A stretch of DNA of 64,000 nucleotides from an uncultured Parcubacteria group bacterium (GTDB taxonomy: Bacteria > Patescibacteriota > Patescibacteriia > UBA9934 > CAMTUG01), in NCBI GenBank assembly GCA_947084965.1, contig CAMTUG010000001.1, positions 345,293 to 409,292 on the forward strand, read 5' to 3'. Under the pieces are notes generated by a model, which was not told where the DNA came from, ran no database searches, and saw only the letters and a list, made by a program, of their open reading frames with translations. A program made the position numbers and the translations under genes. How positions within the stretch are numbered: position 1 is the first letter of the stretch; the number at the start of each line of letters is the position of its first letter. This document shows, piece by piece, positions 1 to 64,000 of this stretch.

Positions 1-162
1 GTCATCGCCATTTTTTCTGACAACGATCACTTTGTCCCGCTCGAGAACGTAGAATTTTTCAAAGACCGCCTCGGTGCAGAGACGATCGTTTTGCACGACC
101 GTGGCCATATGGGTGGGGGTGATGGGATTGCGGAGTTGCCCGAGGTTCTGAATGCGGTATAA
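1..162 (+). CDS. 3' fragment of an upstream gene; alpha/beta-hydrolase-like C-terminus (…FVPLENVEFFKDRLGAETIVLHDRGHMGGGDG…*)
   Basis: Open frame 1 runs from the window edge to a TAA at 160-162. The DRGHM motif is typical of the catalytic-His region of serine hydrolases. Confidence 0.35.
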   Translation, partial: VIAIFSDNDHFVPLENVEFFKDRLGAETIVLHDRGHMGGGDGIAELPEVLNAV

Positions 163-163
163 T
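136..163 (+). promoter_or_regulatory. sigma70-like promoter (TTGCCC-16-TATAAT) upstream of 193..546
   Basis: TTGCCC at 136-141 and TATAAT at 158-163, about 30 nt upstream of the ATG at 193. Confidence 0.35.
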
Positions 164-192
164 CGTGGCCTCACGCACTTTCGTTTTACGTT

Positions 193-546
193 ATGATGAG
201 CCATGAAGAGATTTACAAGCGGATCCAGATCAACAAAAAAGAGCGGGCCGAAGCGGCCAAGATGATTCGCGACGAGTTGGCCAATAATGCCAAGTATCAG
301 GCGCTGGCCGAAGAAGCGAAGAAGATTCGTGAGGAGATGGCCTCGATCAAAAACGAAGTGCGCGCTTTTTCTGCCAGCGAAGCGCAGAAGTTAGATGATC
401 TGACCGAAGAGATCAAGACCGACATGCAGTTGCTCACGGACGCAACGATCACCAAGTTTATGGCCGGCGAAACGGTTGAGATCGTGGACGAATGGAATCA
501 AAAGTGGGTGCCGGCGTTTTCGGTGAAGTTCCAAAAGGATCGATAG
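193..546 (+). CDS. hypothetical protein, charged/coiled-coil-like (117 aa)
   Basis: Clean ORF. Its stop sits inside the TAGTATG junction leading into the next gene. Confidence 0.5.
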   Translation: MMSHEEIYKRIQINKKERAEAAKMIRDELANNAKYQALAEEAKKIREEMASIKNEVRAFSASEAQKLDDLTEEIKTDMQLLTDATITKFMAGETVEIVDEWNQKWVPAFSVKFQKDR

Positions 547-547
547 T

Positions 548-1090
548 ATGCCGTGGAAAGTGCATTCAACAAAAGACGTTTATACGAGCAAATGGATGCG
601 CGTGACCGAAGACGAAGTCGAAACCGACTTTGGCAAGCGGCTGATGTATAACGTTTTGCATCGTACAGACTTTTCTCTCGTCATCCCGTGGGATGGGGAG
701 AAGTTTGTTCTTGTCGGACAGTATCGCTATCCGATCGACGCTTACTCCTGGGAGTTTCCGATGGGGAGCGCGGATGAGCATTCGCCGGATGAGGTCGCTG
801 CACGAGAGCTTGCTGAGGAAACCGGGATGACCGCTGGAGTCATGCAAAAGATCGGTATGTTTTATGTGGCCAATGGCCATTGTACGCAGGCCTGCCATGC
901 GTATCTGGCAACGGATCTCGTCGAGGGCGAACAGCATCTAGAAGCTGGCGAAGAAGGGATGGGAGTGAGGCGTGTCAGTTTTGATGCGTTGTCGCAGATG
1001 ATCAACGACGGGACGATCAAAGATGGTCCAACGATCTCCGCCTTTGCGTATCTGCACACGAGCGGTTGGGTCAAGAAGAACATTGGTTGA
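548..1090 (+). CDS. NUDIX hydrolase (ADP-ribose pyrophosphatase-like)
   Basis: NUDIX box G(x5)E(x7)REL.EETG is present (GSADEHSPDEVAARELAEETGM). Confidence 0.75.
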   Translation: MPWKVHSTKDVYTSKWMRVTEDEVETDFGKRLMYNVLHRTDFSLVIPWDGEKFVLVGQYRYPIDAYSWEFPMGSADEHSPDEVAARELAEETGMTAGVMQKIGMFYVANGHCTQACHAYLATDLVEGEQHLEAGEEGMGVRRVSFDALSQMINDGTIKDGPTISAFAYLHTSGWVKKNIG

Positions 1091-1091
1091 T

Positions 1092-2078
1092 ATGTCAGGT
1101 CTTTATCAGCAGATTCTGGATGCCACCGCCGAACTTGATCAGAGTTTTTCTCAGATCCCTGATGAAGACCTGGTGCATTTTCACGCGTCGTTCGAAGTTC
1201 CGACATCACATCCACGAGCAAAGGTCCTTCAAGAATATACGTACGATGTTGCTCCGATGGAAACAGCGTTCGTGGATAAAAAAACGTTGGTGATTATTGA
1301 TGCGGCATTGCAGGACCTGCCGTGGGTTACGAAATCGATCCCTACAGATGCGACAGTTTATTGGATCACGCCCGTTGAATCAGAGACCAAAAACTGTGCT
1401 TGGATTGATGCGTTCATCGAAGAACACAAGCTCGAGAGCGCGGGGATTGAAGTTGTTGTGGCTGTCGGTGGGGGAATTATCACCAACGTTTCGGCGTACA
1501 TCGCTGAAAAGATTGGATCTGATTTGATCTATGTCCCGACTACGGTACTCTCCATGTCCGACGGAGCGATCGGGGGCAAAGTGCGGGCGAATCGTGTGGA
1601 AGGGGCTTCATACCAAAAGCACACGCACAAAAGTTTTTACGAACCGAACCGAATTGTCGTTGATTCGCGATTTCTCGAGGCATTGCCCGATGCACAGATT
1701 CGTGTCGGCATGGGGGAGATTATTAAGCACGGTGTGTATCAATCGCGCCCGCTGCTCCAGTTTCTTGCCTCGGATCAGTTTGATCCATTTAACGATCGTG
1801 CGGTCCTTCTTCGATCAATTCTTTGGGCCGCGGCGTTAAAAGCCGTGTGTTTGGATATTGATCCGGAGGAAACAAAAGAAGGTTCGCATATCATCATGCG
1901 TGGTGCGCACGAGGCGTCCGATAAGATCGAGGAAGGATCAAAGTTTACTATTCCTCACGGGACGGCGGTTGCTCTAGCGATTCGGAATGAACTCATGGCC
2001 TCAAAGAGCGAGCTTCTTCCGTATGTCGAAACGTGTTTCAAAAAGTTTCGAATTGCAGACGAGTATGTCCGAACTTAG
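1092..2078 (+). CDS. 3-dehydroquinate synthase-like / sugar-phosphate cyclase superfamily protein (DHQS / iron-ADH fold)
   Basis: Contains VVAVGGGIITNVSAYIAEKIGSDLIYVPTTVLSMSDGAIGGKVRAN, matching the DHQS-family GGG...PTT..DSS.GGK pattern. Start placed at the ATG at 1092 (MSGLYQQ) rather than the tracked 1023 start, which overlaps the NUDIX gene. Confidence 0.6.
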   Translation: MSGLYQQILDATAELDQSFSQIPDEDLVHFHASFEVPTSHPRAKVLQEYTYDVAPMETAFVDKKTLVIIDAALQDLPWVTKSIPTDATVYWITPVESETKNCAWIDAFIEEHKLESAGIEVVVAVGGGIITNVSAYIAEKIGSDLIYVPTTVLSMSDGAIGGKVRANRVEGASYQKHTHKSFYEPNRIVVDSRFLEALPDAQIRVGMGEIIKHGVYQSRPLLQFLASDQFDPFNDRAVLLRSILWAAALKAVCLDIDPEETKEGSHIIMRGAHEASDKIEEGSKFTIPHGTAVALAIRNELMASKSELLPYVETCFKKFRIADEYVRT

Positions 2079-2496
2079 GCCAAACAAACCAACAGTCGTC
2101 ATTTCCGTCATGGTGATGAAAGAGGGGAAGGTGCTGTTGAATTTTCGCAAAGGGAGTTTTGCGGCGGACAAGTTTGGGGTGGCGGGCGGGAAGCTCGACA
2201 ACATGGAGTCGTTTCAGGCTTGTGCAGAACGTGAATGTTATGAAGAGGCCGGAATCAAGATTGGGCCGGTGCGATTTGTCGGGGTGATGAATAATCATCT
2301 CCATAATCCGACGCATTTTGTGATGATCGGGGTGGTGGCCGACTGGGTAGAAGGAGAGCCGCAGGTGATGGAGCCGGAGAAGTGCGAGAGCTGGGGGTGG
2401 TATGACGTAGCTAACCCGCCGCTCCCGCTGACCGAGGTGAGCGCCTGGCTGATCAAGGCGTATCAATCTGGGGAAACGTATTTGGATGCCGCATAG
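2065..2496 (+). CDS. NUDIX hydrolase
   Basis: NUDIX box GGKLDNMESFQACAERECYEEAGI. Start chosen at MSELRP (2065) to avoid overlapping the upstream gene. Confidence 0.7.
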   Translation: MSELRPNKPTVVISVMVMKEGKVLLNFRKGSFAADKFGVAGGKLDNMESFQACAERECYEEAGIKIGPVRFVGVMNNHLHNPTHFVMIGVVADWVEGEPQVMEPEKCESWGWYDVANPPLPLTEVSAWLIKAYQSGETYLDAA

Positions 2497-2515
2497 TGTG
2501 GTAGGATAGTAACGT

Positions 2516-3499
2516 ATGAAATTTCACGGCTATTCCTTGGCGATCCCGTTTTTGTTGATCCACCTGATGCCGTTCTTCGCCATTTTTACTGGAGTGACGT
2601 GGTTTAGTGTCTTCCTCTGCGCTGTGCTCTATGCCGCGCGGATGTTTTTTATCACCGCTGGTTACCATCGCTACTTTTCGCACCGAACGTACAAACTCGG
2701 CCGGGTGGCCCAGTTTGTGATGGCCCTTGGGGGTACGCTCGCCTGGCAGAAGGGGCCGCTGTGGTGGGCGGCGCATCATCGCAATCATCATCAGTTCTCG
2801 GACACGGATCGTGACATGCATTCACCGACCAAGGGGTTTTGGTGGAGTCATATCGGTTGGATCTTGTCTGAGAAGTCCAAAACCGTTTCGTTTGACAACA
2901 TTCAGGATCTGACCAAGTTCCCGGAACTGCGTTGGCTGGATCGCCATTTTATTTTTCCGTCCGTGATCCTCGGTGCGGTGGTTTTCTTGCTCTGGGGCGC
3001 GAGTGCGTTATTCATCGGTTTCTTCCTCTCGGCTGTACTCGTGAGCCACAACACCTTTTTCATCAACTCTCTGGCCCACGTGTTCGGTCGTCGTCGTTTT
3101 GCTACGCCGGACGCCAGCCGCAACAACTTCTTCCTTGCACTCGCCACATTTGGTGAAGGCTGGCACAACAATCACCATCACTTTATGGCCTCCGCTCGCC
3201 AAGGATTTTTCTGGTGGGAGCTTGATCTGACGTATTATGTGCTGAAGGCACTTTCTTGGATCAACGTCGTCCGTGACTTACACGTGCCACCGAAGATCGT
3301 CCTGATGAAAGACCGCATCATCAGCCGCGCCCACGACATCGGACTTCTTGAATTTAAGCTGACCAAAGCTCGTGCCGCCCTTGCTCGCGTCAAACTCCGT
3401 GCCGGCAAGGTGTACGAACGTCGGCGTGCGCAAGTTGAGTATCTTGAGTCTGAATTGCGTCGTATGATTCATTCAAATACCCAGGTTCGTGCGGTATGA
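2516..3499 (+). CDS. acyl-CoA/acyl-lipid delta-9-type fatty acid desaturase
   Basis: Histidine boxes HRYFSH, HHRNHHQFSD and GEGWHNNHHHF, plus TM segments. Confidence 0.8.
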   Translation: MKFHGYSLAIPFLLIHLMPFFAIFTGVTWFSVFLCAVLYAARMFFITAGYHRYFSHRTYKLGRVAQFVMALGGTLAWQKGPLWWAAHHRNHHQFSDTDRDMHSPTKGFWWSHIGWILSEKSKTVSFDNIQDLTKFPELRWLDRHFIFPSVILGAVVFLLWGASALFIGFFLSAVLVSHNTFFINSLAHVFGRRRFATPDASRNNFFLALATFGEGWHNNHHHFMASARQGFFWWELDLTYYVLKALSWINVVRDLHVPPKIVLMKDRIISRAHDIGLLEFKLTKARAALARVKLRAGKVYERRRAQVEYLESELRRMIHSNTQVRAV

Positions 3500-3747
3500 A
3501 ACTTCGCCCAACGACAATGACCGAAGCGCTTGGTTGGATCGGCGTGGTCGCTATTTTGGCCGCTTACGCCCTCCTTACTCTACGCATTTGGAGTAATACC
3601 AGCATGCTGTATTTTGTTTTCAATGGTATCGGTGCGGTCGGAATTCTCATCGATGCCTTGGCTCAAAAAAATTGGCAGCCCGCCGTCCTTAATCTTTTTT
3701 GGTTGATTCTCGCCGTTATCGGCGCGATCTCATCTATCGTCCTATGA
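3496..3747 (+). CDS. small integral membrane protein
   Basis: 83 aa with two hydrophobic helices. Overlapping ATGA junctions on both sides. Confidence 0.45.
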   Translation: MKLRPTTMTEALGWIGVVAILAAYALLTLRIWSNTSMLYFVFNGIGAVGILIDALAQKNWQPAVLNLFWLILAVIGAISSIVL

Positions 3748-4496
3748 CCAGTCTTCAGCGATCCGTTCGTCAGTGGACCGTTTCGTTCCTCGTGATTGAT
3801 GCCGCCTTTTGGCTGTGGGTGATCGGGACCTGCCTCTTTAATAACCTGGAGTGTGCGGATACCTGGGCGTTTGGAAGTTATTTCTATTACCTCCCATTTT
3901 CAACGATCAACTTTCCTTGGTACGCCAGCGTGACGACGCAAACCGGAGTCGTGGTCGCCAGCTTCCTGACGCTCGTTGCCTGTCACGCCGCGGTTGGTGC
4001 CGTCATTGGTTGGTTGATGAAAGACAAGGCGTTATCCTGGGTGAAATCGATCTTGATCTCATTTGCGATCGTGTTGATCGCCGGTTTTGTACAAGGTTCT
4101 ATCGCTACAACCCAAGAGATCGAACGCGAAACATACACCCAGCTTTGGTCCGTTTATGAAATCGATGAGTCATCCGTGACGTTTAAGGTAGCAGAGTGGC
4201 AGGTTGACGCGGATGTGAACACACCGTTTTATGTGGAAGAAGAGGGTGAGAATTGGCAGGCGCTTGAGAACACAGAGCAGACCGTGGTCAAAGTTCTCTG
4301 TATGTCGGACCGTTGTAAGCAGGAAGAGGACAGCTACGAAGTGATGACCTTTGACGAATACCTCGCCGCGCGCCGCGCCTGTCTCGACGCACCGATCGAC
4401 TGCGCTTACTACAGCATTCACGTCACCCCAGATCTGTTCGACGTGACCTACAACCCGACCGGAATCGTCTTGATGCAAGAACGGTATTTGCCATAA
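3744..4496 (+). CDS. hypothetical membrane protein
   Basis: ORF with several TM helices followed by an acidic C-terminal domain. Start at MTSLQRS (ATGA overlap with the upstream stop). Confidence 0.45.
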   Translation: MTSLQRSVRQWTVSFLVIDAAFWLWVIGTCLFNNLECADTWAFGSYFYYLPFSTINFPWYASVTTQTGVVVASFLTLVACHAAVGAVIGWLMKDKALSWVKSILISFAIVLIAGFVQGSIATTQEIERETYTQLWSVYEIDESSVTFKVAEWQVDADVNTPFYVEEEGENWQALENTEQTVVKVLCMSDRCKQEEDSYEVMTFDEYLAARRACLDAPIDCAYYSIHVTPDLFDVTYNPTGIVLMQERYLP

Positions 4497-4498
4497 CT

Positions 4499-4966
4499 AT
4501 GGCACTAAAAGTTGGAGACAAGGCCCCAGGGTTCGAGCTTCCTGATCAAGACGGAAAGTTGCACACGCTCAAAGAGTACGCGGGGAAGTTTGTATTGCTC
4601 TATTTTTATCCGAAAGATGATACTCCGGGGTGTACCAAAGAGGCCTGTACGATTCGCGATAACTACGGAGCGTTTAAGAAAGCAGGGATCGTTGTGTTAG
4701 GTGCTTCCGTTGATCCGGTGAAAAAGCACAAAAAGTTTGTGGAGAAGTATGATCTTCCGTTCACGCTTTTAGCTGATGAGGAGAAAACGTTAGTCAACGA
4801 TTACGGCGTTTGGGGGAAGAAAAAGTTCATGGGTCGTGAGTACATGGGGATCAAACGCTGGTCGTTTTTGATTGATCCGAAGGGCAAAATTGCGAAAGTC
4901 TATGAAGATGTAAAGCCGGCTGATCACGCGGAGGAGGTGTTGGCGGATGTAAACGCGTTGGTATGA
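4499..4966 (+). CDS. bcp: peroxiredoxin, Bcp-type thiol peroxidase
   Basis: FVLLYFYPKDDTPGCTKEAC peroxidatic-Cys motif. 155 aa. Confidence 0.8.
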   Translation: MALKVGDKAPGFELPDQDGKLHTLKEYAGKFVLLYFYPKDDTPGCTKEACTIRDNYGAFKKAGIVVLGASVDPVKKHKKFVEKYDLPFTLLADEEKTLVNDYGVWGKKKFMGREYMGIKRWSFLIDPKGKIAKVYEDVKPADHAEEVLADVNALV

Positions 4967-5577
4967 AGCTACTAATGATCGATTTTGACGGTGTGTTTGT
5001 CGATTCATTTGAATTGTCGTACGCCGCGAGCATCAAGTCCTCAGGGAAAGAAGTCCCGCGCGAAGAGTATCGCACCTGGTTTCATGGAAATATCTTCGAG
5101 CACTTCGAGGTCGTGAAACAAACCCAGAAAGCCAAACCATCGGCAGAGAATCTGTTTTTCAAACTGTACACGCCGGCGTTGATGGAAGTTCTGCCCGTTG
5201 AGGGGATGAAGGAGTTGGCGCGCGAACTCTCGTCGAAGTATGCGCTGTCAATCGTCTCTTCCACGATCAACGCCCCTTTGCGACAGTATTTACATTTGCA
5301 TGACTTGGGGCAGTTCTTCGACACAATTTTGGGTGGCGATGTGCACACCAGCAAAGTGTTCAAGATCAACATGCTGAAGGAGTTGTATCAGGTCGCTCCG
5401 GAAGATTGTTTGTTCATCACCGACACTCTCGGTGACATTCGTGAAGCGACCAAGTGTGGGGTGCGTTCGATCGCAGTCAGTTGGGGATTTCATGATAAAG
5501 AAACGCTGAAGCAAGGAGAGCCGTCGGCTATTGTAGATTCTCCGGATGAACTCCGTCGAGCCATCGAGGGGATCTAA
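4963..5577 (+). CDS. HAD-superfamily hydrolase
   Basis: N-terminal MIDFDGVFVDS (DxDG motif I). Motifs III/IV appear as ITDTLGDI. Confidence 0.65.
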   Translation: MKLLMIDFDGVFVDSFELSYAASIKSSGKEVPREEYRTWFHGNIFEHFEVVKQTQKAKPSAENLFFKLYTPALMEVLPVEGMKELARELSSKYALSIVSSTINAPLRQYLHLHDLGQFFDTILGGDVHTSKVFKINMLKELYQVAPEDCLFITDTLGDIREATKCGVRSIAVSWGFHDKETLKQGEPSAIVDSPDELRRAIEGI

Positions 5578-5610
5578 ACGATGAACGGACCCGCGAGTGG
5601 CGCGAGTCCG

Positions 5611-5988
5611 TCATTTGTTGTGCTTGGCCCGAGGGACGTCTTGCCCGCGGCGGAGAAGGACGAGCTCGAGAACGATGAGCTGCTTGCCTTCAGGGATGTC
5701 GCCGAAGGTGTCGACGAAGTAGAGCTCTGTGGTCCTTCGATCGCCGTGGTCGAGGGCCGTCAGATCCTCGTGCGCCAGGAGTTCCTCGAGCGTCGGATAT
5801 CTCCGGATGGCCGTCACCAGGCAGGTGCAGGCGTAGTCGCCGCTGCAGATGGTGATCTTCTCGTTGGCCTGGTGTCGGACAAAGACCGTTTCATCCAGGC
5901 GGACCAGGAGGCGCTTGCGGCCTTCTTTGATCGCTTGGAGGGCCCCCTTTTTGACGTGGAGGCGCCACGGGTGTTTTTTGTGACCCAT
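5611..5988 (-). CDS. hypothetical small protein in a high-GC islet (possible paralog of 38789..39163)
   Basis: Minus-strand ORF starting MGHKKHPW, with AGGAGG 6 nt upstream of the ATG. Composition is protein-like, whereas the overlapping plus ORF looks like an antisense artefact. Shares a …EELLAHEDLTAL… stretch with the 38789 gene (EEGQLLAHLESLGY). Confidence 0.45.
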   Translation of the reverse strand: MGHKKHPWRLHVKKGALQAIKEGRKRLLVRLDETVFVRHQANEKITICSGDYACTCLVTAIRRYPTLEELLAHEDLTALDHGDRRTTELYFVDTFGDIPEGKQLIVLELVLLRRGQDVPRAKHNK

Positions 5989-6076
5989 AAGACCTCCTGG
6001 TGGGACAGGGGAGAGTAGCATGTTTGGCGCTAAAGTCAATGCTAGGCTAAAGTTAGCCAAGAAGTAGGCTTTTCCC

Positions 6077-6105
6077 TTGACAAATAGCCCTGAATCGTGT
6101 ATTCT
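6077..6105 (+). promoter_or_regulatory. sigma70-like promoter TTGACA-17-TATTCT
   Basis: Consensus -35 TTGACA at 6077-6082, a 17-nt spacer, and -10 TATTCT at 6100-6105. No ORF follows it. Confidence 0.45.
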
Positions 6106-6262
6106 GGTGTTATTGCAATCGATGCATCGATACGTTTGAACGGTTCCAACGCGATAGGGAGCAATCCAAGGATCTTCGACAGGATTTAGTAACACAGTTT
6201 ACGCCTGACCGACATTCGCCTTTCAAACCCGCCCCGGCCCTTGTGGCCGGGGATTTGGTTTT
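6106..6262 (+). ncRNA. candidate small non-coding RNA (~150 nt) bounded by a promoter and an intrinsic terminator; identity unknown
   Basis: No ORF longer than a few codons. Ends are predicted to pair (GTGTTA at 5' with TAACAC near 6199). Contains a 14-bp palindrome ATCGATGCATCGAT and ends in a GC hairpin plus U-tract. Confidence 0.3.
6232..6262 (+). terminator. rho-independent terminator (CCCCGGCC-cttgt-GGCCGGGG + TTTGGTTTT)
   Basis: Perfect 8-bp GC stem followed by a T-rich tract. Confidence 0.5.
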
Positions 6263-6413
6263 ATCGGACTTTGCAAAATTTGCGATCTGTCGGTTTGCGG
6301 GTCCCTGCTCGCTCGTCATCGTACCTTTTAGTACGTCTCCGAGCTCGCTGTCCCGCGCACCGACATCTCATCAAATTTTGCAAAGTCCGTAATCCGCGCT
6401 AAGATCACCGGGT

Positions 6414-6965
6414 ATGAAGGAATTTGAAACGCGTGTTTTAGGGATTAATAAGGCGGAGCTCGCTAAAAAGCTCGAAGCGCTCGGGGCGAAGAAGGTGAAG
6501 GACGTTCTTCAGAAACGGATCACCTTTGATTATCCGGATCGCCGATTGGACGCCAAGAATGCCTTTATTCGTGTGCGCGATAACGGCTCAGGAAAAGTTG
6601 AGCTTGCGTACAAACGTAATCCACTCAGCTCCGAAGCTGGGGTGAGTGCAAGTGAAGAGATTGAGCTTGAAATTTCGGACATGGGCAAAGCAAAAGCCTT
6701 TTTTGAAGCGATCGGATTGGACGCAAAACAACTGATTGAGACGAAACGCATTACCTACACACTTGATGATTTAACGTTCGATATTGATGAGTGGCCGCTC
6801 CTTCCTCCGTTCGTCGAGGTCGAGGGTCCAAATGAGGCCCGTGTAATGGAAGGCGTCGCTCTCCTTGGATTCACAGAAGCGGATACGTTTCAAGGGGATG
6901 CGGGAAGTATGTATGACCAGAAAGGGATTGATTGGAAGGCGATGAAGGTGATTGCGTTCGATTAG
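6414..6965 (+). CDS. CYTH-domain protein (class IV adenylate cyclase / triphosphatase-like)
   Basis: N-terminal EFETRVL (ExExR/K), and EIELEIS later. 183 aa. Confidence 0.65.
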   Translation: MKEFETRVLGINKAELAKKLEALGAKKVKDVLQKRITFDYPDRRLDAKNAFIRVRDNGSGKVELAYKRNPLSSEAGVSASEEIELEISDMGKAKAFFEAIGLDAKQLIETKRITYTLDDLTFDIDEWPLLPPFVEVEGPNEARVMEGVALLGFTEADTFQGDAGSMYDQKGIDWKAMKVIAFD

Positions 6966-6966
6966 T

Positions 6967-7539
6967 ATGGGTACATTGATTTTGGTGCGGCATGGGGAAT
7001 CAGAATGGAATAAGTTGGGGCTGTGGACGGGGCATACGGATGTGGGTCTTACCGATCTCGGCATCGAGCAAGCGCGGACGGCGGCGGAGCAATTGCGTGA
7101 TCTGGAAGTGCACATCTGTCACACCTCGTCGCTCGGCCGTGTGAAGCGCACTTGGGAGCTGATTCGCGATCACCTCGGTTGGCACCATGTCGATCATCGG
7201 GTGCATGACGCGACGATCGAGCGCGATTACGGAGAACTGACAGGCAAGAACAAATGGCAGATTCAGGCCGAAGTCGGAGAGGAGCTGTTTCAAAAGATTC
7301 GTCGTAGTTGGGATTATCCGGTGCCGGGCGGAGAGACGTTGAAAGATGTGCATACGCGCATGTTGCCGTATTTTGAAACGTGTATTCGGCCGGATGTGGC
7401 GGCGGGGAAGAACGTCATGCTCTGCTCACACGGCAACACCCTCAGAGCACTGGTCAAGCACCTGGAAGAGATCTCTGATGCAGATGTAGCGGCGCTTGAA
7501 ATCGGTTTTGGCGAGGTGCGAACGTATGTGATAGAGTAA
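6967..7539 (+). CDS. histidine phosphatase family protein (phosphoglycerate mutase-like)
   Basis: LILVRHGESEWNKLGLWTGHTDVGLT, the RHGE catalytic motif. Start placed at the ATG at 6967. Confidence 0.7.
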   Translation: MGTLILVRHGESEWNKLGLWTGHTDVGLTDLGIEQARTAAEQLRDLEVHICHTSSLGRVKRTWELIRDHLGWHHVDHRVHDATIERDYGELTGKNKWQIQAEVGEELFQKIRRSWDYPVPGGETLKDVHTRMLPYFETCIRPDVAAGKNVMLCSHGNTLRALVKHLEEISDADVAALEIGFGEVRTYVIE

Positions 7540-7545
7540 TCGCAT

Positions 7546-7917
7546 ATGGCAAAACGCATTTTAATTATTGATGACGAAGTGCAGATTCGTGACCTACTCA
7601 AGTTGATGCTCGTCAAGGAGGGATTCGAAGTGATCGAAGCTGATAACGCCGGGGTTGGCTACGAAACGGCTTGTGCCCAAAAACCGGATCTGATTATCTC
7701 GGACATTATCATGCCGGGCGGTGACGGGCTGACCATGATCGGTCAGATTCGCGAGCATGCCGCCTGCAAAAAAACGCCGATCATCGTCCTTTCCAACCTG
7801 GACGACGAAGGCAGTGTCCAGATCGCAAACGACAGCGGTGTTTCTTGCTTCATCGTCAAAACGAATCTTGTTCCAGAGGTGATCATCCCTAAAGTCAAAG
7901 AGCTGCTCGGTCTTTAA
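7546..7917 (+). CDS. response regulator receiver-domain protein (CheY-like, stand-alone)
   Basis: ILIIDDE…LIISDIIMPG…K. 123 aa with no output domain. Confidence 0.75.
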   Translation: MAKRILIIDDEVQIRDLLKLMLVKEGFEVIEADNAGVGYETACAQKPDLIISDIIMPGGDGLTMIGQIREHAACKKTPIIVLSNLDDEGSVQIANDSGVSCFIVKTNLVPEVIIPKVKELLGL

Positions 7918-7935
7918 TTCTTCGCGTTCAACGCT

Positions 7936-8355
7936 ATGCAAATCGTGGAGGTCAATATCGTGGCGGCCCTTGTGGCCACCGTCGTTGCGTTCGTGGTCGG
8001 AGGGCTGTGGTATTCACCGCTGTTGTTCGGCAAGATGTGGATGAAGGAGATGAAGGCGACGGATGCGGATATCAAAAAGGCAAAAGAGAAAGGGATGGCA
8101 AAAGAGTACGCGCTGCAGTTTGTGGGAACCTTTTTAACGGCGTATGTGTTTGCTCATGTCCTTGCCTATGCAGAGGCCGTTCATGTAAACGAAGCGTTGC
8201 AAGGGGCGTTTTGGATGTGGCTCGGGTTTATCGTTCCCCTACAAATTGCTGCGATCGCTTGGACCAAGAAGAGCTGGACCTGGTTTGCTATTGATGGCGG
8301 ACACTACCTTGTGAGCTTGCTTGCCATGGCTGTTGTTTTGACCTGGATGTCGTAG
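7936..8355 (+). CDS. hypothetical membrane protein (DUF1761-like)
   Basis: 139 aa, several TM helices, WYSPLLFGKMW motif. Confidence 0.45.
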   Translation: MQIVEVNIVAALVATVVAFVVGGLWYSPLLFGKMWMKEMKATDADIKKAKEKGMAKEYALQFVGTFLTAYVFAHVLAYAEAVHVNEALQGAFWMWLGFIVPLQIAAIAWTKKSWTWFAIDGGHYLVSLLAMAVVLTWMS

Positions 8356-8395
8356 TTGCGAGATTTTCATAGGCCGAGTAGAATAGCGACGTTCT

Positions 8396-10393
8396 ATGAA
8401 ACGACGCACACATTCTATCCGGCCCCGTTGGATAACATGGGCCACAGCGACCGCCTGTTTCGTTCTGTTCCTGTTTTCGACCGTGGTCGCGTTCCCAAAT
8501 CAGACCTGGAATCGCGTCCCAGGGCTCCCGCCGCTTAGCCTGGCGGATTTTCGTCTCGGCCTTGATCTGCAAGGCGGAGCGCATTTAGTGTACGAGGCAG
8601 ACATGAGTCAGATCGCGGAGGCGGATCGCGACGAAGCGTTGAACGGGGTGAAAGATGTGATTGAGCGCCGTGTCAACGCTTTTGGGGTGGCTGAGCCGCT
8701 CGTGCAGACGACCGTGGTGGACGGTCACTACCGGGTGATCATTGAATTGGCCGGTGTGCTCGATATCTCCGAAGCGATTAAGCAGATCGGAGAGACACCG
8801 ATTTTGGAATTTAAAGAACAGAATCTTGAATATACCGGCGACCTGACGGAAGAACAGCAGGCACAAATTGATGCTGCTAATGCTCTGGAAAAAACCAAGG
8901 CGGACGGGCTCCTTGCTGATGCTCGTTCGGTCACAGATTTCTTGCAATTTGCGACAGACACAGCTGCGGCGGATCCAGAAACACTCGGGGGTGACCTCCC
9001 GTCCGTTTCTGGCGGGGTGTATCAAGCGGTCATTGATGACATTACCAAGAATCGCTACGCGGCAGGCACCGTTCTGCCGAACGTTTATGCACTAACGAAC
9101 AGCTACTCGATCTTCAAGTACGTTGAACCTTCGACAGACACCAACGAAATGCAGCTCTCGCATATTTTGGTCTGTTTTCAAGGGGCGACCGGCTGTGCCT
9201 CTGACCGCGATCAGATCGGAGCGAGTCTGATTATTTCGGAAATCCTTTCCAAGGTGAACGGGGAGAATTTTGCTGATCTTGCCATGCAATACTCGGAAGA
9301 CGGGGCGGCCGAAGCGGGTGGAGATTTGGGCTGGATTCAGCCGGGCGGGACGGTACCTGCCTTTGACGCCGCGGCACAAGCGCTCGCTGTTGGAGCGATC
9401 TCCACATCGGCCGTGGAAACGGAATACGGCTATCACCTGATCTACAAGCGAGGAGAGCGCCCGATCACGACCTATCATCTCCAGCACCTGAGCGTTCGCA
9501 AAACACTGGCTGGTGATCTGTTCCCGTTTGAGCAGTGGCAGAACACCGGGCTTTCGGGAAAGCAGCTAGAAACGGCGCGAGTAGAATTTGATCCAAATAC
9601 TGGCGCTCCACTCGTTTCGCTGAACTTTGATAGTGAAGGCGGAGAACTTTTTGCTGAGCTTACCGGTGCGCACATTGGCGAGCAGATCGCCATTTTCCTC
9701 GACGGAGAAGTGATCAGCGCACCGATGGTCCAGCAGCGCATTAGTGGCGGACAGGCGGTTATCACCGGGGACTTTACCCTGGCCGAAGCCAAATTACTCG
9801 CTCAGCGTTTAAATGCCGGTGCCTTGCCCGTTCCGGTCACTCTCGTTTCTCAGCAAACGGTCGGACCAACGCTCGGACAGGAATCCTTAGCCAAATCGAT
9901 CGACGCCGCGTTGATCGGTTTCGGCCTCGTTGCGCTCTTCATGATTCTGTACTACCGCTTGCCAGGGGCGGTCGCTGTGCTGACCTTGGCTGGCTACGCC
10001 GTCTTGAACTTACTCGCCTATAAAGGCTTGGACGTGACGATCACCCTCGCGGGTGTGGCCGGGTTTATCCTATCGATGGGGATGGCCGTTGATGCAAACG
10101 TCTTGATCTTCGAACGATTGAAGGAAGAGGTGCGAAGCGGCCGCGATGTTCCGTCGGCGCTTGAAGAGGCATTTGTGCGCGCCTGGCCGTCGATTCGCGA
10201 CGGGAACCTAACGACGCTGATCGCTTCGTTTATTCTCTTCTGGTTCTCCACGAGCTTTATTAAGGGGTTTGCCTTGACGCTGTCGATCGGGGTGTTGTTG
10301 AGCATGTTCTCGGCAGTGGTGATCACCCGCGTCGTCTTACGTCTCGCTTCATTCACCGGCGCTCGACGCTTCCCTTGGCTTTTCGGAAAATAG
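8396..10393 (+). CDS. secD: protein translocase subunit SecD with an inserted parvulin-type (PpiC) peptidyl-prolyl isomerase domain
   Basis: SecD head region (LGLDLQGGAHLVYEAD…) and the C-terminal TM bundle are present. Residues ~250-355 (nt ~9150-9460) read as a parvulin domain: LSHILV…FADLAMQYSEDGAAEAGGDLGWIQPGG…EYGYHLIYK. secF follows with a 1-nt gap. Confidence 0.85.
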   Translation: MKRRTHSIRPRWITWATATACFVLFLFSTVVAFPNQTWNRVPGLPPLSLADFRLGLDLQGGAHLVYEADMSQIAEADRDEALNGVKDVIERRVNAFGVAEPLVQTTVVDGHYRVIIELAGVLDISEAIKQIGETPILEFKEQNLEYTGDLTEEQQAQIDAANALEKTKADGLLADARSVTDFLQFATDTAAADPETLGGDLPSVSGGVYQAVIDDITKNRYAAGTVLPNVYALTNSYSIFKYVEPSTDTNEMQLSHILVCFQGATGCASDRDQIGASLIISEILSKVNGENFADLAMQYSEDGAAEAGGDLGWIQPGGTVPAFDAAAQALAVGAISTSAVETEYGYHLIYKRGERPITTYHLQHLSVRKTLAGDLFPFEQWQNTGLSGKQLETARVEFDPNTGAPLVSLNFDSEGGELFAELTGAHIGEQIAIFLDGEVISAPMVQQRISGGQAVITGDFTLAEAKLLAQRLNAGALPVPVTLVSQQTVGPTLGQESLAKSIDAALIGFGLVALFMILYYRLPGAVAVLTLAGYAVLNLLAYKGLDVTITLAGVAGFILSMGMAVDANVLIFERLKEEVRSGRDVPSALEEAFVRAWPSIRDGNLTTLIASFILFWFSTSFIKGFALTLSIGVLLSMFSAVVITRVVLRLASFTGARRFPWLFGK

Positions 10394-10394
10394 T

Positions 10395-11285
10395 ATGCAA
10401 TTTCCCATCATCAAACAGCGAAAGATTTGGTTCGGCTTCTCGGCAATCCTCCTTGTGGCGAGTATCTACGGATTGGTCGCTTACGGATTAAATCTTGGCG
10501 TTGATTTTACTGGCGGGTCGTTGATTGAACTGCGTATTTCGGGAGAAGCATCGAATACGCAGATGCGTGAACTCATCGAATCACAAGGGTTTGGCGAGGT
10601 GCGTGTTCAGGCATCAGAGGGCGGCGATTATCTGATCCGCTTGCAGGCCCTAAACGAAGAACAGCACCAGGCGCTTCTGACGGCCATCGAAACGTCGTTC
10701 GGAGAGACGGAAGAACTGCGTTTCGATTTTGTCGGTCCGGTGATCGGTGCAGAGCTCGCTCGTAAGGCGATCTGGTCCGTGGTTGTCCTGCTCATCCTGA
10801 TTGTGTTGTACGTGGCCTGGGCATTTCGCAAGGTTGCTCATCCTGTTACATCCTGGAAATACGGTGTCCTTACGATGGTCACAGCGTTACATGACGTGAT
10901 CGTGCCACTCGGGGTGTTCGCCTTCCTCGGCCATTTCTACGGGTACCAGGTTGATTCTGCCTTTGTGGCAGCGATTCTCACGATTCTTGGGTATTCGATC
11001 AATGATACGATCGTGGTCTTTGATCGCACCCGTGAAAATCTCGCTCAGCGATCGAGTGAAGATCCGTTCGAAGAGGTCGTCAATCGCGGCGTCAATCAAT
11101 CACTGGCCCGCTCCCTGAATACTACGCTGACAACCTTACTCGCCCTTGTTGCTGTCTACTTTTTTGGAGGGGACACAACGCGTCAATTCGCTCTGGCTCT
11201 CATGATCGGTATCGCCACTGGGGCGTATTCATCGGTTTTCATCGCTTCGCCACTTCTTGTTGTTTGGGAGAAGTGGAAGCGCTAA
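10395..11285 (+). CDS. secF: protein translocase subunit SecF
   Basis: 296 aa with a six-TM SecF pattern, immediately after secD. Confidence 0.85.
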   Translation: MQFPIIKQRKIWFGFSAILLVASIYGLVAYGLNLGVDFTGGSLIELRISGEASNTQMRELIESQGFGEVRVQASEGGDYLIRLQALNEEQHQALLTAIETSFGETEELRFDFVGPVIGAELARKAIWSVVVLLILIVLYVAWAFRKVAHPVTSWKYGVLTMVTALHDVIVPLGVFAFLGHFYGYQVDSAFVAAILTILGYSINDTIVVFDRTRENLAQRSSEDPFEEVVNRGVNQSLARSLNTTLTTLLALVAVYFFGGDTTRQFALALMIGIATGAYSSVFIASPLLVVWEKWKR

Positions 11286-11304
11286 TCAAGATATCCTCAA
11301 ACGG

Positions 11305-11340
11305 CACGGGGCCCTGCGCTCCCGTGTCGTTTGTTTTTGT
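11305..11340 (+). terminator. intrinsic terminator after secF (CACGGG…CCCGTG + TCGTTTGTTTTTGT)
   Basis: GC stem followed by a T-rich run. An extended -10-like TGCTAAAAT follows at ~11339-11347, before the next block. Confidence 0.45.
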
Positions 11341-11359
11341 GCTAAAATAATGACGGTCT

Positions 11360-13084
11360 ATGCCTGAGATTGAAATCGACCTTTCCTTTCTTTTCGCCTT
11401 TCTCCAAAGGCCGGACGTTTTTTTAGTCAAGGCGTTTCCGTATGTCGCCTGGATTCCGATCGCGGGAGTGTTGATCTGGGGGTTTTTTGAAGTCTGGAAG
11501 TTCAATCGCCAACACCATTTCCGACACGCGATGAAATACATCCTTTTGGCAATCGATGTGCCAAAGATGACCGAACAGTCGCCACAAGCGGTTGAGCAGA
11601 TTTTTGCTTCTTGTGCGGCGGCCTGGGGTGGAGCAACGTTCAAGGAGCAATGGATCGACGGGGAAGTCGCGCCTGTTTTTAGTTTTGAGCTGGTCTCTGA
11701 TGGTGGATACATTCAGTACTATGTTCGTACCCCGACAAAGTTTCGCGATATGATCGAAGCGGCGATTTACGCACAGTATCCGGATGCTGAAATCAGCGAA
11801 GCGCATGATTATGCCCATGATTGGCCCGAGCAGTACCCGAATGATACGCATGACTGTTGGGGGACGGAACAGAAGTTGAGCCAGCCGTACTACTTTCCGA
11901 TTCGCACCTGGCCGGAGTTCGAGCACAAGCTCTCACAAGAAATTAAAGACCCCGTAGGAATCTGGTTGGAGCAGATTTCCCGCCTTCAACCAGGAGAGGT
12001 GTTTGCCACCCAGATTTTGTGCATGCCGTTAGGTGAAGCGAAGACGAGTTGGACCAAAAAAGGGGTGGAGTATATTTATAAAGAGATCGGAAAAGAATCT
12101 AAGGACGCGCATAAAAAGGCTGGGATTCTGGGCGAAACGCTCGGTCAACTTTCTTCCTTGCCAATCGAAGCCGCTCAGCAATTTGGGGTGGCGATGTTTG
12201 GGGGCGGAGCCGATGCGCACGAAGAAAAGAAGGAAGACCCTTGGAAATTCTTGCGTTCTACACCGATCGACAAGGAACGTTTGGATAAAGTGACGGAGAA
12301 GATTCAAAAGCCGGCGATGTTGGTGAAGATTCGTCATGCGTATGTCGCGAAAAAAGAGGTGTATAAAAAGGGTCCGCGTGATAAGATGATCGCGTCCATC
12401 ATGTTCCAATACATGAACCCAAACACGAACTGGTTTGGACGCGTCGGGAAAATTACGCCGAAGACAGATTATTTTTGGCAGAACTGGTCGTTGGAAAAGC
12501 GCAAGCGAAGACTGATTAAGTCCTACATCCACCGTGATGAAGAATATGGACTCCATGGCAATATTCTGAACGTGGAAGAATTGGCTTCACTCTGGCACTT
12601 CCCAACGATCACCATCCTTGCTCCGTTCGTGAAAAAGACCGTTGCCAAGCGTGCGGAACCACCGGTGCAGTTGCCGTATGAGGAACCGGGCGCGGCTGAT
12701 TTTACTGGTGCAATAGCGGGCAAAAAGCCTTCGCGTTTGGCGATGCCGGTGGAATTTATTGAGCCAACGATACCTGGTCGTCCGCGTACTGCTTCGCCAG
12801 AAGCTCATCATGATGAACACGGCGCTGCGGTGGCTCACCAGCATCCAGAATCAAAGGAACATCATGCAGAAGCCCCACGGACGCACGAACGTAAAGCCGC
12901 TCCGCCGATCGGGCTTCCGGTTGAGCCGGATGTCGCGCCACATGTGCCGCAGACCCCAGGGCATCCTGCTTCCGTCCCTGAACATGCTGTTCCTGCGCCA
13001 AAGGCCCAGGCCCCGAGTCATCCATCCGCAACCGACGGCATTCCTGACGAAATCCGTCGGATGATTGACCCCAACTTCGAATAG
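11360..13084 (+). CDS. membrane-anchored N-domain protein of a split VirD4/TraD-like coupling-protein system, with a His/Pro/Ala-rich low-complexity tail
   Basis: N-terminal TM helix. The central region aligns with the N-terminal ~380 aa of the fused protein 47328..49847 (FELVSDGGYIQYYVRTPTKFRDMIEAAIYAQYPDAE vs FEIVAHEKVIKFYVTVPRRYQEFVEQQITAQHPDAF; EELASLWHFPT vs EEMASLFHLPL). The C-terminal ~100 aa are His-rich and low-complexity. Confidence 0.6.
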   Translation: MPEIEIDLSFLFAFLQRPDVFLVKAFPYVAWIPIAGVLIWGFFEVWKFNRQHHFRHAMKYILLAIDVPKMTEQSPQAVEQIFASCAAAWGGATFKEQWIDGEVAPVFSFELVSDGGYIQYYVRTPTKFRDMIEAAIYAQYPDAEISEAHDYAHDWPEQYPNDTHDCWGTEQKLSQPYYFPIRTWPEFEHKLSQEIKDPVGIWLEQISRLQPGEVFATQILCMPLGEAKTSWTKKGVEYIYKEIGKESKDAHKKAGILGETLGQLSSLPIEAAQQFGVAMFGGGADAHEEKKEDPWKFLRSTPIDKERLDKVTEKIQKPAMLVKIRHAYVAKKEVYKKGPRDKMIASIMFQYMNPNTNWFGRVGKITPKTDYFWQNWSLEKRKRRLIKSYIHRDEEYGLHGNILNVEELASLWHFPTITILAPFVKKTVAKRAEPPVQLPYEEPGAADFTGAIAGKKPSRLAMPVEFIEPTIPGRPRTASPEAHHDEHGAAVAHQHPESKEHHAEAPRTHERKAAPPIGLPVEPDVAPHVPQTPGHPASVPEHAVPAPKAQAPSHPSATDGIPDEIRRMIDPNFE

Positions 13085-13085
13085 T

Positions 13086-15065
13086 ATGGAGGACCACGTT
13101 CACACACATCACGGCGCTTCGCCGGACACGACGGGGCACGAAAAAGCGGGCCCGCCGCCGTACGATCACGATCATGAAAATGACATCATCTTTTTTGGTC
13201 GGACAAATTTTCGTAATCAGCTGAAAAAGTTCGGGATCAAAACCGATGATCGCCGCCGTCACATGTATCTGATCGGAAAGACCGGTGTGGGGAAGTCGAC
13301 GTTGCTGGAAAACATGGTGTTGGCCGATATCTACATGGGCCATGGTATCGGGCTGATCGATCCACACGGAGACTTTGCCGAAAAGATCGTTGATTTTATT
13401 CCGCCGCATCGGGTTAATGACGTCGTTTATTTTAACCCGGCGGACGCGGACTATCCGGTTGCCTTTAATATTCTCGAGTCGATTAATCCGGATCATAAAC
13501 ATCTTATTGCATCTGGGCTGATGGGGGTGTTTAAAAAGATCTGGCCGGACGTGTGGAGTGCACGTATGGAGCACATCATGAACATGGCGATCTTGTCGCT
13601 CCTCGAAATGCCGGGCAATACGTTGCTTGGAATTAATCGCCTGTTGGTAGATCAGGATTTCCGTCGTCACTTGATCGTGCAAATTAAAGATCCAGTCGTG
13701 AAGTCGTTCTGGATTACGGAGTTTGAGCAGTGGGAAGTAAAGTTTCGATCAGAAGCGATCGCCCCGATTCAAAACAAAGTTGGACAGTTTTTGTCGACCT
13801 CGCTTATTCGCAACATCGTCGGTCAGCAAAAGTCAACGATCGTTCCGCGAAAGATCATGGACGAACGCAAAATTTTCATCATCAACTTGGCCAAAGGACG
13901 CGTGGGGGAGGACGCCTCGCGCCTAATCGGTGGGATGCTTATTACCAAGATGCAGTTGGCGGCGATGGAGCGCGTGGACATTCCAGAGCCTGATCGTCAG
14001 GACTTCTACCTCTACATCGACGAGTTTCAAAACTTCGCCACAGAATCCTTCGCCAACATCTTGTCCGAGGCGCGTAAATATCGCTTGGCCCTGATCATGG
14101 CGCATCAGTACATCGAGCAGTTGGAAGAGGAAGTTGCCTCCGCCGTATTCGGGAACGTTGGGACGATGGTTGCCTATCGCGTCGGGGCGGGGGATGCGGA
14201 AAAGATGGCCACGGAATTTGCTCCGCGGTTCACGGAAGAGGACTTGGTCAACTTGCCGAAGTTCAACGTTTATTTGAAGTTGATGATCGATGGGATCGCA
14301 TCGGATCCATTTTCAGCAACGACCTTGCCGCCGATCAGTGCGCGTACCAATTCAACGGATGTGGTCGTTGCCGCTTCGCGTCGGCAGTACGCGCGTCCGC
14401 GCGAAGATGTAGAGGCGTCAATCGTTTCGTGGAGCGAAACAAAACGCGCCTTGACGCCGGAAGCGGCTGCGGCCTTACCGCCGCCAAAGATGGGCGGAGC
14501 AAAAAAGTTGAACGAATACGACTGTACGCGCTGCGGCAAGAAGATGCTGCTGCCAGTTGAGTTGGATCGCTCGCGGCCGATTTACTGCGAAACGTGCATT
14601 GAGATCGTTCGTGCAGAACGCAAGGCAGGGAAGCCGGCCGATGGGGCACCTGCGGCCAAACCGACGGATGCGAAGCCGGTAACTCCGGCGCTGCCAAAAC
14701 CGGCCGATTCTTCAGCTCCGGCTCGTCCGGAGCCGCCAAAAGTGGTGGAAACGGATCTAGCGCAAAAAGATGCCGCTGCCCCTGTTTCTCTTACCGAGCT
14801 CAATAAACCGGCCGCGCCGATTATTAAGGCGACTACTACGGAGCCGAAAGTTCCATCGACCCCGAGCGTTGTTCGCCCCGCGCCGACAAGCCCGGCTGGC
14901 GGTTCGAGTTCTGGCGGAGAGACTGAAGAGCAGAAAAAGCGCCGGCGCCGTCGACGCCGGTCTGGTTCTGGTGGCGGAGGTGGATCATCATCTCCTTCAG
15001 GTGGTGGATCCTCGACTCCAGCACCAACCAAGCCGTCGGGTGGTAATGATTTATTTCCTTGGTAA
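13086..15065 (+). CDS. VirD4/TraD/TrwB-like (type IV coupling protein family) P-loop ATPase, copy 1; carries a C-terminal Cys4 zinc-ribbon and an Ala/Pro/Lys-rich, poly-Arg, Gly/Ser-rich disordered tail
   Basis: Walker A YLIGKTGVGKST, DPHGDF (DPxGD-like), Walker B YLYIDEFQNF, and ALIMAHQY. The zinc-ribbon CTRCGKK…RPIYCETC is followed by low-complexity sequence ending in RRRRRRRSGSGGGGGSSS. Start at MEDHV, right after the TAGTATG junction. Confidence 0.75.
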   Translation: MEDHVHTHHGASPDTTGHEKAGPPPYDHDHENDIIFFGRTNFRNQLKKFGIKTDDRRRHMYLIGKTGVGKSTLLENMVLADIYMGHGIGLIDPHGDFAEKIVDFIPPHRVNDVVYFNPADADYPVAFNILESINPDHKHLIASGLMGVFKKIWPDVWSARMEHIMNMAILSLLEMPGNTLLGINRLLVDQDFRRHLIVQIKDPVVKSFWITEFEQWEVKFRSEAIAPIQNKVGQFLSTSLIRNIVGQQKSTIVPRKIMDERKIFIINLAKGRVGEDASRLIGGMLITKMQLAAMERVDIPEPDRQDFYLYIDEFQNFATESFANILSEARKYRLALIMAHQYIEQLEEEVASAVFGNVGTMVAYRVGAGDAEKMATEFAPRFTEEDLVNLPKFNVYLKLMIDGIASDPFSATTLPPISARTNSTDVVVAASRRQYARPREDVEASIVSWSETKRALTPEAAAALPPPKMGGAKKLNEYDCTRCGKKMLLPVELDRSRPIYCETCIEIVRAERKAGKPADGAPAAKPTDAKPVTPALPKPADSSAPARPEPPKVVETDLAQKDAAAPVSLTELNKPAAPIIKATTTEPKVPSTPSVVRPAPTSPAGGSSSGGETEEQKKRRRRRRRSGSGGGGGSSSPSGGGSSTPAPTKPSGGNDLFPW

Positions 15066-15068
15066 TGT

Positions 15069-16523
15069 ATGGAAGACGATCTCCAAGGTGGGTTCGGATC
15101 ATTTGCAGCGCCAACAACGCCGCCCGAGTTTGAGGCGTTCGTTGCTCGTCGCCATGAGCCGCCAGAAACTGTTCCGGTCAAAGGGTCGATCCCTGACGCG
15201 GACATCTCCCTATTTGGTCAAACAAATTACAGCCGCGGGTATGCCGGCGAACGGTATATTTTCGGTATCAAGCGCAAGGATCGCCGCCGTCATCTCTACG
15301 TTATTGGAAAGTCTGGCGTGGGAAAGACCAAGCTGCTCGAACAGTTGATTCGGGCGGACATCTTTTTTGGCCACGGCGTCGGAGTGATCGATCCGCACGG
15401 AGATTTGATCAACTCGATGCTCGAGTTCATTCCAGAGAATCGCATCAACGACGTGGTGGTGATCGATCCGGCCGATCGTGATTTTCCGATTAGCTTCAAC
15501 CCGATCGCCAACGTGGCTGAAGAGGACAAGCACATGGTCACCGACTCGATGATCGAAATTTTCAAAAAGCAGTTTGCGTCGGATTGGTCGCCACGTATTG
15601 AACACTTGCTGCGTTTTTCCACGCTCGCCATGATCGATTACCCCAAAGGAACGATGAACGGGATGGTTTCTTTGCTCTCGAGCGGGCCGTATCGTTCCAA
15701 GGTGATTGAGCATATTAAAGATCCGGTCGTGCGTCGTTTCTGGGCGATCGAATTTCCAGAGTGGTCACAGCGCTATGACGCTGAAGCGGTGTCGCCGCTT
15801 TTGAACAAACTCGGTCAGTTGCTGGCGGACCCATTGATGCGCAACATTTTTGGACAGACAGAATCGAAGATCGATCTGTACGACATCATGCAGAAGAAAA
15901 AGATTCTCCTCGTCAACTTGTCCAAAGGACGCGTTGGTGACGAAAAATCGGCGTTCTTCGGTGCGGTGCTTGTGACGAAGTTGTACCAAGCATCAATGCA
16001 GCGCATTCGCTTGGCAGAAAAAGATCGTCTGCCGTTTTATCTGTACGTTGATGAATTTCAAAACATCGCTACCAAGACGTTTGAAAATATTTTGGCCGAG
16101 GCGCGCAAATTCGGATTTTGTTTGACCGTGGCGAACCAAAACTTGTCACAGTTATCGCCGTCCTTGCGCTCGTCCTTGTTTGGAAACGTCGCTTCGATCA
16201 TCGTTTTCCAAATCAGTGCTGAAGACGCTGATCTGATGAGCAATGAAATGAAGCCGATCTTTGAAACACAAGACATGATCAACCTTTCTGAACGTGAAGT
16301 GTATGTCAAAATGACGATCGATGGTCGCCGCTGGGATCCGTTCTCGGCCGAAGTGCTCCCCGTGACCGCTCCGCGTCATGCCCCGTTTACGGAAGCGATC
16401 ATGAAGCAATCCCGCGAGCTGTATGCCAAACCGCGCGACGTGGTGGAGCGTGAACTAGAAGGTGGCGCGGTCGAAGAGCAAAAAGCCGCCCCGGTCATCA
16501 GCGCCGACGATATTATTGTATAA
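15069..16523 (+). CDS. VirD4/TraD/TrwB-like P-loop ATPase, copy 2 (tandem paralog without the zinc-ribbon/IDR tail)
   Basis: YVIGKSGVGKTKL, DPHGDL, YLYVDEFQNI, LTVANQNL. Also starts MED…. Confidence 0.75.
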   Translation: MEDDLQGGFGSFAAPTTPPEFEAFVARRHEPPETVPVKGSIPDADISLFGQTNYSRGYAGERYIFGIKRKDRRRHLYVIGKSGVGKTKLLEQLIRADIFFGHGVGVIDPHGDLINSMLEFIPENRINDVVVIDPADRDFPISFNPIANVAEEDKHMVTDSMIEIFKKQFASDWSPRIEHLLRFSTLAMIDYPKGTMNGMVSLLSSGPYRSKVIEHIKDPVVRRFWAIEFPEWSQRYDAEAVSPLLNKLGQLLADPLMRNIFGQTESKIDLYDIMQKKKILLVNLSKGRVGDEKSAFFGAVLVTKLYQASMQRIRLAEKDRLPFYLYVDEFQNIATKTFENILAEARKFGFCLTVANQNLSQLSPSLRSSLFGNVASIIVFQISAEDADLMSNEMKPIFETQDMINLSEREVYVKMTIDGRRWDPFSAEVLPVTAPRHAPFTEAIMKQSRELYAKPRDVVERELEGGAVEEQKAAPVISADDIIV

Positions 16524-16543
16524 TCAAGAGGTATCCGATACGA

Positions 16544-16567
16544 TAGGCGGGGTCACGTACCCCGCCT
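16544..16567 (+). promoter_or_regulatory. GC hairpin (GGCGGGGT-cacgt-ACCCCGCC) + TTT in the only >2-bp gap of the block; possible attenuator or processing site
   Basis: Perfect 8-bp stem between ATPase copy 2 and the first array gene. Confidence 0.3.
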
Positions 16568-16581
16568 TTCACGCAAAAAAT

Positions 16582-18312
16582 ATGTCCAACACCCCCAACT
16601 ACGACGCCAAGGTTCAAGCGATTCTCGACGCGACTCAGCCGGGGGAGAGGACGTGCGCGATTACGGGGGAGAAATGGGTTCAGGACGACGAAGAGCTTCG
16701 CTGGTACAAAGAGTTTAACGTCCCACCGTCGGCCCATGCGCCGTACACACGGATGCAGTGTTTTACATCGTTTTTTCGAAGCGGACAGTGGTGGTGGAAT
16801 AAACATCCGGTGACGGGAAAGCCCCTTATCTCGTCGGTGCACCCGGCGTGCGGTGTCCCTGTTCTACCGGACAAAGAATGGCATCAGAAAGATTTTCAGG
16901 AGGTGCAGTCTGAAGTCGATCTTTCGCGATCGTTCATTGATCAGATGTTTGAGCTGCGGAAACGCGTTCCGGCCGCAGCGCATGGAAATTATCAGGAGCC
17001 GGAGAATTCGATCGCCGTTGCTTCGTTTGGCGACGTCAATTCGTATTTTATGGTGGCGAGCAAAGGGAAGAATTGTTTCTTCAGCATCGTGGTGTTGAAC
17101 GGCGAGAATTCATCCGAGGTGTACAACAGCGAATCGATCACCGACAGCTATCACGTCATTCACTGCGAGCGGATGTTTAATTGTCAGTACGTGCGCGAGT
17201 CAAAGGATTGTCTCAACGCGCTTTTCTTGTTTGATTGTCGCAATTGCGAGTTTGTTTTCGGTGGATCGAATCTACGCAATAAAAAGTACGTGTGGTTCAA
17301 CGAACAATTAACGCAGGAAGAATGGGAACGTCGTCGAGCCGAAGTGAACACCGCTTCACGGTCGGCGATGCAACCACATCTCGAACGCTTCGAACAGATG
17401 ATTCAGGACGCGGTCTGGCCAGAAAATTTTAACATCAAATCAGAGAACTGCGTCGGTGAATATCTGACTAACTGTGAAGACAGTCGCTTTGTTTACTATG
17501 CCGACGGCGGCGCCCGTAATAACTACTGGATCGCTTGGTTAATTGGCAAGGCCGAACACAACGCCTTTGTCGCCGATCCGGCTAGTTCGCAAGATACGTA
17601 TTGCTCGACCGCGCTTTCGAGCTGTTTCAATACCAAGTTCTCTGTCTATTCCGTGCGCTGTAAAGATGTCGAATATTGTCTTGAGTGTTATGACTCGGAA
17701 TACTGCTTTGGATGCGTCGGCTTGCGTAAGAAGAGGTTCTGTATTTTGAACAAGCAGTACACCGAATCTGAGTATTGGCCAATGATCGACGCGATCAAGT
17801 GTGCGATGATCGATCGAGGGGAATATGCCGAAGGAGTTCCTCCGAAGTTTTCGCTCGGCTGGTTTCCAGAATCTGGCGCGGCCAAATATTATCAGTCGAC
17901 AGAAGAGTTTGGGCGCAGGATCGGTGCCAACGTATTTGATCCTGCATCTGAAGGAGCGTACGGCGACGAATTGATGACCGCCCGCGAGGTACGCGACGTT
18001 TCGCAAATCCCAGACGATGCCAAGGAATTGGATGGCTGGGCAGGTGTTGCTTTATTCGATCCGGAATTTAAGCGCCGGTATTCTTTGCTCGCGCCCGAAA
18101 TCGCTTTGTACCAAAAGCTGAAGATCGCTCCGCCGAACACACACTTCATTGATCGCGTTCATAAGTACATTCGCCTCGGCAACGCTCCAATCTTCCTCGA
18201 GGCCTCCTGTGCAAACTGCAGCAAGCAAGTGACGATCGCCAAAAATCCAACGTACACCAATCGCAAAATCTACTGCACCGAGTGCTACGTGAAGTACTTG
18301 GAAAGCAAATAA
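16582..18312 (+). CDS. Cys-rich paralog family protein, member 1 of 10 (uncharacterized family)
   Basis: MSNTPNYDAKVQAILDA…FDCRNCEFVFGGSNLRNKKYVWFNEQLTQEEWERRR…EYCLECYDSEYCFGCVGL…CANCSKQVTIAKNPTYTNRKIYCTECY. Start placed at the conserved MSNTP motif (tracked ORF begins upstream at 16462). Confidence 0.7.
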   Translation: MSNTPNYDAKVQAILDATQPGERTCAITGEKWVQDDEELRWYKEFNVPPSAHAPYTRMQCFTSFFRSGQWWWNKHPVTGKPLISSVHPACGVPVLPDKEWHQKDFQEVQSEVDLSRSFIDQMFELRKRVPAAAHGNYQEPENSIAVASFGDVNSYFMVASKGKNCFFSIVVLNGENSSEVYNSESITDSYHVIHCERMFNCQYVRESKDCLNALFLFDCRNCEFVFGGSNLRNKKYVWFNEQLTQEEWERRRAEVNTASRSAMQPHLERFEQMIQDAVWPENFNIKSENCVGEYLTNCEDSRFVYYADGGARNNYWIAWLIGKAEHNAFVADPASSQDTYCSTALSSCFNTKFSVYSVRCKDVEYCLECYDSEYCFGCVGLRKKRFCILNKQYTESEYWPMIDAIKCAMIDRGEYAEGVPPKFSLGWFPESGAAKYYQSTEEFGRRIGANVFDPASEGAYGDELMTAREVRDVSQIPDDAKELDGWAGVALFDPEFKRRYSLLAPEIALYQKLKIAPPNTHFIDRVHKYIRLGNAPIFLEASCANCSKQVTIAKNPTYTNRKIYCTECYVKYLESK

Positions 18313-18313
18313 T

Positions 18314-20044
18314 ATGTCCAACACCCCCAACTACGACGCCAAAGTCAGAGCGATTCTCGACGGGCTTACACCCGGCGAGCGTGTTTGTTCGCTCACAGGC
18401 GAGAAGTGGATGATGACCGAGGAAGAGATCGGTTGGTATAAAAAGTTTAATGTGCCACCGAGCACAGTTGCGCCGATGAATCGGGTTAAGCTGACCACTC
18501 TTTTTGGTACGGGATTTGGCTGGTGGTGGAATAAGCACGCCAAAACAGGGAAGCCGTTGTTGTCGTATGTGCATCCGGCCAACGGAATCAAAGTTCTGCC
18601 TGATCCAGAGTTTTTTGAACAGGACAATACGGACAAAGCGCGTGAGTACGACACAGAACAGAGTTTTTTTGATCAGATTCGTGCCCTTCAGCTTGAAGTT
18701 CCCTTTACGGCTTGGCGTTCGTTGACTGTGCCGGTCAATTCGATCGCTCTTTTGTCGCAAGGGGACGAGAACAGCTATTTCGTCACCGCCTGTAAATCCA
18801 AAAATTCATTCTACGCCTATTCGGTTGATGACATGGAAAACTCGGCCGAAGCGTTCGAATCCAAGTTTGTTGTTAATTCCTACAACGTTCTTAACTCGCA
18901 GCGCATTCATAACTGTAAGTTTGTGCGTCAGTCGTATGACTGCATGAACTGTAGTTTTGTTTTTGACTGTCGTAACTGCGAGTTTGTCTTTGGTGGCTCA
19001 AACCTGCGCAACAGAAAGTACGTATTTTTCAACGAGCAGTTGAGCAAAGAGGGCTGGGAAGCGCGCGTTGCCGCAATCGACCTCGGCAGCCGTCAGGTTC
19101 TCGAGGAATATATCGCCAAGTTCCAAGATCTGGTGGGACATAAAGCGGTCTGGCCAGAGAACTTCAATGAACAAGTCGAGGATTGCATCGGTGAATACTT
19201 GAATAAGTGCCGACAGTGTAAGTATCTGCTGGCAGGACATGGATCAGCCAATAACTACTACGGCGCGGTCTTTATCGACAACAGCGAAAATAATGCCTTC
19301 GTCGGCGGGGCGATTGGAAGCTTCGACAACATCTATTGTCATGCTCCGCTCAAGTCACGTGGTTGTAAGTACGTGCATTCAACGTACGAATCACAGAACA
19401 TGGAATACTGTATGCAGTGCTACAACTGTGAAAATTGTTTTGGGTGTGTTGGTCTGATCCGCAAGTCGTTCTGCATCTTCAATAAACAGTACACGCCAGA
19501 AGAGTATTGGAAGCGCGTCGATGAGTTAAAATGTGCCATGCTTGATCGCGGAGAGTACGGAGAATTCTTCCCAGCGAAGTTCTCCCCGAGCTACTGGGCC
19601 GTTTCTGTCGGGTTGCTCTATCAGATCGAAGATCCTGAAGCGATTAAGCTCGGAGCGCTCATGCTTGATCCGGAATCGGCCGGCGCGCTTGGGGAATTGC
19701 CGGTCGGGGCGGTGATGCGTTCATCTGATGATCTGCCAGATAACATCAAAGAGGTTGGTGAGGACTGGGGTGGTCAACCGATGATGGATCCGGTTGAAAA
19801 GCGTCGTTACGCCCTGTTAAAGCCCGAGATCGCCCTCTACAAGCAGTTAGGGGTCGCTGTGCGCGCTATGCACCCAATGAAGCGTCTTCGATCGATGGTT
19901 TTTGAAGCCAACTCGGGGAACTTCATCGACTCAACCTGCGCCAAGTGTGGCAAAGCAGTGACGGTAGCAACCAATAAAACATATCCCGACCGCGTCATCT
20001 ACTGCCGCGAGGATTACCTCAAATTCATCGAACAAAACGGCTAG
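18314..20044 (+). CDS. Cys-rich paralog family protein, member 2 of 10
   Basis: MSNTPNYDAKVRAILDG…. The terminal motif is CAKCGK…IYCREDY, with the fourth Cys replaced by Asp. Confidence 0.7.
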   Translation: MSNTPNYDAKVRAILDGLTPGERVCSLTGEKWMMTEEEIGWYKKFNVPPSTVAPMNRVKLTTLFGTGFGWWWNKHAKTGKPLLSYVHPANGIKVLPDPEFFEQDNTDKAREYDTEQSFFDQIRALQLEVPFTAWRSLTVPVNSIALLSQGDENSYFVTACKSKNSFYAYSVDDMENSAEAFESKFVVNSYNVLNSQRIHNCKFVRQSYDCMNCSFVFDCRNCEFVFGGSNLRNRKYVFFNEQLSKEGWEARVAAIDLGSRQVLEEYIAKFQDLVGHKAVWPENFNEQVEDCIGEYLNKCRQCKYLLAGHGSANNYYGAVFIDNSENNAFVGGAIGSFDNIYCHAPLKSRGCKYVHSTYESQNMEYCMQCYNCENCFGCVGLIRKSFCIFNKQYTPEEYWKRVDELKCAMLDRGEYGEFFPAKFSPSYWAVSVGLLYQIEDPEAIKLGALMLDPESAGALGELPVGAVMRSSDDLPDNIKEVGEDWGGQPMMDPVEKRRYALLKPEIALYKQLGVAVRAMHPMKRLRSMVFEANSGNFIDSTCAKCGKAVTVATNKTYPDRVIYCREDYLKFIEQNG

Positions 20045-20045
20045 T

Positions 20046-21785
20046 ATGAGTAACACCCCCAACTACGACGCCAAAGTCAAAGCGATTATCGACGGCATTC
20101 AGCCGGGCGCACGGGTGTGTTCGGTGCTCGGAGAGAAGTGGGAGATGACGGAGAAGGAGATCGATCTCTACCGTCGATTCAATATGCCGCCGCGGACGGT
20201 CGCAACGAACACACTGTGGAAACAGATGGCGTATTACGATGCCGGCTATCAGTTTTGGTGGAACAAGCATCCGGACACAGGAAAGCCTGTGCTTTCGTTT
20301 CATCATCCCGCTTCAGGTGTAAAAGTGCTTCCAGATGCAGAGTGGCACGCGCGAGACTTTAGCACGATCAACATCGATATCGATCCTTCGAAGCCATTCT
20401 TCGAGCAACTGCGTTCGTTGCAAGTTCAGGTTCCACTGCTTGCTACATTTAGCCGCGTCGAACCAGAAAACTCCATCACCTTGTTTTCGTTTGGTGATCG
20501 TAACAGTTACTTCACCTTTGCCTGTACGTCGGAGCGTACCTTTTTTGCTACCGGCGGATTTGAAGCGCAAGGGTCATCGCTGCTGTTCACCACGAATCAA
20601 ACGACGGACTGTCACCATGTTTTTAAATCTCAACGCATCTTCAAATGTCGTTATGTGCGTGAATCGCTTGACTGCATCGACAGCGCGTTCCTGTTCGATT
20701 GTCGTAACTGTCAGAACTGCTTCGGGGCGAGCAACAAGCGCAATCGGCAGTATGTCTTCATGAATGAGCAGTTGACGAAGGAAGAATACGAACAGCGCAT
20801 GAGTCAGATTGATTTAAGCAAGCGCAGTGAAGTGGAAACGTGGTCAAAGGCGTTTGATGAACTCTTAGCACGTGATGGTGTCTGGCCGGAAAACTTTAAT
20901 GTCAATTGTCAGGATTCGACCGGTGAATATCTCACGGGCGCGGTACGCTGTGATACTTGCTATGACTCGGCGGATGCGCCGAGCGATCAGTATCACACCT
21001 GTTGGAGTTATGGGGTCAATAACAATAATGCCTTCATGTGGGGCTCGGTCGATAGCACGGACGGGTACATGGTTTGTTCCTGTCCAAACTCAAACCAGAC
21101 GAAGTTTTCGTATCGCTCGTTCCGGTTAGATAACTGCGAGTACTGTTTCATGTGTGCGGACTTGCGCGATTGTTTCGGTTGCATCGGCTTAAAGAAAAAA
21201 CGGTTTTGTATTTTTAACAAGCAATACGAAGAGGAGGAGTATTGGCGTCTGGTCGACGAAATAAAATGTGCCATGCTCGAACGCGGGGAATATGGTCAGT
21301 ATTTTCCAACTTCGATGGCGACGACGTTCGTGCCGGAAGGCGGAGCAGTTGTGTACTGCGGGGCGACGCCAGAAGAGTTGCAAAAGCTCGGCGGGCAAAC
21401 GTTCGGGGCGGAAGACATGGATGCTACGGGTACGGGCCGGATCGACCCATCAAAAGCGCGTCGCCGTGAGGACATTCCAGATGCGATCGATGACCTTGGC
21501 GACGAATGGATCGGTGTACCGATCTACGATGAGGTGTCTGGACGGACGTTCGCCTTTTTAAAGCCAGAGGTCGAACATTATCGCCGCTTACGCATCGCTC
21601 CTCCGAATACGCACTTCATTCGTCGTATGCATGAGGTATCAAGTGCGGGACAGCGTGCCTGTTTGCAAAACGCTTCCTGTGCGCAGTGCAGCGCTACATT
21701 TATCGTAGCCAAGAATTTCCGCTATCCGGACCGCCGCATCTACTGCAAGGCGTGCTACACTGCCTTCATTGAAAAGAACGGCTAG
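20046..21785 (+). CDS. Cys-rich paralog family protein, member 3 of 10
   Basis: MSNTPNYDAKVKAIIDG…FDCRNCQNCFGASNKRN…CAQCSATFIVAKNFRYPDRRIYCKACY. Confidence 0.7.
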   Translation: MSNTPNYDAKVKAIIDGIQPGARVCSVLGEKWEMTEKEIDLYRRFNMPPRTVATNTLWKQMAYYDAGYQFWWNKHPDTGKPVLSFHHPASGVKVLPDAEWHARDFSTINIDIDPSKPFFEQLRSLQVQVPLLATFSRVEPENSITLFSFGDRNSYFTFACTSERTFFATGGFEAQGSSLLFTTNQTTDCHHVFKSQRIFKCRYVRESLDCIDSAFLFDCRNCQNCFGASNKRNRQYVFMNEQLTKEEYEQRMSQIDLSKRSEVETWSKAFDELLARDGVWPENFNVNCQDSTGEYLTGAVRCDTCYDSADAPSDQYHTCWSYGVNNNNAFMWGSVDSTDGYMVCSCPNSNQTKFSYRSFRLDNCEYCFMCADLRDCFGCIGLKKKRFCIFNKQYEEEEYWRLVDEIKCAMLERGEYGQYFPTSMATTFVPEGGAVVYCGATPEELQKLGGQTFGAEDMDATGTGRIDPSKARRREDIPDAIDDLGDEWIGVPIYDEVSGRTFAFLKPEVEHYRRLRIAPPNTHFIRRMHEVSSAGQRACLQNASCAQCSATFIVAKNFRYPDRRIYCKACYTAFIEKNG

Positions 21786-21786
21786 T

Positions 21787-23514
21787 ATGTCCAAAACTCC
21801 TCAGTACGAAGCAAGAGTAAAGGCAATTCTCGGCGGGCTCACGCCTGGCGAGCGGGTCTGTGCGATGACAGGGGAGAAGTGGATGATGGATGATGAGGAG
21901 ATCAGCTGGTATCGCAAATTTAACGTCCCACCGTCGCCGTTTTCGCCAAAGGCGCGTTTGTGGCACTTGGCTGCGAACGGCTGGAGCGCCTACCAGTGGT
22001 GGTGGAATAAGCATCCAGAAACTGGAGCGCCGGTGTTGTCCTATGTGCATCCAGCAAGTGGAATTAAGGTTTTGCCAGACAAGGAATGGTTTGCCAAAGA
22101 TTTCTCGAACGTGTTTTTAGAGCCAGCCGTGGAGCAGCCGTTTTTCGAACAATTCCGCACGCTTCAGGTACAGATTCCGGTCAACGCCACGCGCAATGTA
22201 AAGGAGCCTGAAAATTCAATCGCTACGGTCTCCGCGGGGGATGTAAATAGTTTTTTCGTCCAGGCTTCGCGCACCCGCGACTGCGTGTATACGATCGATT
22301 GCATGGATGCAGAAAATTGTGTGGAATGCAGTGGTTGTGAATCCATTCAGGAGTGTTATCGCGTCGGTCACTCTCAGCGGATGTTTCGTTGTGGATTTGC
22401 GAATGAGTGCATCGACTGTCAATCTTCGTCATTCATTTTTGATTGTCGCAATTGTGAGTTCTGCTTCGGCGCTTGCAATCAACGCAACAAAAAGTACTTG
22501 TGGTGGAATGAACAGTTGACCAAGGAAGAATGGGAAAAGCGCATCGCTGAGATTACACCGGGGAATCGTGGTTGGCTCGAGGCGCAGAAGGAACGCTATC
22601 TCAAGATGGTCGGATCAGAGGCGGTTTGGCCAGAGCATTTCAATTCGCAGAGCGAAGGTTCAATTGGCGAGTATTTGTTGCGTTGTGCTAATTGTCGTTA
22701 TAGCTTCTTTGGTCTTGATTCGCAGGATAATTACTACGCCTTCGGATTTTATAATGCGCGGAACAGCACGTTCTGTACTTCGATCGTCGGTGACAATAAT
22801 TATCAGTCGGGTACAAACGGCGAGTCTTCAAATACCAAGTTCTCGAATTCGCTCGTACGCTGTGATGACCTCGAGTACTCGTTCAATTGCTATGACTGCA
22901 CGCACTGTTTCGGCTGTGTCGGTTTGCGCCACAAAAAGTTTTGTATTTTGAACAAGCAATATACTGAAGCGGAGTACTGGAAAAAGGTGGATGAAATGAA
23001 GTGCGCCATGCTCGAACGAGGGGAGTATGGAAAACCAGTTCCTACAAAATATTCATTCTCTTACTTCCCGGAATCGGGCCCAGCGATGTATTTAGCGGCA
23101 AAACAGGAGGACTGGGATGCGGTCGGTATGCAGAAATTTGATGCCTCGGCTGAGGGGGCATTCGGTGCAGTGCGTGAAGGGGCACGTCCCGCCGCAGATG
23201 TGCCGGAGAATATTGATGATCTGGATCCTGCTGTTTGGTCAGGTGTGCCGATCGAGGACGCCGAAGAACATCGCCCGTTTACGCTTCTCGCCCCGGAAAT
23301 CGCTTTTTACAAAGAAAAGCGGATCGCCCCGCCCCGCACCCATTTTATCTCGCGAATGCGTGAGTTGATCTGGATGCAGAATACCGGCTTGTTTGAAAAG
23401 GCTACCTGTTCGGCCTGTAAGAAAGAGTTAACCGTCGCAGTGAATCGTACTTTCACAAAACGGAATCTTCACTGCTACGAATGCTACCTGAAGTATCTTT
23501 CACAAAGGGGATAG
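21787..23514 (+). CDS. Cys-rich paralog family protein, member 4 of 10
   Basis: MSKTPQYEARVKAILGG…FDCRNCEFCFGACNQRNKKYLWWNEQLTKEEWEKR…CSACKKELTVAVNRTFTKRNLHCYECY. Start at the conserved motif (tracked ORF begins at 21769). Confidence 0.7.
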   Translation: MSKTPQYEARVKAILGGLTPGERVCAMTGEKWMMDDEEISWYRKFNVPPSPFSPKARLWHLAANGWSAYQWWWNKHPETGAPVLSYVHPASGIKVLPDKEWFAKDFSNVFLEPAVEQPFFEQFRTLQVQIPVNATRNVKEPENSIATVSAGDVNSFFVQASRTRDCVYTIDCMDAENCVECSGCESIQECYRVGHSQRMFRCGFANECIDCQSSSFIFDCRNCEFCFGACNQRNKKYLWWNEQLTKEEWEKRIAEITPGNRGWLEAQKERYLKMVGSEAVWPEHFNSQSEGSIGEYLLRCANCRYSFFGLDSQDNYYAFGFYNARNSTFCTSIVGDNNYQSGTNGESSNTKFSNSLVRCDDLEYSFNCYDCTHCFGCVGLRHKKFCILNKQYTEAEYWKKVDEMKCAMLERGEYGKPVPTKYSFSYFPESGPAMYLAAKQEDWDAVGMQKFDASAEGAFGAVREGARPAADVPENIDDLDPAVWSGVPIEDAEEHRPFTLLAPEIAFYKEKRIAPPRTHFISRMRELIWMQNTGLFEKATCSACKKELTVAVNRTFTKRNLHCYECYLKYLSQRG

Positions 23515-23515
23515 T

Positions 23516-25249
23516 ATGTCACAGACACCAAACTTTGACGCGAAGATGAAGCAGATTCTCGAGGCCACACAACCGGGTGAGCGAGTTTGTGCACTGACAG
23601 GTCGTGCATGGAAAATGGATGAGGAAGAACTTGCTTGGTATCGGAGATTTAATGTGCCACCATCCAATCGGGAACCATTGGCCCGTACACAGCTGCGAGC
23701 AAGTTTTTGGACAGGGTATCAGTGGTGGAATCATAAGCATCCGATAACTGGCAAGACCCTTATTAGCAATATTCATCCGGCGACAGGAATTAAAGTTATT
23801 CCAGACAAGGAATGGCACGCGCAAGACTTTTCTGAAATCAACAGTGATTACAGCGTAGACCAGCCATTTTTCGATCAGCTTCGAGCGTTACAACTTCGAG
23901 TTCCGCATCCGGCCAGCAGAAATGTCGTTGAGCCAGAAAACTCTATCGCCACAATTTCAATGGGGGATCGTAACAGTTACTTCACCCTCGGTTGCACCTC
24001 CGAAAACTCTCTCTACAGTATTTGGGCAGCAAACTTGAGTAATTCTTCCGAGGTGAATTTTGCCGGGGTCATTAGTGATAGTTACAGCGTTAACAATGCC
24101 AAGAACGTCCATGGCTCACTTTTTGTACGTGAGAGTAAAGACGTTATCAAGTCCGCGTTTGTTTTTCTTTGTGATGACGTTGAATATTGTTTTGGTGCCA
24201 CGAATCAATCACACAAAAAGTTTATCTTCTTTAATAAGCAACTGACAGAAGATGAGTTTAAGGCAGAGATCACCAAGATTGATCTCTCCCGACGCGATCA
24301 ACTTCAAATGTACATAGGTCGTTTTCGCGATCTCGTGGGTAACCAAACGATCTGGCCAGAAACCTTGAGTAACCGTAACGTAAACGTGACAGGTGAGTAC
24401 AACTACGACTGCCGAGATCTGCAGAATTGTTACGGGTGTGTTGATAACTGTGCAAATTTGTTTTGGTGTAATTACGGAGTCGACGGTACGGACAGTGCTT
24501 TTTCTACACCTGTTCGCTCAACGGCGTGTTACGAAGGAGATAATACGTATAATTCGCACGACGTAAAGTTTTCGTATGCGACGTACCGTTGTCGGTCGAT
24601 GGAGTATTGCTTGATGAACTACGACTGCGAAGATTGTTTCGGGTGCGTCGGATTGCGCCACAAAAAGTTTCACATCTTTAACAAGCCTTATGAGGAAGCA
24701 GAGTATTGGAGGCGTGTCGACGAACTAAAGTGTGCGATGCTTGATCGTGGGGAGTATGGAAACTTCTTTCCGCTTTCTATGTCGACGGCCTACTTCGGGG
24801 AATCAGGTGGAGTGATGTATTACGACGCGGACCCTTCGTTAAACAAAACCTTTGGTGGATTGGAGTACGATCCAGAGTCTGCCGGGGCCATTGGGGACTT
24901 GGCCATGGCATCAGTCGTCAAAAAAACAACGGATATCCCAAACAGTATCGCTGATGTACAGGACGCGGATTGGGTTGGTGTACCTGTGATGGACGTTGTT
25001 CATAATCGACGTTTTGCTTTTTTGAAGCCGGAAATGGATTTTTATCGTCGAAAAAAGTTGGCACCACCTGCAGAACATTTCGTGTATCGCATCAAAAAGT
25101 TATCGTGGGAAGGCAACTTGGGTATTTTGGAAGAGCGGTCCTGTGCGAAGTGCGGAAAGAAGATACAGGTTGCTAAAAACCTCACATATCCAAATCGTCA
25201 GGTGTATTGCATGGACGATTACCTTCAATATCTTGAAGAAGCAACTTAG
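23516..25249 (+). CDS. Cys-rich paralog family protein, member 5 of 10
   Basis: MSQTPNFDAKMKQILEA…. The most diverged central region. Terminal CAKCGKKIQVAKNLTYPNRQVYCMDDY, with Cys replaced by Asp. Confidence 0.7.
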   Translation: MSQTPNFDAKMKQILEATQPGERVCALTGRAWKMDEEELAWYRRFNVPPSNREPLARTQLRASFWTGYQWWNHKHPITGKTLISNIHPATGIKVIPDKEWHAQDFSEINSDYSVDQPFFDQLRALQLRVPHPASRNVVEPENSIATISMGDRNSYFTLGCTSENSLYSIWAANLSNSSEVNFAGVISDSYSVNNAKNVHGSLFVRESKDVIKSAFVFLCDDVEYCFGATNQSHKKFIFFNKQLTEDEFKAEITKIDLSRRDQLQMYIGRFRDLVGNQTIWPETLSNRNVNVTGEYNYDCRDLQNCYGCVDNCANLFWCNYGVDGTDSAFSTPVRSTACYEGDNTYNSHDVKFSYATYRCRSMEYCLMNYDCEDCFGCVGLRHKKFHIFNKPYEEAEYWRRVDELKCAMLDRGEYGNFFPLSMSTAYFGESGGVMYYDADPSLNKTFGGLEYDPESAGAIGDLAMASVVKKTTDIPNSIADVQDADWVGVPVMDVVHNRRFAFLKPEMDFYRRKKLAPPAEHFVYRIKKLSWEGNLGILEERSCAKCGKKIQVAKNLTYPNRQVYCMDDYLQYLEEAT

Positions 25250-25250
25250 T

Positions 25251-26996
25251 ATGTCGCATACACCAAATTTTGACGCCAAGATCAACGCCATTCTCGATGC
25301 AATCCAAGCAGGCGAGCAAACCTGTGCATTGACTGGAGAGAAATGGATGCTGGATGAACTTGAATTAAACTTTTATCGCAAGTTTAGTTCTCCTCTATCT
25401 GTGTATTCTCCGCAAACGCGCATGAAGCTTCTCGGTGGGTTTCGGACGGGTTTTGAAATTTTTTGGAATAAGCATGCGAAGTCCGGGGAGCCGATCCTTA
25501 GTTATATTCACCCGGATAATCCAATTCCTGTTGTCACCGATGCGGATTGGCACGCCATGGATATCGGCGGCTTGCAGGAGTACCAACGCGAGATCGACCC
25601 TGCCCAACCATTTTTCGAGCAGTTTCGCAGCTTGGCACATGTGGTACCAATGGGCGCGCGCCGCGAATGGAAGAACGTCGTCAATACGGTCGGGGTTGGT
25701 ATGTGGGATATTGAAGATAGTTATCTTGTTTTTTCGACCGTTGGCGTGAAGCGCTGCATGTACACCTTTTACTGTCTTGAAGGATCAGAGGACATCACTC
25801 AGTCCGTGCATATCAATCACTCACAAAACTGCTTTGGATCAACGCAGATTACTCGTTGTCATTCATGTACTGTAGCGGTCATTAGCTTCGATTGCTTGAA
25901 GTGTGATTTCGTTTATGACTGTCGTAACTGTGAGTTTGTCTTTGGGGGAGCGAATTTGCGTAACAAAAAGTACGTCTGGTTCAACGAGCAATTGAGTAAG
26001 GACGAGTGGGAACGTCGTCGCGCGGCGGTCGATCTCTCCTGTCGTTCTGTGTTCAAGGAGTACCAACAGAAGTTCCTTCAACTTGTCGAACAGTCGGCCA
26101 CACCGGAACATTTTAATGTGAACGCGCCGGACTGTACGGGGGATTATCTTACGGACTGTGTGCGCTGCAAGGATTGCTATAGCTCGCAGCGGCTGACGGA
26201 TTGCGCCTATATGCATGGATCGACCGGGGCTGAAGGCAGTGCATTCTGTGTCGGGGCGTACCCAGCGACGCAGTCCTGGATGTGCAGCATGATCTCGAAT
26301 TCCAGCAATCTTAAATACTCCATGACCTGCGGGCGGAGCCAGAATCTCGAGTACTGCTTCAATTGTCATGATTGTGAAAACTGTTTCGGGTGTGACGGTC
26401 TGCGCAATCGTAAGTTTTGCATTGGGAACGTGCAGTACAGCGAGGACGAGTACTGGCGCCGTGTCGATGCGTTGAAGTGCGCCATGCTGGAACGGGGAGA
26501 ATACGGCCAGTTCTTTCCTCAGGATCTTTCGCCGACCGGCATGCAGTTTAGCCATTCGGCTATGTATTATCGGCTTTCAACCGCCGATGTGCAGGCTCTT
26601 GGGGCGCCGCTGTATGATCCGGATCAAGGCGTGGTGCTGGCTCCAAAGAAAACGGTTGAAGAACCTCCAAAAGATGCATCTGCGGCTCCAGACTGTTTGC
26701 GGGACGTTGATCCGGCCGTGTGGGTTAGTAAACCGTTCATGGACGAGCGGGTGCGTCGTCGCTGGAGTGTTGTGCCAAAAGAGTTCGCTTATTACACGGA
26801 TCGTCAGTTGCCATTTCCGGAAGAGCACTATTCTTCTCGGTTGCAAAAACAGATTCAGATGATGAACCAGCCGGCCTTTGAACAACTGCCGTGCGTGGTC
26901 TGTCAAAAGCCAGTGCAGGTCGGGCGCAACCCAGCATTTACAAAGCGTCGCGTGCATTGCATGAGTTGCTACCTGAAGTATTTGGAAGCACACTAG
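25251..26996 (+). CDS. Cys-rich paralog family protein, member 6 of 10
   Basis: MSHTPNFDAKINAILDA…YDCRNCEFVFGGANLRNKKYVWFNEQLSKDEWERRR…CVVCQKPVQVGRNPAFTKRRVHCMSCY. Start at the conserved motif (tracked ORF begins at 25143). Confidence 0.7.
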   Translation: MSHTPNFDAKINAILDAIQAGEQTCALTGEKWMLDELELNFYRKFSSPLSVYSPQTRMKLLGGFRTGFEIFWNKHAKSGEPILSYIHPDNPIPVVTDADWHAMDIGGLQEYQREIDPAQPFFEQFRSLAHVVPMGARREWKNVVNTVGVGMWDIEDSYLVFSTVGVKRCMYTFYCLEGSEDITQSVHINHSQNCFGSTQITRCHSCTVAVISFDCLKCDFVYDCRNCEFVFGGANLRNKKYVWFNEQLSKDEWERRRAAVDLSCRSVFKEYQQKFLQLVEQSATPEHFNVNAPDCTGDYLTDCVRCKDCYSSQRLTDCAYMHGSTGAEGSAFCVGAYPATQSWMCSMISNSSNLKYSMTCGRSQNLEYCFNCHDCENCFGCDGLRNRKFCIGNVQYSEDEYWRRVDALKCAMLERGEYGQFFPQDLSPTGMQFSHSAMYYRLSTADVQALGAPLYDPDQGVVLAPKKTVEEPPKDASAAPDCLRDVDPAVWVSKPFMDERVRRRWSVVPKEFAYYTDRQLPFPEEHYSSRLQKQIQMMNQPAFEQLPCVVCQKPVQVGRNPAFTKRRVHCMSCYLKYLEAH

Positions 26997-26997
26997 T

Positions 26998-28683
26998 ATG
27001 TCGCATACGCCAAACTTTGACGCCAAGATCAACGCTGTCATCGACGCTTTGCCTGCGGGTAAGGACGCGGAGATCTGTCGCAAGTTTCGTGTCCCGCCAA
27101 TTAAAATGGATCCAACCGAGCAGTTGGATCTTCTAACCGGATTTAACACCGGAATGGCTTTTTTTTGGAAGCCGCACATGAAGACCGGTGTGCCACTGCT
27201 TTCGGCAATTCACCCAGATACCCCGATTCCTGTCGTCACCGAAGAGGAGTGGGTGGAGATGGATGCAACGACATTTGGTCAAGAGATTGATCTGGCACAG
27301 CCGGTGTTTGATCAACTCTGGGGATTAGTGACACGTGTCCCGCATAATCCGACGCGTAACTTGAATTGCACACAATCGGTCGCGGTTGGAACGATTAATG
27401 CTAATGATTGTTATTGCGTTTCTGCCTCGTATATTGTGAACCGCTGTTTATATGGATACGCCATGCTCAACGGGGAAGACTGTATCGATTCCGGCAATGG
27501 GATGAACGTCGCCCGTTCGTATCAATCCGGCGGAAGTAACGACATCAGTGATTGCCAGTATGTTTATGAATCAAAAGGGTGTTTGAACTCTTCGTTCTTA
27601 TTTGATTGCTGGAACTGCGAATTTTGTTTCGGAGCCACGAACCAGCGTAACAAACGGTTTCTCTTTTTTAATGAACAGTTAGACGAGGCGGAGTACAAAA
27701 AACGCCTTGCCGAGATTGATCTCTCCGATGCCTCGGTCGCTAACGTGTACATTAAGCGCTTTATGGCCTTATGGAGGGCGGAAGGTGTCTGGCCAGAGGC
27801 GTTTGGCTACGGAAATACCGAGGCGGAAGGGGAACACGTCTTCGGTTGTGTGCGTTGTCAGGAATGTTTCTGGCAGAACATGTCTGTTGACTGTTATCGT
27901 TGTCGTCTGGGTGCGAGCAACAGTGGTTGTGCGTACACATCAGGGGCCGGTTCCCAGCAGGATAGTTACATGACGACCGGAGGTACGTTCGGATCAGGAA
28001 ACAAGTTTTGCGTTGGTGCAACCAAATGCATTGGCTGTGAGTATTGTTTTAATTGTCGTGAGTGCGAGAACTGCTTTGGATGCGTTGGATTACAGCACAA
28101 GAAGTTTTGTATTTTTAACAAACAGTATACGGAGGAAGAATACTGGCGTCGTTTGGATGAACTTAAGTGTCAGATGTTAGAAGCAGAAGAGTACGGGTCG
28201 TTTTTCCCAGCCAAGTTTTCACCGTGTGGATTGCAGTTTTCCGCCGGGGAGATTTATGTTGGATACAGCGCTGAGCGTCTGAAGCAGTACGGGGCGCCGT
28301 ATCTTGATCCAAAACGCGGGCAGGTCTTTGCCCCACATCCGCAGGAGCTACAGCCGATTGAAGCTGACAGCTTACCGCTTCGTTTAGATGATGTTGATTC
28401 ATCGCTGTTCGTGGGAAAAGCTATTCATGATCCAGAATGCGATCGTCTTTTTACGATTCTCCCCTCTGAATTTGAAACGTATAAGGCGAAGCGTTGGCCC
28501 CTACCACGAAGGCACTTTACGACGCGGCTGATTGAGCTCGTCCGTCGCTCTAACTCGCCTATGCCAAAAGATGCTGAATGCGCTGCGTGTCATGTGGCGA
28601 TCACTACCTATCGTAACTTCACCTTTCCAGAACGGACGGTCTATTGTCGTTCATGTTACTTGAAGTTTTTGGAGACGCGCTAA
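26998..28683 (+). CDS. Cys-rich paralog family protein, member 7 of 10 (N-terminally truncated variant)
   Basis: MSHTPNFDAKINAVIDALPAGKDAEICRKFRVPP…. Lacks the GERVCxxTGEKW…WYKKFNVPP segment found in the other members. The rest of the family signature is intact. Confidence 0.65.
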   Translation: MSHTPNFDAKINAVIDALPAGKDAEICRKFRVPPIKMDPTEQLDLLTGFNTGMAFFWKPHMKTGVPLLSAIHPDTPIPVVTEEEWVEMDATTFGQEIDLAQPVFDQLWGLVTRVPHNPTRNLNCTQSVAVGTINANDCYCVSASYIVNRCLYGYAMLNGEDCIDSGNGMNVARSYQSGGSNDISDCQYVYESKGCLNSSFLFDCWNCEFCFGATNQRNKRFLFFNEQLDEAEYKKRLAEIDLSDASVANVYIKRFMALWRAEGVWPEAFGYGNTEAEGEHVFGCVRCQECFWQNMSVDCYRCRLGASNSGCAYTSGAGSQQDSYMTTGGTFGSGNKFCVGATKCIGCEYCFNCRECENCFGCVGLQHKKFCIFNKQYTEEEYWRRLDELKCQMLEAEEYGSFFPAKFSPCGLQFSAGEIYVGYSAERLKQYGAPYLDPKRGQVFAPHPQELQPIEADSLPLRLDDVDSSLFVGKAIHDPECDRLFTILPSEFETYKAKRWPLPRRHFTTRLIELVRRSNSPMPKDAECAACHVAITTYRNFTFPERTVYCRSCYLKFLETR

Positions 28684-28684
28684 T

Positions 28685-30415
28685 ATGTCGCATACACCAA
28701 ATTTTGATAGCAAATTACAAGCTCTTCTCGACGCCACCACGCCGGGTGAGCGCGTTTGTCGCATCTCTGACGAACGCTGGCTGCTCACGCCAGAGGAGAT
28801 CGATCGCTGTCGCGCTTGGGGTGTGCCTCCAAGCCCATACGCCCCAACAATGCGCCTCAAGCTGCTCGCTGCCTCAGCTGCGGGAGTTGATCTGTGGTGG
28901 CGTCCGCACGCTTTGACCCAAAAACCGATCCTTTCTTCTAGTGATCCGGACGCCCTTGCGCCCGTGGTGACAGACGATGAATGGTATACGCTCGATGATG
29001 GTTCTGCTCACGGCTTTTCTGCCGACGCGGAGCGTCCATTTTTTGAACAGTATGTTAAACTGATCCCGCTCATTCCGATGCAGGCGAACTACTCAACCGG
29101 ATCAGAAAACTGCATTGGGGGTGGTTTTGAAAAGTGCGTTAACGGATTCATGATATTCGGGTCGTTCACTTTGCAGGATTGCTGGTACACCTTTCGCAGT
29201 AAATCGGATGAGCGCTGTATGGATGTGGCATTCGTCGCTTACTCGCAGGACTGTTTTTCTTGCTGCATGGCCGACCGTTTGCACGGATGCACGCAGGTCT
29301 TTGATTCTCTTGATTGTATCAACTCACAATTCCTCTTTGACGCCCGCGACTGCGAATCCTGCTTCTGCTCGACCAACCTGCGTCGCCGCAAGTATGTTTT
29401 CATGAACGAACAGCTGACCAAAGACGAATATGAACGCCGGATGAGCGAGATCGATCTCGGCTGCTCGTCTGTCTTTGCAAAGTGGAAAGAGATCTTTCAT
29501 CAACTGCTTGCGACACAAGCGGTCTGGCCAGAGGCCTTTAGTATCAACTCGCCTGGGTGCGTTGGGGATTATCTATTGAATTGCCTGGATAGCTCGGGGT
29601 GGTACATGGATGATGCCCGCGACGTGCGAGGAGGATGGATGGTCTTCGGACAGTCCAGCCATTCGGAGGCGATCGTTGTGGCTCGCTCGGCGCAAGATGC
29701 GTACATGTCCGCTGGCGTCCTCGGAAGTCAGAATGTGAAGTTCTCGCTGGTGTCCAAGGACTCGACGGCGCTTGAGTATTGCAATAACTGTCGCGATTGC
29801 GAGAACTGCTTTGGCTGTCATTCGCTCCGCAGTAAAAAGTTTCATATCTTTAACAAGCCGTACAGCGAAGAGGAGTATTGGAAGACCATTGATGCCCTGA
29901 AGTGCGCCATGCTCGATCGTGGCGAGTACGGCCAGTGGTTTCCGCCGGTTGTTAGCAACTGGCGACCAGAAACGGGGTTCGCCTCTATTGTTTCGCCGCT
30001 GACGGATGTGGAGATCGCGCGTCTTGGTCTTACACCGTTCGATCCGAAGTCGGCGATGCGCTTTGCTCCGGCGAACAATCAAGCGGTCGGTAACTTGGCG
30101 GAAGTGCCAGACTGCATCGATCAGGTTGGTGCTGAATGGGCGAACGTGCCGTTTGACGATGTTTCTCAAGCTCGCCGGTTCAATGTGAGCTCACGCGAAG
30201 TTGAATTTCGCAAAGAGCGTCGTTATCCGTTTCCAAAATCGCATTACCGCGCTCGGCTGACCGAGCTTGTACGCCAGATCAACGGACCGGAAACGGAAAG
30301 CCGCCCCTGCGCCAAATGCCAGAAGGCGATGACAGTGAATAAAAATCAGATGTTCCCAGACCGTACGATCTATTGCATGGACTGTTTTTACACGTTCATC
30401 GAAAGTCGTGGTTAA
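28685..30415 (+). CDS. Cys-rich paralog family protein, member 8 of 10
   Basis: MSHTPNFDSKLQALLDATTPGERVCRISDERW…CAKCQKAMTVNKNQMFPDRTIYCMDCF. Confidence 0.7.
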   Translation: MSHTPNFDSKLQALLDATTPGERVCRISDERWLLTPEEIDRCRAWGVPPSPYAPTMRLKLLAASAAGVDLWWRPHALTQKPILSSSDPDALAPVVTDDEWYTLDDGSAHGFSADAERPFFEQYVKLIPLIPMQANYSTGSENCIGGGFEKCVNGFMIFGSFTLQDCWYTFRSKSDERCMDVAFVAYSQDCFSCCMADRLHGCTQVFDSLDCINSQFLFDARDCESCFCSTNLRRRKYVFMNEQLTKDEYERRMSEIDLGCSSVFAKWKEIFHQLLATQAVWPEAFSINSPGCVGDYLLNCLDSSGWYMDDARDVRGGWMVFGQSSHSEAIVVARSAQDAYMSAGVLGSQNVKFSLVSKDSTALEYCNNCRDCENCFGCHSLRSKKFHIFNKPYSEEEYWKTIDALKCAMLDRGEYGQWFPPVVSNWRPETGFASIVSPLTDVEIARLGLTPFDPKSAMRFAPANNQAVGNLAEVPDCIDQVGAEWANVPFDDVSQARRFNVSSREVEFRKERRYPFPKSHYRARLTELVRQINGPETESRPCAKCQKAMTVNKNQMFPDRTIYCMDCFYTFIESRG

Positions 30416-30416
30416 T

Positions 30417-32144
30417 ATGTCCAACACGCCCAACTACAACGCCAAAGTGAAGGCGATTCTCGAGGCGACAACGCCTGGGGAGCGGGTTTGTGCGTTAACG
30501 GGTGAGAAATGGATGCTGACAGATGAAGAGATCGGCTGGCTCAAAAAATTCCAGGTTCCGCCACATCCGTGGGCGCCGATCATGCGTTTGAAACAGATGA
30601 TGGGATTTCCGACTGGAATCGCCATCTGGCGCAAGCCCCACGCAGACACAGGGGAGCCGATCTTATCGTTCGTTCACCCAGACAATCCGTTCAAGGTGAT
30701 TACGGACAAAGAATGGTTTGCTCGAGACTTTGCGCAATCAACCAAAGAACTTGATCCTGACCGGCCGGTGTTCCCGCAACTGCAGGCACTAGCACAAGCA
30801 ACGCCTGTGGGCGCCCTGCGCGACGATGGAAGTAATATCAATTGCGTCGGCGTAGATATTATTGACGGCCAAGATTGCTACATGTTTTTTGGTGGCTACG
30901 GTAACAAACGCAGCATGTACGGTGCGGTTAGTTACGAATCTGAAGACGCTTGCCTGCTCACCAACACCAAGGGTATTCAGCGCTCCTACATGATCAATGC
31001 CTGTTCGGACCTGCATGGTTGTCGTTACTGTTTTCAAAATGGCAAGTTGATAAACTGCACTTTTTGTTTCGATTGTGACAATCTCGAATTTTGTTTTGGC
31101 GCATCAAATCAAAGTCACAAAAAGTATCTCTTCTGGAATGAACAGTTAACGAAAGAAGAGTGGGAACGTCGTGTTAGTGAAGTCGATCTTTCCGATCGTG
31201 GGGTTTGGGAAGCGCAGGTCAGGCGGTTTCATCAAATGGTTTGCGAAGAGGCGTACTGGCGTGCGGATTTTAACCTTGAGCCGCTCGAGGATAGCACTGG
31301 GGAATACTTGTTAAATTCGACCCGCCTGCACGATTGTTACTGGCAGGATGGCGGCACGGATCTCTATCGTTCTTGGATCGGGGTGGAGTCGCGCGAAAGT
31401 GCCTTTGTCGTTTGGTCCGGTTGGGGAGATGCGGCTTACATGTGCACAGATATTTTGAAGCATCATAATATCAAAATGTGCATGCGCGTCTGGCGTTCAC
31501 AAAACTTGGAATACTGTATCGATTGTTTTGACTGCGAGGACTGTTTTGGTTGTGTGGGCCTGCAACGCAAATCGTTCTGTATCTATAACAAACAGTACAG
31601 CGAAGCCGACTATTGGCAGAGGGTTGATGCCCTGAAGTGTGCCATGCTGGACCGTGGGGAGTACGGACAGTTTTTCCCCGCGCAGTTTTCTCAGGTCGGT
31701 TATGCCTATTCCATGGGGGAGTTGTACTTGGGCTACACACCGGAAGAATTGTCCCTTTTTGGAGCGCTGGAGTTTGATTCAACAAAGGGGAACGTGCATA
31801 CGGTCGATGGCACGCTCAAGGTAACGGATTTGCCGGACCGCCTGATAGACACCATTCCGGAGCAGCACGTGGGCAAGCCGATCCTCGACACCGCTCTCGG
31901 GCGACCGTTTACGATCACACCGACAGAGTTCGCCTTTTATCAGTCGCACGGGCTTCCTCTCCCACGCGAACACTTTTTGTCGCGAATGACGACCCTCTTC
32001 CGTCACGCCAACGGCCCAATCCCTGAACAGGCTCCGTGCGCCAAGTGCGGCACAAACGTGACAACGTGGAAAAACGCGCTCTTCTCCGGTCGCCGTCGTG
32101 TACTATGCAGGCCGTGTTATTTGCAGTATTTTGAGACACGATAA
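30417..32144 (+). CDS. Cys-rich paralog family protein, member 9 of 10
   Basis: MSNTPNYNAKVKAILEATTPGERVCALTGEKWMLTDEEIGW…CAKCGTNVTTWKNALFSGRRRVLCRPCY. Start at the conserved motif (tracked ORF begins at 30408). Confidence 0.7.
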   Translation: MSNTPNYNAKVKAILEATTPGERVCALTGEKWMLTDEEIGWLKKFQVPPHPWAPIMRLKQMMGFPTGIAIWRKPHADTGEPILSFVHPDNPFKVITDKEWFARDFAQSTKELDPDRPVFPQLQALAQATPVGALRDDGSNINCVGVDIIDGQDCYMFFGGYGNKRSMYGAVSYESEDACLLTNTKGIQRSYMINACSDLHGCRYCFQNGKLINCTFCFDCDNLEFCFGASNQSHKKYLFWNEQLTKEEWERRVSEVDLSDRGVWEAQVRRFHQMVCEEAYWRADFNLEPLEDSTGEYLLNSTRLHDCYWQDGGTDLYRSWIGVESRESAFVVWSGWGDAAYMCTDILKHHNIKMCMRVWRSQNLEYCIDCFDCEDCFGCVGLQRKSFCIYNKQYSEADYWQRVDALKCAMLDRGEYGQFFPAQFSQVGYAYSMGELYLGYTPEELSLFGALEFDSTKGNVHTVDGTLKVTDLPDRLIDTIPEQHVGKPILDTALGRPFTITPTEFAFYQSHGLPLPREHFLSRMTTLFRHANGPIPEQAPCAKCGTNVTTWKNALFSGRRRVLCRPCYLQYFETR

Positions 32145-32146
32145 GT

Positions 32147-33883
32147 ATGTCCAATACCCCGAATTTTGATCTGAAAGTGAAAGCAATTCTCGACGCCACT
32201 ACGGCTGGCGAGCGTGTTGATCGTTTGACGGGAGAGGCGTGGATGTTAACGGACACGGAGATCGATTGGTGTAAGAAGTTCAATGTACCACCAGCGACGG
32301 TCAGTCCAGAAACGCGCTGGAAGCACCATGGCGTTTGGTATGTTGGGTATCAGTATTGGTACCAATCGCATCCAGAAACGAGGAAGCCGATTATCTGCAC
32401 CGTCCATCCGGCGACAGGAATCAAAGTACTTCCAGACAAAGAATGGTTTGAAAAAGATTTTCTCTCCCACGGCCGCGAGTACCAACTCGACCGTCCATTT
32501 TTTGAGCAGTGGCGCGAACTGCAGCTTGCTGTACCGATGCCAGCCAGTCGCAATCATGTTGAGCCGGTCAATTCAATCGCCTTTGTATCGCAAGGTGATG
32601 AGGATAGCTATTTTGTCGGTGCTTCGAAAACAAAACGCACCTATTATGCTCATGCCGCCATGGATGTTGAAGATTGCGCAGAGGTATATGAATCCTCGAA
32701 GTTGCAGGAGTGTTTTAATGTCGCCGACTCTTCGCGTTTGCATCGGTGTTCATTTGTACGTGCGAGCTACGATTGTCTGAACTCCAGCTTCTTGTTTGAC
32801 TGCCGCAACTGTGAATTCTGTTTTGGTGCGACCAACAAGCGCAACAAGAAGTATCTGTGGTGGAACGAACAGTTAACGAAGGAGGAGTGGGAAAAACGAC
32901 GAGCGGAAGTTGATCTTGGGTCGCGTGCTGTTGTCAGTGAGCAGATGCAAAGATTCCGTACGTTCGTGCGCGAACGGGCCGTTTGGCCAGAAAATTTTAA
33001 CGATCATGCGATCGACTCGACAGGAGAGTATTTGTTCAAAACAACGCGGGTGATGGACTCCTATCTTTGCGGCGAAGGAGCGATAGACCAGTACTTCTGC
33101 AATTTTAGTTTCGGTCAGTCTGAGAACAATGCCTTTACAGGCTATCCCGTGAACGGAAGCGATATGTATTCTTGCGCCTCGATTTCCGGTCGGCGTCAGA
33201 AGTTTTGTTTTTTGACGATTCGTTCGGAGAATATGGAGTACTGCATGCTCTGTTATAATTGCACGGACTGCTTCGGGTGCATCGGGCTTCAACGCAAGCA
33301 GTTCTGCATTTTCAATAAACAATACACAGAGGAAGAGTATTGGAAGCGTGTAGATGCGCTCAGGTGCACTATGCTTGATCGCGGCGAGTATGGAGAGTTT
33401 TATCCAGCCGGGTTTTCACCGAGCTATCCGGGGGATTCGGGGGCGATGTATTGGTTTGGAGCGACCAAGGAAGAGTTGAAAAAGATGGGAGTGATGGAAT
33501 TTGAACCGGAATCCCTGGGAGCGATCGGGGAGGAATTGGCGGATCCTTCTAAAATGAGAAACGTGAGTGAGCTCCCGGATTATGTACGTGATCTCACCGA
33601 CGATTGGATCGGTGTGCCGTTGTTTGATCCGGTGGCAAACCGTCGCTTCGCTATGATTCGTCCAGAAGTTGAGTTTTACCGTCGGATGAACGTCGCTCCG
33701 CCGACCAAGCATTTCACTGCTCGGTTAAAGGATCTGTGGGTGGAGGTTAATCAAGGGAGCTTTATGGAAACTACCTGCACTGCTTGCGGAAAAGCGTTAC
33801 GCGTTGCCAAGAACGCAGGACACCCCGAACGGAAGATCCTTTGTATTGAGGACTATCTCAAATTCATCGAGCAACACGGATAA
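32147..33883 (+). CDS. Cys-rich paralog family protein, member 10 of 10
   Basis: MSNTPNFDLKVKAILDATTAGERVDRLTGEAW…FDCRNCEFCFGATNKRNKKYLWWNEQLTKEEWEKRR…CTACGKALRVAKNAGHPERKILCIEDY, with Cys replaced by Asp. Confidence 0.7.
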   Translation: MSNTPNFDLKVKAILDATTAGERVDRLTGEAWMLTDTEIDWCKKFNVPPATVSPETRWKHHGVWYVGYQYWYQSHPETRKPIICTVHPATGIKVLPDKEWFEKDFLSHGREYQLDRPFFEQWRELQLAVPMPASRNHVEPVNSIAFVSQGDEDSYFVGASKTKRTYYAHAAMDVEDCAEVYESSKLQECFNVADSSRLHRCSFVRASYDCLNSSFLFDCRNCEFCFGATNKRNKKYLWWNEQLTKEEWEKRRAEVDLGSRAVVSEQMQRFRTFVRERAVWPENFNDHAIDSTGEYLFKTTRVMDSYLCGEGAIDQYFCNFSFGQSENNAFTGYPVNGSDMYSCASISGRRQKFCFLTIRSENMEYCMLCYNCTDCFGCIGLQRKQFCIFNKQYTEEEYWKRVDALRCTMLDRGEYGEFYPAGFSPSYPGDSGAMYWFGATKEELKKMGVMEFEPESLGAIGEELADPSKMRNVSELPDYVRDLTDDWIGVPLFDPVANRRFAMIRPEVEFYRRMNVAPPTKHFTARLKDLWVEVNQGSFMETTCTACGKALRVAKNAGHPERKILCIEDYLKFIEQHG

Positions 33884-33884
33884 T

Positions 33885-34529
33885 ATGCATCAACGCGTTA
33901 CATTCAACACGACAGACGGGGTTGAGATCGTTGGTAATTTGTATCGTGGTGGGGCGGGGAGATTTGTGATTCTGCTCCATATGCGCCCTTCAACAAAAGA
34001 AGGATGGGAACTGCTTGCCACAAAACTGCAAGAACTGGGGACGACTGTGCTGGCGATTGATCAGCGCGGGCATGGAGAATCGACGATGCATGGGACGTTG
34101 AATTACGAGAACTTTTCGGACGAAGAAAGTCGAGCCAAGATTTTGGACGTCGAAGCGGCATTCGTGTTCCTCACGTCCCTCGGCGCGACGGAGGAGAACA
34201 CCAGCGTGATCGGCGGATCGATCGGGGCAAACTTGGCGATTCAGTTTTTGACTGAGCATCCCGGGATGAAAAAAGTCGTCGCCCTTTCACCCGGTTTGCT
34301 CTATCGCGGAGTATCGACGGACGACAAGGTTGTGAGGCTCGGGGCTGATCAACACATCTTGTTGGTTGCAAGCGATGACGACCAACATCGAGCGTACGAA
34401 GGCGCTCAAAAGCTCCACGAATTAAATCCAAGTCAGACGGAGCTGGTGCTCGTGAGCGGCCTCGGTCATGCGGAGGCGATGTTTGATAAAGACCCATCAC
34501 TCGCAGATAACGTGATCGCCTGGTTATGA
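33885..34529 (+). CDS. alpha/beta-hydrolase fold protein (dienelactone-hydrolase-like)
   Basis: GxSxG nucleophile elbow VIGGSIGANLAI. Terminal His in GLGHAEAMFD. Begins 1 nt after array member 10. Confidence 0.6.
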   Translation: MHQRVTFNTTDGVEIVGNLYRGGAGRFVILLHMRPSTKEGWELLATKLQELGTTVLAIDQRGHGESTMHGTLNYENFSDEESRAKILDVEAAFVFLTSLGATEENTSVIGGSIGANLAIQFLTEHPGMKKVVALSPGLLYRGVSTDDKVVRLGADQHILLVASDDDQHRAYEGAQKLHELNPSQTELVLVSGLGHAEAMFDKDPSLADNVIAWL

Positions 34530-35317
34530 GTATTCTCCAAGCAATCATTCTCGGCATCGTTCAAGGTATTTCTGAATTTCTTCCAATTTCAAGCTCGGGG
34601 CATTTGATTTTGATCCCGCGTCTGTTTGGCTGGGAAGATCAAGGCGTTGTGTTCGATGTTGCTCTGCACATGGCTACCCTTGCCGCCATCTTGTACGTCT
34701 TCTGGCCAGAAGTTTCGCGCACAGGCAAGGCGTTTATCGGCGACGTAAAATCTGCAGACGCCCGACTTGGTTGGATGATTATTGTCGCCACCGTGCCGGC
34801 CGTGCTCGTCGGACTCTTTTTTGGTGATGCGATTGAAACAGCGTTCCGCGATCCAAAGATCATCGCCCTGAACCTTGCCTTTTGGGGTGTTGTGCTCGCC
34901 CTAGCAGATCGTTTCGCTGTGAACCGAGGCCCACAGCAAGGTGTGCGTGTCACTTGGCGCTCGGCGATCGCGGCTGGATGCGCACAAGCCCTCGCCTTGA
35001 TCCCAGGTACTTCGCGTTCGGGAATCACCATCACTGCCGGCCTGTTCACTGGCCTTGATCGTGTGCAAGCCGCGCGGTTTTCTTTTCTTCTTGGGATCCC
35101 GGCGATTGCCGGTGCTGGGGCGCTGACGTTCGCCAGGGCTTACGCTGCCCAAACAGCGGTCGAATGGCTCCCCACGATCGTCGGTTTCACGGCCGCTCTT
35201 ATTGCTGGCATTGTCAGCATCAAGTGGCTTTTGCGTATTTTAACCAAAATCAGCTATTCCTGGTTTGCTTTTTATCGCATTTTGATCGCCATTTTGATCC
35301 TTGTCTTGATCGTCTAA
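34526..35317 (+). CDS. uppP: undecaprenyl-diphosphate phosphatase
   Basis: MSILQAIILGIVQGISEFLPISSSGHL… (BacA/UppP signature). 8 TM helices. Confidence 0.85.
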   Translation: MSILQAIILGIVQGISEFLPISSSGHLILIPRLFGWEDQGVVFDVALHMATLAAILYVFWPEVSRTGKAFIGDVKSADARLGWMIIVATVPAVLVGLFFGDAIETAFRDPKIIALNLAFWGVVLALADRFAVNRGPQQGVRVTWRSAIAAGCAQALALIPGTSRSGITITAGLFTGLDRVQAARFSFLLGIPAIAGAGALTFARAYAAQTAVEWLPTIVGFTAALIAGIVSIKWLLRILTKISYSWFAFYRILIAILILVLIV

Positions 35318-35319
35318 CC

Positions 35320-35348
35320 TTGACAAAAGGGGATTTGCCGAGTACGAT
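35320..35348 (+). promoter_or_regulatory. sigma70-like promoter TTGACA-17-TACGAT
   Basis: Consensus -35 with a 17-nt spacer, 24 nt upstream of the ATG at 35372. Confidence 0.4.
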
Positions 35349-35371
35349 CCTCCTCCACCCAAGGACCAACC

Positions 35372-35791
35372 ATGTTTCGTGATCTTCTCTTCGGTCTTCT
35401 CGACGTCATCGATCGCCGCCTCCGGACCAAGCGACCCGAGATGCGGATCGTCGATCCGCAGATCTTCATCGAGAAGATCATCGAAGCGTGCCCGGGCGAG
35501 CTCGACGTCCACATCTTCGGAACGGACAGCGGCGGGTGTGAGTTCGACCTCCTCGCGACCGAGCCGGACGGCCCCGGAACGCTCTACCGGGTGATCTTCT
35601 TCCCGGAGATGCACCCCTTCCCGCCGATCTACCGCGTCCTGGTCGCCCAACACGACGGGTGTGGCACCATCCGGAACCCCCTGCAGGTCCTTGAAGCGAA
35701 CCGTCACACGCTCCTGGACTACATCGGGATCGAGCGCCTCGAGAAGGCGGTCGGCATCCAACCGGTCCCTGAACAACTCGCCGAGGCCTGA
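35372..35791 (+). CDS. hypothetical protein in a high-GC islet
   Basis: 139 aa ORF at about 62% GC with strong GC3, unlike its neighbours. It has its own promoter. Confidence 0.45.
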   Translation: MFRDLLFGLLDVIDRRLRTKRPEMRIVDPQIFIEKIIEACPGELDVHIFGTDSGGCEFDLLATEPDGPGTLYRVIFFPEMHPFPPIYRVLVAQHDGCGTIRNPLQVLEANRHTLLDYIGIERLEKAVGIQPVPEQLAEA

Positions 35792-35856
35792 ACCTCGCGC
35801 TTCGACCCTCCCTGGACACTCCAGGGAGGGCCGCTGCTTGATAAAGGAGGATTTCT

Positions 35857-36939
35857 TTGATAGTCTCAAACGTTATGGAAGCAAAGAAGCCCAAAGTTCT
35901 GGTCGGTATGTCTGGCGGAGTCGATTCATCGCTCTCCGCGGCGTTGTTATTGGAACAAGGGTTTGAAGTCATCGGTGGGTTCATGAAGAACTGGAGTGGG
36001 TCAACGAAGGTTTGCGAAGGGACGGAGGAGTTTAAAGAATGCGATTGGCGCGATGAGCGCCGTGATGCCATGCGCGTCGCCGCCCAACTTGGCATCCCGC
36101 TTCTGACGTTCGATTTTGAAAACGCATATCGCGCTAATGTTGTGGATTACATGGTTGCCGAATACGAAGCAGGTCGCACACCAAATCCCGACGTGATGTG
36201 CAACAAGTTCATGAAGTTCGATCTGTTTGTGAAAGAGGCGGATAAGCTTGGTTGTGAGTATGTCGCGACAGGTCACTATGCGCGACAAGAGAATGGAAAG
36301 CTTCTTGCAGGATCGGATCCAAATAAGGATCAAAGTTATTTTCTCTGTCAGATGCCACGTGAGGTGTTGCCTCGGGTCCTTTTTCCTGTCGGCGGAATGC
36401 TCAAACCTGACGTTCGTCGTGAAGCAGAGGAACGTGGTCTTGTCGTTGCTGATAAGCCAGACAGTCAAGGCGTCTGCTTCATCGGGGAAATCAACATGAC
36501 GGCATTCCTCCAGGAGCGCATTCCAAAAAAACCGGGAAAGATCGTGACGACGGATGGAGTAATCGTCGGGGATCACGACGGCATCGCCTTTTACACGATC
36601 GGCCAGCGCGAAGGGCTGAAGATCGGCGGACTGGCCACTCCGTATTATGTTGTTGCCAAGAATGCGGAGCGCAACGAGCTCGTTGTTTCTAGTAACTTTC
36701 ATGAGGAGTTGTATAAAGATGAACTCGAAGTGGCGGACATGAATTGGCTCGTGGATCCAAAAGAAGGGGAGTTTACTGCGCGCATCCGCTATCGCCAGCC
36801 GCTCGAGACGTGTCAGCTCACAATGAACGGCGACACACTTCACATCAAATTCAAAACGCCCCAGCGCGCAGTGACGCCAGGGCAGTTTATTGTGTTCTAC
36901 GATGGGGAGATCGTCCTCGGCGGTGGAGTGATTGTCTAA
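35857..36939 (+). CDS. mnmA: tRNA-specific 2-thiouridylase MnmA
   Basis: PP-loop VLVGMSGGVDSS and catalytic Cys residues. 360 aa. Confidence 0.85.
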   Translation: MIVSNVMEAKKPKVLVGMSGGVDSSLSAALLLEQGFEVIGGFMKNWSGSTKVCEGTEEFKECDWRDERRDAMRVAAQLGIPLLTFDFENAYRANVVDYMVAEYEAGRTPNPDVMCNKFMKFDLFVKEADKLGCEYVATGHYARQENGKLLAGSDPNKDQSYFLCQMPREVLPRVLFPVGGMLKPDVRREAEERGLVVADKPDSQGVCFIGEINMTAFLQERIPKKPGKIVTTDGVIVGDHDGIAFYTIGQREGLKIGGLATPYYVVAKNAERNELVVSSNFHEELYKDELEVADMNWLVDPKEGEFTARIRYRQPLETCQLTMNGDTLHIKFKTPQRAVTPGQFIVFYDGEIVLGGGVIV

Positions 36940-36940
36940 T

Positions 36941-36979
36941 TTGACATCGCCGTTTTTTCGTGATAATTTTTTCGTGATA
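36941..36979 (+). promoter_or_regulatory. TTGACA-containing promoter-like element overlapping a 13-bp exact direct repeat (TTTTTTCGTGATA x2)
   Basis: TTGACA at 36941-46. Repeats at 36953-36965 and 36967-36979. No long ORF before the terminator at 37070. Confidence 0.3.
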
Positions 36980-37069
36980 TGAATATTTTCCGCCGCCATT
37001 ACGACTATAAGAACTTCTCACCTTCTTCCGAGAGCGGGCTGCGTTGATGTACTCAAAGCATAAATTCGG

Positions 37070-37101
37070 CCCCTTCTCGAAAGAGAAGGGGTCTTTCGTT
37101 T
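37070..37101 (+). terminator. rho-independent terminator (CCCCTTCTC-gaaa-GAGAAGGGG + TCTTTCGTTT)
   Basis: Perfect 9-bp stem, GAAA tetraloop and a T-rich tail. Confidence 0.5.
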
Positions 37102-37162
37102 AATCAAGGACGAGAGCTTGATTCGAGCCGTCCTTTCACAACTCACACGGGATAGGTGAAAC

Positions 37163-38152
37163 ATGTCGAAGAACAAACCCCCTCCGCCGGGTAGTGTGGA
37201 GGTCGATCCGCTTCTGTTCGTCATCATCTTCGGTGCCCTGGCTTTTTGGGCCATTGTCCTGGCTTTGATTGCCGGTGTGTATGCTGTGTGCGTTGCGGTG
37301 TGGATGTTCATGACCACCTACCCGTTGGTGAGCGTGCTCATCGTTGTTGCGGTGACTATCCTCCTCCTCGTGATGTGGACCGTCCACACGAGCAAGCCCG
37401 AGCTGCTCCCGGGTCACTTCAAGGTGATCCCGCTCTGCGATCGTGACCGCCGCGAGTACCGGGTTGCCAAGGTCAACGATGCTTGGTGGCTGATCCTCCC
37501 TGGCGCCTGGATCATCGCCACGGCCATGGGGTTCGTGTTGAGCGCCATCTCTGGGCTCATCGGCCTGGCTGACGTCCTCTTCAGTGATGCTTTGGCCGGC
37601 GCCCTCCAGTTCGATCCGGCGCTGTCCGCGATCGTCAGTAGTCATCCGTGGCTGGGGTACATGTTCCTTGTTCTGGTGTTTTTCTCCGCCGCCATCGGGG
37701 CGATGCGCCAGACGATCTGGCTCGCCTGGGTTCGCTCCTCGGCCGTGCGCAAGGATCCGCGGCGGATCCAGCTCCTCAAGCTCATTCGTACGATCAACTG
37801 GTGGAACGAACATCTGCCGGTCTTCAACGATCTGGCCGCCTCGGGCGAGGGTAAGGAGCAGGTGGAGAAGCTCGCGCAGACCCGTGCCAAGCTCGTGGAA
37901 TGGCTTAACCGGATGTGCAGTCGGCTCGCTGTCGCCCCGCTCGGTTCCTTCCCGCAGAGCGCCACCCCGCTCGAGATTCCCGAACTTCGGGAACTTGGCG
38001 CGCTGGTCGAAGACCTGAAGCACCAGCCGATCCTTCAGGCCATCAAGGCCGATCTCGAGGATCTCGAGCACCCCGACCGCACCCCTGACCCGAAGACGGT
38101 CGAGCGCTGGCACGCGTTTGCCAGGTTCCTTCGTCTTAAGGTCAATCGCTAG
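37163..38152 (+). CDS. hypothetical membrane protein in a high-GC islet (N-terminal TM helices, C-terminal helical cytoplasmic domain)
   Basis: 329 aa, about 62% GC. No recognisable motif. Confidence 0.5.
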   Translation: MSKNKPPPPGSVEVDPLLFVIIFGALAFWAIVLALIAGVYAVCVAVWMFMTTYPLVSVLIVVAVTILLLVMWTVHTSKPELLPGHFKVIPLCDRDRREYRVAKVNDAWWLILPGAWIIATAMGFVLSAISGLIGLADVLFSDALAGALQFDPALSAIVSSHPWLGYMFLVLVFFSAAIGAMRQTIWLAWVRSSAVRKDPRRIQLLKLIRTINWWNEHLPVFNDLAASGEGKEQVEKLAQTRAKLVEWLNRMCSRLAVAPLGSFPQSATPLEIPELRELGALVEDLKHQPILQAIKADLEDLEHPDRTPDPKTVERWHAFARFLRLKVNR

Positions 38153-38178
38153 TGGCAACTTCATGCCGCAAAGAAATG

Positions 38179-38220
38179 CCCCGGACCGTACTGGTCCGGG
38201 GTACTTTCATTATTTTTTCT
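38179..38220. terminator. bidirectional intrinsic terminator hairpin (CCCCGGACC-gtact-GGTCCGGGG) between convergent genes
   Basis: 9-bp stem with a T-run on the plus strand. Lies between 37163..38152(+) and 38210..38737(-). Confidence 0.45.
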
Positions 38221-38737
38221 TCTTCCCGTTCATCGACGTTTCAATGCTGCGTTCAATTTTGCCAAGATCGAGCCATTCTTTCATCTGTTCGAGTTCAGGG
38301 TCGTCTGCGTGCTTGACGTTCAGTTTGTGTTGAATGTCATCGAGCATGCGTAAAACTTTCGTCACTTCTTTTTCAGCGTTGACGTTGATTTGAAAATTTA
38401 CTTCGTCGCGGATGACGTCGATCTTTGCCGCGCGGTTTTGACTGACCAAGACGAAGATAGATAGGAAGATCGCTTCCAAAGAGACGACCATGGTCAACAT
38501 TCCGTACGGATACGGATCAAAAATAGAGATCTGCGGAATCCACCCTTGATTCGTCACTACCCAAAAAGTGAAAAAAATGATGTTTAACAACAAAAACCAA
38601 ATACTACCGAACGCCTCCGTCATCCAGTCCGCCAAACGTTCGCTCCGCGTTTTGGTGTACTGCAACTTTTCTTCGAACAGGTCGACAATTTTCTCGTGCG
38701 GTAATTTCCTCCGTGCCATATAAATAAAGTATACCAT
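38210..38737 (-). CDS. DUF1003-family membrane protein
   Basis: 175 aa with two TM helices. Contains …ADWMTEAFGS…DPYPYGMLTMVVSLEAIF…VLVSQNR…, which is DUF1003-like. Confidence 0.55.
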   Translation of the reverse strand: MVYFIYMARRKLPHEKIVDLFEEKLQYTKTRSERLADWMTEAFGSIWFLLLNIIFFTFWVVTNQGWIPQISIFDPYPYGMLTMVVSLEAIFLSIFVLVSQNRAAKIDVIRDEVNFQINVNAEKEVTKVLRMLDDIQHKLNVKHADDPELEQMKEWLDLGKIERSIETSMNGKKKK

Positions 38738-38748
38738 AAAATCGAAGC

Positions 38749-38772
38749 GCCCGGGACCAGTACGGCCCGGGG
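38749..38772 (-). terminator. hairpin (CCCGGGACC-agtac-GGCCCGGG), an inverted copy of the 38179 hairpin; terminator for 38789..39163(-)
   Basis: Its sequence is approximately the reverse complement of the hairpin at 38179-38201. Confidence 0.4.
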
Positions 38773-38788
38773 CTTGAAGAAGATGTGC

Positions 38789-39163
38789 TCAGACGGAGCG
38801 ACGGATGACCTGCACCGGTTCGAGGTCGTACAGGTACACCAGCTGCTTCTGGCGGCGGCTGCCTCCGAGGTGTCGGCCCATGGGGCGGGCCGGGACGATC
38901 ACCCGCGAACCCTCCTCGATGTAGATCTTCGACCTCCGCGGATGGACGAAGGTCAGGCGTTCTTCGCAGCGCTTGATCGTCGCGACCTTGGCGTTGAACC
39001 TGCGATCGACCTCCGCGGTGGTGACGAAGTAGCCGAGCGATTCGAGGTGAGCCAGGAGCTGACCTTCCTCGGTCGAGTAGGGCTTGATCTGTCCGCGGAG
39101 TTCGCGGAAGACGCGGATGGCGTTGTCGGCGGTCATTGTGGCCAGGACAGCAGCGAGCAGCAT
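38789..39163 (-). CDS. hypothetical small protein in a high-GC islet (possible paralog of 5611..5988)
   Basis: GGAGG 7 nt upstream of the ATG at 39163. The overlapping plus-strand N-extension of the lepA ORF looks like an antisense artefact. Confidence 0.45.
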   Translation of the reverse strand: MLLAAVLATMTADNAIRVFRELRGQIKPYSTEEGQLLAHLESLGYFVTTAEVDRRFNAKVATIKRCEERLTFVHPRRSKIYIEEGSRVIVPARPMGRHLGGSRRQKQLVYLYDLEPVQVIRRSV

Positions 39164-39229
39164 GGGTACCTCCACCCGCAACCTACCGACAATGGACGGA
39201 ATGGTCAAGATTCGCTAAAGTGCGCACGT

Positions 39230-41017
39230 ATGGCCGACCAAAAACAGATTCGCAACTTCTGCATTATCGCCCACATCGACCACGGCAAATCGACCCTTGC
39301 TGACCGGTTGCTTGAAGTCACTGGGACGGTGGAAAAGCGCAAAATGCAGGAGCAGATTCTGGACTCCATGGACCTGGAGCGCGAAAAGGGGATTACGATC
39401 AAGCTCGCTCCGGCACGCATGCATTTCAAAGATCACGTCTTGAACTTGATCGACACTCCCGGCCACGTTGATTTTCATTACGAAGTTTCGCGCTCGCTCG
39501 CTTCGGTCGAGGGGGCTGTTCTGCTCGTTGACGCCGCCCAGGGGGTACAGGCCCAGACGATCGGAAACTTGTACACCGCCCTTGAGCACAACCTCACCAT
39601 CATCCCGGTGTTGAATAAGATCGACTTGCCCGCGGCGGACATCCCTCGTTGTACGGCCGAACTGGTCAACTTGCTCGGTTGCGCTCCAGAAGAAATTTTG
39701 CACGTCAGTGGAAAAACGGGCGCCGGCGTGCCAGAACTTCTTGATGCCATTGTCGAGCGGATCCCTGCGCCAAAAGGGGAATCCGCAAACCCTCCACGCG
39801 CGGTTGTGTTTGATGCCAAATATGATGAGTATAAAGGGGTCGTAGCGTACGTTCGTGTTGTGGATGGTACGTTCAAAAAGGGTGACAAGATGATCATGCA
39901 TGCCACCCATGCGGATTCGGAAATTTTGGAACTCGGTGCACTGACCCCGAAGTACTCGCCCCTTTCGCAACTCGAAACGGGCCAGATCGGCTACGTCGTC
40001 ACCGGTTTTAAAGACCTCTCCGCTTGTCGCGTTGGGGATACCGTTTCCTTGCAAGGGGAAGACGTTGCCGCGCTCCCTGGATATCGTGAAGTGAAACCGA
40101 TGGTTTACGCCGGTATTTTCCCAAAAGAAGGGCATACCTACGAACATCTGCGCAACGCCATGGGTAAGTTGAAGTTAAACGATGCTGGATTGGTCTTTGA
40201 ACCAGAGCATTCGCCCGCGCTTGGCTATGGATTTCGTGTAGGCCTCCTGGGGATGTTGCACTTGGAGATCGTTACTCAGCGCTTAGAGCGTGAATCGAAC
40301 ATGGAGATCGTCGTTACGGTGCCGTCTGTTGTCTATCATATCTATGCTAAGGGCAAGCCGGAAGCGATCCCGATCAAATCTCCGCTCGAAATGCCCGATC
40401 CGTCGCATATTGATCGGATTGAAGAGCCGTGGGCAACGGTCGACATGATTACCCCCAAGGAGTACATCGGGGCTGTGATGCGCGTGGCAACGGAAGGCAA
40501 AGGGGAGTACGTCAATACCAACTATCTCTCCGGCGAACGGGCTATTTTGCGTTACAACATGCCGCTTTCGCAAGTGATCGTTGATTTTTACGACATCTTA
40601 AAGTCTGTTTCGAGCGGCTATGCATCACTCAACTATGATTTGATCGGCTACCGCGAGGCCGATGTGGTGCGTTTGAGTATCCTCGTGGCCGAAGAGGAAG
40701 TGGAATCCTTATCAATGCTCGTCTATCGCTCCGAAGCCGAACGCGTCGGCCGCCGTATCTGTGAAAAACTGAAGGAGTCAATCCCACAACAGATGTTTGA
40801 TATCAAATTGCAGGCAGCGATCGGTGGGAAGATCATTGCGGCGGAGCGCATTCAAGCGATGAAGAAAGATGTCATCGCCAAATTGTACGGCGGTGACGTA
40901 ACGCGCAAGAACAAGTTGCTCGACAAGCAGAAAAAGGGCAAAAAGAAGATGATGGCGATGGGGGTTGGGAAGGTTGATATTCCAACGGACGCTTATTTGA
41001 ATGTGCTAAAACGCTGA
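39230..41017 (+). CDS. lepA: translation elongation factor 4 (LepA)
   Basis: IRNFCIIAHIDHGKSTLADRLL, DTPGHVDF, NKIDLP, and the LepA C-terminal domain. Start at MADQKQ. Confidence 0.9.
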   Translation: MADQKQIRNFCIIAHIDHGKSTLADRLLEVTGTVEKRKMQEQILDSMDLEREKGITIKLAPARMHFKDHVLNLIDTPGHVDFHYEVSRSLASVEGAVLLVDAAQGVQAQTIGNLYTALEHNLTIIPVLNKIDLPAADIPRCTAELVNLLGCAPEEILHVSGKTGAGVPELLDAIVERIPAPKGESANPPRAVVFDAKYDEYKGVVAYVRVVDGTFKKGDKMIMHATHADSEILELGALTPKYSPLSQLETGQIGYVVTGFKDLSACRVGDTVSLQGEDVAALPGYREVKPMVYAGIFPKEGHTYEHLRNAMGKLKLNDAGLVFEPEHSPALGYGFRVGLLGMLHLEIVTQRLERESNMEIVVTVPSVVYHIYAKGKPEAIPIKSPLEMPDPSHIDRIEEPWATVDMITPKEYIGAVMRVATEGKGEYVNTNYLSGERAILRYNMPLSQVIVDFYDILKSVSSGYASLNYDLIGYREADVVRLSILVAEEEVESLSMLVYRSEAERVGRRICEKLKESIPQQMFDIKLQAAIGGKIIAAERIQAMKKDVIAKLYGGDVTRKNKLLDKQKKGKKKMMAMGVGKVDIPTDAYLNVLKR

Positions 41018-41018
41018 T

Positions 41019-42767
41019 ATGCAAAAGCAATGGGTCGTGGCTCCAGCGATCCCTGCGCTCGAAGCGCTTGCTTTTCCTGAGATTCATCCGACGGTGCTGC
41101 AGATTTTGTGGAATCGCGGGATCAGAACACAGGAAGAGATGGATCTCTTTTTGAGCCCGGATTGGAGCCGTGATGTTTGCGATCCGTCGCTATTTTTGCA
41201 GATGCCGGCCGCGGTCGCTCGTGTTTTTAAAGCACTTGCATCAGGTGAAGTGATTACGGTTCACGGGGATTACGACGCTGACGGCGTGTGTGGATCGACC
41301 GTGCTCATGTCTACGCTGCGCGAGTTGATCGCACATGGATTTGGTGGACAGGCAACGCCGACGATCTTTCTTCCACATCGAGAAAAAGATGGATACGGTT
41401 TGTCCGTCAAAACGGTCGAGCACCTGCACGAACATGAAAAAACGAAGCTGATTATCACCGTCGACTGTGGGATCAGCAACACCGAAGCGATCGCCCGCGC
41501 GGGCGAATTGGGAATTGATGTTATCGTTTGTGATCATCATCAGATGCCGCCAGAATTGCCAAAAGCTATTTTGCTCCATCCACTCGTTCCTGGTGAAACG
41601 TTTCCGAACAAAAAACTGTGCGGAACGGGTGTGGCGTTTAAGCTCGCTTGTGGATTAATCGAAGAGGCGCGCAAGAAAAATCCAGAGGCGTTTCCTGAGG
41701 GCTATGAGAAATGGCTTCTCGATTTGGTAGCGATTGCAACGGTCACGGACGTTATGCCGATCCTCGGAGAAAATCGTTTGCTTGAGAAATATGGCCTGGT
41801 TGTTTTAAATAAAACAAAGCGCGTCGGCTTGAAAGCTCTTCTCAAAGCTGCGGGGGTTGAAGGCAAACCCCTCGATACATGGTCGATCGGATTTCAGATC
41901 GGGCCGCGCATTAATGCGGCTGGTCGCATGAACCACGCCAACGCGGCGTTTAACCTGTTGATGTGTGAAGACCCTCTTGAGGCAGAACAGCTAGCGCTCG
42001 CACTGAATATCTCTAATCAGGATCGTCAAAAGGCTTCGGAAGAGATGTATCAGGCGGCCAAGGCGCAGATCGGTGATCCGGGTGAGCGAAAGATTTTGTT
42101 TGCTGTTGGGGATGGCTGGCCGGCCGGATTGGTTGGGTTGGTTGCGGGAAAGTTGATGAATGATTTTCAAAAGCCTGTGTTCGTTGTTGGAAAGAATGAA
42201 GAAGGGAAGTACACCGGTTCTGGTCGATCGTTGCATGGATTTGATGTCACAGCGGCGATGAAAAACGCGGCCCATACGTTGCTCAGATTTGGTGGTCATC
42301 CACAGGCCTGTGGGATGTCGACCGACACGGCAGAAAAGCTCGAGGCCTTTATGCAGTCGATGTCTGCCCAGGCGGAAGAGTATTTTGCTCACAACGACGG
42401 TACACCAACGCTGAACATTGATGGTGATGTTCCACTCGGAAACGTTGACTGGCAGCTTGTTGAGTCGCTCGAAAAGCTCGAACCATTCGGTGAAGGAAAT
42501 CCAAAACCGCTCTTCATGCGCGCTGGTCTTACGGTCGTCTCGGCCGATTCGCTCGGGGCCGACGGAAAGCATATGCGGCTGACCGTTAAGGATCCTGCCT
42601 CGGGTCGCAATCACAAATTTGTCGCCTTTCGCTTTGGTGAATGGGTGCAGAAGTTACGAACGGGTGATACGATAGACGTGGCTTTTGAAGTCGGCATTAA
42701 TGAGTGGAACGGAAATCGGGAGATTCAATTGAGAGTGGTCGATTTGAAGTTGGAGGAAAGAGGTTAA
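41019..42767 (+). CDS. recJ: single-stranded-DNA-specific exonuclease RecJ
   Basis: DHH motifs (HGDYDADGVCG, VIVCDHHQ) and DHHA1 (FGGHPQACG). Confidence 0.85.
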   Translation: MQKQWVVAPAIPALEALAFPEIHPTVLQILWNRGIRTQEEMDLFLSPDWSRDVCDPSLFLQMPAAVARVFKALASGEVITVHGDYDADGVCGSTVLMSTLRELIAHGFGGQATPTIFLPHREKDGYGLSVKTVEHLHEHEKTKLIITVDCGISNTEAIARAGELGIDVIVCDHHQMPPELPKAILLHPLVPGETFPNKKLCGTGVAFKLACGLIEEARKKNPEAFPEGYEKWLLDLVAIATVTDVMPILGENRLLEKYGLVVLNKTKRVGLKALLKAAGVEGKPLDTWSIGFQIGPRINAAGRMNHANAAFNLLMCEDPLEAEQLALALNISNQDRQKASEEMYQAAKAQIGDPGERKILFAVGDGWPAGLVGLVAGKLMNDFQKPVFVVGKNEEGKYTGSGRSLHGFDVTAAMKNAAHTLLRFGGHPQACGMSTDTAEKLEAFMQSMSAQAEEYFAHNDGTPTLNIDGDVPLGNVDWQLVESLEKLEPFGEGNPKPLFMRAGLTVVSADSLGADGKHMRLTVKDPASGRNHKFVAFRFGEWVQKLRTGDTIDVAFEVGINEWNGNREIQLRVVDLKLEERG

Positions 42768-42784
42768 AGGACAGAAGAGATGCT

Positions 42785-43207
42785 ATGCACAAACGTCTAA
42801 GAATTTATACAGACGGCGGTTCTCGCGGAAATCCAGGTCCTGCCGGACTTGGCGTTGCTATTCATGCTGTGCATACCGATGGGAGTGAAGGTGAAACGAT
42901 CGCCACGGTACACGAATATCTCGGGAAAACAACCAATAATCAGGCGGAGTACATGGCGATCATTCGTGGGCTTGAAAAAGCCAAGGCTCTCGGCGCAGAC
43001 GAGGTCGAGATGTTGATGGATTCGGAACTCGCCGTTAAACAATTGAATGGCCAGTACCGCGTAAAAAATCCGGAACTGGGTAAGCGATTTATGGAGGTGC
43101 ATAACTTGCGCCAGCAGTTTTCCAAAGTCACCTTCCGACACATCCGGCGCGAGAAGAACACCGAAGCCGATGCATTGGCGAATGCGGCGATGGACGAGGG
43201 TCATTAG
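42785..43207 (+). CDS. rnhA: ribonuclease HI
   Basis: RIYTDGGSRGNPGPAG…NNQAEYMA…DSELAV…; the catalytic D/E/D/D pattern is present. Confidence 0.8.
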   Translation: MHKRLRIYTDGGSRGNPGPAGLGVAIHAVHTDGSEGETIATVHEYLGKTTNNQAEYMAIIRGLEKAKALGADEVEMLMDSELAVKQLNGQYRVKNPELGKRFMEVHNLRQQFSKVTFRHIRREKNTEADALANAAMDEGH

Positions 43208-43213
43208 AGCCCA

Positions 43214-43314
43214 GACGGCGGAGGTGCGAGCTGACGAGTTCTCTTTTCGCGCGCAGCCCTTATACCGTCCGCAAGGGGTCGAGCACGAAAAGAGTGTCAG
43301 CGAGACCGAGTACG
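43214..43314 (+). repeat. copy 1 of a ~100-nt conserved structured intergenic element (conserved arms, variable central loop)
   Basis: Near-identical to 59534..59632 apart from a 12-14-nt loop and two point differences. Contains an inverted repeat CTCTTTTCG…CGAAAAGAG. Confidence 0.6.
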
Positions 43315-43370
43315 ACTGGGCTTAAGTGAATCTCCGCCGGTTACACAAGCTGTGCTATACTATTCCCACT

Positions 43371-44471
43371 ATGTCCCTTTTTGGTAAATCGAAATCACAA
43401 TCCTTTCTCGGGATCGATGTTGGTGTTCATGGCATGAAGCTCGTCGAAATGCAGAACGAACACGGTCGTGCCAAGCTGATGACCTATGCCTACTCCGAGC
43501 GAGGACTCGAAGAGCAGTCAAAATCGCTCCTCGATAATCCGCAAGTCGCGGCCAATTTACTTTCAACAATCGTAAAAAAGAGCGGAGCCACGACAACGCG
43601 TGCAGTCAGCGGTCTGCCCCAGAACGCCGTCTTTTCTGCGATCGTCACCGTGCCGAAACTGAAAGATCCGCGCCAGATGAAACCGCTGATCGAGGGTCAG
43701 GTGGCAAAGCTCACTCCGATCCCGGTCACAGAGATGATTTTAGACTCCAAGGTTATTGATGAAGAGAAGTTAAAAACGCCAGAAGAAAAGAAGGAGGAGA
43801 AAAAGGCCCCGCCTGTTGATCCAAAGAAAGGGGAGCTAGTACGTGTATTAGTCACAGGCGCGGCTAAAACACTCGTTCAGAAGTATGTGGAAGTGTTTAA
43901 ACTCGCCAAGATCGAGCTTGTTGCGCTAGAAACGGAATCCTTCGCCTTAATTCGTGCGCTTGTTGGTCGTGACCGTTCAACGATTCTTATTATCGACATG
44001 GGGGCGATGCGCACCAACATGACGATCGTCGAACGTGGAATCCCTATTTTTACTCGTTCGGTCAACGTTGGTGGCGGCCAGCTGACGAAGACGATCGCGG
44101 AGCAGATGGGTATTTCGTTGGCGGATGCGGAGCAGATGAAAGTCGATCTTTCCAAGGGCCAGGTGGACGGAGTCCCCCCGCAAGTGGAATTGATCCTGCA
44201 GCCGATTCTGACCGAAATTAATTACTCGTTCGGTGAGTTTAAGCGTTTAGAAGCAGACAGTGCTAAGCGCGTGGAGAAGATTATCATTACAGGGGGGTCA
44301 GCAAATTTGCCAGGGATGGTGACGTATCTTTCGCAAAAGTTAAACATCAATACCTACGTCGGTGATCCCTGGGCACGCGTTCAATTGCCACAGGCACTGC
44401 GCCCTGTTCTCGATGAGATCGGTCCTCGCTTTGCCGTATCGATCGGTCTGGCGATGCGGGACATGGAATGA
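43371..44471 (+). CDS. pilM: type IV pilus assembly protein PilM
   Basis: MSLFGKSKSQSFLGIDVGVHGMKLVE… actin-like ATPase fold. Followed by a receiver-like gene and a pilin gene. Confidence 0.75.
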   Translation: MSLFGKSKSQSFLGIDVGVHGMKLVEMQNEHGRAKLMTYAYSERGLEEQSKSLLDNPQVAANLLSTIVKKSGATTTRAVSGLPQNAVFSAIVTVPKLKDPRQMKPLIEGQVAKLTPIPVTEMILDSKVIDEEKLKTPEEKKEEKKAPPVDPKKGELVRVLVTGAAKTLVQKYVEVFKLAKIELVALETESFALIRALVGRDRSTILIIDMGAMRTNMTIVERGIPIFTRSVNVGGGQLTKTIAEQMGISLADAEQMKVDLSKGQVDGVPPQVELILQPILTEINYSFGEFKRLEADSAKRVEKIIITGGSANLPGMVTYLSQKLNINTYVGDPWARVQLPQALRPVLDEIGPRFAVSIGLAMRDME

Positions 44472-44472
44472 T

Positions 44473-44847
44473 ATGGCCACAAAGTTGATTATTCAAATCA
44501 TTGAGCCGGACAACTATCTCGCCGGCATTTATGGCCGCAAGTTTGAAGCAGAAGGCTGGAAAGTACTCATCGCCGAGAATTTTGAGGAAGCAGAAAAACA
44601 GCGCTTAAAGGTTAAGGTTTCCGCTATTATTCTTGAACCAGATATCGACATCAAGGCCGCAGAGAACGTTTTAAAAAGCTTGCGCAAGGATCCGGCGACA
44701 GCAACGATTCCGCTCCTTATTTTTTCAACGATCGCCGAAAAGGCCGAGATCGCCAAGATGAAAAAGGCCGGCGCTAACGCCTATCTGCTCAAAGGGCATT
44801 TTGTCCCGAGCGAGGTTGTGCGCAAAGTTAAATCCATGTTACTCTAA
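44473..44847 (+). CDS. receiver-domain-like protein (atypical: EPD in place of the DD acidic pair)
   Basis: 124 aa with a CheY-like fold pattern (…AIILEPDIDI…IPLLIFST…AYLLKG) but non-canonical acidic-pocket residues. Confidence 0.45.
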   Translation: MATKLIIQIIEPDNYLAGIYGRKFEAEGWKVLIAENFEEAEKQRLKVKVSAIILEPDIDIKAAENVLKSLRKDPATATIPLLIFSTIAEKAEIAKMKKAGANAYLLKGHFVPSEVVRKVKSMLL

Positions 44848-44854
44848 TAGTCGT

Positions 44855-45346
44855 ATGCGTGGTTTTACCAAGATCGAACTTATCGTCGCCCTGGCCATCG
44901 TCGGTATTTTGGCTTCACTTTCGGCGGTCGCTTTGAATTCTGCCCGCGAACGCGCCCGAGACGCCAAACGCATCGCGGATGTCGCTCGCACCCAAGTCGC
45001 GCTCGAACTCTATTTCAACGATCACAACAGCTATCCTGTTTTGACTTCAGCAACGGCGCTCGGTTCTTCGGCGGCCCGTTGTTTGGCTGGAGAGGGGTTT
45101 GTCCCTTCCTGCGACACCCAGACCGAGTCGGTTTACCTGGAACGCGTACCGTCTACCCCGACCGACGGGCTCGGTGAATTAGTTGGGTGCTCCGGAGCAG
45201 AAAATGCCTATTGTTACGTTGGAGAGGCCGAGGCGTATCGTATTCAGTTTGAAGTGGAGAACGACAATCCCGAAGGGAAATTACAAGCCGGCGTAAATTG
45301 TGCGACAGAATCCGGTATCGTTGCTGGAGCCTGTGAAGCATTATAG
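44855..45346 (+). CDS. type IV pilin / pseudopilin (prepilin-type N-terminal cleavage/methylation domain)
   Basis: MRGFTKIELIVALAIVGILASL class-III signal (G|FTxxE). Confidence 0.7.
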   Translation: MRGFTKIELIVALAIVGILASLSAVALNSARERARDAKRIADVARTQVALELYFNDHNSYPVLTSATALGSSAARCLAGEGFVPSCDTQTESVYLERVPSTPTDGLGELVGCSGAENAYCYVGEAEAYRIQFEVENDNPEGKLQAGVNCATESGIVAGACEAL

Positions 45347-45429
45347 GAGGAAAGTCGTAAGCGGTAATGGGTAAGCGTAGACGCACGTATCTCTGCTTTC
45401 TGCTTACCACGTACTGCTTTCTCTTTTTT

Positions 45430-46776
45430 ATGATCAAATTCTACAACACGCTTAGTCGCAAAGAAGAGATTTTTCAGCCTATCTACGACGGCAAGGTTGG
45501 TGTGTATTCCTGCGGGCCGACGGTCTATAACTTCGTCCACATTGGAAACCTCCGGACGTTTGTATTTGAGGATATTCTTCGTCGGGCAATTAAAGCGAAT
45601 GGTTTGCAAGTAAAGCAAGTGAAAAACTTGACCGATGTTGATGACAAGACGATACGCGACAGTCAAAAGGCAAAGGTGTCGCTGAAGGAATTTACAGAAA
45701 AGTACTCCGACGAGTTTTTTAAGGATAGCGATGCTCTCAATATCGAACGCGTAGAAGTTTATCCAAAAGCCACGGAGCACATCGCTGAGATGATTTCGTT
45801 GATTGAACGTTTGCTTGAAAAAGGGCTCGCTTATGCGAGTGATGATGGAGTGTACTTTGCCATCAGCAAATTTCCTGCATACGGCAAACTCGCACATCTC
45901 GATCTCGACGGCCTGAAAGCTGGAGCTTCTGGCCGTGTGCTTTCTGACGAATATGAAAAAGAGAACGTCGGTGATTTTGCACTCTGGAAGTTTTGGGATG
46001 AAAATGATGGTGATGTGAAGTGGGAGGCTCCGTTCGGAGCTGGTCGTCCAGGTTGGCACATCGAATGTTCGGCGATGAGCACAAAGCATCTCGGGGAGAC
46101 GTTCGATGTCCACACCGGGGGGATCGACCTGCTCTTTCCGCATCATCAAGATGAAGTCGCACAAAGCGAAGGGTGCACAGGCAAACCGCTTGCCAACTAC
46201 TGGCTTCACGCGGAACACCTGCTTGTTGATGGCAAGAAAATGTCTAAGTCGCTCGGGAATTTTTATACCTTACGCGATGTGTTGGATAAAGGGTTCGATC
46301 CCCTGGCACTGCGTTACTTATTCCTCGGAGCTACGTATCGTTCGAAGCTCAACTTTACCTGGGAAGCGCTCGAAGGGGCCCAGAACGCTCTGCGGAAGCT
46401 CCAGGTCCTGGCGCGCGAGCTCGAGGCTTCTGCTGGCAAGGCAGGGAAGTATGAACAGGATTTTCTTGAAGCAGTCAACAACGACCTGAACACCCCGCAA
46501 GCGTTGGCGGTCATGTGGATGATGCTTGACGATGCCTCGGTTCCAAGCGCGTCAAAGGCGGCAAGTTTGCTTACATTCGACAAGGTGCTCGGCCTGAAGC
46601 TGGAGGACCATGTTGGGAAGCGCAGGGAAGTACCAGCCGAGATCCTCGACCTGGCCAAACAACGGGAAGAAGCCCGTGCCGCCAAAGATTGGCAAAAATC
46701 TGATGAACTGCGTGACCTGATTATTTCAAAGGGATTTACGGTTGAAGACACACCTGACGGACAAAAAATTCGGTAA
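45430..46776 (+). CDS. cysS: cysteine--tRNA ligase
   Basis: CGPTVYNFVHIGNLRT (HIGH) and KMSKSLGN (KMSKS). Start at MIKFYNTL. Confidence 0.9.
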   Translation: MIKFYNTLSRKEEIFQPIYDGKVGVYSCGPTVYNFVHIGNLRTFVFEDILRRAIKANGLQVKQVKNLTDVDDKTIRDSQKAKVSLKEFTEKYSDEFFKDSDALNIERVEVYPKATEHIAEMISLIERLLEKGLAYASDDGVYFAISKFPAYGKLAHLDLDGLKAGASGRVLSDEYEKENVGDFALWKFWDENDGDVKWEAPFGAGRPGWHIECSAMSTKHLGETFDVHTGGIDLLFPHHQDEVAQSEGCTGKPLANYWLHAEHLLVDGKKMSKSLGNFYTLRDVLDKGFDPLALRYLFLGATYRSKLNFTWEALEGAQNALRKLQVLARELEASAGKAGKYEQDFLEAVNNDLNTPQALAVMWMMLDDASVPSASKAASLLTFDKVLGLKLEDHVGKRREVPAEILDLAKQREEARAAKDWQKSDELRDLIISKGFTVEDTPDGQKIR

Positions 46777-46787
46777 GACGAGGCGGG

Positions 46788-47324
46788 GTGCATGGACCCT
46801 GCCTCTATGTTATAATTTCCGCATCTATGGCCGAAGTTGAAAAACTCATCCCAGAAGTTCCGCGCGCGGCGTCGCCTGAAGGGCAGGCTGGTGTGCCGAA
46901 TGCGGCTGAAACGGTGGAATCAAAGCCCGCGGTACCAGAACTTTCGCACCCATCGCCGGAGCGGGTCGCGGAGCCTGTGCCTGTACCTACGCCCGTTGCT
47001 ATTCCTGCGGCTCCGGTTCGGCATGCTCCAGCAAAGGATGTGCTCACCCAAGAAATCGAGGACGTTCTTGCCGAGGACCTTGGGGATATTTATAAAAATC
47101 TTCCGCCCGAAAAACAGAAGAAATTTAAAGAAGAGGGGGAAAAGACCGCGACACGCATTAAGCAGATGATCGAAACGGGAAAGCTTCACGGTCGCAAGCT
47201 TGTTCAGCTGATCATTCATTGGCTTAAATTGATCCCTGGTGTCAATACTTTTTTCTTAGAACAGGAATCAAAGATCAAAGCGGATAAGTTGATCGAAATC
47301 GCCGAAGAACAAAAACGAAAATAG
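46788..47324 (+). CDS. hypothetical protein, Pro/Ala-rich N-terminal half, Lys/Glu-rich C-terminal half
   Basis: ORF directly upstream of the fused coupling-protein gene, joined by a TAGCGTATG junction. Confidence 0.35.
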   Translation: MHGPCLYVIISASMAEVEKLIPEVPRAASPEGQAGVPNAAETVESKPAVPELSHPSPERVAEPVPVPTPVAIPAAPVRHAPAKDVLTQEIEDVLAEDLGDIYKNLPPEKQKKFKEEGEKTATRIKQMIETGKLHGRKLVQLIIHWLKLIPGVNTFFLEQESKIKADKLIEIAEEQKRK

Positions 47325-47327
47325 CGT

Positions 47328-49847
47328 ATGCCCCTTGAGGTGCAATCAGGAGGAGTGGATTCAGCAACGATCGTCATGATCGCCGTCTTAGTGTTGTGGC
47401 CAGCCGCCCTGGCGATCGTCGTTTTTGCTGTGCGCTGGGCCGCCCGTCAGTTTTTGCACCGTCACGGCAAGACGTTTAAGATGGTTACCCTGTTGGTAAC
47501 GTTGCCAAAGTTTCGTCGTGAGGAAGAGACCAAAGAGGATTCTACAGCACAGAAGGTGCAGGAAGATATTTCGGTAGACGAAACATTTTTCGCGGCGATT
47601 GCTGGATTGCACGCCCAACGCGGGGTGATGCCCTGGTTGCTCGGCCGTTCGGATAATTATGCGTTCGAAATCGTTGCTCACGAAAAGGTGATCAAGTTTT
47701 ACGTGACCGTGCCACGGCGTTATCAGGAGTTTGTTGAGCAGCAGATCACTGCCCAGCATCCAGATGCGTTCGTCGAAGAGGTTGAAGATTACAACATCTT
47801 CAGTCCAACCGGAACGATCCTCGGTGGATATTTGCAGCAGGCCCGCGAAACATTTTTTCCGATCAAGACATTTCGTAAACTTGAAACCGATCCACTGAAT
47901 GCGATCACCAACGCCTTGTCAAAAGTTCCAGAAACGGACGGCGTAGCCATTCAGTATATGGTCCGGCCGGCCACGCCGGGTTGGCGCAAGCAGGGCGCTA
48001 AGGTGGGAAAGAACATGTTGAAAGGGATGACGTTGCGCGAAGCGATGAAGGGCCATAAAAAAGGATCAAGCTGGGTTTCTCTTCTTTCTGGTAAGAAATC
48101 GGAGCAGGCCGAACAAAAGTCCGGCTCCTATTACATGACCCAGACCGAGCAGGACATGACCAAGAATATTGAAGAGAAGATCAGTAAAGGCGGACTTGAG
48201 GTCAATATTCGCGTCGTCGTTTCGGCGAAAGGCCCTGAAGAGGCGCATGATTTACTAAAGGATGTCATGAGCGCCTACGCCCAGTACAACATCTTCGAAT
48301 ACGGAAACGCCCTCGAGAAGTTTATTCCGCTGCGCAAAAAGCACTTGATTAAGAAGTTCATCTACCGCGGGTTTGATGAAACGCGTACCTGTGTGTTCAA
48401 TACCGAAGAGATGGCCTCGCTTTTCCATTTGCCGTTGAAAACAACAGAAACGCCAAACATTCAATGGCTGACCGCACGCACCGCTCCGGTTCCAGCCCAA
48501 GTACCTCAGCGGGTGCCAGAAGATGCCGACCTGCTCCTTGGCTATAACGTCTATCGCGGTCGTAAAATCAACGTGGCGATTAAACGGCCGGATCGTCAGC
48601 GCCACATGTACATCATCGGTAAATCTGGTTCCGGTAAAACGGTCTTCATCCAAACGTTGGCCTTGCAAGATATTATGCGCGGGGAAGGGGTTTGTGTTCT
48701 TGATCCGCACGGAGACATGATCGAATGGCTACTCGGTCACATTCCGAAGAGCCGGATTGACGACGTCGTTTTGTTCGATCCTTCAGACCTTGATCGCCCG
48801 GTCGGATTAAACATGCTGGAAGTCAACCAGGAATCGCAGCAGGACATGGCGACGTCGGAGATGATCTCGATCTTTTACAAGCTTTTCCCGCCAGAAATGA
48901 TCGGGCCGATGTTTGAACACCACATGCGCAACGTGATGTTGACCTTGATGGCCGATCCGGGCAATCAGGGGACGATCGCAGAAATTCCGCGCATGTTTAG
49001 CGATAATGATTTTCAAAAGGCCTGGGTGGCTAAAGTGAAGAATCCGGTCGTGCGGTCGTATTGGGAAAACGAAGTAGCCAAGACGAGCGATTTTCATAAA
49101 TCAGAAATGCTCGGCTATTTGATCTCCAAAGTTGGTCGCTTTGTGGAAGACACGATGATGCGCAACATCATCGGTCAACAGAAGTCCGGATTCAACTTCC
49201 GCGAGATCATGGATAAGAAAAAGATTTTGCTCGTTAACCTAGCCAAAGGAAAGACAGGCGAAGTCAACTCGTCCCTTCTGGGGATGATTATCGTTTCCAA
49301 GTTACAGATGGCCGCCTTGGCGCGTGCGGATATGCCAGAAGAAGAGCGGAGTGATTTTTACTTATACATTGACGAGTTCCAAAACTTTATTACTGATTCG
49401 ATCTCGACGATTCTGTCTGAGGCGCGTAAGTATCGCTTGAACTTGATCGTCGGCCACCAGTACATGGGCCAGCTGGTCAAGGATGGGAAGACGGACATCC
49501 GTGATGCGATTCTCGGGAACGTCGGTTCAACGTTCGTCTCGCGTATCGGGCCTGAAGACGCGGAAACGCTCGAAAAGTTGTATTCGCCGACTTTTGCTGG
49601 ATACGATCTGATCAACTCAGATAAGTATACGTGGTATGCGAAGCTAATCGTTGATAATACCCAAGTAAAGCCGTTTACGTTAAAGACCTTCCCCCCACCA
49701 AAGACCGATCCCAAGTTGGCTGCGGCTATTAAGCAGTTGGCCCGCTTGAAGTACGGTCGTGATCGCGCGATCGTCGAGGCAGAGATTCTTGAGCGCTCGT
49801 CGATCAAGGCGCAAGTGGTGACCGGGACGGGCGAACGAGGCGTATAA
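47328..49847 (+). CDS. VirD4/TraD/TrwB-like coupling-protein-family ATPase, fused form (membrane N-domain + P-loop ATPase in one 839-aa protein)
   Basis: N-terminal TM plus a region homologous to 11360..13084. C-terminal YIIGKSGSGKT, DPHGDM, YLYIDEFQNF, LIVGHQYM homologous to 13086..15065. No zinc-ribbon tail. Confidence 0.75.
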   Translation: MPLEVQSGGVDSATIVMIAVLVLWPAALAIVVFAVRWAARQFLHRHGKTFKMVTLLVTLPKFRREEETKEDSTAQKVQEDISVDETFFAAIAGLHAQRGVMPWLLGRSDNYAFEIVAHEKVIKFYVTVPRRYQEFVEQQITAQHPDAFVEEVEDYNIFSPTGTILGGYLQQARETFFPIKTFRKLETDPLNAITNALSKVPETDGVAIQYMVRPATPGWRKQGAKVGKNMLKGMTLREAMKGHKKGSSWVSLLSGKKSEQAEQKSGSYYMTQTEQDMTKNIEEKISKGGLEVNIRVVVSAKGPEEAHDLLKDVMSAYAQYNIFEYGNALEKFIPLRKKHLIKKFIYRGFDETRTCVFNTEEMASLFHLPLKTTETPNIQWLTARTAPVPAQVPQRVPEDADLLLGYNVYRGRKINVAIKRPDRQRHMYIIGKSGSGKTVFIQTLALQDIMRGEGVCVLDPHGDMIEWLLGHIPKSRIDDVVLFDPSDLDRPVGLNMLEVNQESQQDMATSEMISIFYKLFPPEMIGPMFEHHMRNVMLTLMADPGNQGTIAEIPRMFSDNDFQKAWVAKVKNPVVRSYWENEVAKTSDFHKSEMLGYLISKVGRFVEDTMMRNIIGQQKSGFNFREIMDKKKILLVNLAKGKTGEVNSSLLGMIIVSKLQMAALARADMPEEERSDFYLYIDEFQNFITDSISTILSEARKYRLNLIVGHQYMGQLVKDGKTDIRDAILGNVGSTFVSRIGPEDAETLEKLYSPTFAGYDLINSDKYTWYAKLIVDNTQVKPFTLKTFPPPKTDPKLAAAIKQLARLKYGRDRAIVEAEILERSSIKAQVVTGTGERGV

Positions 49848-49889
49848 TAGTGAAAACGGAAAAAGTCAAAACAAAAAAACCGAAACCTT

Positions 49890-50489
49890 ATGAAAAATCA
49901 AGATCAAACATTCTACGTCGAACGTGAGCCGCAAGAACTTGGACGTGATCCGCGTTTGAATCTTTCACTGAAGATTTTAAGGCAGATGCAGGATTCGCTT
50001 GCTAACGTTATTCAGCTGCTAGAAGCGGGGAGTCACGAAGAGGCGCAGAAGCTGGCAGGGGAGTTGATCATGCAAAAACACGGACTAGATGCCGAATTTG
50101 CGCAATCGACGGGGATGCGGGTGATCGAGGGGGTTTTTGATGGCTGTAATATGGTTGGGAGTGATGGGAATAGTTATAACGTCCCTCCAAACTATGCGTC
50201 CAAGTCACGGCTGGTTGAAGGGGACATGCTTAAGTTAACGATCAAGCCGGACGGGGGGTTTTTGTTTAAGCAGATCGCTCCGATCGAACGTCAGCGCATC
50301 ACCGCCACGCTGGCCGAAGATGTGGCCACGGGTGATTACATCGGGGTCCACGAAGATGGCCGACGCTGGCGCCTGATCCGCGCCTCAATCACGTACTATC
50401 ATGGGGTGCCCGGGGACGAAGTCGTCTTGCTCGTTCCCAAAGGTTCACCTTCAACCTGGGCGGCGGTTGAGAACGTGGTCAAGCATTAA
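49890..50489 (+). CDS. hypothetical protein
   Basis: 199 aa ORF with no recognisable motif. Confidence 0.4.
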   Translation: MKNQDQTFYVEREPQELGRDPRLNLSLKILRQMQDSLANVIQLLEAGSHEEAQKLAGELIMQKHGLDAEFAQSTGMRVIEGVFDGCNMVGSDGNSYNVPPNYASKSRLVEGDMLKLTIKPDGGFLFKQIAPIERQRITATLAEDVATGDYIGVHEDGRRWRLIRASITYYHGVPGDEVVLLVPKGSPSTWAAVENVVKH

Positions 50490-50567
50490 ATTGCTCTATT
50501 TTGCTCGAGGTGCGGCCGGATTTCGGTTGTGTATTTTTGGCATTGTGTGTGTTAAACTGATGCCGCT

Positions 50568-52088
50568 ATGAGTGAAACGATCTACCGCAAATACCGCCCA
50601 AAAACGTTCGCTGAGGTGACCGATCAGGAGCACGTAAAAGCGACGATTCAGAACCAGCTCAAGGCCGGTACGGTCAGTCATGCCTATCTGTTTACTGGTC
50701 CTCGGGGGGTGGGAAAGACAACGATCGCCCGTCTTTTAGCCAAGGCGGTAAATTGTTTGAAATTGAAGGACGGGGAGCCGTGCGGAGGCTGTGTGGCTTG
50801 CGAAGCGATCACCGAAGGCCGGACGATGGATATCATGGAGATTGATGCGGCGAGTAACACCGGCGTCGACAACGTTCGTGAAAATATTATCGATGCCGCG
50901 CGGTTCGCTCCGACGCAGCTTAAGAAAAAGGTGTTCATCATCGATGAAGTGCACGGGCTTTCGATCAACGCCTTTAACGCGTTGTTGAAGACACTCGAAG
51001 AACCGCCAGCGCATGTCGTTTTTATTCTCGCCACGACCGAGCTTCACAAGGTTCCTGAAACGATCGTTTCTCGCTGTCAAAAGTTTGAATTTCATCGGGT
51101 GAAGCCAGGGGATATCGTCGATCGTTTGGCCACGATCGCCAAAGCAGAAAAGGTGAAGATCGATGCAGATGTTCTGACCGCGATCGCTTATCGCTCGGAA
51201 GGCTGTCTGCGCGATGCGGAAAGTTTGTTCGGGCAGATTTTGGCAATTACAGATGGTGAGAAGATCACGCTCGATGTTGCCTCGCTTGTCTTGCCGTTGA
51301 CCAATGAGAAAACGCTGACCGCCTTGATCATCGCCCTCGCGCAGAAGGATGGAATTGAATCGCTGAAGATCGTGGCCGAGATCGCTGAGAGTGGCGGACG
51401 GATCGATCCGCTGCTTGACGAACTGATCGAGATGCTTCGTGCACAGATGATCACCTCATTAAAAGGCGAGCCCTCGCACCTCCCCTCGGACGATGCGCGG
51501 AATCTTCTTGAACTCCTCCTAGACAATCGCAAGCGCTTTTCCAATGATCGCATCCCGCAGCTTCCGCTCGAATTACTCGTTGTTCAGTGGTGTGGGCCAA
51601 AAACCGCGATCGTTTCGAACGGGATCTGTGCCGTACCTGCCGCGGCCCCGGCTCTGGCTCCCGCTCCCGCTCCCGCTCCCGTGCCGACAGCTCCCGGCGA
51701 TCGTTCCGACTCCACTCCTGTTCAGAAAGCTGCGCCATCCAAGGAATCTCCACCGTCGAGTACGTCCGCTTTGTCGATCACCCTCGATGACATTAAATCA
51801 AAATGGAGGGAGTGCTGTGCGAGCATCAAGGAGCGCTCAGGTACACTTCCTGTTTTACTGCAGGATGTCGAGCTATCCTCGCTTGACGGAGATACCCTGA
51901 AACTCAGGGCGCGGATGAGTTTTGTCTGCGATCAGCTCAACGAAAATCGTAATCGCGTCATTTTACTCGAGGTGTTACAAAACCTGATGCAAGCTCCGGT
52001 TAAGGTCCACGCCGAATACGTCGCGACAGACCAGGACGCCCTTGTTTCTGATCTGCTCGGAGAATTTGGAGGCCGCGTTGTTGATTAA
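50568..52088 (+). CDS. dnaX: DNA polymerase III subunit gamma/tau
   Basis: GPRGVGKTTIARLLAKAVNC, Zn module CGGCVACE, and a clamp-loader AAA+ domain. Confidence 0.85.
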   Translation: MSETIYRKYRPKTFAEVTDQEHVKATIQNQLKAGTVSHAYLFTGPRGVGKTTIARLLAKAVNCLKLKDGEPCGGCVACEAITEGRTMDIMEIDAASNTGVDNVRENIIDAARFAPTQLKKKVFIIDEVHGLSINAFNALLKTLEEPPAHVVFILATTELHKVPETIVSRCQKFEFHRVKPGDIVDRLATIAKAEKVKIDADVLTAIAYRSEGCLRDAESLFGQILAITDGEKITLDVASLVLPLTNEKTLTALIIALAQKDGIESLKIVAEIAESGGRIDPLLDELIEMLRAQMITSLKGEPSHLPSDDARNLLELLLDNRKRFSNDRIPQLPLELLVVQWCGPKTAIVSNGICAVPAAAPALAPAPAPAPVPTAPGDRSDSTPVQKAAPSKESPPSSTSALSITLDDIKSKWRECCASIKERSGTLPVLLQDVELSSLDGDTLKLRARMSFVCDQLNENRNRVILLEVLQNLMQAPVKVHAEYVATDQDALVSDLLGEFGGRVVD

Positions 52089-52884
52089 TGTGAACATCCG
52101 CCCTTATCTCGTTGCCTTTCGTCTCGCTCTTTCGAAAGCGCTGGTCTATCGCGCCAATCTTTTGCTCGGAGCGATCAACGTGTTGATCTGGTTTGGAACA
52201 CTGATCCTTATTTATCGCGCTGTTGGTGGTTCGCTCGGTTCCTATTCGGAAGCAGAATTGGTGACTTACATTCTGGCAACGTCGTTTATGGCTTCGACGC
52301 TGTTCAACACCGCCACACAGGAGCAAATTTCAGACGAAATTGTTGAGGGCGACCTTGTCAACTTTCTCTTGCGTCCAATTAATTACTTTTGCTATTGGAT
52401 TTCGCGCGCGCTCGCGGTGCGCTGTGTGTTTATGGTGGTCGCAACGATTGCGGTCTTTATTCTCGCCCAATGGGTGCGGGAGGACATCTTAGTACCGACC
52501 GATTCCGTGATTATTTTTCAGACACTCACGATCGCTTTTGGAGCGATCGTCCTGATGACCGTTTTGGATTTTATCTCCGCCTCGTCTTCTTTTTGGACCG
52601 GACGGAACTTTGGCCCGCGTTGGATGTTTATGATCTTCGCGCGATTTCTTTCTGGGGCCGCGTTTCCGATCGCCCTGATGCCCGGTTGGGCTCAGACGAT
52701 CTTTCACGCTACACCGTTTCCATACTTAGTCGGAGCTGCGGCAGAAACGGTCATCGGCAAACTGGCTGGCCCCGCCTTTCTCCAAGCGCTGATGATCCAG
52801 TGGATCTGGATATGCGCATCAATACTCGTCCTTAGTTTCCTTTGGCGAAAAGGGATCAGATCATACGCCGCCTATGGAAGTTAA
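52089..52884 (+). CDS. ABC-2 family transporter permease
   Basis: Six TM helices. GTG start overlaps the dnaX stop. Followed by a second permease and an ABC ATPase. Confidence 0.55.
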
Positions 52885-53668
52885 ACGCTACGCCCGCATC
52901 TTTCGGCAGGCCGCGATCAATCGCTTTGCCCTTTATTCGGCTTCGCGCGCGGACTTAGTGACATTTATCCTCGGTAAGTTTGTAAGAATGGGGTTCTTTA
53001 TCCTGTTGGCGGTTTCGCTTTTTAATCACACCGACACGCTCGTTGGATTCAAAGAGATGGAAGTTCTTCTGTTTTTTGCGATCATGAACATGGTCGATGT
53101 TCTTATTCAGGTCATCTGGTATCGTGGCATGTACAATTTGCGGGATTGGATTAAGCGCGGAAAGTTTGATGCCTTTTTGATTCAGCCGGTGTCGCCACTC
53201 TTTAAAGTGGCGGCGATGCAGTTGGATCTGTTCGATATCATCACGTTACCGGTCGCGGTTGGGTACATCGTTGTCGTCTGGATTCATTTACCGGTGCAGC
53301 CGGATCTGATCATGGCCCTCACCGCTGCGGCGTTCTTTGTCTTGTCGATGATCCTGGCGTTCTCGATCAACCTTTGTATCGCTTCAACGGCCTTTTGGAT
53401 TCAGGAAAACGAAGGGGCTTGGGCACTTTTCCGCGACTCAATTTACGTCGCTCGATTCCCGAGCGAAATCTTTCCGGACGCGATTCGTCTGGCTTTCACA
53501 TTTATGATCCCTATCCTCGCGATCGTCGCGTTCCCAGCCCGCGCTCTGCTCGGTCTCCTCCAGCCCACGACCCTCATCTGGGCCGCGCTCCTGACCGGCG
53601 CTTGGCTCCTCCTCGCGGTTACCTTGTGGCGCGCCGGGCTCAGGCATTATACTTCTGCAAGCGGTTAA
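52874..53668 (+). CDS. ABC-2 family transporter permease
   Basis: 264 aa, multi-TM, overlaps the upstream permease. Confidence 0.6.
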   Translation: MEVKRYARIFRQAAINRFALYSASRADLVTFILGKFVRMGFFILLAVSLFNHTDTLVGFKEMEVLLFFAIMNMVDVLIQVIWYRGMYNLRDWIKRGKFDAFLIQPVSPLFKVAAMQLDLFDIITLPVAVGYIVVVWIHLPVQPDLIMALTAAAFFVLSMILAFSINLCIASTAFWIQENEGAWALFRDSIYVARFPSEIFPDAIRLAFTFMIPILAIVAFPARALLGLLQPTTLIWAALLTGAWLLLAVTLWRAGLRHYTSASG

Positions 53669-53669
53669 T

Positions 53670-54641
53670 ATGCATGCGATCGAAGCACACAATCTGTCGA
53701 AGTCGTACTCCTCCTGGAAAAAGCAGGCGGGATTTTGGGGGACAGTGAGATCCATCACGCATCGCGAGACGATCACCGTACACGCGGTGAAGGATTTGAG
53801 TTTCACGATTGACGAAGGAGAATTTGTCGGGTTCATCGGTCCGAATGGGGCGGGGAAGACGACGACACTCAAAATGCTCTCTGGCATTCTTTGGCCGACA
53901 TCCGGCGAAGCGACGGTGCTCGGATACACCCCCTGGAAGCGCCAGAAGGAGTTCCAGCGCCAATTTGCGATCGTTCTTGGGCAGAAGAATCAGTTGTGGT
54001 GGGATCTGCCAGCTAAGGACTCGTTTTTGTTGAATAAAGAAATTTTTGAGATTCCAAAAAAGGATTTCGAACAACGTCTTAAACAGTTTGGTGAGATGTT
54101 GAATATCACCCACTTGTACGAGATTCCCGTGAACAAACTTTCGCTTGGCGAACGTATGAAGTGCGAGCTCGTCAATTCGCTCCTCCATCGTCCGCGTGTG
54201 CTGTTCCTCGATGAACCGACGATCGGTCTAGACGTCGTATCACAGCAGGCGATCCGCGAGTTTTTGAAGAAGTGGAACAAAGAGGAGGGGGCAACGATTA
54301 TTCTGACCTCGCACGCCATGGCCGATGTGGAAGCGCTCTGTCCGCGGGTGATCGTCATCGATCACGGCACGATGAACTTTGACGGCTCCCTTCATGCATT
54401 GGTTCAGACCGTCGCTGATCATAAAGAGATGACGGTTAAATTCAGCGAACCGGTTAAACGTGATAGGATCAAAGGGTTCGGAACGGTGAGTGCGTTTGAG
54501 GGAGTCCGCGTTACCCTGCACGTGCCACGAGATGATGTTCGCACGGTCGCGAAGCAACTGCTTGATGAACTTCCCGTGGCGGATCTGAACATTCAAGAGA
54601 TTTCGATCGACGAGGTTGTTCGTAAAGTTTTTAGGTCATGA
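53670..54641 (+). CDS. ABC transporter ATP-binding protein
   Basis: Walker A GPNGAGKTT, signature LSLGERMKCEL, Walker B VLFLDEP. Confidence 0.85.
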   Translation: MHAIEAHNLSKSYSSWKKQAGFWGTVRSITHRETITVHAVKDLSFTIDEGEFVGFIGPNGAGKTTTLKMLSGILWPTSGEATVLGYTPWKRQKEFQRQFAIVLGQKNQLWWDLPAKDSFLLNKEIFEIPKKDFEQRLKQFGEMLNITHLYEIPVNKLSLGERMKCELVNSLLHRPRVLFLDEPTIGLDVVSQQAIREFLKKWNKEEGATIILTSHAMADVEALCPRVIVIDHGTMNFDGSLHALVQTVADHKEMTVKFSEPVKRDRIKGFGTVSAFEGVRVTLHVPRDDVRTVAKQLLDELPVADLNIQEISIDEVVRKVFRS

Positions 54642-55036
54642 TGCTACACACTATGAACTTCAAGCGCCCTGTGTTGCTCGGTTACGCCTTAACGTGGATT
54701 TCTCTCATCCTTTCGTATCGAGAAAATCCTTTGTTTAATCCATCCGGAGAGGCCGGGGCTTTGCGTTTTGACATTACGGACCCGACAACGATCTTCGCTA
54801 CCGGCGGTTGGCCGTTCAAGGTGTATGACTATCCGGTGCCGCCGATGGGTCCTGGACCGGAGCAATCAGAGCTCCCGTTCCTCGCCAACTTGATCGTCTG
54901 GACCGCGCTGAGCTTCGTGATCCTCCGCTTGGCAAAAGAAGAAAAATTGCCCAAAAACCTTGACGCCAAACTCGTCACCCTAGCGGTCGTTCTGACCATC
55001 ATCGGATGCGTCTATCTGTTGTTGAAGTTTGACTAG
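54638..55036 (+). CDS. hypothetical membrane protein
   Basis: 132 aa with hydrophobic N- and C-terminal helices. ATGA overlap with the ABC ATPase gene. Confidence 0.4.
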   Translation: MMLHTMNFKRPVLLGYALTWISLILSYRENPLFNPSGEAGALRFDITDPTTIFATGGWPFKVYDYPVPPMGPGPEQSELPFLANLIVWTALSFVILRLAKEEKLPKNLDAKLVTLAVVLTIIGCVYLLLKFD

Positions 55037-55042
55037 TCGTGC

Positions 55043-55071
55043 GTTGACCACAGCGCGATGATCTGATAGCA
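55043..55071 (+). promoter_or_regulatory. sigma70-like promoter TTGACC-17-TAGCAT upstream of tRNA-Gln
   Basis: Near-consensus -35, 17-nt spacer, about 95 nt upstream of the tRNA. Confidence 0.35.
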
Positions 55072-55167
55072 TCTGCCTGGAAACAACATTCCGGGAGCCG
55101 ACTGCGTCGGTCCCGTCGTTCGCTCGGGAATGTCGAAACATTGAGTTTCTCCATCCCGCTCACTCAC

Positions 55168-55241
55168 TCCGGGATCGTCTAACGGCAGGACAGCGGACTC
55201 TGAATCCGCTAATCATGGTTCGAATCCATGTCCCGGAACCA
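55168..55241 (+). tRNA. tRNA-Gln (anticodon CTG), CCA encoded
   Basis: Acceptor stem TCCGGGA/TCCCGGA (7 bp), anticodon stem GCGGA/TCCGC with loop CTCTGAA, T-arm CATGG-TTCGAAT-CCATG, discriminator A plus CCA. Confidence 0.85.
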
Positions 55242-55246
55242 GAAAA

Positions 55247-55272
55247 AATCTCAGCAGTTGCTGAGGTTTTTT
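55247..55272 (+). terminator. intrinsic terminator after the tRNA (CTCAGCA-gt-TGCTGAG + GTTTTTTC)
   Basis: 7-bp stem followed by a T6 run. Confidence 0.5.
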
Positions 55273-55392
55273 CTTGTCATGAATGAAAACGAAGAGCCGC
55301 ACCTGCCAGGGGCGACCTTCGTGCGTCCGAGAGTGGCTCGGAAGCGGGTCGCAGGCAGGCGCGGCGGTGGGGCCCCGAGGAGTCGGAGGGGC

Positions 55393-55917
55393 TCAGGCCG
55401 GCGGGGTGTAGGCGGCGCGCATCAGGCGCTCGATCCCGGCGGGGTCGAGGAAGGCAAGCGCTTGGTTGCTGTAGATCTCGGGGTCGTCGGTGACTTCTCG
55501 GACCACGGTGACCCCAGCCGGGAAGTCGGGCAGCTCCTCGTCCTCGCTCGAGAGTTCGATTTCGAGGATGACAAGCCCCTCGAACGGCCCCAGGAAGACG
55601 TCGAGCTCCCAGCGACCGAAGCGGTAGCGCGTCTTCTCGATCTTGTGCTCGCACATCTTGAGGAGACCGTGCCCGTCGACCGGATCGAGGACATCGACCT
55701 CGATCTCGGTGCGGACCATGCCACCGCCGCTCTTGAAGGTGAGGTAGAACAGCTTGTCGAAGCGGCGAATGCGCACGGCCGGCGGCGATCGGGTGAAGTA
55801 GCCCTGGCAGATCGCGATCTGCTCGTTGGCCTCGCCGTCGACGTCGAAGTCCTCCTTGAGCATGACGATGAAGCGGCGCTCGATCTCGATGTTCTCGGCC
55901 GGTGCGGTTCCTGACAT
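55393..55917 (-). CDS. CYTH-domain protein (second copy in the window), in a high-GC islet
   Basis: EIERRFIV (ExExK/R), EIEVDV, ILEIELS. About 65% GC. Start at MSGTAPAEN. Confidence 0.6.
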   Translation of the reverse strand: MSGTAPAENIEIERRFIVMLKEDFDVDGEANEQIAICQGYFTRSPPAVRIRRFDKLFYLTFKSGGGMVRTEIEVDVLDPVDGHGLLKMCEHKIEKTRYRFGRWELDVFLGPFEGLVILEIELSSEDEELPDFPAGVTVVREVTDDPEIYSNQALAFLDPAGIERLMRAAYTPPA

Positions 55918-55994
55918 GGGTGCCTCCTTGCGGCCCCTTGAACCTAGGGTATTTTGCGTCACCTGTCAACCTGCTGTGTTATGATAGACCCCGT

Positions 55995-56420
55995 ATGATT
56001 AAGGAAAGGCAGATCGCCATTGGGCTGGTCATGAAAGATGGATCCCTCTTGATGCTCGAGCGCAAAGACGAAAACCCCATGTGGGATCGCAAGTGGGAAT
56101 TTCCTGGCGGCAAAATCGAGGCGGGGGAAGACCCGCACACCGCCGTCTGCCGTGAAGTACAGGAAGAAACAGGGCTTCTTATCGAATCCCCCGAGTTTCT
56201 CGGGCTTCATTCGCACGACTGGAACCTTCCAGACGGCAGCATTTTGCGCGTCCATTTGCATTGTTTTTTGTGTACAGCGACGACAGATACGGTCATCCGC
56301 GAAGTCGATCACTCTTATGGCCACATTTGGATCGATCCAAAGACGATCGATACCTGGAATCTTCTCGAAGCCAACGCCGACTTGACCAAGGATTTACTCT
56401 GGCCAAGGTTGCAGAAGTAA
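55995..56420 (+). CDS. NUDIX hydrolase (MutT-like)
   Basis: GGKIEAGEDPHTAVCREVQEETGL. Start at MIKERQIAIG. Confidence 0.7.
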   Translation: MIKERQIAIGLVMKDGSLLMLERKDENPMWDRKWEFPGGKIEAGEDPHTAVCREVQEETGLLIESPEFLGLHSHDWNLPDGSILRVHLHCFLCTATTDTVIREVDHSYGHIWIDPKTIDTWNLLEANADLTKDLLWPRLQK

Positions 56421-57308
56421 ATGCGTCAGTATATTCTAATAGTTATTATGACAAAAGAAGGACATAGACCGCCAGAGTTTTCTGCAGAATTACAAAAGCA
56501 GATTGAGAATCCTGAAGTCCGTGCCGCAGACATAAGTCGTTCATTGCCAGAGATGGACGGCACAAAGATCATCATCCAACGTCATGAACGCTATCAGCGA
56601 TCTGGTGAATCGCTCGGGAGTTTGACGCCTGAGTCAGCGCAGAAGGCATACGATCAGTCACGACAGCTAATCAACGATATGCTTCGGAGCGTTCCAGAGC
56701 AGGAGCGTACAGATGTGCAGTTTCTTGTCGTCGGAAGTAACACCAAGTTTAGAGGAGAGGGAATGCGTAGCATGGAGACTGCTGGTCAGGTTTTGCGGGC
56801 GCTGCACGACGAGTTGTCGGAAGAACATTTGAATGCCTCGCAGATCGAAAATCAGAAATCCGTAAGAAAAGATGTTGCACCAATCACGCGAATGCAAGCC
56901 CCGCGTTTTCTCGACGACTCAAAGGAGTATTTTGATCTGCTTCTTCAAAGATACGGAGATGAAACTCAGGAATTTTGGAAGGCGTTCGAAGAGGATTCTC
57001 ACAAAGAAGAGCGTCTAAGACTTGGTGCAGAAGGACCTGATGAAATGGACCAGCGGTTCACGAATTATCTGAGGGCACTGACCAAATATGCAGAATATTT
57101 TCATAAAACAAATCCCGGCAAGCGTCTGGTGGTTTGGGCCGTGTCTCACTATGATACTGTCAGCCCATTCATTAAGAGGCATATCACAAAATCAGACCCC
57201 CATCAGTACTTGGCGATAGATTATGGAGCCGGAGTCAGTATTGAAGTGGATCCACAGGGTAATCTTACAAGTAGGTTTCAGGGTACTGAGTATCAGGTCG
57301 ATCTATAA
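56421..57308 (+). CDS. hypothetical protein (weak histidine-phosphatase-like features)
   Basis: 295 aa ORF with QRHERYQRSGE and AVSHYD. Assignment is weak. Confidence 0.35.
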   Translation: MRQYILIVIMTKEGHRPPEFSAELQKQIENPEVRAADISRSLPEMDGTKIIIQRHERYQRSGESLGSLTPESAQKAYDQSRQLINDMLRSVPEQERTDVQFLVVGSNTKFRGEGMRSMETAGQVLRALHDELSEEHLNASQIENQKSVRKDVAPITRMQAPRFLDDSKEYFDLLLQRYGDETQEFWKAFEEDSHKEERLRLGAEGPDEMDQRFTNYLRALTKYAEYFHKTNPGKRLVVWAVSHYDTVSPFIKRHITKSDPHQYLAIDYGAGVSIEVDPQGNLTSRFQGTEYQVDL

Positions 57309-57313
57309 GTTTT

Positions 57314-57832
57314 ATGCCGCAAGTATTTTGTGATGGCCGCGCCATTTATAAAAAAGTCCTAAAAGATTTTATTGTTCATAAAAAAGGTCTTTTTATTGTT
57401 GCTCCATCAGGGACGGGGAAATCTTATTTCGTGAATCATCAGAAAGAGAAAAATTGGGTTGACGGCGACGTCATCTGGAAAGCGGCCGGGGCGATTCCTA
57501 AAGGGGATTGGTGGAAGGAGGGTCTGCAGCGAGTTTTTGAAGTTGATCAGAAGTGTGACGTTGTCACTGCTGAGTGTATGCGCATGGGGTACTGGATACT
57601 GGGAGCGTCTTACTTTTGGTTGGTGCCGGATGCGATTGTTATTCCTGACTTAAAAACACAGAAGCGCTATATACTAGATCGTCAAAAGAATGCTTACGAT
57701 GGTGGAGCTAGGCTTGATGACATGAAGAATGTGCTGAATCATAGGGCCTGGCTTTTAGACCAGGCAAAGCAGCATCGGATCCCCGTATTCAAATCGATCG
57801 ATGCGGCGTGCTACTCTGGCTGGATGACTTGA
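57314..57832 (+). CDS. P-loop NTPase-like hypothetical protein
   Basis: Walker A-like LFIVAPSGTGKSYF. Confidence 0.45.
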   Translation: MPQVFCDGRAIYKKVLKDFIVHKKGLFIVAPSGTGKSYFVNHQKEKNWVDGDVIWKAAGAIPKGDWWKEGLQRVFEVDQKCDVVTAECMRMGYWILGASYFWLVPDAIVIPDLKTQKRYILDRQKNAYDGGARLDDMKNVLNHRAWLLDQAKQHRIPVFKSIDAACYSGWMT

Positions 57833-57865
57833 CCAAGGCCCTTTTGTGGCCTAGGTTATGAGGGT

Positions 57866-58201
57866 ATGACGATCAAGGGGAAGGTCATTCCTGGAGAAGG
57901 AAAGGCCGGCAGATATTATAAAACGCCGACCGCCAATCTTTCTGTTGCGCCCGCGGGACTTGCTAAGGGGGTCTACGCTGGTTTTGCGACTCTTGATGGG
58001 GCGACCTGGCCGAGCGTTATCTGTTGGGGGGAGAAGTTTGAAGCTCATCTCTTCGGTTACGACGGCGATCTGTATGGCAAGGAGGTGACGGTCGAGATCA
58101 AAGAAAAGGTAAGTGACCTGGAGTCATTCAAAGGGGAAGCACAGATGCGCAGGAAGATTGAGAGCGACGTTGCTCGGGCTAAAGCCATTCTCAACGTATA
58201 A
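57866..58201 (+). CDS. riboflavin kinase (monofunctional, RibF C-terminal-domain type)
   Basis: GKVIPGEGKAGRYYKTPTANL…GVYAG…DLYGKEV matches the riboflavin kinase domain. No FAD-synthetase domain. Confidence 0.75.
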   Translation: MTIKGKVIPGEGKAGRYYKTPTANLSVAPAGLAKGVYAGFATLDGATWPSVICWGEKFEAHLFGYDGDLYGKEVTVEIKEKVSDLESFKGEAQMRRKIESDVARAKAILNV

Positions 58202-58203
58202 GT

Positions 58204-58785
58204 ATGTACACCGGTATTATTTTGCATCAAGGGACAGTCAAGAACGTGAAGCCCGCAGATGGTGGCGGGCTCCGTCTTCGTATTGATGCGCCAGAAGTGA
58301 TGGATCGGGTTCATGGCGGAAGTTCAGTCAACGTTGAAGGGATCTGTCTCACTGCGACCGAGACCGATGCCAACGGATTTTGGTCAGATGTAATGCCGGA
58401 AACGCTTGCTAAAACGAATATCGGTGGTTGGACTCCAGGTCGCACGGTGAACATTGAACCTTCGCTGCGCGTCGGGGACGAGATGGGGGGTCATATCGTC
58501 TACGGCCATGTTGATGGTACGGTTGAAGTGGTCGATCTAGCGATGGATGGAAATGCAAGAGTTGCCTGGTTTCGCATGTCACCTGAGTTAGCGAAATTCA
58601 TCGTGCCTAAAGGTTCGGTTGCCTTAAATGGAGCGAGCTTGACGGTCGTCGATGTCACTCCCGAATCCTTTACCGTTTCGATGATCCCTGAAACGGTTGC
58701 ACGTACAACCTTTCGTGATGTGCAGATCGGTGATCGCGTAAACGTTGAAGCTGACATGATTCTCCGTTATGGCGAACGCCGTTAA
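58204..58785 (+). CDS. ribE: riboflavin synthase alpha chain
   Basis: MYTGII…NGICLT…DVMPETL…GGHIVYGHVDG, two lumazine-binding repeats. Confidence 0.85.
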   Translation: MYTGIILHQGTVKNVKPADGGGLRLRIDAPEVMDRVHGGSSVNVEGICLTATETDANGFWSDVMPETLAKTNIGGWTPGRTVNIEPSLRVGDEMGGHIVYGHVDGTVEVVDLAMDGNARVAWFRMSPELAKFIVPKGSVALNGASLTVVDVTPESFTVSMIPETVARTTFRDVQIGDRVNVEADMILRYGERR

Positions 58786-59284
58786 TCCACTCGAACTTGC
58801 GATTGAAAATTGGCTCGACCGGATCGAGCACGGTTCGCATTGCGCCGCTTTTCGTGACGCTTGGTTGCGACTCAATACACTCTCAACCGCTGACTTGGAA
58901 CTCACCCCCCAAGACCTTGGTCCGCACAACACCTCCCTCCTGCTGGCGATCGAGCTGAAGTCGTTCGGTAAGCCGCTTGGGTCGTTTTGCTGCGCCGTAC
59001 GCGACGGGCATCCGACCGAAGATCGTACGATGATGATCTCCGCACCGACCTTTTCTGCTCGTGTTCCAGAAGATTTGCGCCGAGCAACGCTCAGTTGTCT
59101 CTATCGATTGTCTCCACCCAAATCTATTCTTGAAGTCGTTCTTGATGATGATGTTTCCTCGCCGACCTCGACGCTTGAGGTGGCGGGGCGGTATACTGAT
59201 GCGGGGTGGGGACTTGATCCGAAATCAACGGAACTTATTTCGGAAAATCCGCGCCGCTGGGTCTTTCGCTTTACAAAAAATTAG
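58769..59284 (+). CDS. hypothetical protein
   Basis: 171 aa ORF overlapping the ribE stop. No recognisable motif. Confidence 0.35.
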   Translation: MANAVNPLELAIENWLDRIEHGSHCAAFRDAWLRLNTLSTADLELTPQDLGPHNTSLLLAIELKSFGKPLGSFCCAVRDGHPTEDRTMMISAPTFSARVPEDLRRATLSCLYRLSPPKSILEVVLDDDVSSPTSTLEVAGRYTDAGWGLDPKSTELISENPRRWVFRFTKN

Positions 59285-59294
59285 CCTCACGGAT

Positions 59295-59519
59295 ATGGTG
59301 GAGAATCTTTCGTACGATCGCGAGTTGGTCTGGTCCGAAATTGTGGAACGCGCCCGGGAACAGGCGGTCACCAGCCAAGAAGCATTTCATGAACTGGTCG
59401 ACGACTATTTTATGGAGCGGCTCGAGGTTGGCGAACTTGATGAAGATCAGAACGTGCAGGAACTGGCGGCAGAAATCAAAGGACGCTGGGAGGATTTTAA
59501 GATCGATCTCGGTATCTAG
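59295..59519 (+). CDS. hypothetical small acidic protein
   Basis: 74 aa. The tracked 152-aa ORF overlaps the previous gene; start chosen at MVENLSY. Confidence 0.3.
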   Translation: MVENLSYDRELVWSEIVERAREQAVTSQEAFHELVDDYFMERLEVGELDEDQNVQELAAEIKGRWEDFKIDLGI

Positions 59520-59533
59520 CCGAAACTTGTCGT

Positions 59534-59632
59534 GACGGCGGAGGTTCGAGCTGACGAGTTCTCTTTTCGCGCGCAGCCCTTATCCTTTCTTCGGGGTCGA
59601 GCACGAAAAGAGTGTCCGCGAGACCGAGTACG
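59534..59632 (+). repeat. copy 2 of the ~100-nt conserved structured intergenic element
   Basis: See 43214..43314. Lies 15 nt upstream of the MBL-fold gene ATG. Confidence 0.6.
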
Positions 59633-59647
59633 GCACGACTAAACTTT

Positions 59648-60991
59648 ATGAAATTGTCCTTTCACGGCGCAGCGAAAGAAGTGACCGGATCTTGCATGCT
59701 TCTCGAAACAGCGACCACAAAGCTGCTGATCGACTGTGGCATGTTTCAAGGGGAGCGCGTCTGTGGACGCAAAAATTTCGATGATTTTGAATTTGATCCA
59801 AAACAGATTGACGCCGTTGTTGTCACGCACCCACACTTGGATCATACCGGCCGCTTGCCGCGGTTGATTGATCTTGGCTTCAGCGGGAAGATCTACATGA
59901 CTGAACCGGGTTGTGCGCTCTCCAAGATTGTGATGGAGGATGCCTTTCACGTCATGACCGAGAACGCGGAGCGCTGTCAGGACAAGGTTCTTTACGATCT
60001 TGAGGATTTAAAAAAAACGTTCACCCACTGCCATCCCGTTGGCTACCACGAGGCGTTCGAAGTCGGCGACATGTCGGTCATGTTGCATGAAGCGGGGCAT
60101 GTCCTTGGCTCGGCCTATATCTCTGTTGAGGCGGAAGGAAAGCGCGTCGTGTTTTCTGGAGATATTGGCAATGACAACGTTCCGATTTTAAACGCTACCG
60201 AACCAATTTCTCGGGCGGACGTTGTTGTCTGTGAATCGACGTACGGTGGCCGTGTTCATGAACCGATCGAAACGCGCCGAGTGAAGCTTCGTGAGGTGGT
60301 GGAAAAAACGATCACCCGTGGTGGAGCATTGCTTATACCAGCGTTTTCCATTGAGCGCACGCAGGAATTGTTGTATGAGCTGAACAATATGCTGCCGTCG
60401 TTTTCAAAAGAGATCCCCATTTTTCTCGACAGCCCGCTGGCGATCCGCGCCACGGAACTGTATCGTCACTACAAAACGTACTTACACTTTGATCATCCGA
60501 TCATGGGTGAAAAAGATCGGGATTTCTTTTCGTTTCCGGGATTGCATGAAACACTCGACGTCAAGGATTCAAAGCACATTCACAACGTCGCCAATCCAAA
60601 AATTATTATCGCCGGGAGTGGAATGATGACAGGTGGACGCATTTTGCATCACCTCATCGATGAATTACCGAATCCAAAATCGATGCTGCTGGTGATCGGG
60701 TATGTGGCTCACGGTACCCTTGGGCGCCTGTTGTATGAAGGAGCGAAAAAGGTTCGCATTTTTGGGAAGGAGGTGCAGGTGAAAGCAGATGTTGAAGCGA
60801 TTGGTGCTTTTTCGGCGCATGGCGACATGAACAAGTTAACGACCTGGATACAACCGGTTGATGGCAAGATGCCAAAAGTTTTTCTCGTCCACGGTGACCC
60901 AGAAGCCAAAGAACTTTTTGCTACCCATTTACGCCACCACTTGAAAACAGAGGTGGTGATTCCGGAATATCACGAAGCGTTTACACTTTGA
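59648..60991 (+). CDS. MBL-fold beta-CASP family hydrolase (RNase J / CPSF-like putative ribonuclease)
   Basis: HPHLDHTG (HxHxDH), the SGDIGND…H…H pattern, and a beta-CASP-like C-terminal half. Confidence 0.7.
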   Translation: MKLSFHGAAKEVTGSCMLLETATTKLLIDCGMFQGERVCGRKNFDDFEFDPKQIDAVVVTHPHLDHTGRLPRLIDLGFSGKIYMTEPGCALSKIVMEDAFHVMTENAERCQDKVLYDLEDLKKTFTHCHPVGYHEAFEVGDMSVMLHEAGHVLGSAYISVEAEGKRVVFSGDIGNDNVPILNATEPISRADVVVCESTYGGRVHEPIETRRVKLREVVEKTITRGGALLIPAFSIERTQELLYELNNMLPSFSKEIPIFLDSPLAIRATELYRHYKTYLHFDHPIMGEKDRDFFSFPGLHETLDVKDSKHIHNVANPKIIIAGSGMMTGGRILHHLIDELPNPKSMLLVIGYVAHGTLGRLLYEGAKKVRIFGKEVQVKADVEAIGAFSAHGDMNKLTTWIQPVDGKMPKVFLVHGDPEAKELFATHLRHHLKTEVVIPEYHEAFTL

Positions 60992-61581
60992 AACCATAGG
61001 TAAAACGCCTCTGCCGCGCTTCCTTCCACCACAAAGGTTGTATCGGTGACGGCATAAGGAGCAACTTCTGAAACATCAAATGGAGCGGAGCTGATCTGAC
61101 CTATCTGGTCGTTGATGATCGCGCTCACGAGTCCCGTCAAGGGAATGACACTGACGCGCTGCTGCCAATCGTAGTAAACGAACGACATCTGTCCGCCGAT
61201 CGTGGTGGCAGAAACGACCTGCGTCTGTGCTGTTACGGCGCGATCTGGTGCGCGAAGGGTGTCGATGGCGAGCCGTCCTTTTTTAACGGTCAGCTCGATC
61301 TGCTCCTTGGTGAGCGTGGTCAGTTCAATTTCTGTGTCTTCGTAGAGGCCGATGCGTGTACCGTCGATCTCTAACAGCGTGTGTTCACCGCGCCCAGTTG
61401 AGACGATCGCTCCGCGGCGCAGTTCCGTGACGACCCCAGAAGCATCCATCACCGTTGCCCGAAGGTTCGGTGCATAGCCAGCCCCACCAGCAATAGTTAA
61501 TTGTAAGCGCGTGCCAACGAGTAACATCAAGGTGATAACGCCAATGAAACCGATTATGCTATACTGAAATGGTCTACTCAT
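60970..61581 (-). CDS. hypothetical membrane-anchored protein
   Basis: N-terminal TM helix after MSRPFQYSIIGFIGVITLML, then a Thr/Val-rich beta-strand-like domain. Confidence 0.4.
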   Translation of the reverse strand: MSRPFQYSIIGFIGVITLMLLVGTRLQLTIAGGAGYAPNLRATVMDASGVVTELRRGAIVSTGRGEHTLLEIDGTRIGLYEDTEIELTTLTKEQIELTVKKGRLAIDTLRAPDRAVTAQTQVVSATTIGGQMSFVYYDWQQRVSVIPLTGLVSAIINDQIGQISSAPFDVSEVAPYAVTDTTFVVEGSAAEAFYLWFQSVNAS

Positions 61582-61624
61582 AATTTCGAATTTCGTTTTT
61601 CGAATTCGTACTTTCAACAGCATT

Positions 61625-61900
61625 ATGGCTCTGATTGAATTCTACGGCAAGGAGTGCCCGCACTGTGTGCGCATGGCGCCACTCGTTGAACAGCTTAAAA
61701 AAGAAGGGGTGAAGATTGAACAGTTTGAAGTTTGGCATGATGAAAAAAATGCGGCCAAGATGGAAGAATATGATCGCGGCTATTGTGGTGGGGTGCCGTT
61801 TTTTGTGAACACGACCAGCAAAAAGTTTATTTGCGGCGGGGCGGATGAAAAAGACCTCCGCGCTTGGGCAGAGGGCAAGGGTGGCGATGCGATGAAATAG
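61625..61900 (+). CDS. thioredoxin/glutaredoxin-fold small protein
   Basis: CPHC active-site motif. 91 aa. Confidence 0.55.
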   Translation: MALIEFYGKECPHCVRMAPLVEQLKKEGVKIEQFEVWHDEKNAAKMEEYDRGYCGGVPFFVNTTSKKFICGGADEKDLRAWAEGKGGDAMK

Positions 61901-61928
61901 TTAGTACTTAGGTCAGAGCGTGCTCGGT

Positions 61929-62780
61929 CTAGACGAGCCGTTCCACCCAGTGCGGATCGACTTCGACGTTCAGGTCGATGAAGACCTTTTTTTGGAGCAC
62001 GCCTTCCAATTCTTTGCGTGCTGATTGTCCGACTTCGGTCAGGCCGACGCCACCCTTGCCGATAACCATCCCTTTGTACCGCGCTTCGTTCAATAAAATG
62101 CGTGCAGCGATGTAGATCGTCCCCGGTTTTTTCTCAGAAATATCGACCACTTCAACATGAATCGAATACGGCACCTCCTTGCGCAAACGCATGAACAGTT
62201 TTTCGCGGATCAATTCCGCCACCCACACTTCGTGCGGCAAACTAGAAAGCTGACCTTCTGGATAAAACGGTTCACCTTCCGGTAGGACTTCAAAGAGACG
62301 ATCCTTCAGCTGATTGAGGTTGATGTGACGCAGGGCAGAGACTTCGATCACGGTGTCGAAGTTTTTTGCCATATCGCGGTAGGTGTCGATAAATGGCTTT
62401 TCCGTGTAATCGATCTTGTTGATGACCAGGATTTTTGGCGCTGTGGCGTGAGCGATCATCTCAAGCGCCTGGTGTTCTTCGTTGCCGATCGCTCGCGAAG
62501 GATCAACGACATAGACGATCGCATCAACGTCTTTCAAGGATTCTGCAGCAAACGAGATCAACTTTTTTGTCAGGGCATCACGGGAGACTTGCATCACCCC
62601 TGGTGTATCAACGAAAACGATCTGACCGCGTTCTTCACTGATAATTCCGTGAATCGGATAGCGGGTCGTCTGTGGTTTTGGAGTAGTGATCGCTACTTTT
62701 GAGCCAACCAAAGCGTTGAGAAGCGTGGACTTCCCGACGTTGCTGCGACCGATTAATGCGACGAAACCCGATGTAGGCAT
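61929..62780 (-). CDS. era: GTPase Era
   Basis: GRSNVGKSTLLNAL, DTPG, NKID, and a C-terminal KH domain (VIGKGG). Confidence 0.9.
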   Translation of the reverse strand: MPTSGFVALIGRSNVGKSTLLNALVGSKVAITTPKPQTTRYPIHGIISEERGQIVFVDTPGVMQVSRDALTKKLISFAAESLKDVDAIVYVVDPSRAIGNEEHQALEMIAHATAPKILVINKIDYTEKPFIDTYRDMAKNFDTVIEVSALRHINLNQLKDRLFEVLPEGEPFYPEGQLSSLPHEVWVAELIREKLFMRLRKEVPYSIHVEVVDISEKKPGTIYIAARILLNEARYKGMVIGKGGVGLTEVGQSARKELEGVLQKKVFIDLNVEVDPHWVERLV

Positions 62781-63922
62781 ACGACAACTTCGACGTGGGG
62801 GGTGTGAGGAAATAAGTCTAAGGCGATGATCTTTTCGATCGTGTACTCCTTTAAGAAGGCCGGAAGCTCCTCAATCAACTTTTCGTATTTACAGGAGACG
62901 TAGATGATACGCTCGGGAAGCGCTTTTGTCAACGCATCGATCACGTCCGGATGAAGTCCGGCGCGCGGTGGATCAACGATCACGGTGTCCGGCTGATGCA
63001 CCGTCCAGTCGTAATCCTCTGTTTTGGAAGCGACAAAGGGGATTCCGTCCAGGTTATTGAGCTTCGCATTTGCCTTTGCGGCCTCGATCGCCAACGGATC
63101 AATTTCGATGCCCATCGTTTTGATGCCACGTTTTGCAAGGGCCAAGGTAAAAAATCCTGCCCCACAGTACAGATCCATCACCTGTTTGCCGTTTGCTGCG
63201 GCTTCGACAACAACATCCTGGAGCTGGGCGGCCATGAGCGAGTTCGTCTGAAAGAAACTCCCGTGCTCGATCGCGTAGGTGATTCCGTTGATCGATTCCT
63301 TAAAGCTCATGCCCCCTTTGAGCACGGCGATCTGCGAGGATCGCGAGACTTCAGACTTCGTACCGTTGACGCCCCAGAGGATATGCGTTGCCAGCGAATC
63401 GAGCGCTTGGCGAAACTGCTCTTGCTGTTCGACAGATCCTTCGGAGGAGGTAATTAATTCCACGAGACGCTCGCTGGTATTCTTTCCCTCACGCACAACG
63501 AGATAGCGAAAAAACCCTTCCTGCGTTTTGCTATCCCAAAACGGGAGACCGGTTGATCGTGTCCACTCGCGCACGGCGCGCAGAATTTCTGGAGTTTCTG
63601 GCGACAACAAATAACAGGTGGTGATGTCGAGCGTCTCCCACCACCGGCCGACCGCCTTTAATCCGAGCTCGCCGCCACGACCAAAGGCGTAATCCATCCG
63701 ATTGCGGTAGTAAAAAGGATCAGGGCAGGGGATGATTTCAGAAACATGCGCAGAAAGTCCGGCGGCTGCAAATGCATCATCCACGGACTGCCGTTTAAGC
63801 TGAACTTGAAAATCATAGGCAACGTCCTGGCTCGAACAGCCGCCACAGTCTGCGGCAAACGGACAGCGCGCCAAAACGCGCGCTTCGGGCGGGATAAATG
63901 CTGGTTGAGTCGGTTTCGACAT
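62753..63922 (-). CDS. class I SAM-dependent RNA (uracil-5-)-methyltransferase, RumA/TrmA family, with an Fe-S Cys cluster
   Basis: N-terminal CPFAADCGGC. SAM motif VMDLYCGAGFFTLALA. C-terminal catalytic Cys (VSCKY). Confidence 0.8.
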   Translation of the reverse strand: MSKPTQPAFIPPEARVLARCPFAADCGGCSSQDVAYDFQVQLKRQSVDDAFAAAGLSAHVSEIIPCPDPFYYRNRMDYAFGRGGELGLKAVGRWWETLDITTCYLLSPETPEILRAVREWTRSTGLPFWDSKTQEGFFRYLVVREGKNTSERLVELITSSEGSVEQQEQFRQALDSLATHILWGVNGTKSEVSRSSQIAVLKGGMSFKESINGITYAIEHGSFFQTNSLMAAQLQDVVVEAAANGKQVMDLYCGAGFFTLALAKRGIKTMGIEIDPLAIEAAKANAKLNNLDGIPFVASKTEDYDWTVHQPDTVIVDPPRAGLHPDVIDALTKALPERIIYVSCKYEKLIEELPAFLKEYTIEKIIALDLFPHTPHVEVVVCLHRVSSH

Positions 63923-63954
63923 AGATTTTCCCTTATGCTACCATAGTTAAACAT

Positions 63955-64000
63955 ATGCTCACGATCGTCATCCCAACAAAGAATGAAGAGGAGTATCTGC
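63955..64000 (+). CDS. 5' fragment of a family-2 glycosyltransferase-like gene (MLTIVIPTKNEEEYL…)
   Basis: The IVIPTKNE motif is typical of GT2 N-termini. The gene runs off the window edge. Confidence 0.35.
   Translation, partial: MLTIVIPTKNEEEYL

Follow-up and report, generated by a model that had tools for sequence, protein, structure and literature searches.

The window analysed here, a stretch of 64 kb of DNA, carries two near-identical copies of a hairpin-forming intergenic element of about 115 nt, which is composed of a core and of the closing stem that surrounds it. The host is one Uhrbacteria-like Patescibacteria genome; the neighbouring proteins assign the window to Patescibacteria, near Candidatus Uhrbacteria. 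The two copies probably belong to a family of small, non-coding, palindromic dispersed repeats that is young and lineage-specific, mobile DNA of the MITE/ERIC/Correia kind that would be selfish or nearly neutral. Genomes of Patescibacteria are of small size and densely packed, so a hairpin repeat that spread recently in one of them, landing in the last codons of a gene or in the first bases behind it, would imply that reduced genomes still host active non-autonomous elements. Our literature search on structured RNAs or MITEs of Patescibacteria found no paper on such repeats.

Two copies of one element between operon genes

The core of copy 1 occupies positions 43215-43314 (100 nt) and the core of copy 2 positions 59535-59632 (98 nt), both on the + strand. 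When the copies were aligned together with their flanks, the flanks proved unrelated and the cores near-identical, with 86 of the 88 arm positions (98%) in agreement. The original prediction of two near-identical copies of ~100 nt was thereby borne out; the starts that it gave, 43214 and 59534, were each one base too early. Apart from the apical loop, two positions distinguish the cores, one in the 47-nt left arm (43226 G, 59546 T) and one in the 41-nt right arm (43299 A, 59617 C), and a third difference between the copies follows just beyond the core (43315 A, 59633 G). Variation had been predicted to be restricted to the terminal loop, which is not so, given the two arm differences and closing stems that also differ. 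The apical loops themselves are dissimilar, ATACCGTCCGCA of 12 nt in copy 1 (43262-43273, + strand) and ATCCTTTCTT of 10 nt in copy 2 (59582-59591, + strand). Their 2-nt difference in length rules out a conserved reading frame, and the element is non-coding. Significant matches to the loop sequences were sought elsewhere in the window and none was found, hence a guide-like role is unsupported. The internal complementarity that had been pointed out earlier is real, both for CTCTTTTCG/CGAAAAGAG and for the CCC/GGG pairs, and each copy contains a perfect 9-bp stem, CUCUUUUCG/CGAAAAGAG, at 43241-43249/43286-43294 in copy 1 and at 59561-59569/59604-59612 in copy 2 (+ strand in both). The core does not end in inverted repeats, its termini being ACGGCGGAGG and, for the 3' end written as its reverse complement, CGTACTCGGT. 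Patterns of 22-29 nt derived from the arms and allowed up to 3 mismatches matched the window at these two sites only, the expectation from shuffled sequences being 0.

At copy 1, CGGCGGAG at the 5' end of the core (43216-43223) is complementary to CTCCGCCG at 43331-43338, which starts 9 nt past the closing stem. The two segments may form an alternative pairing, for which copy 2 has no equivalent and which may be due to chance.

Both copies lie in sense orientation relative to the genes around them. Copy 1 follows the RNase H gene rnhA (PF00075/PF13456; stop codon TAG at 43205-43207) and precedes the PilM gene (PF11104; ATG at 43371), and copy 2 is placed between a small ORF (stop codon TAG at 59517-59519) and the gene of an MBL/beta-CASP/RMMBL nuclease (ATG at 59648). 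This gene context agrees with the original prediction and was confirmed by the Pfam domains and by a homologue of the small ORF, a 70-aa gene found at the equivalent place in the relative L133, which indicates that the small ORF is real. Spacers in the 64-kb window are mostly shorter than 50 nt. Since the ATG follows copy 2 at a distance of 16 nt, too short for a promoter to fit in between, we infer that the element is co-transcribed with its flanking genes.

Ahead of pilM, downstream of the insertion and outside the element, an extended -10-like signal was observed, TGcTATACT followed by 9 nt and the pilM ATG (43353-43373, + strand). The arrangement TGnTATACT-N9-ATG is kept in the window and in four relatives, with sites at 2867-2883 in L142, 9984-10003 in L143 and 3703-3722 in L145, and in L143, L144 and L145 the TG of the motif derives from the rnhA stop codon. 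This pattern suggests an extended -10 promoter that would give a nearly leaderless pilM mRNA.

Empty sites in related genomes

The nearest other genomes share 64-72% protein identity and the same gene order with the window, and all comparisons of presence and absence are between species, not strains. The order recJ-rnhA-pilM is conserved in the relatives, where the rnhA-pilM spacer measures 15 nt (L143, L144 and L145), 16 nt (L140) or 31 nt (L142), compared with 163 nt in the window. At the nuclease locus, L132 and L135 leave annotated gaps of just 3 and 2 nt, respectively, between the nuclease gene and the one that abuts it upstream; this upstream gene is a different one there and the small ORF is missing. 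Only L133 among the relatives has a homologous small ORF, which overlaps the nuclease gene as annotated; with the nuclease start placed at the counterpart of the window's ATG, the L133 spacer would be about 10 nt long (TCGTACGACG), compared with 128 nt in the window. Because the spacers of the syntenic relatives are short (~3-31 nt) and devoid of the element, both copies are, by this synteny, lineage-specific insertions. Their arrival would have rewritten the rnhA stop codon and separated genes that abut or nearly abut in the relatives. Analogous repeats were not found in the loci of the relatives, and a search for related loci by PilM returned one real relative, with 45% identity.

The same empty sites bear on the idea that the element is native to its place, as an intrinsic terminator or as an ancestral regulatory leader for the genes downstream. 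Its position directly after stop codons and its stable hairpin would suit such a function. Nevertheless, the relatives manage without it, their spacers measuring about 3-31 nt, and neither copy runs into a U-tract (with tails that read UUAAGUGAAU and UAAACUUUAU) or was picked up by terminator scans. Moreover, the downstream genes are mutually unrelated, and canonical terminators with a hairpin and a T-run exist elsewhere in the genome, for instance at 55238-55277. We regard a terminator or leader as very improbable.

In the region 55168-55277, a tRNA (62 bits) is followed by the canonical bidirectional terminator of hairpin and T-run just mentioned (55238-55277); the organism thus uses ordinary intrinsic terminators.

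Closing stems and flanking repeats

Each core is enclosed by a perfect inverted repeat of 6-7 bp, the sequence of which differs between the copies. At copy 1, AGCCCAG (43208-43214, + strand) pairs perfectly with CTGGGCT (43316-43322, + strand), after which TAAGTGA runs to 43329; with a one-base bulge allowed, the 5' strand extends to 43204 (TTAG) and overlaps the rnhA stop codon TAG at 43205-43207. At copy 2, GTCGTG (59529-59534, + strand) faces CACGAC (59634-59639, + strand), which is followed by T, AAACTT, T and the nuclease ATG at 59648. Between the copies, 3 of 6 pairs of the closing stem are changed on both sides, which amounts to three compensatory pairs; as 58 of 500 shuffles reach the observed values and only two sequences are compared, these changes are not statistically meaningful.

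A possible source of the closing stem was recognized at copy 1. The RNase H of the window stops three residues short of its relatives, ending with ...DEGH-stop, and the C-terminus of the relatives reads ...D-E/K/D-G/A-L-G/A-N/K-S/T-stop. The sequence CTGGGCTTAAGTGA, located directly after the core of copy 1, matches the L143 sequence CTCGGCAAAACGTGA, which encodes L-G-K-T-stop, at 11 of 15 aligned columns. The score of 10 after gap penalty corresponds to an empirical p of about 0.005, meaning that 0.5% of all 14-mers of the window score as high against the rnhA tails of the relatives. Positions 43316-43329 (CTGGGCT and TAAGTGA) accordingly resemble the last rnhA codons and the stop of the relatives, L-G-x-S/T-TGA. 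Given this match with the missing tail, the 3' closing strand of copy 1 is probably the displaced end of rnhA, and copy 1 suggests that the closing stem is built from the target flank. Copy 2 is ambiguous in this respect. The L133 spacer TCGTACGACG contains ACGAC, like the 3' closing strand CACGAC, whereas the direct repeat AAACTT just outside the closing stem on both sides (59523-59528 and 59641-59646, + strand) is a candidate target-site duplication and resembles a conventional one. A comparable direct repeat was sought around copy 1 and nothing convincing was found, TTAG/TAAG being the best. The probability of a chance origin is roughly 0.005 for each of the two clues, the rnhA tail and AAACTT, and they point to different models.

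One of these models is a conventional MITE that depends on a DDE transposase gene located elsewhere in the genome, with the closing stem as its terminal inverted repeat, AAACTT as the target-site duplication and the stem differences as a mark of subfamilies. The layout of copy 2, AAACTT-GTCGTG-core-CACGAC-T-AAACTT, is what such an element would leave behind, and the size, the non-coding nature and the insertion polymorphism fit it as well. In addition, the AAACTT repeat, present at copy 2 only, favours conventional duplication over fold-back. The outer repeats, however, are not common to both copies (AGCCCAG/CTGGGCT and GTCGTG/CACGAC) and differ at 3 of 6 positions while the cores differ by ~2%, the direct repeat has no counterpart at copy 1, what borders copy 1 on the right resembles rnhA coding sequence that has been displaced, and no transposase is near. 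Neither the 64-kb window nor ~13 kb of extra flank encodes a transposase, an integrase or a reverse transcriptase. A conventional MITE therefore seems to us rather unlikely.

Returning to the mobile palindromic repeat that builds its closing stem at the target, the following course of events can be proposed. The ~100-nt core would enter tightly packed operons at the extreme 3' ends of their genes and in the orientation of these genes, moving either via a single-stranded hairpin intermediate or by insertion and subsequent template switching. The folded-back strand would be extended on the neighbouring target sequence, which would yield a perfect closing stem different at every locus; self-primed synthesis and a template switch would each leave the core identical and the closing stem locus-specific. 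In the case of copy 1, the displaced rnhA end would make up the 3' closing strand, with the insertion supplying the new stop codon, and the 5' strand (TTAG-AGCCCAG, the complement of CTGGGCT-TAA with one bulge) would be new sequence mirroring the target flank. After insertion, the element would be transcribed within the operon mRNA and would fold into a long irregular hairpin, which could serve as a processing or stability site. Should more copies confirm them, locus-specific closing stems would indicate an unusual insertion chemistry.

Possible further copies

A covariance model was built from the two copies and run on the window with and without filters; it detected no other copy in the window, in about 140 kb of the relatives' loci or in about 13 kb of extra flank that belongs to the host genome itself. 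Pattern scans of viral contigs gave chance matches alone, the exact-pattern scan of genome contigs with GGAGGTNCGAGCTGACGAGTT gave 0 matches and a two-anchor pattern gave 7 chance matches in metagenome contigs, none of them homologous. A blastn search with a distant setting against phages and plasmids returned nothing relevant. Furthermore, the concatenated six-frame translation of both copies, a search aimed at spurious ORFs called over other copies, had no match at E<=10 in a set of 5.8 billion proteins. As far as the searched collections show, the family appears private to one lineage.

The contigs of the source sample tell more about copy number. Logan contigs (k=31) assembled from ERR3478686 agree with the window in every base, yet they stop inside the element, one ending at 43245, one starting at 43287 and one starting at 59587. 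The 30-mers common to copies 1 and 2 are confined to 43227-43263 and 59547-59583, hence these two copies cannot account for the three ends, each of which needs a further sequence. The shared 30-mer required for the end at 43245 is 43216-43245 with the copy 1 base at 43226, that for the start at 43287 is 43287-43316 with the copy 1 base at 43299, and that for the start at 59587 is 59587-59616, which includes the last six bases of the copy 2 loop; in each case, further sequence of the sample must diverge from the window at the next base. The simplest reading of these graph break points is that the source sample holds at least one more copy, which would combine the arm variants of copy 1 with a loop end like that of copy 2 and with yet another closing stem. 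The additional copies by which the original prediction proposed to check itself were not found in the pattern scans of genomes and metagenomes, and at least one is implied by the Logan contig ends. A practical consequence is that the element breaks up short-read assemblies of this organism.

Several findings weigh against a mobile repeat family. Two copies are seen directly and the further copy is deduced from contig ends, the copies share no terminal inverted repeats, and spread is seen in one genome, the element having been found in no other genome, metagenome or viral contigs. Regarding the earlier description of the element as a structured RNA or a small MITE-like repeat, the repeat and its insertion are upheld by the empty syntenic spacers and the contig breaks; a selected RNA structure is a less probable alternative.

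Predicted fold and possible function as RNA

Folded with its flanks as RNA, the + strand is predicted to form one long irregular hairpin, with a minimum free energy of -56.1 kcal/mol (z = -5.1) for copy 1 and of -45.5 kcal/mol (z = -1.6, barely better than shuffles) for copy 2. The - strand folds less well (-52.9 and -40.6 kcal/mol, respectively), and DNA folding parameters rank the strands as the RNA parameters do. The consensus fold of the two copies comprises 37 pairs, with C-A, G-A and A-C mismatches in the upper stem, a bulge of four nucleotides (AGUU), a CGAG/CGAG site predicted to give tandem G-A pairs (43227-43230/43301-43304 in copy 1, + strand) and a second near-copy of this site, CG(G)AG/CGAG. 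Four G-U pairs are found on the + strand, corresponding to C-A mismatches on the opposite strand, as against two on the - strand. The string CGAG occurs 5 times per core, compared with 0.43 expected per 100 nt, and CUCG 0 times. All inner helices are identical between the copies; the core difference at 43299 (A to C) breaks a pair, U-A becoming U-C at 43232/43299. In the loop region, 43271-43274 (the last three bases of the copy 1 loop and the next A) read GCAA, a GNRA-type tetraloop motif with C and G flanking it, and 59590-59593 (the last two bases of the copy 2 loop and CG) read UUCG as RNA, a UNCG-type tetraloop motif also flanked by C and G. A tip closed by such a tetraloop was not among the low-energy folds and is energetically uncompetitive.

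Several features, namely the sense orientation, the G-U pairs, the tandem G-A sites, the GCAA and UUCG motifs and the folding of the + strand, lean to a role at the RNA level. The element could accordingly be a selected cis-acting structured RNA, that is a new small self-cleaving ribozyme, a processing site for RNase III or another nuclease, or a protein-binding hairpin; the hairpin would then uncouple operon neighbours, the core being constrained and the closing stem and apical loop free to vary. We give this explanation, in all its parts, a small but real chance. It draws on the sense orientation of both copies within operons, on the preference for the + strand in G-U pairs and folding energy, on the three compensatory pairs of the closing stem, on the excess of CGAG with its tandem G-A sites, and on otherwise unrelated loops that end with C-GCAA-G and C-UUCG-G, two classic types of stable tetraloop. 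On the other hand, none of the relatives examined has the element at the corresponding junctions and none of the collections searched contains it, so that conservation ends with one genome, and the identical inner helices fit recent copying, not long-term constraint. Moreover, of the two differences between the cores one disrupts a pair, the tetraloop-closed alternative is missing from the low-energy folds, the fold of copy 2 barely beats shuffles and no Rfam match exists.

Both lines of thought could in principle be combined, in that a mobile structured core would build its own closing helix from its insertion-site neighbour by fold-back priming on a single-stranded intermediate and its transcript would be an active RNA, for instance a new motif that cleaves itself or recruits a nuclease, that cuts operon mRNAs apart. 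This strikes us as a long shot; if true, a reduced Patescibacteria genome would harbour a new style of transposition that is joined to a function at the RNA level.

Known RNA classes were searched for with Rfam 15. At the gathering threshold, the whole window gave one tRNA and nothing at either copy. At E<=10, the 231-251 nt around each copy gave no match for copy 1; the four found for copy 2 were weak and due to chance, with a plant-virus pseudoknot on the opposite strand scoring highest (19 bits). A match to a known terminator or REP class, which according to the original prediction would have spoken against it, was not found, and neither did the scan for small ribozymes that it had called for bring a match at E<=10; the models covered hammerhead (types I-III, HH9 and HH10), twister, twister-sister, pistol, hatchet, HDV and hairpin ribozymes. 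The earlier remark on a resemblance to the hammerhead goes back to the strings CUGACGAG (43231-43238) and CGAAA (43286-43290), which are indeed present. However, the proposed stem II, GUUCUC/GAGCAC, runs into a U-C mismatch after two pairs and competes with the perfect 9-bp stem. Reading the strand with CUGACGA and GAAA fixed, we found no complement of AAGAG for stem III and no complement of the sequence 5' of CUGA for stem I, and no three-stem junction can be drawn. Hence a hammerhead, or any other known class of self-cleaving ribozyme, has next to no probability as an explanation of the element.

Other features of the window

About ten paralogous genes of roughly 540-620 aa are arranged head to tail at 16462-33883, with a period of 1.73 kb, 60-79% DNA identity and 1-nt spacers; Pfam gives a weak treble-clef zinc-finger match alone. 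The array lies just downstream of a gene for a TrwB/TraG-like ATPase (13065-15065). This gene and a second TrwB/TraG/HerA-like coupling-protein paralog (47328-49847) share diverged DNA repeats, located around 13775-13898, 15721-15929 and 49042-49250, and a Logan contig ends at 48628, within the second of the two genes.

A 395-nt intergenic region contains a promoter-like TTGACA-17-TATTCT (6077-6105) and, about 125 nt downstream of it, a G+C-rich hairpin (6232-6252) with a T-rich tail. The segment 6077-6262 looks like an unannotated small RNA gene, for which it is a candidate; Rfam gave no match to it at E<=1. After the putative small RNA follows a perfect 18-bp inverted repeat, 6265-6282/6372-6389 (CGGACTTTGCAAAATTTG/CAAATTTTGCAAAGTCCG), that encloses 89 nt. 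The whole of 6265-6389 may be a second MITE-like unit, unrelated to the hairpin repeat and present in a single copy in the window.

Comparison with known systems

Some known systems were considered and rejected. REP/BIME elements, which are associated with a RAYT gene, are palindromes of 20-40 nt with a conserved GTAG head and a high copy number; the element described here has ~115 nt and no GTAG head, occurs twice in 64 kb and is accompanied by no Y1 transposase. It resembles integron attC sites in being an imperfect palindrome placed immediately behind ORFs, with bulged bases, a terminal loop that varies and sites that are near-identical within one chromosome. Unlike in attC, its flanking genes are syntenic housekeeping genes, the core sites RYYYAAC/GTTRRRY are absent at both ends, and there is neither a cassette array nor an integrase. 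A retron msr/msd was rejected as there is no reverse transcriptase, a TIGR array as the element is solitary and not tandem, and riboswitches and SRP, 6S and Y RNA were likewise dismissed. With the hammerhead (Rfam clan CL00010), the element has the short strings CUGAnGA and GAAA in common, but here these go with no three-stem junction and no model match.

Classical bacterial MITEs such as RUP, Bcr1 and Nezha are defined by shared terminal inverted repeats and by a target duplication of fixed length. The element is like them in its small size (~115 nt), its non-coding and non-autonomous nature, its near-identical copies and its insertion polymorphism, that is presence or absence at orthologous sites between species. 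It is unlike them in that no terminal inverted repeats are common to its copies and no duplication of fixed length was found, AAACTT flanking copy 2 and nothing convincing flanking copy 1. Closing stems of the kind seen here look like products of quasi-palindrome template switching or of self-primed hairpin extension, in which the opposite arm or the flank of a hairpin is copied and perfectly complementary sequence arises. Such events are mutational and are not known to form part of a transposition pathway; the link to the element is suggested by one locus, copy 1.

The closest parallels are offered by the ERIC/IRU elements of enterobacteria and the Correia elements (NEMIS/CREE) of Neisseria. 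They are non-coding imperfect palindromes of ~100-150 bp, sit in transcribed intergenic spacers and 3' UTRs, are co-transcribed with their neighbours and fold into long hairpins. Between related strains they are present or absent at a given locus, they reach tens to hundreds of copies with sequence-conserved termini, and Correia elements have a TA duplication. Our element differs from both in that two copies were seen and at least one was inferred, in the variation of the outermost stem, in the lack of a consistent duplication and in its reduced Patescibacteria host. By analogy, it would nevertheless work like ERIC, Correia and MITE elements even though it has neither the shared terminal repeats nor the consistent duplication of a MITE, and, like ERIC and Correia, it is a non-coding intergenic palindrome absent from the corresponding loci in relatives.
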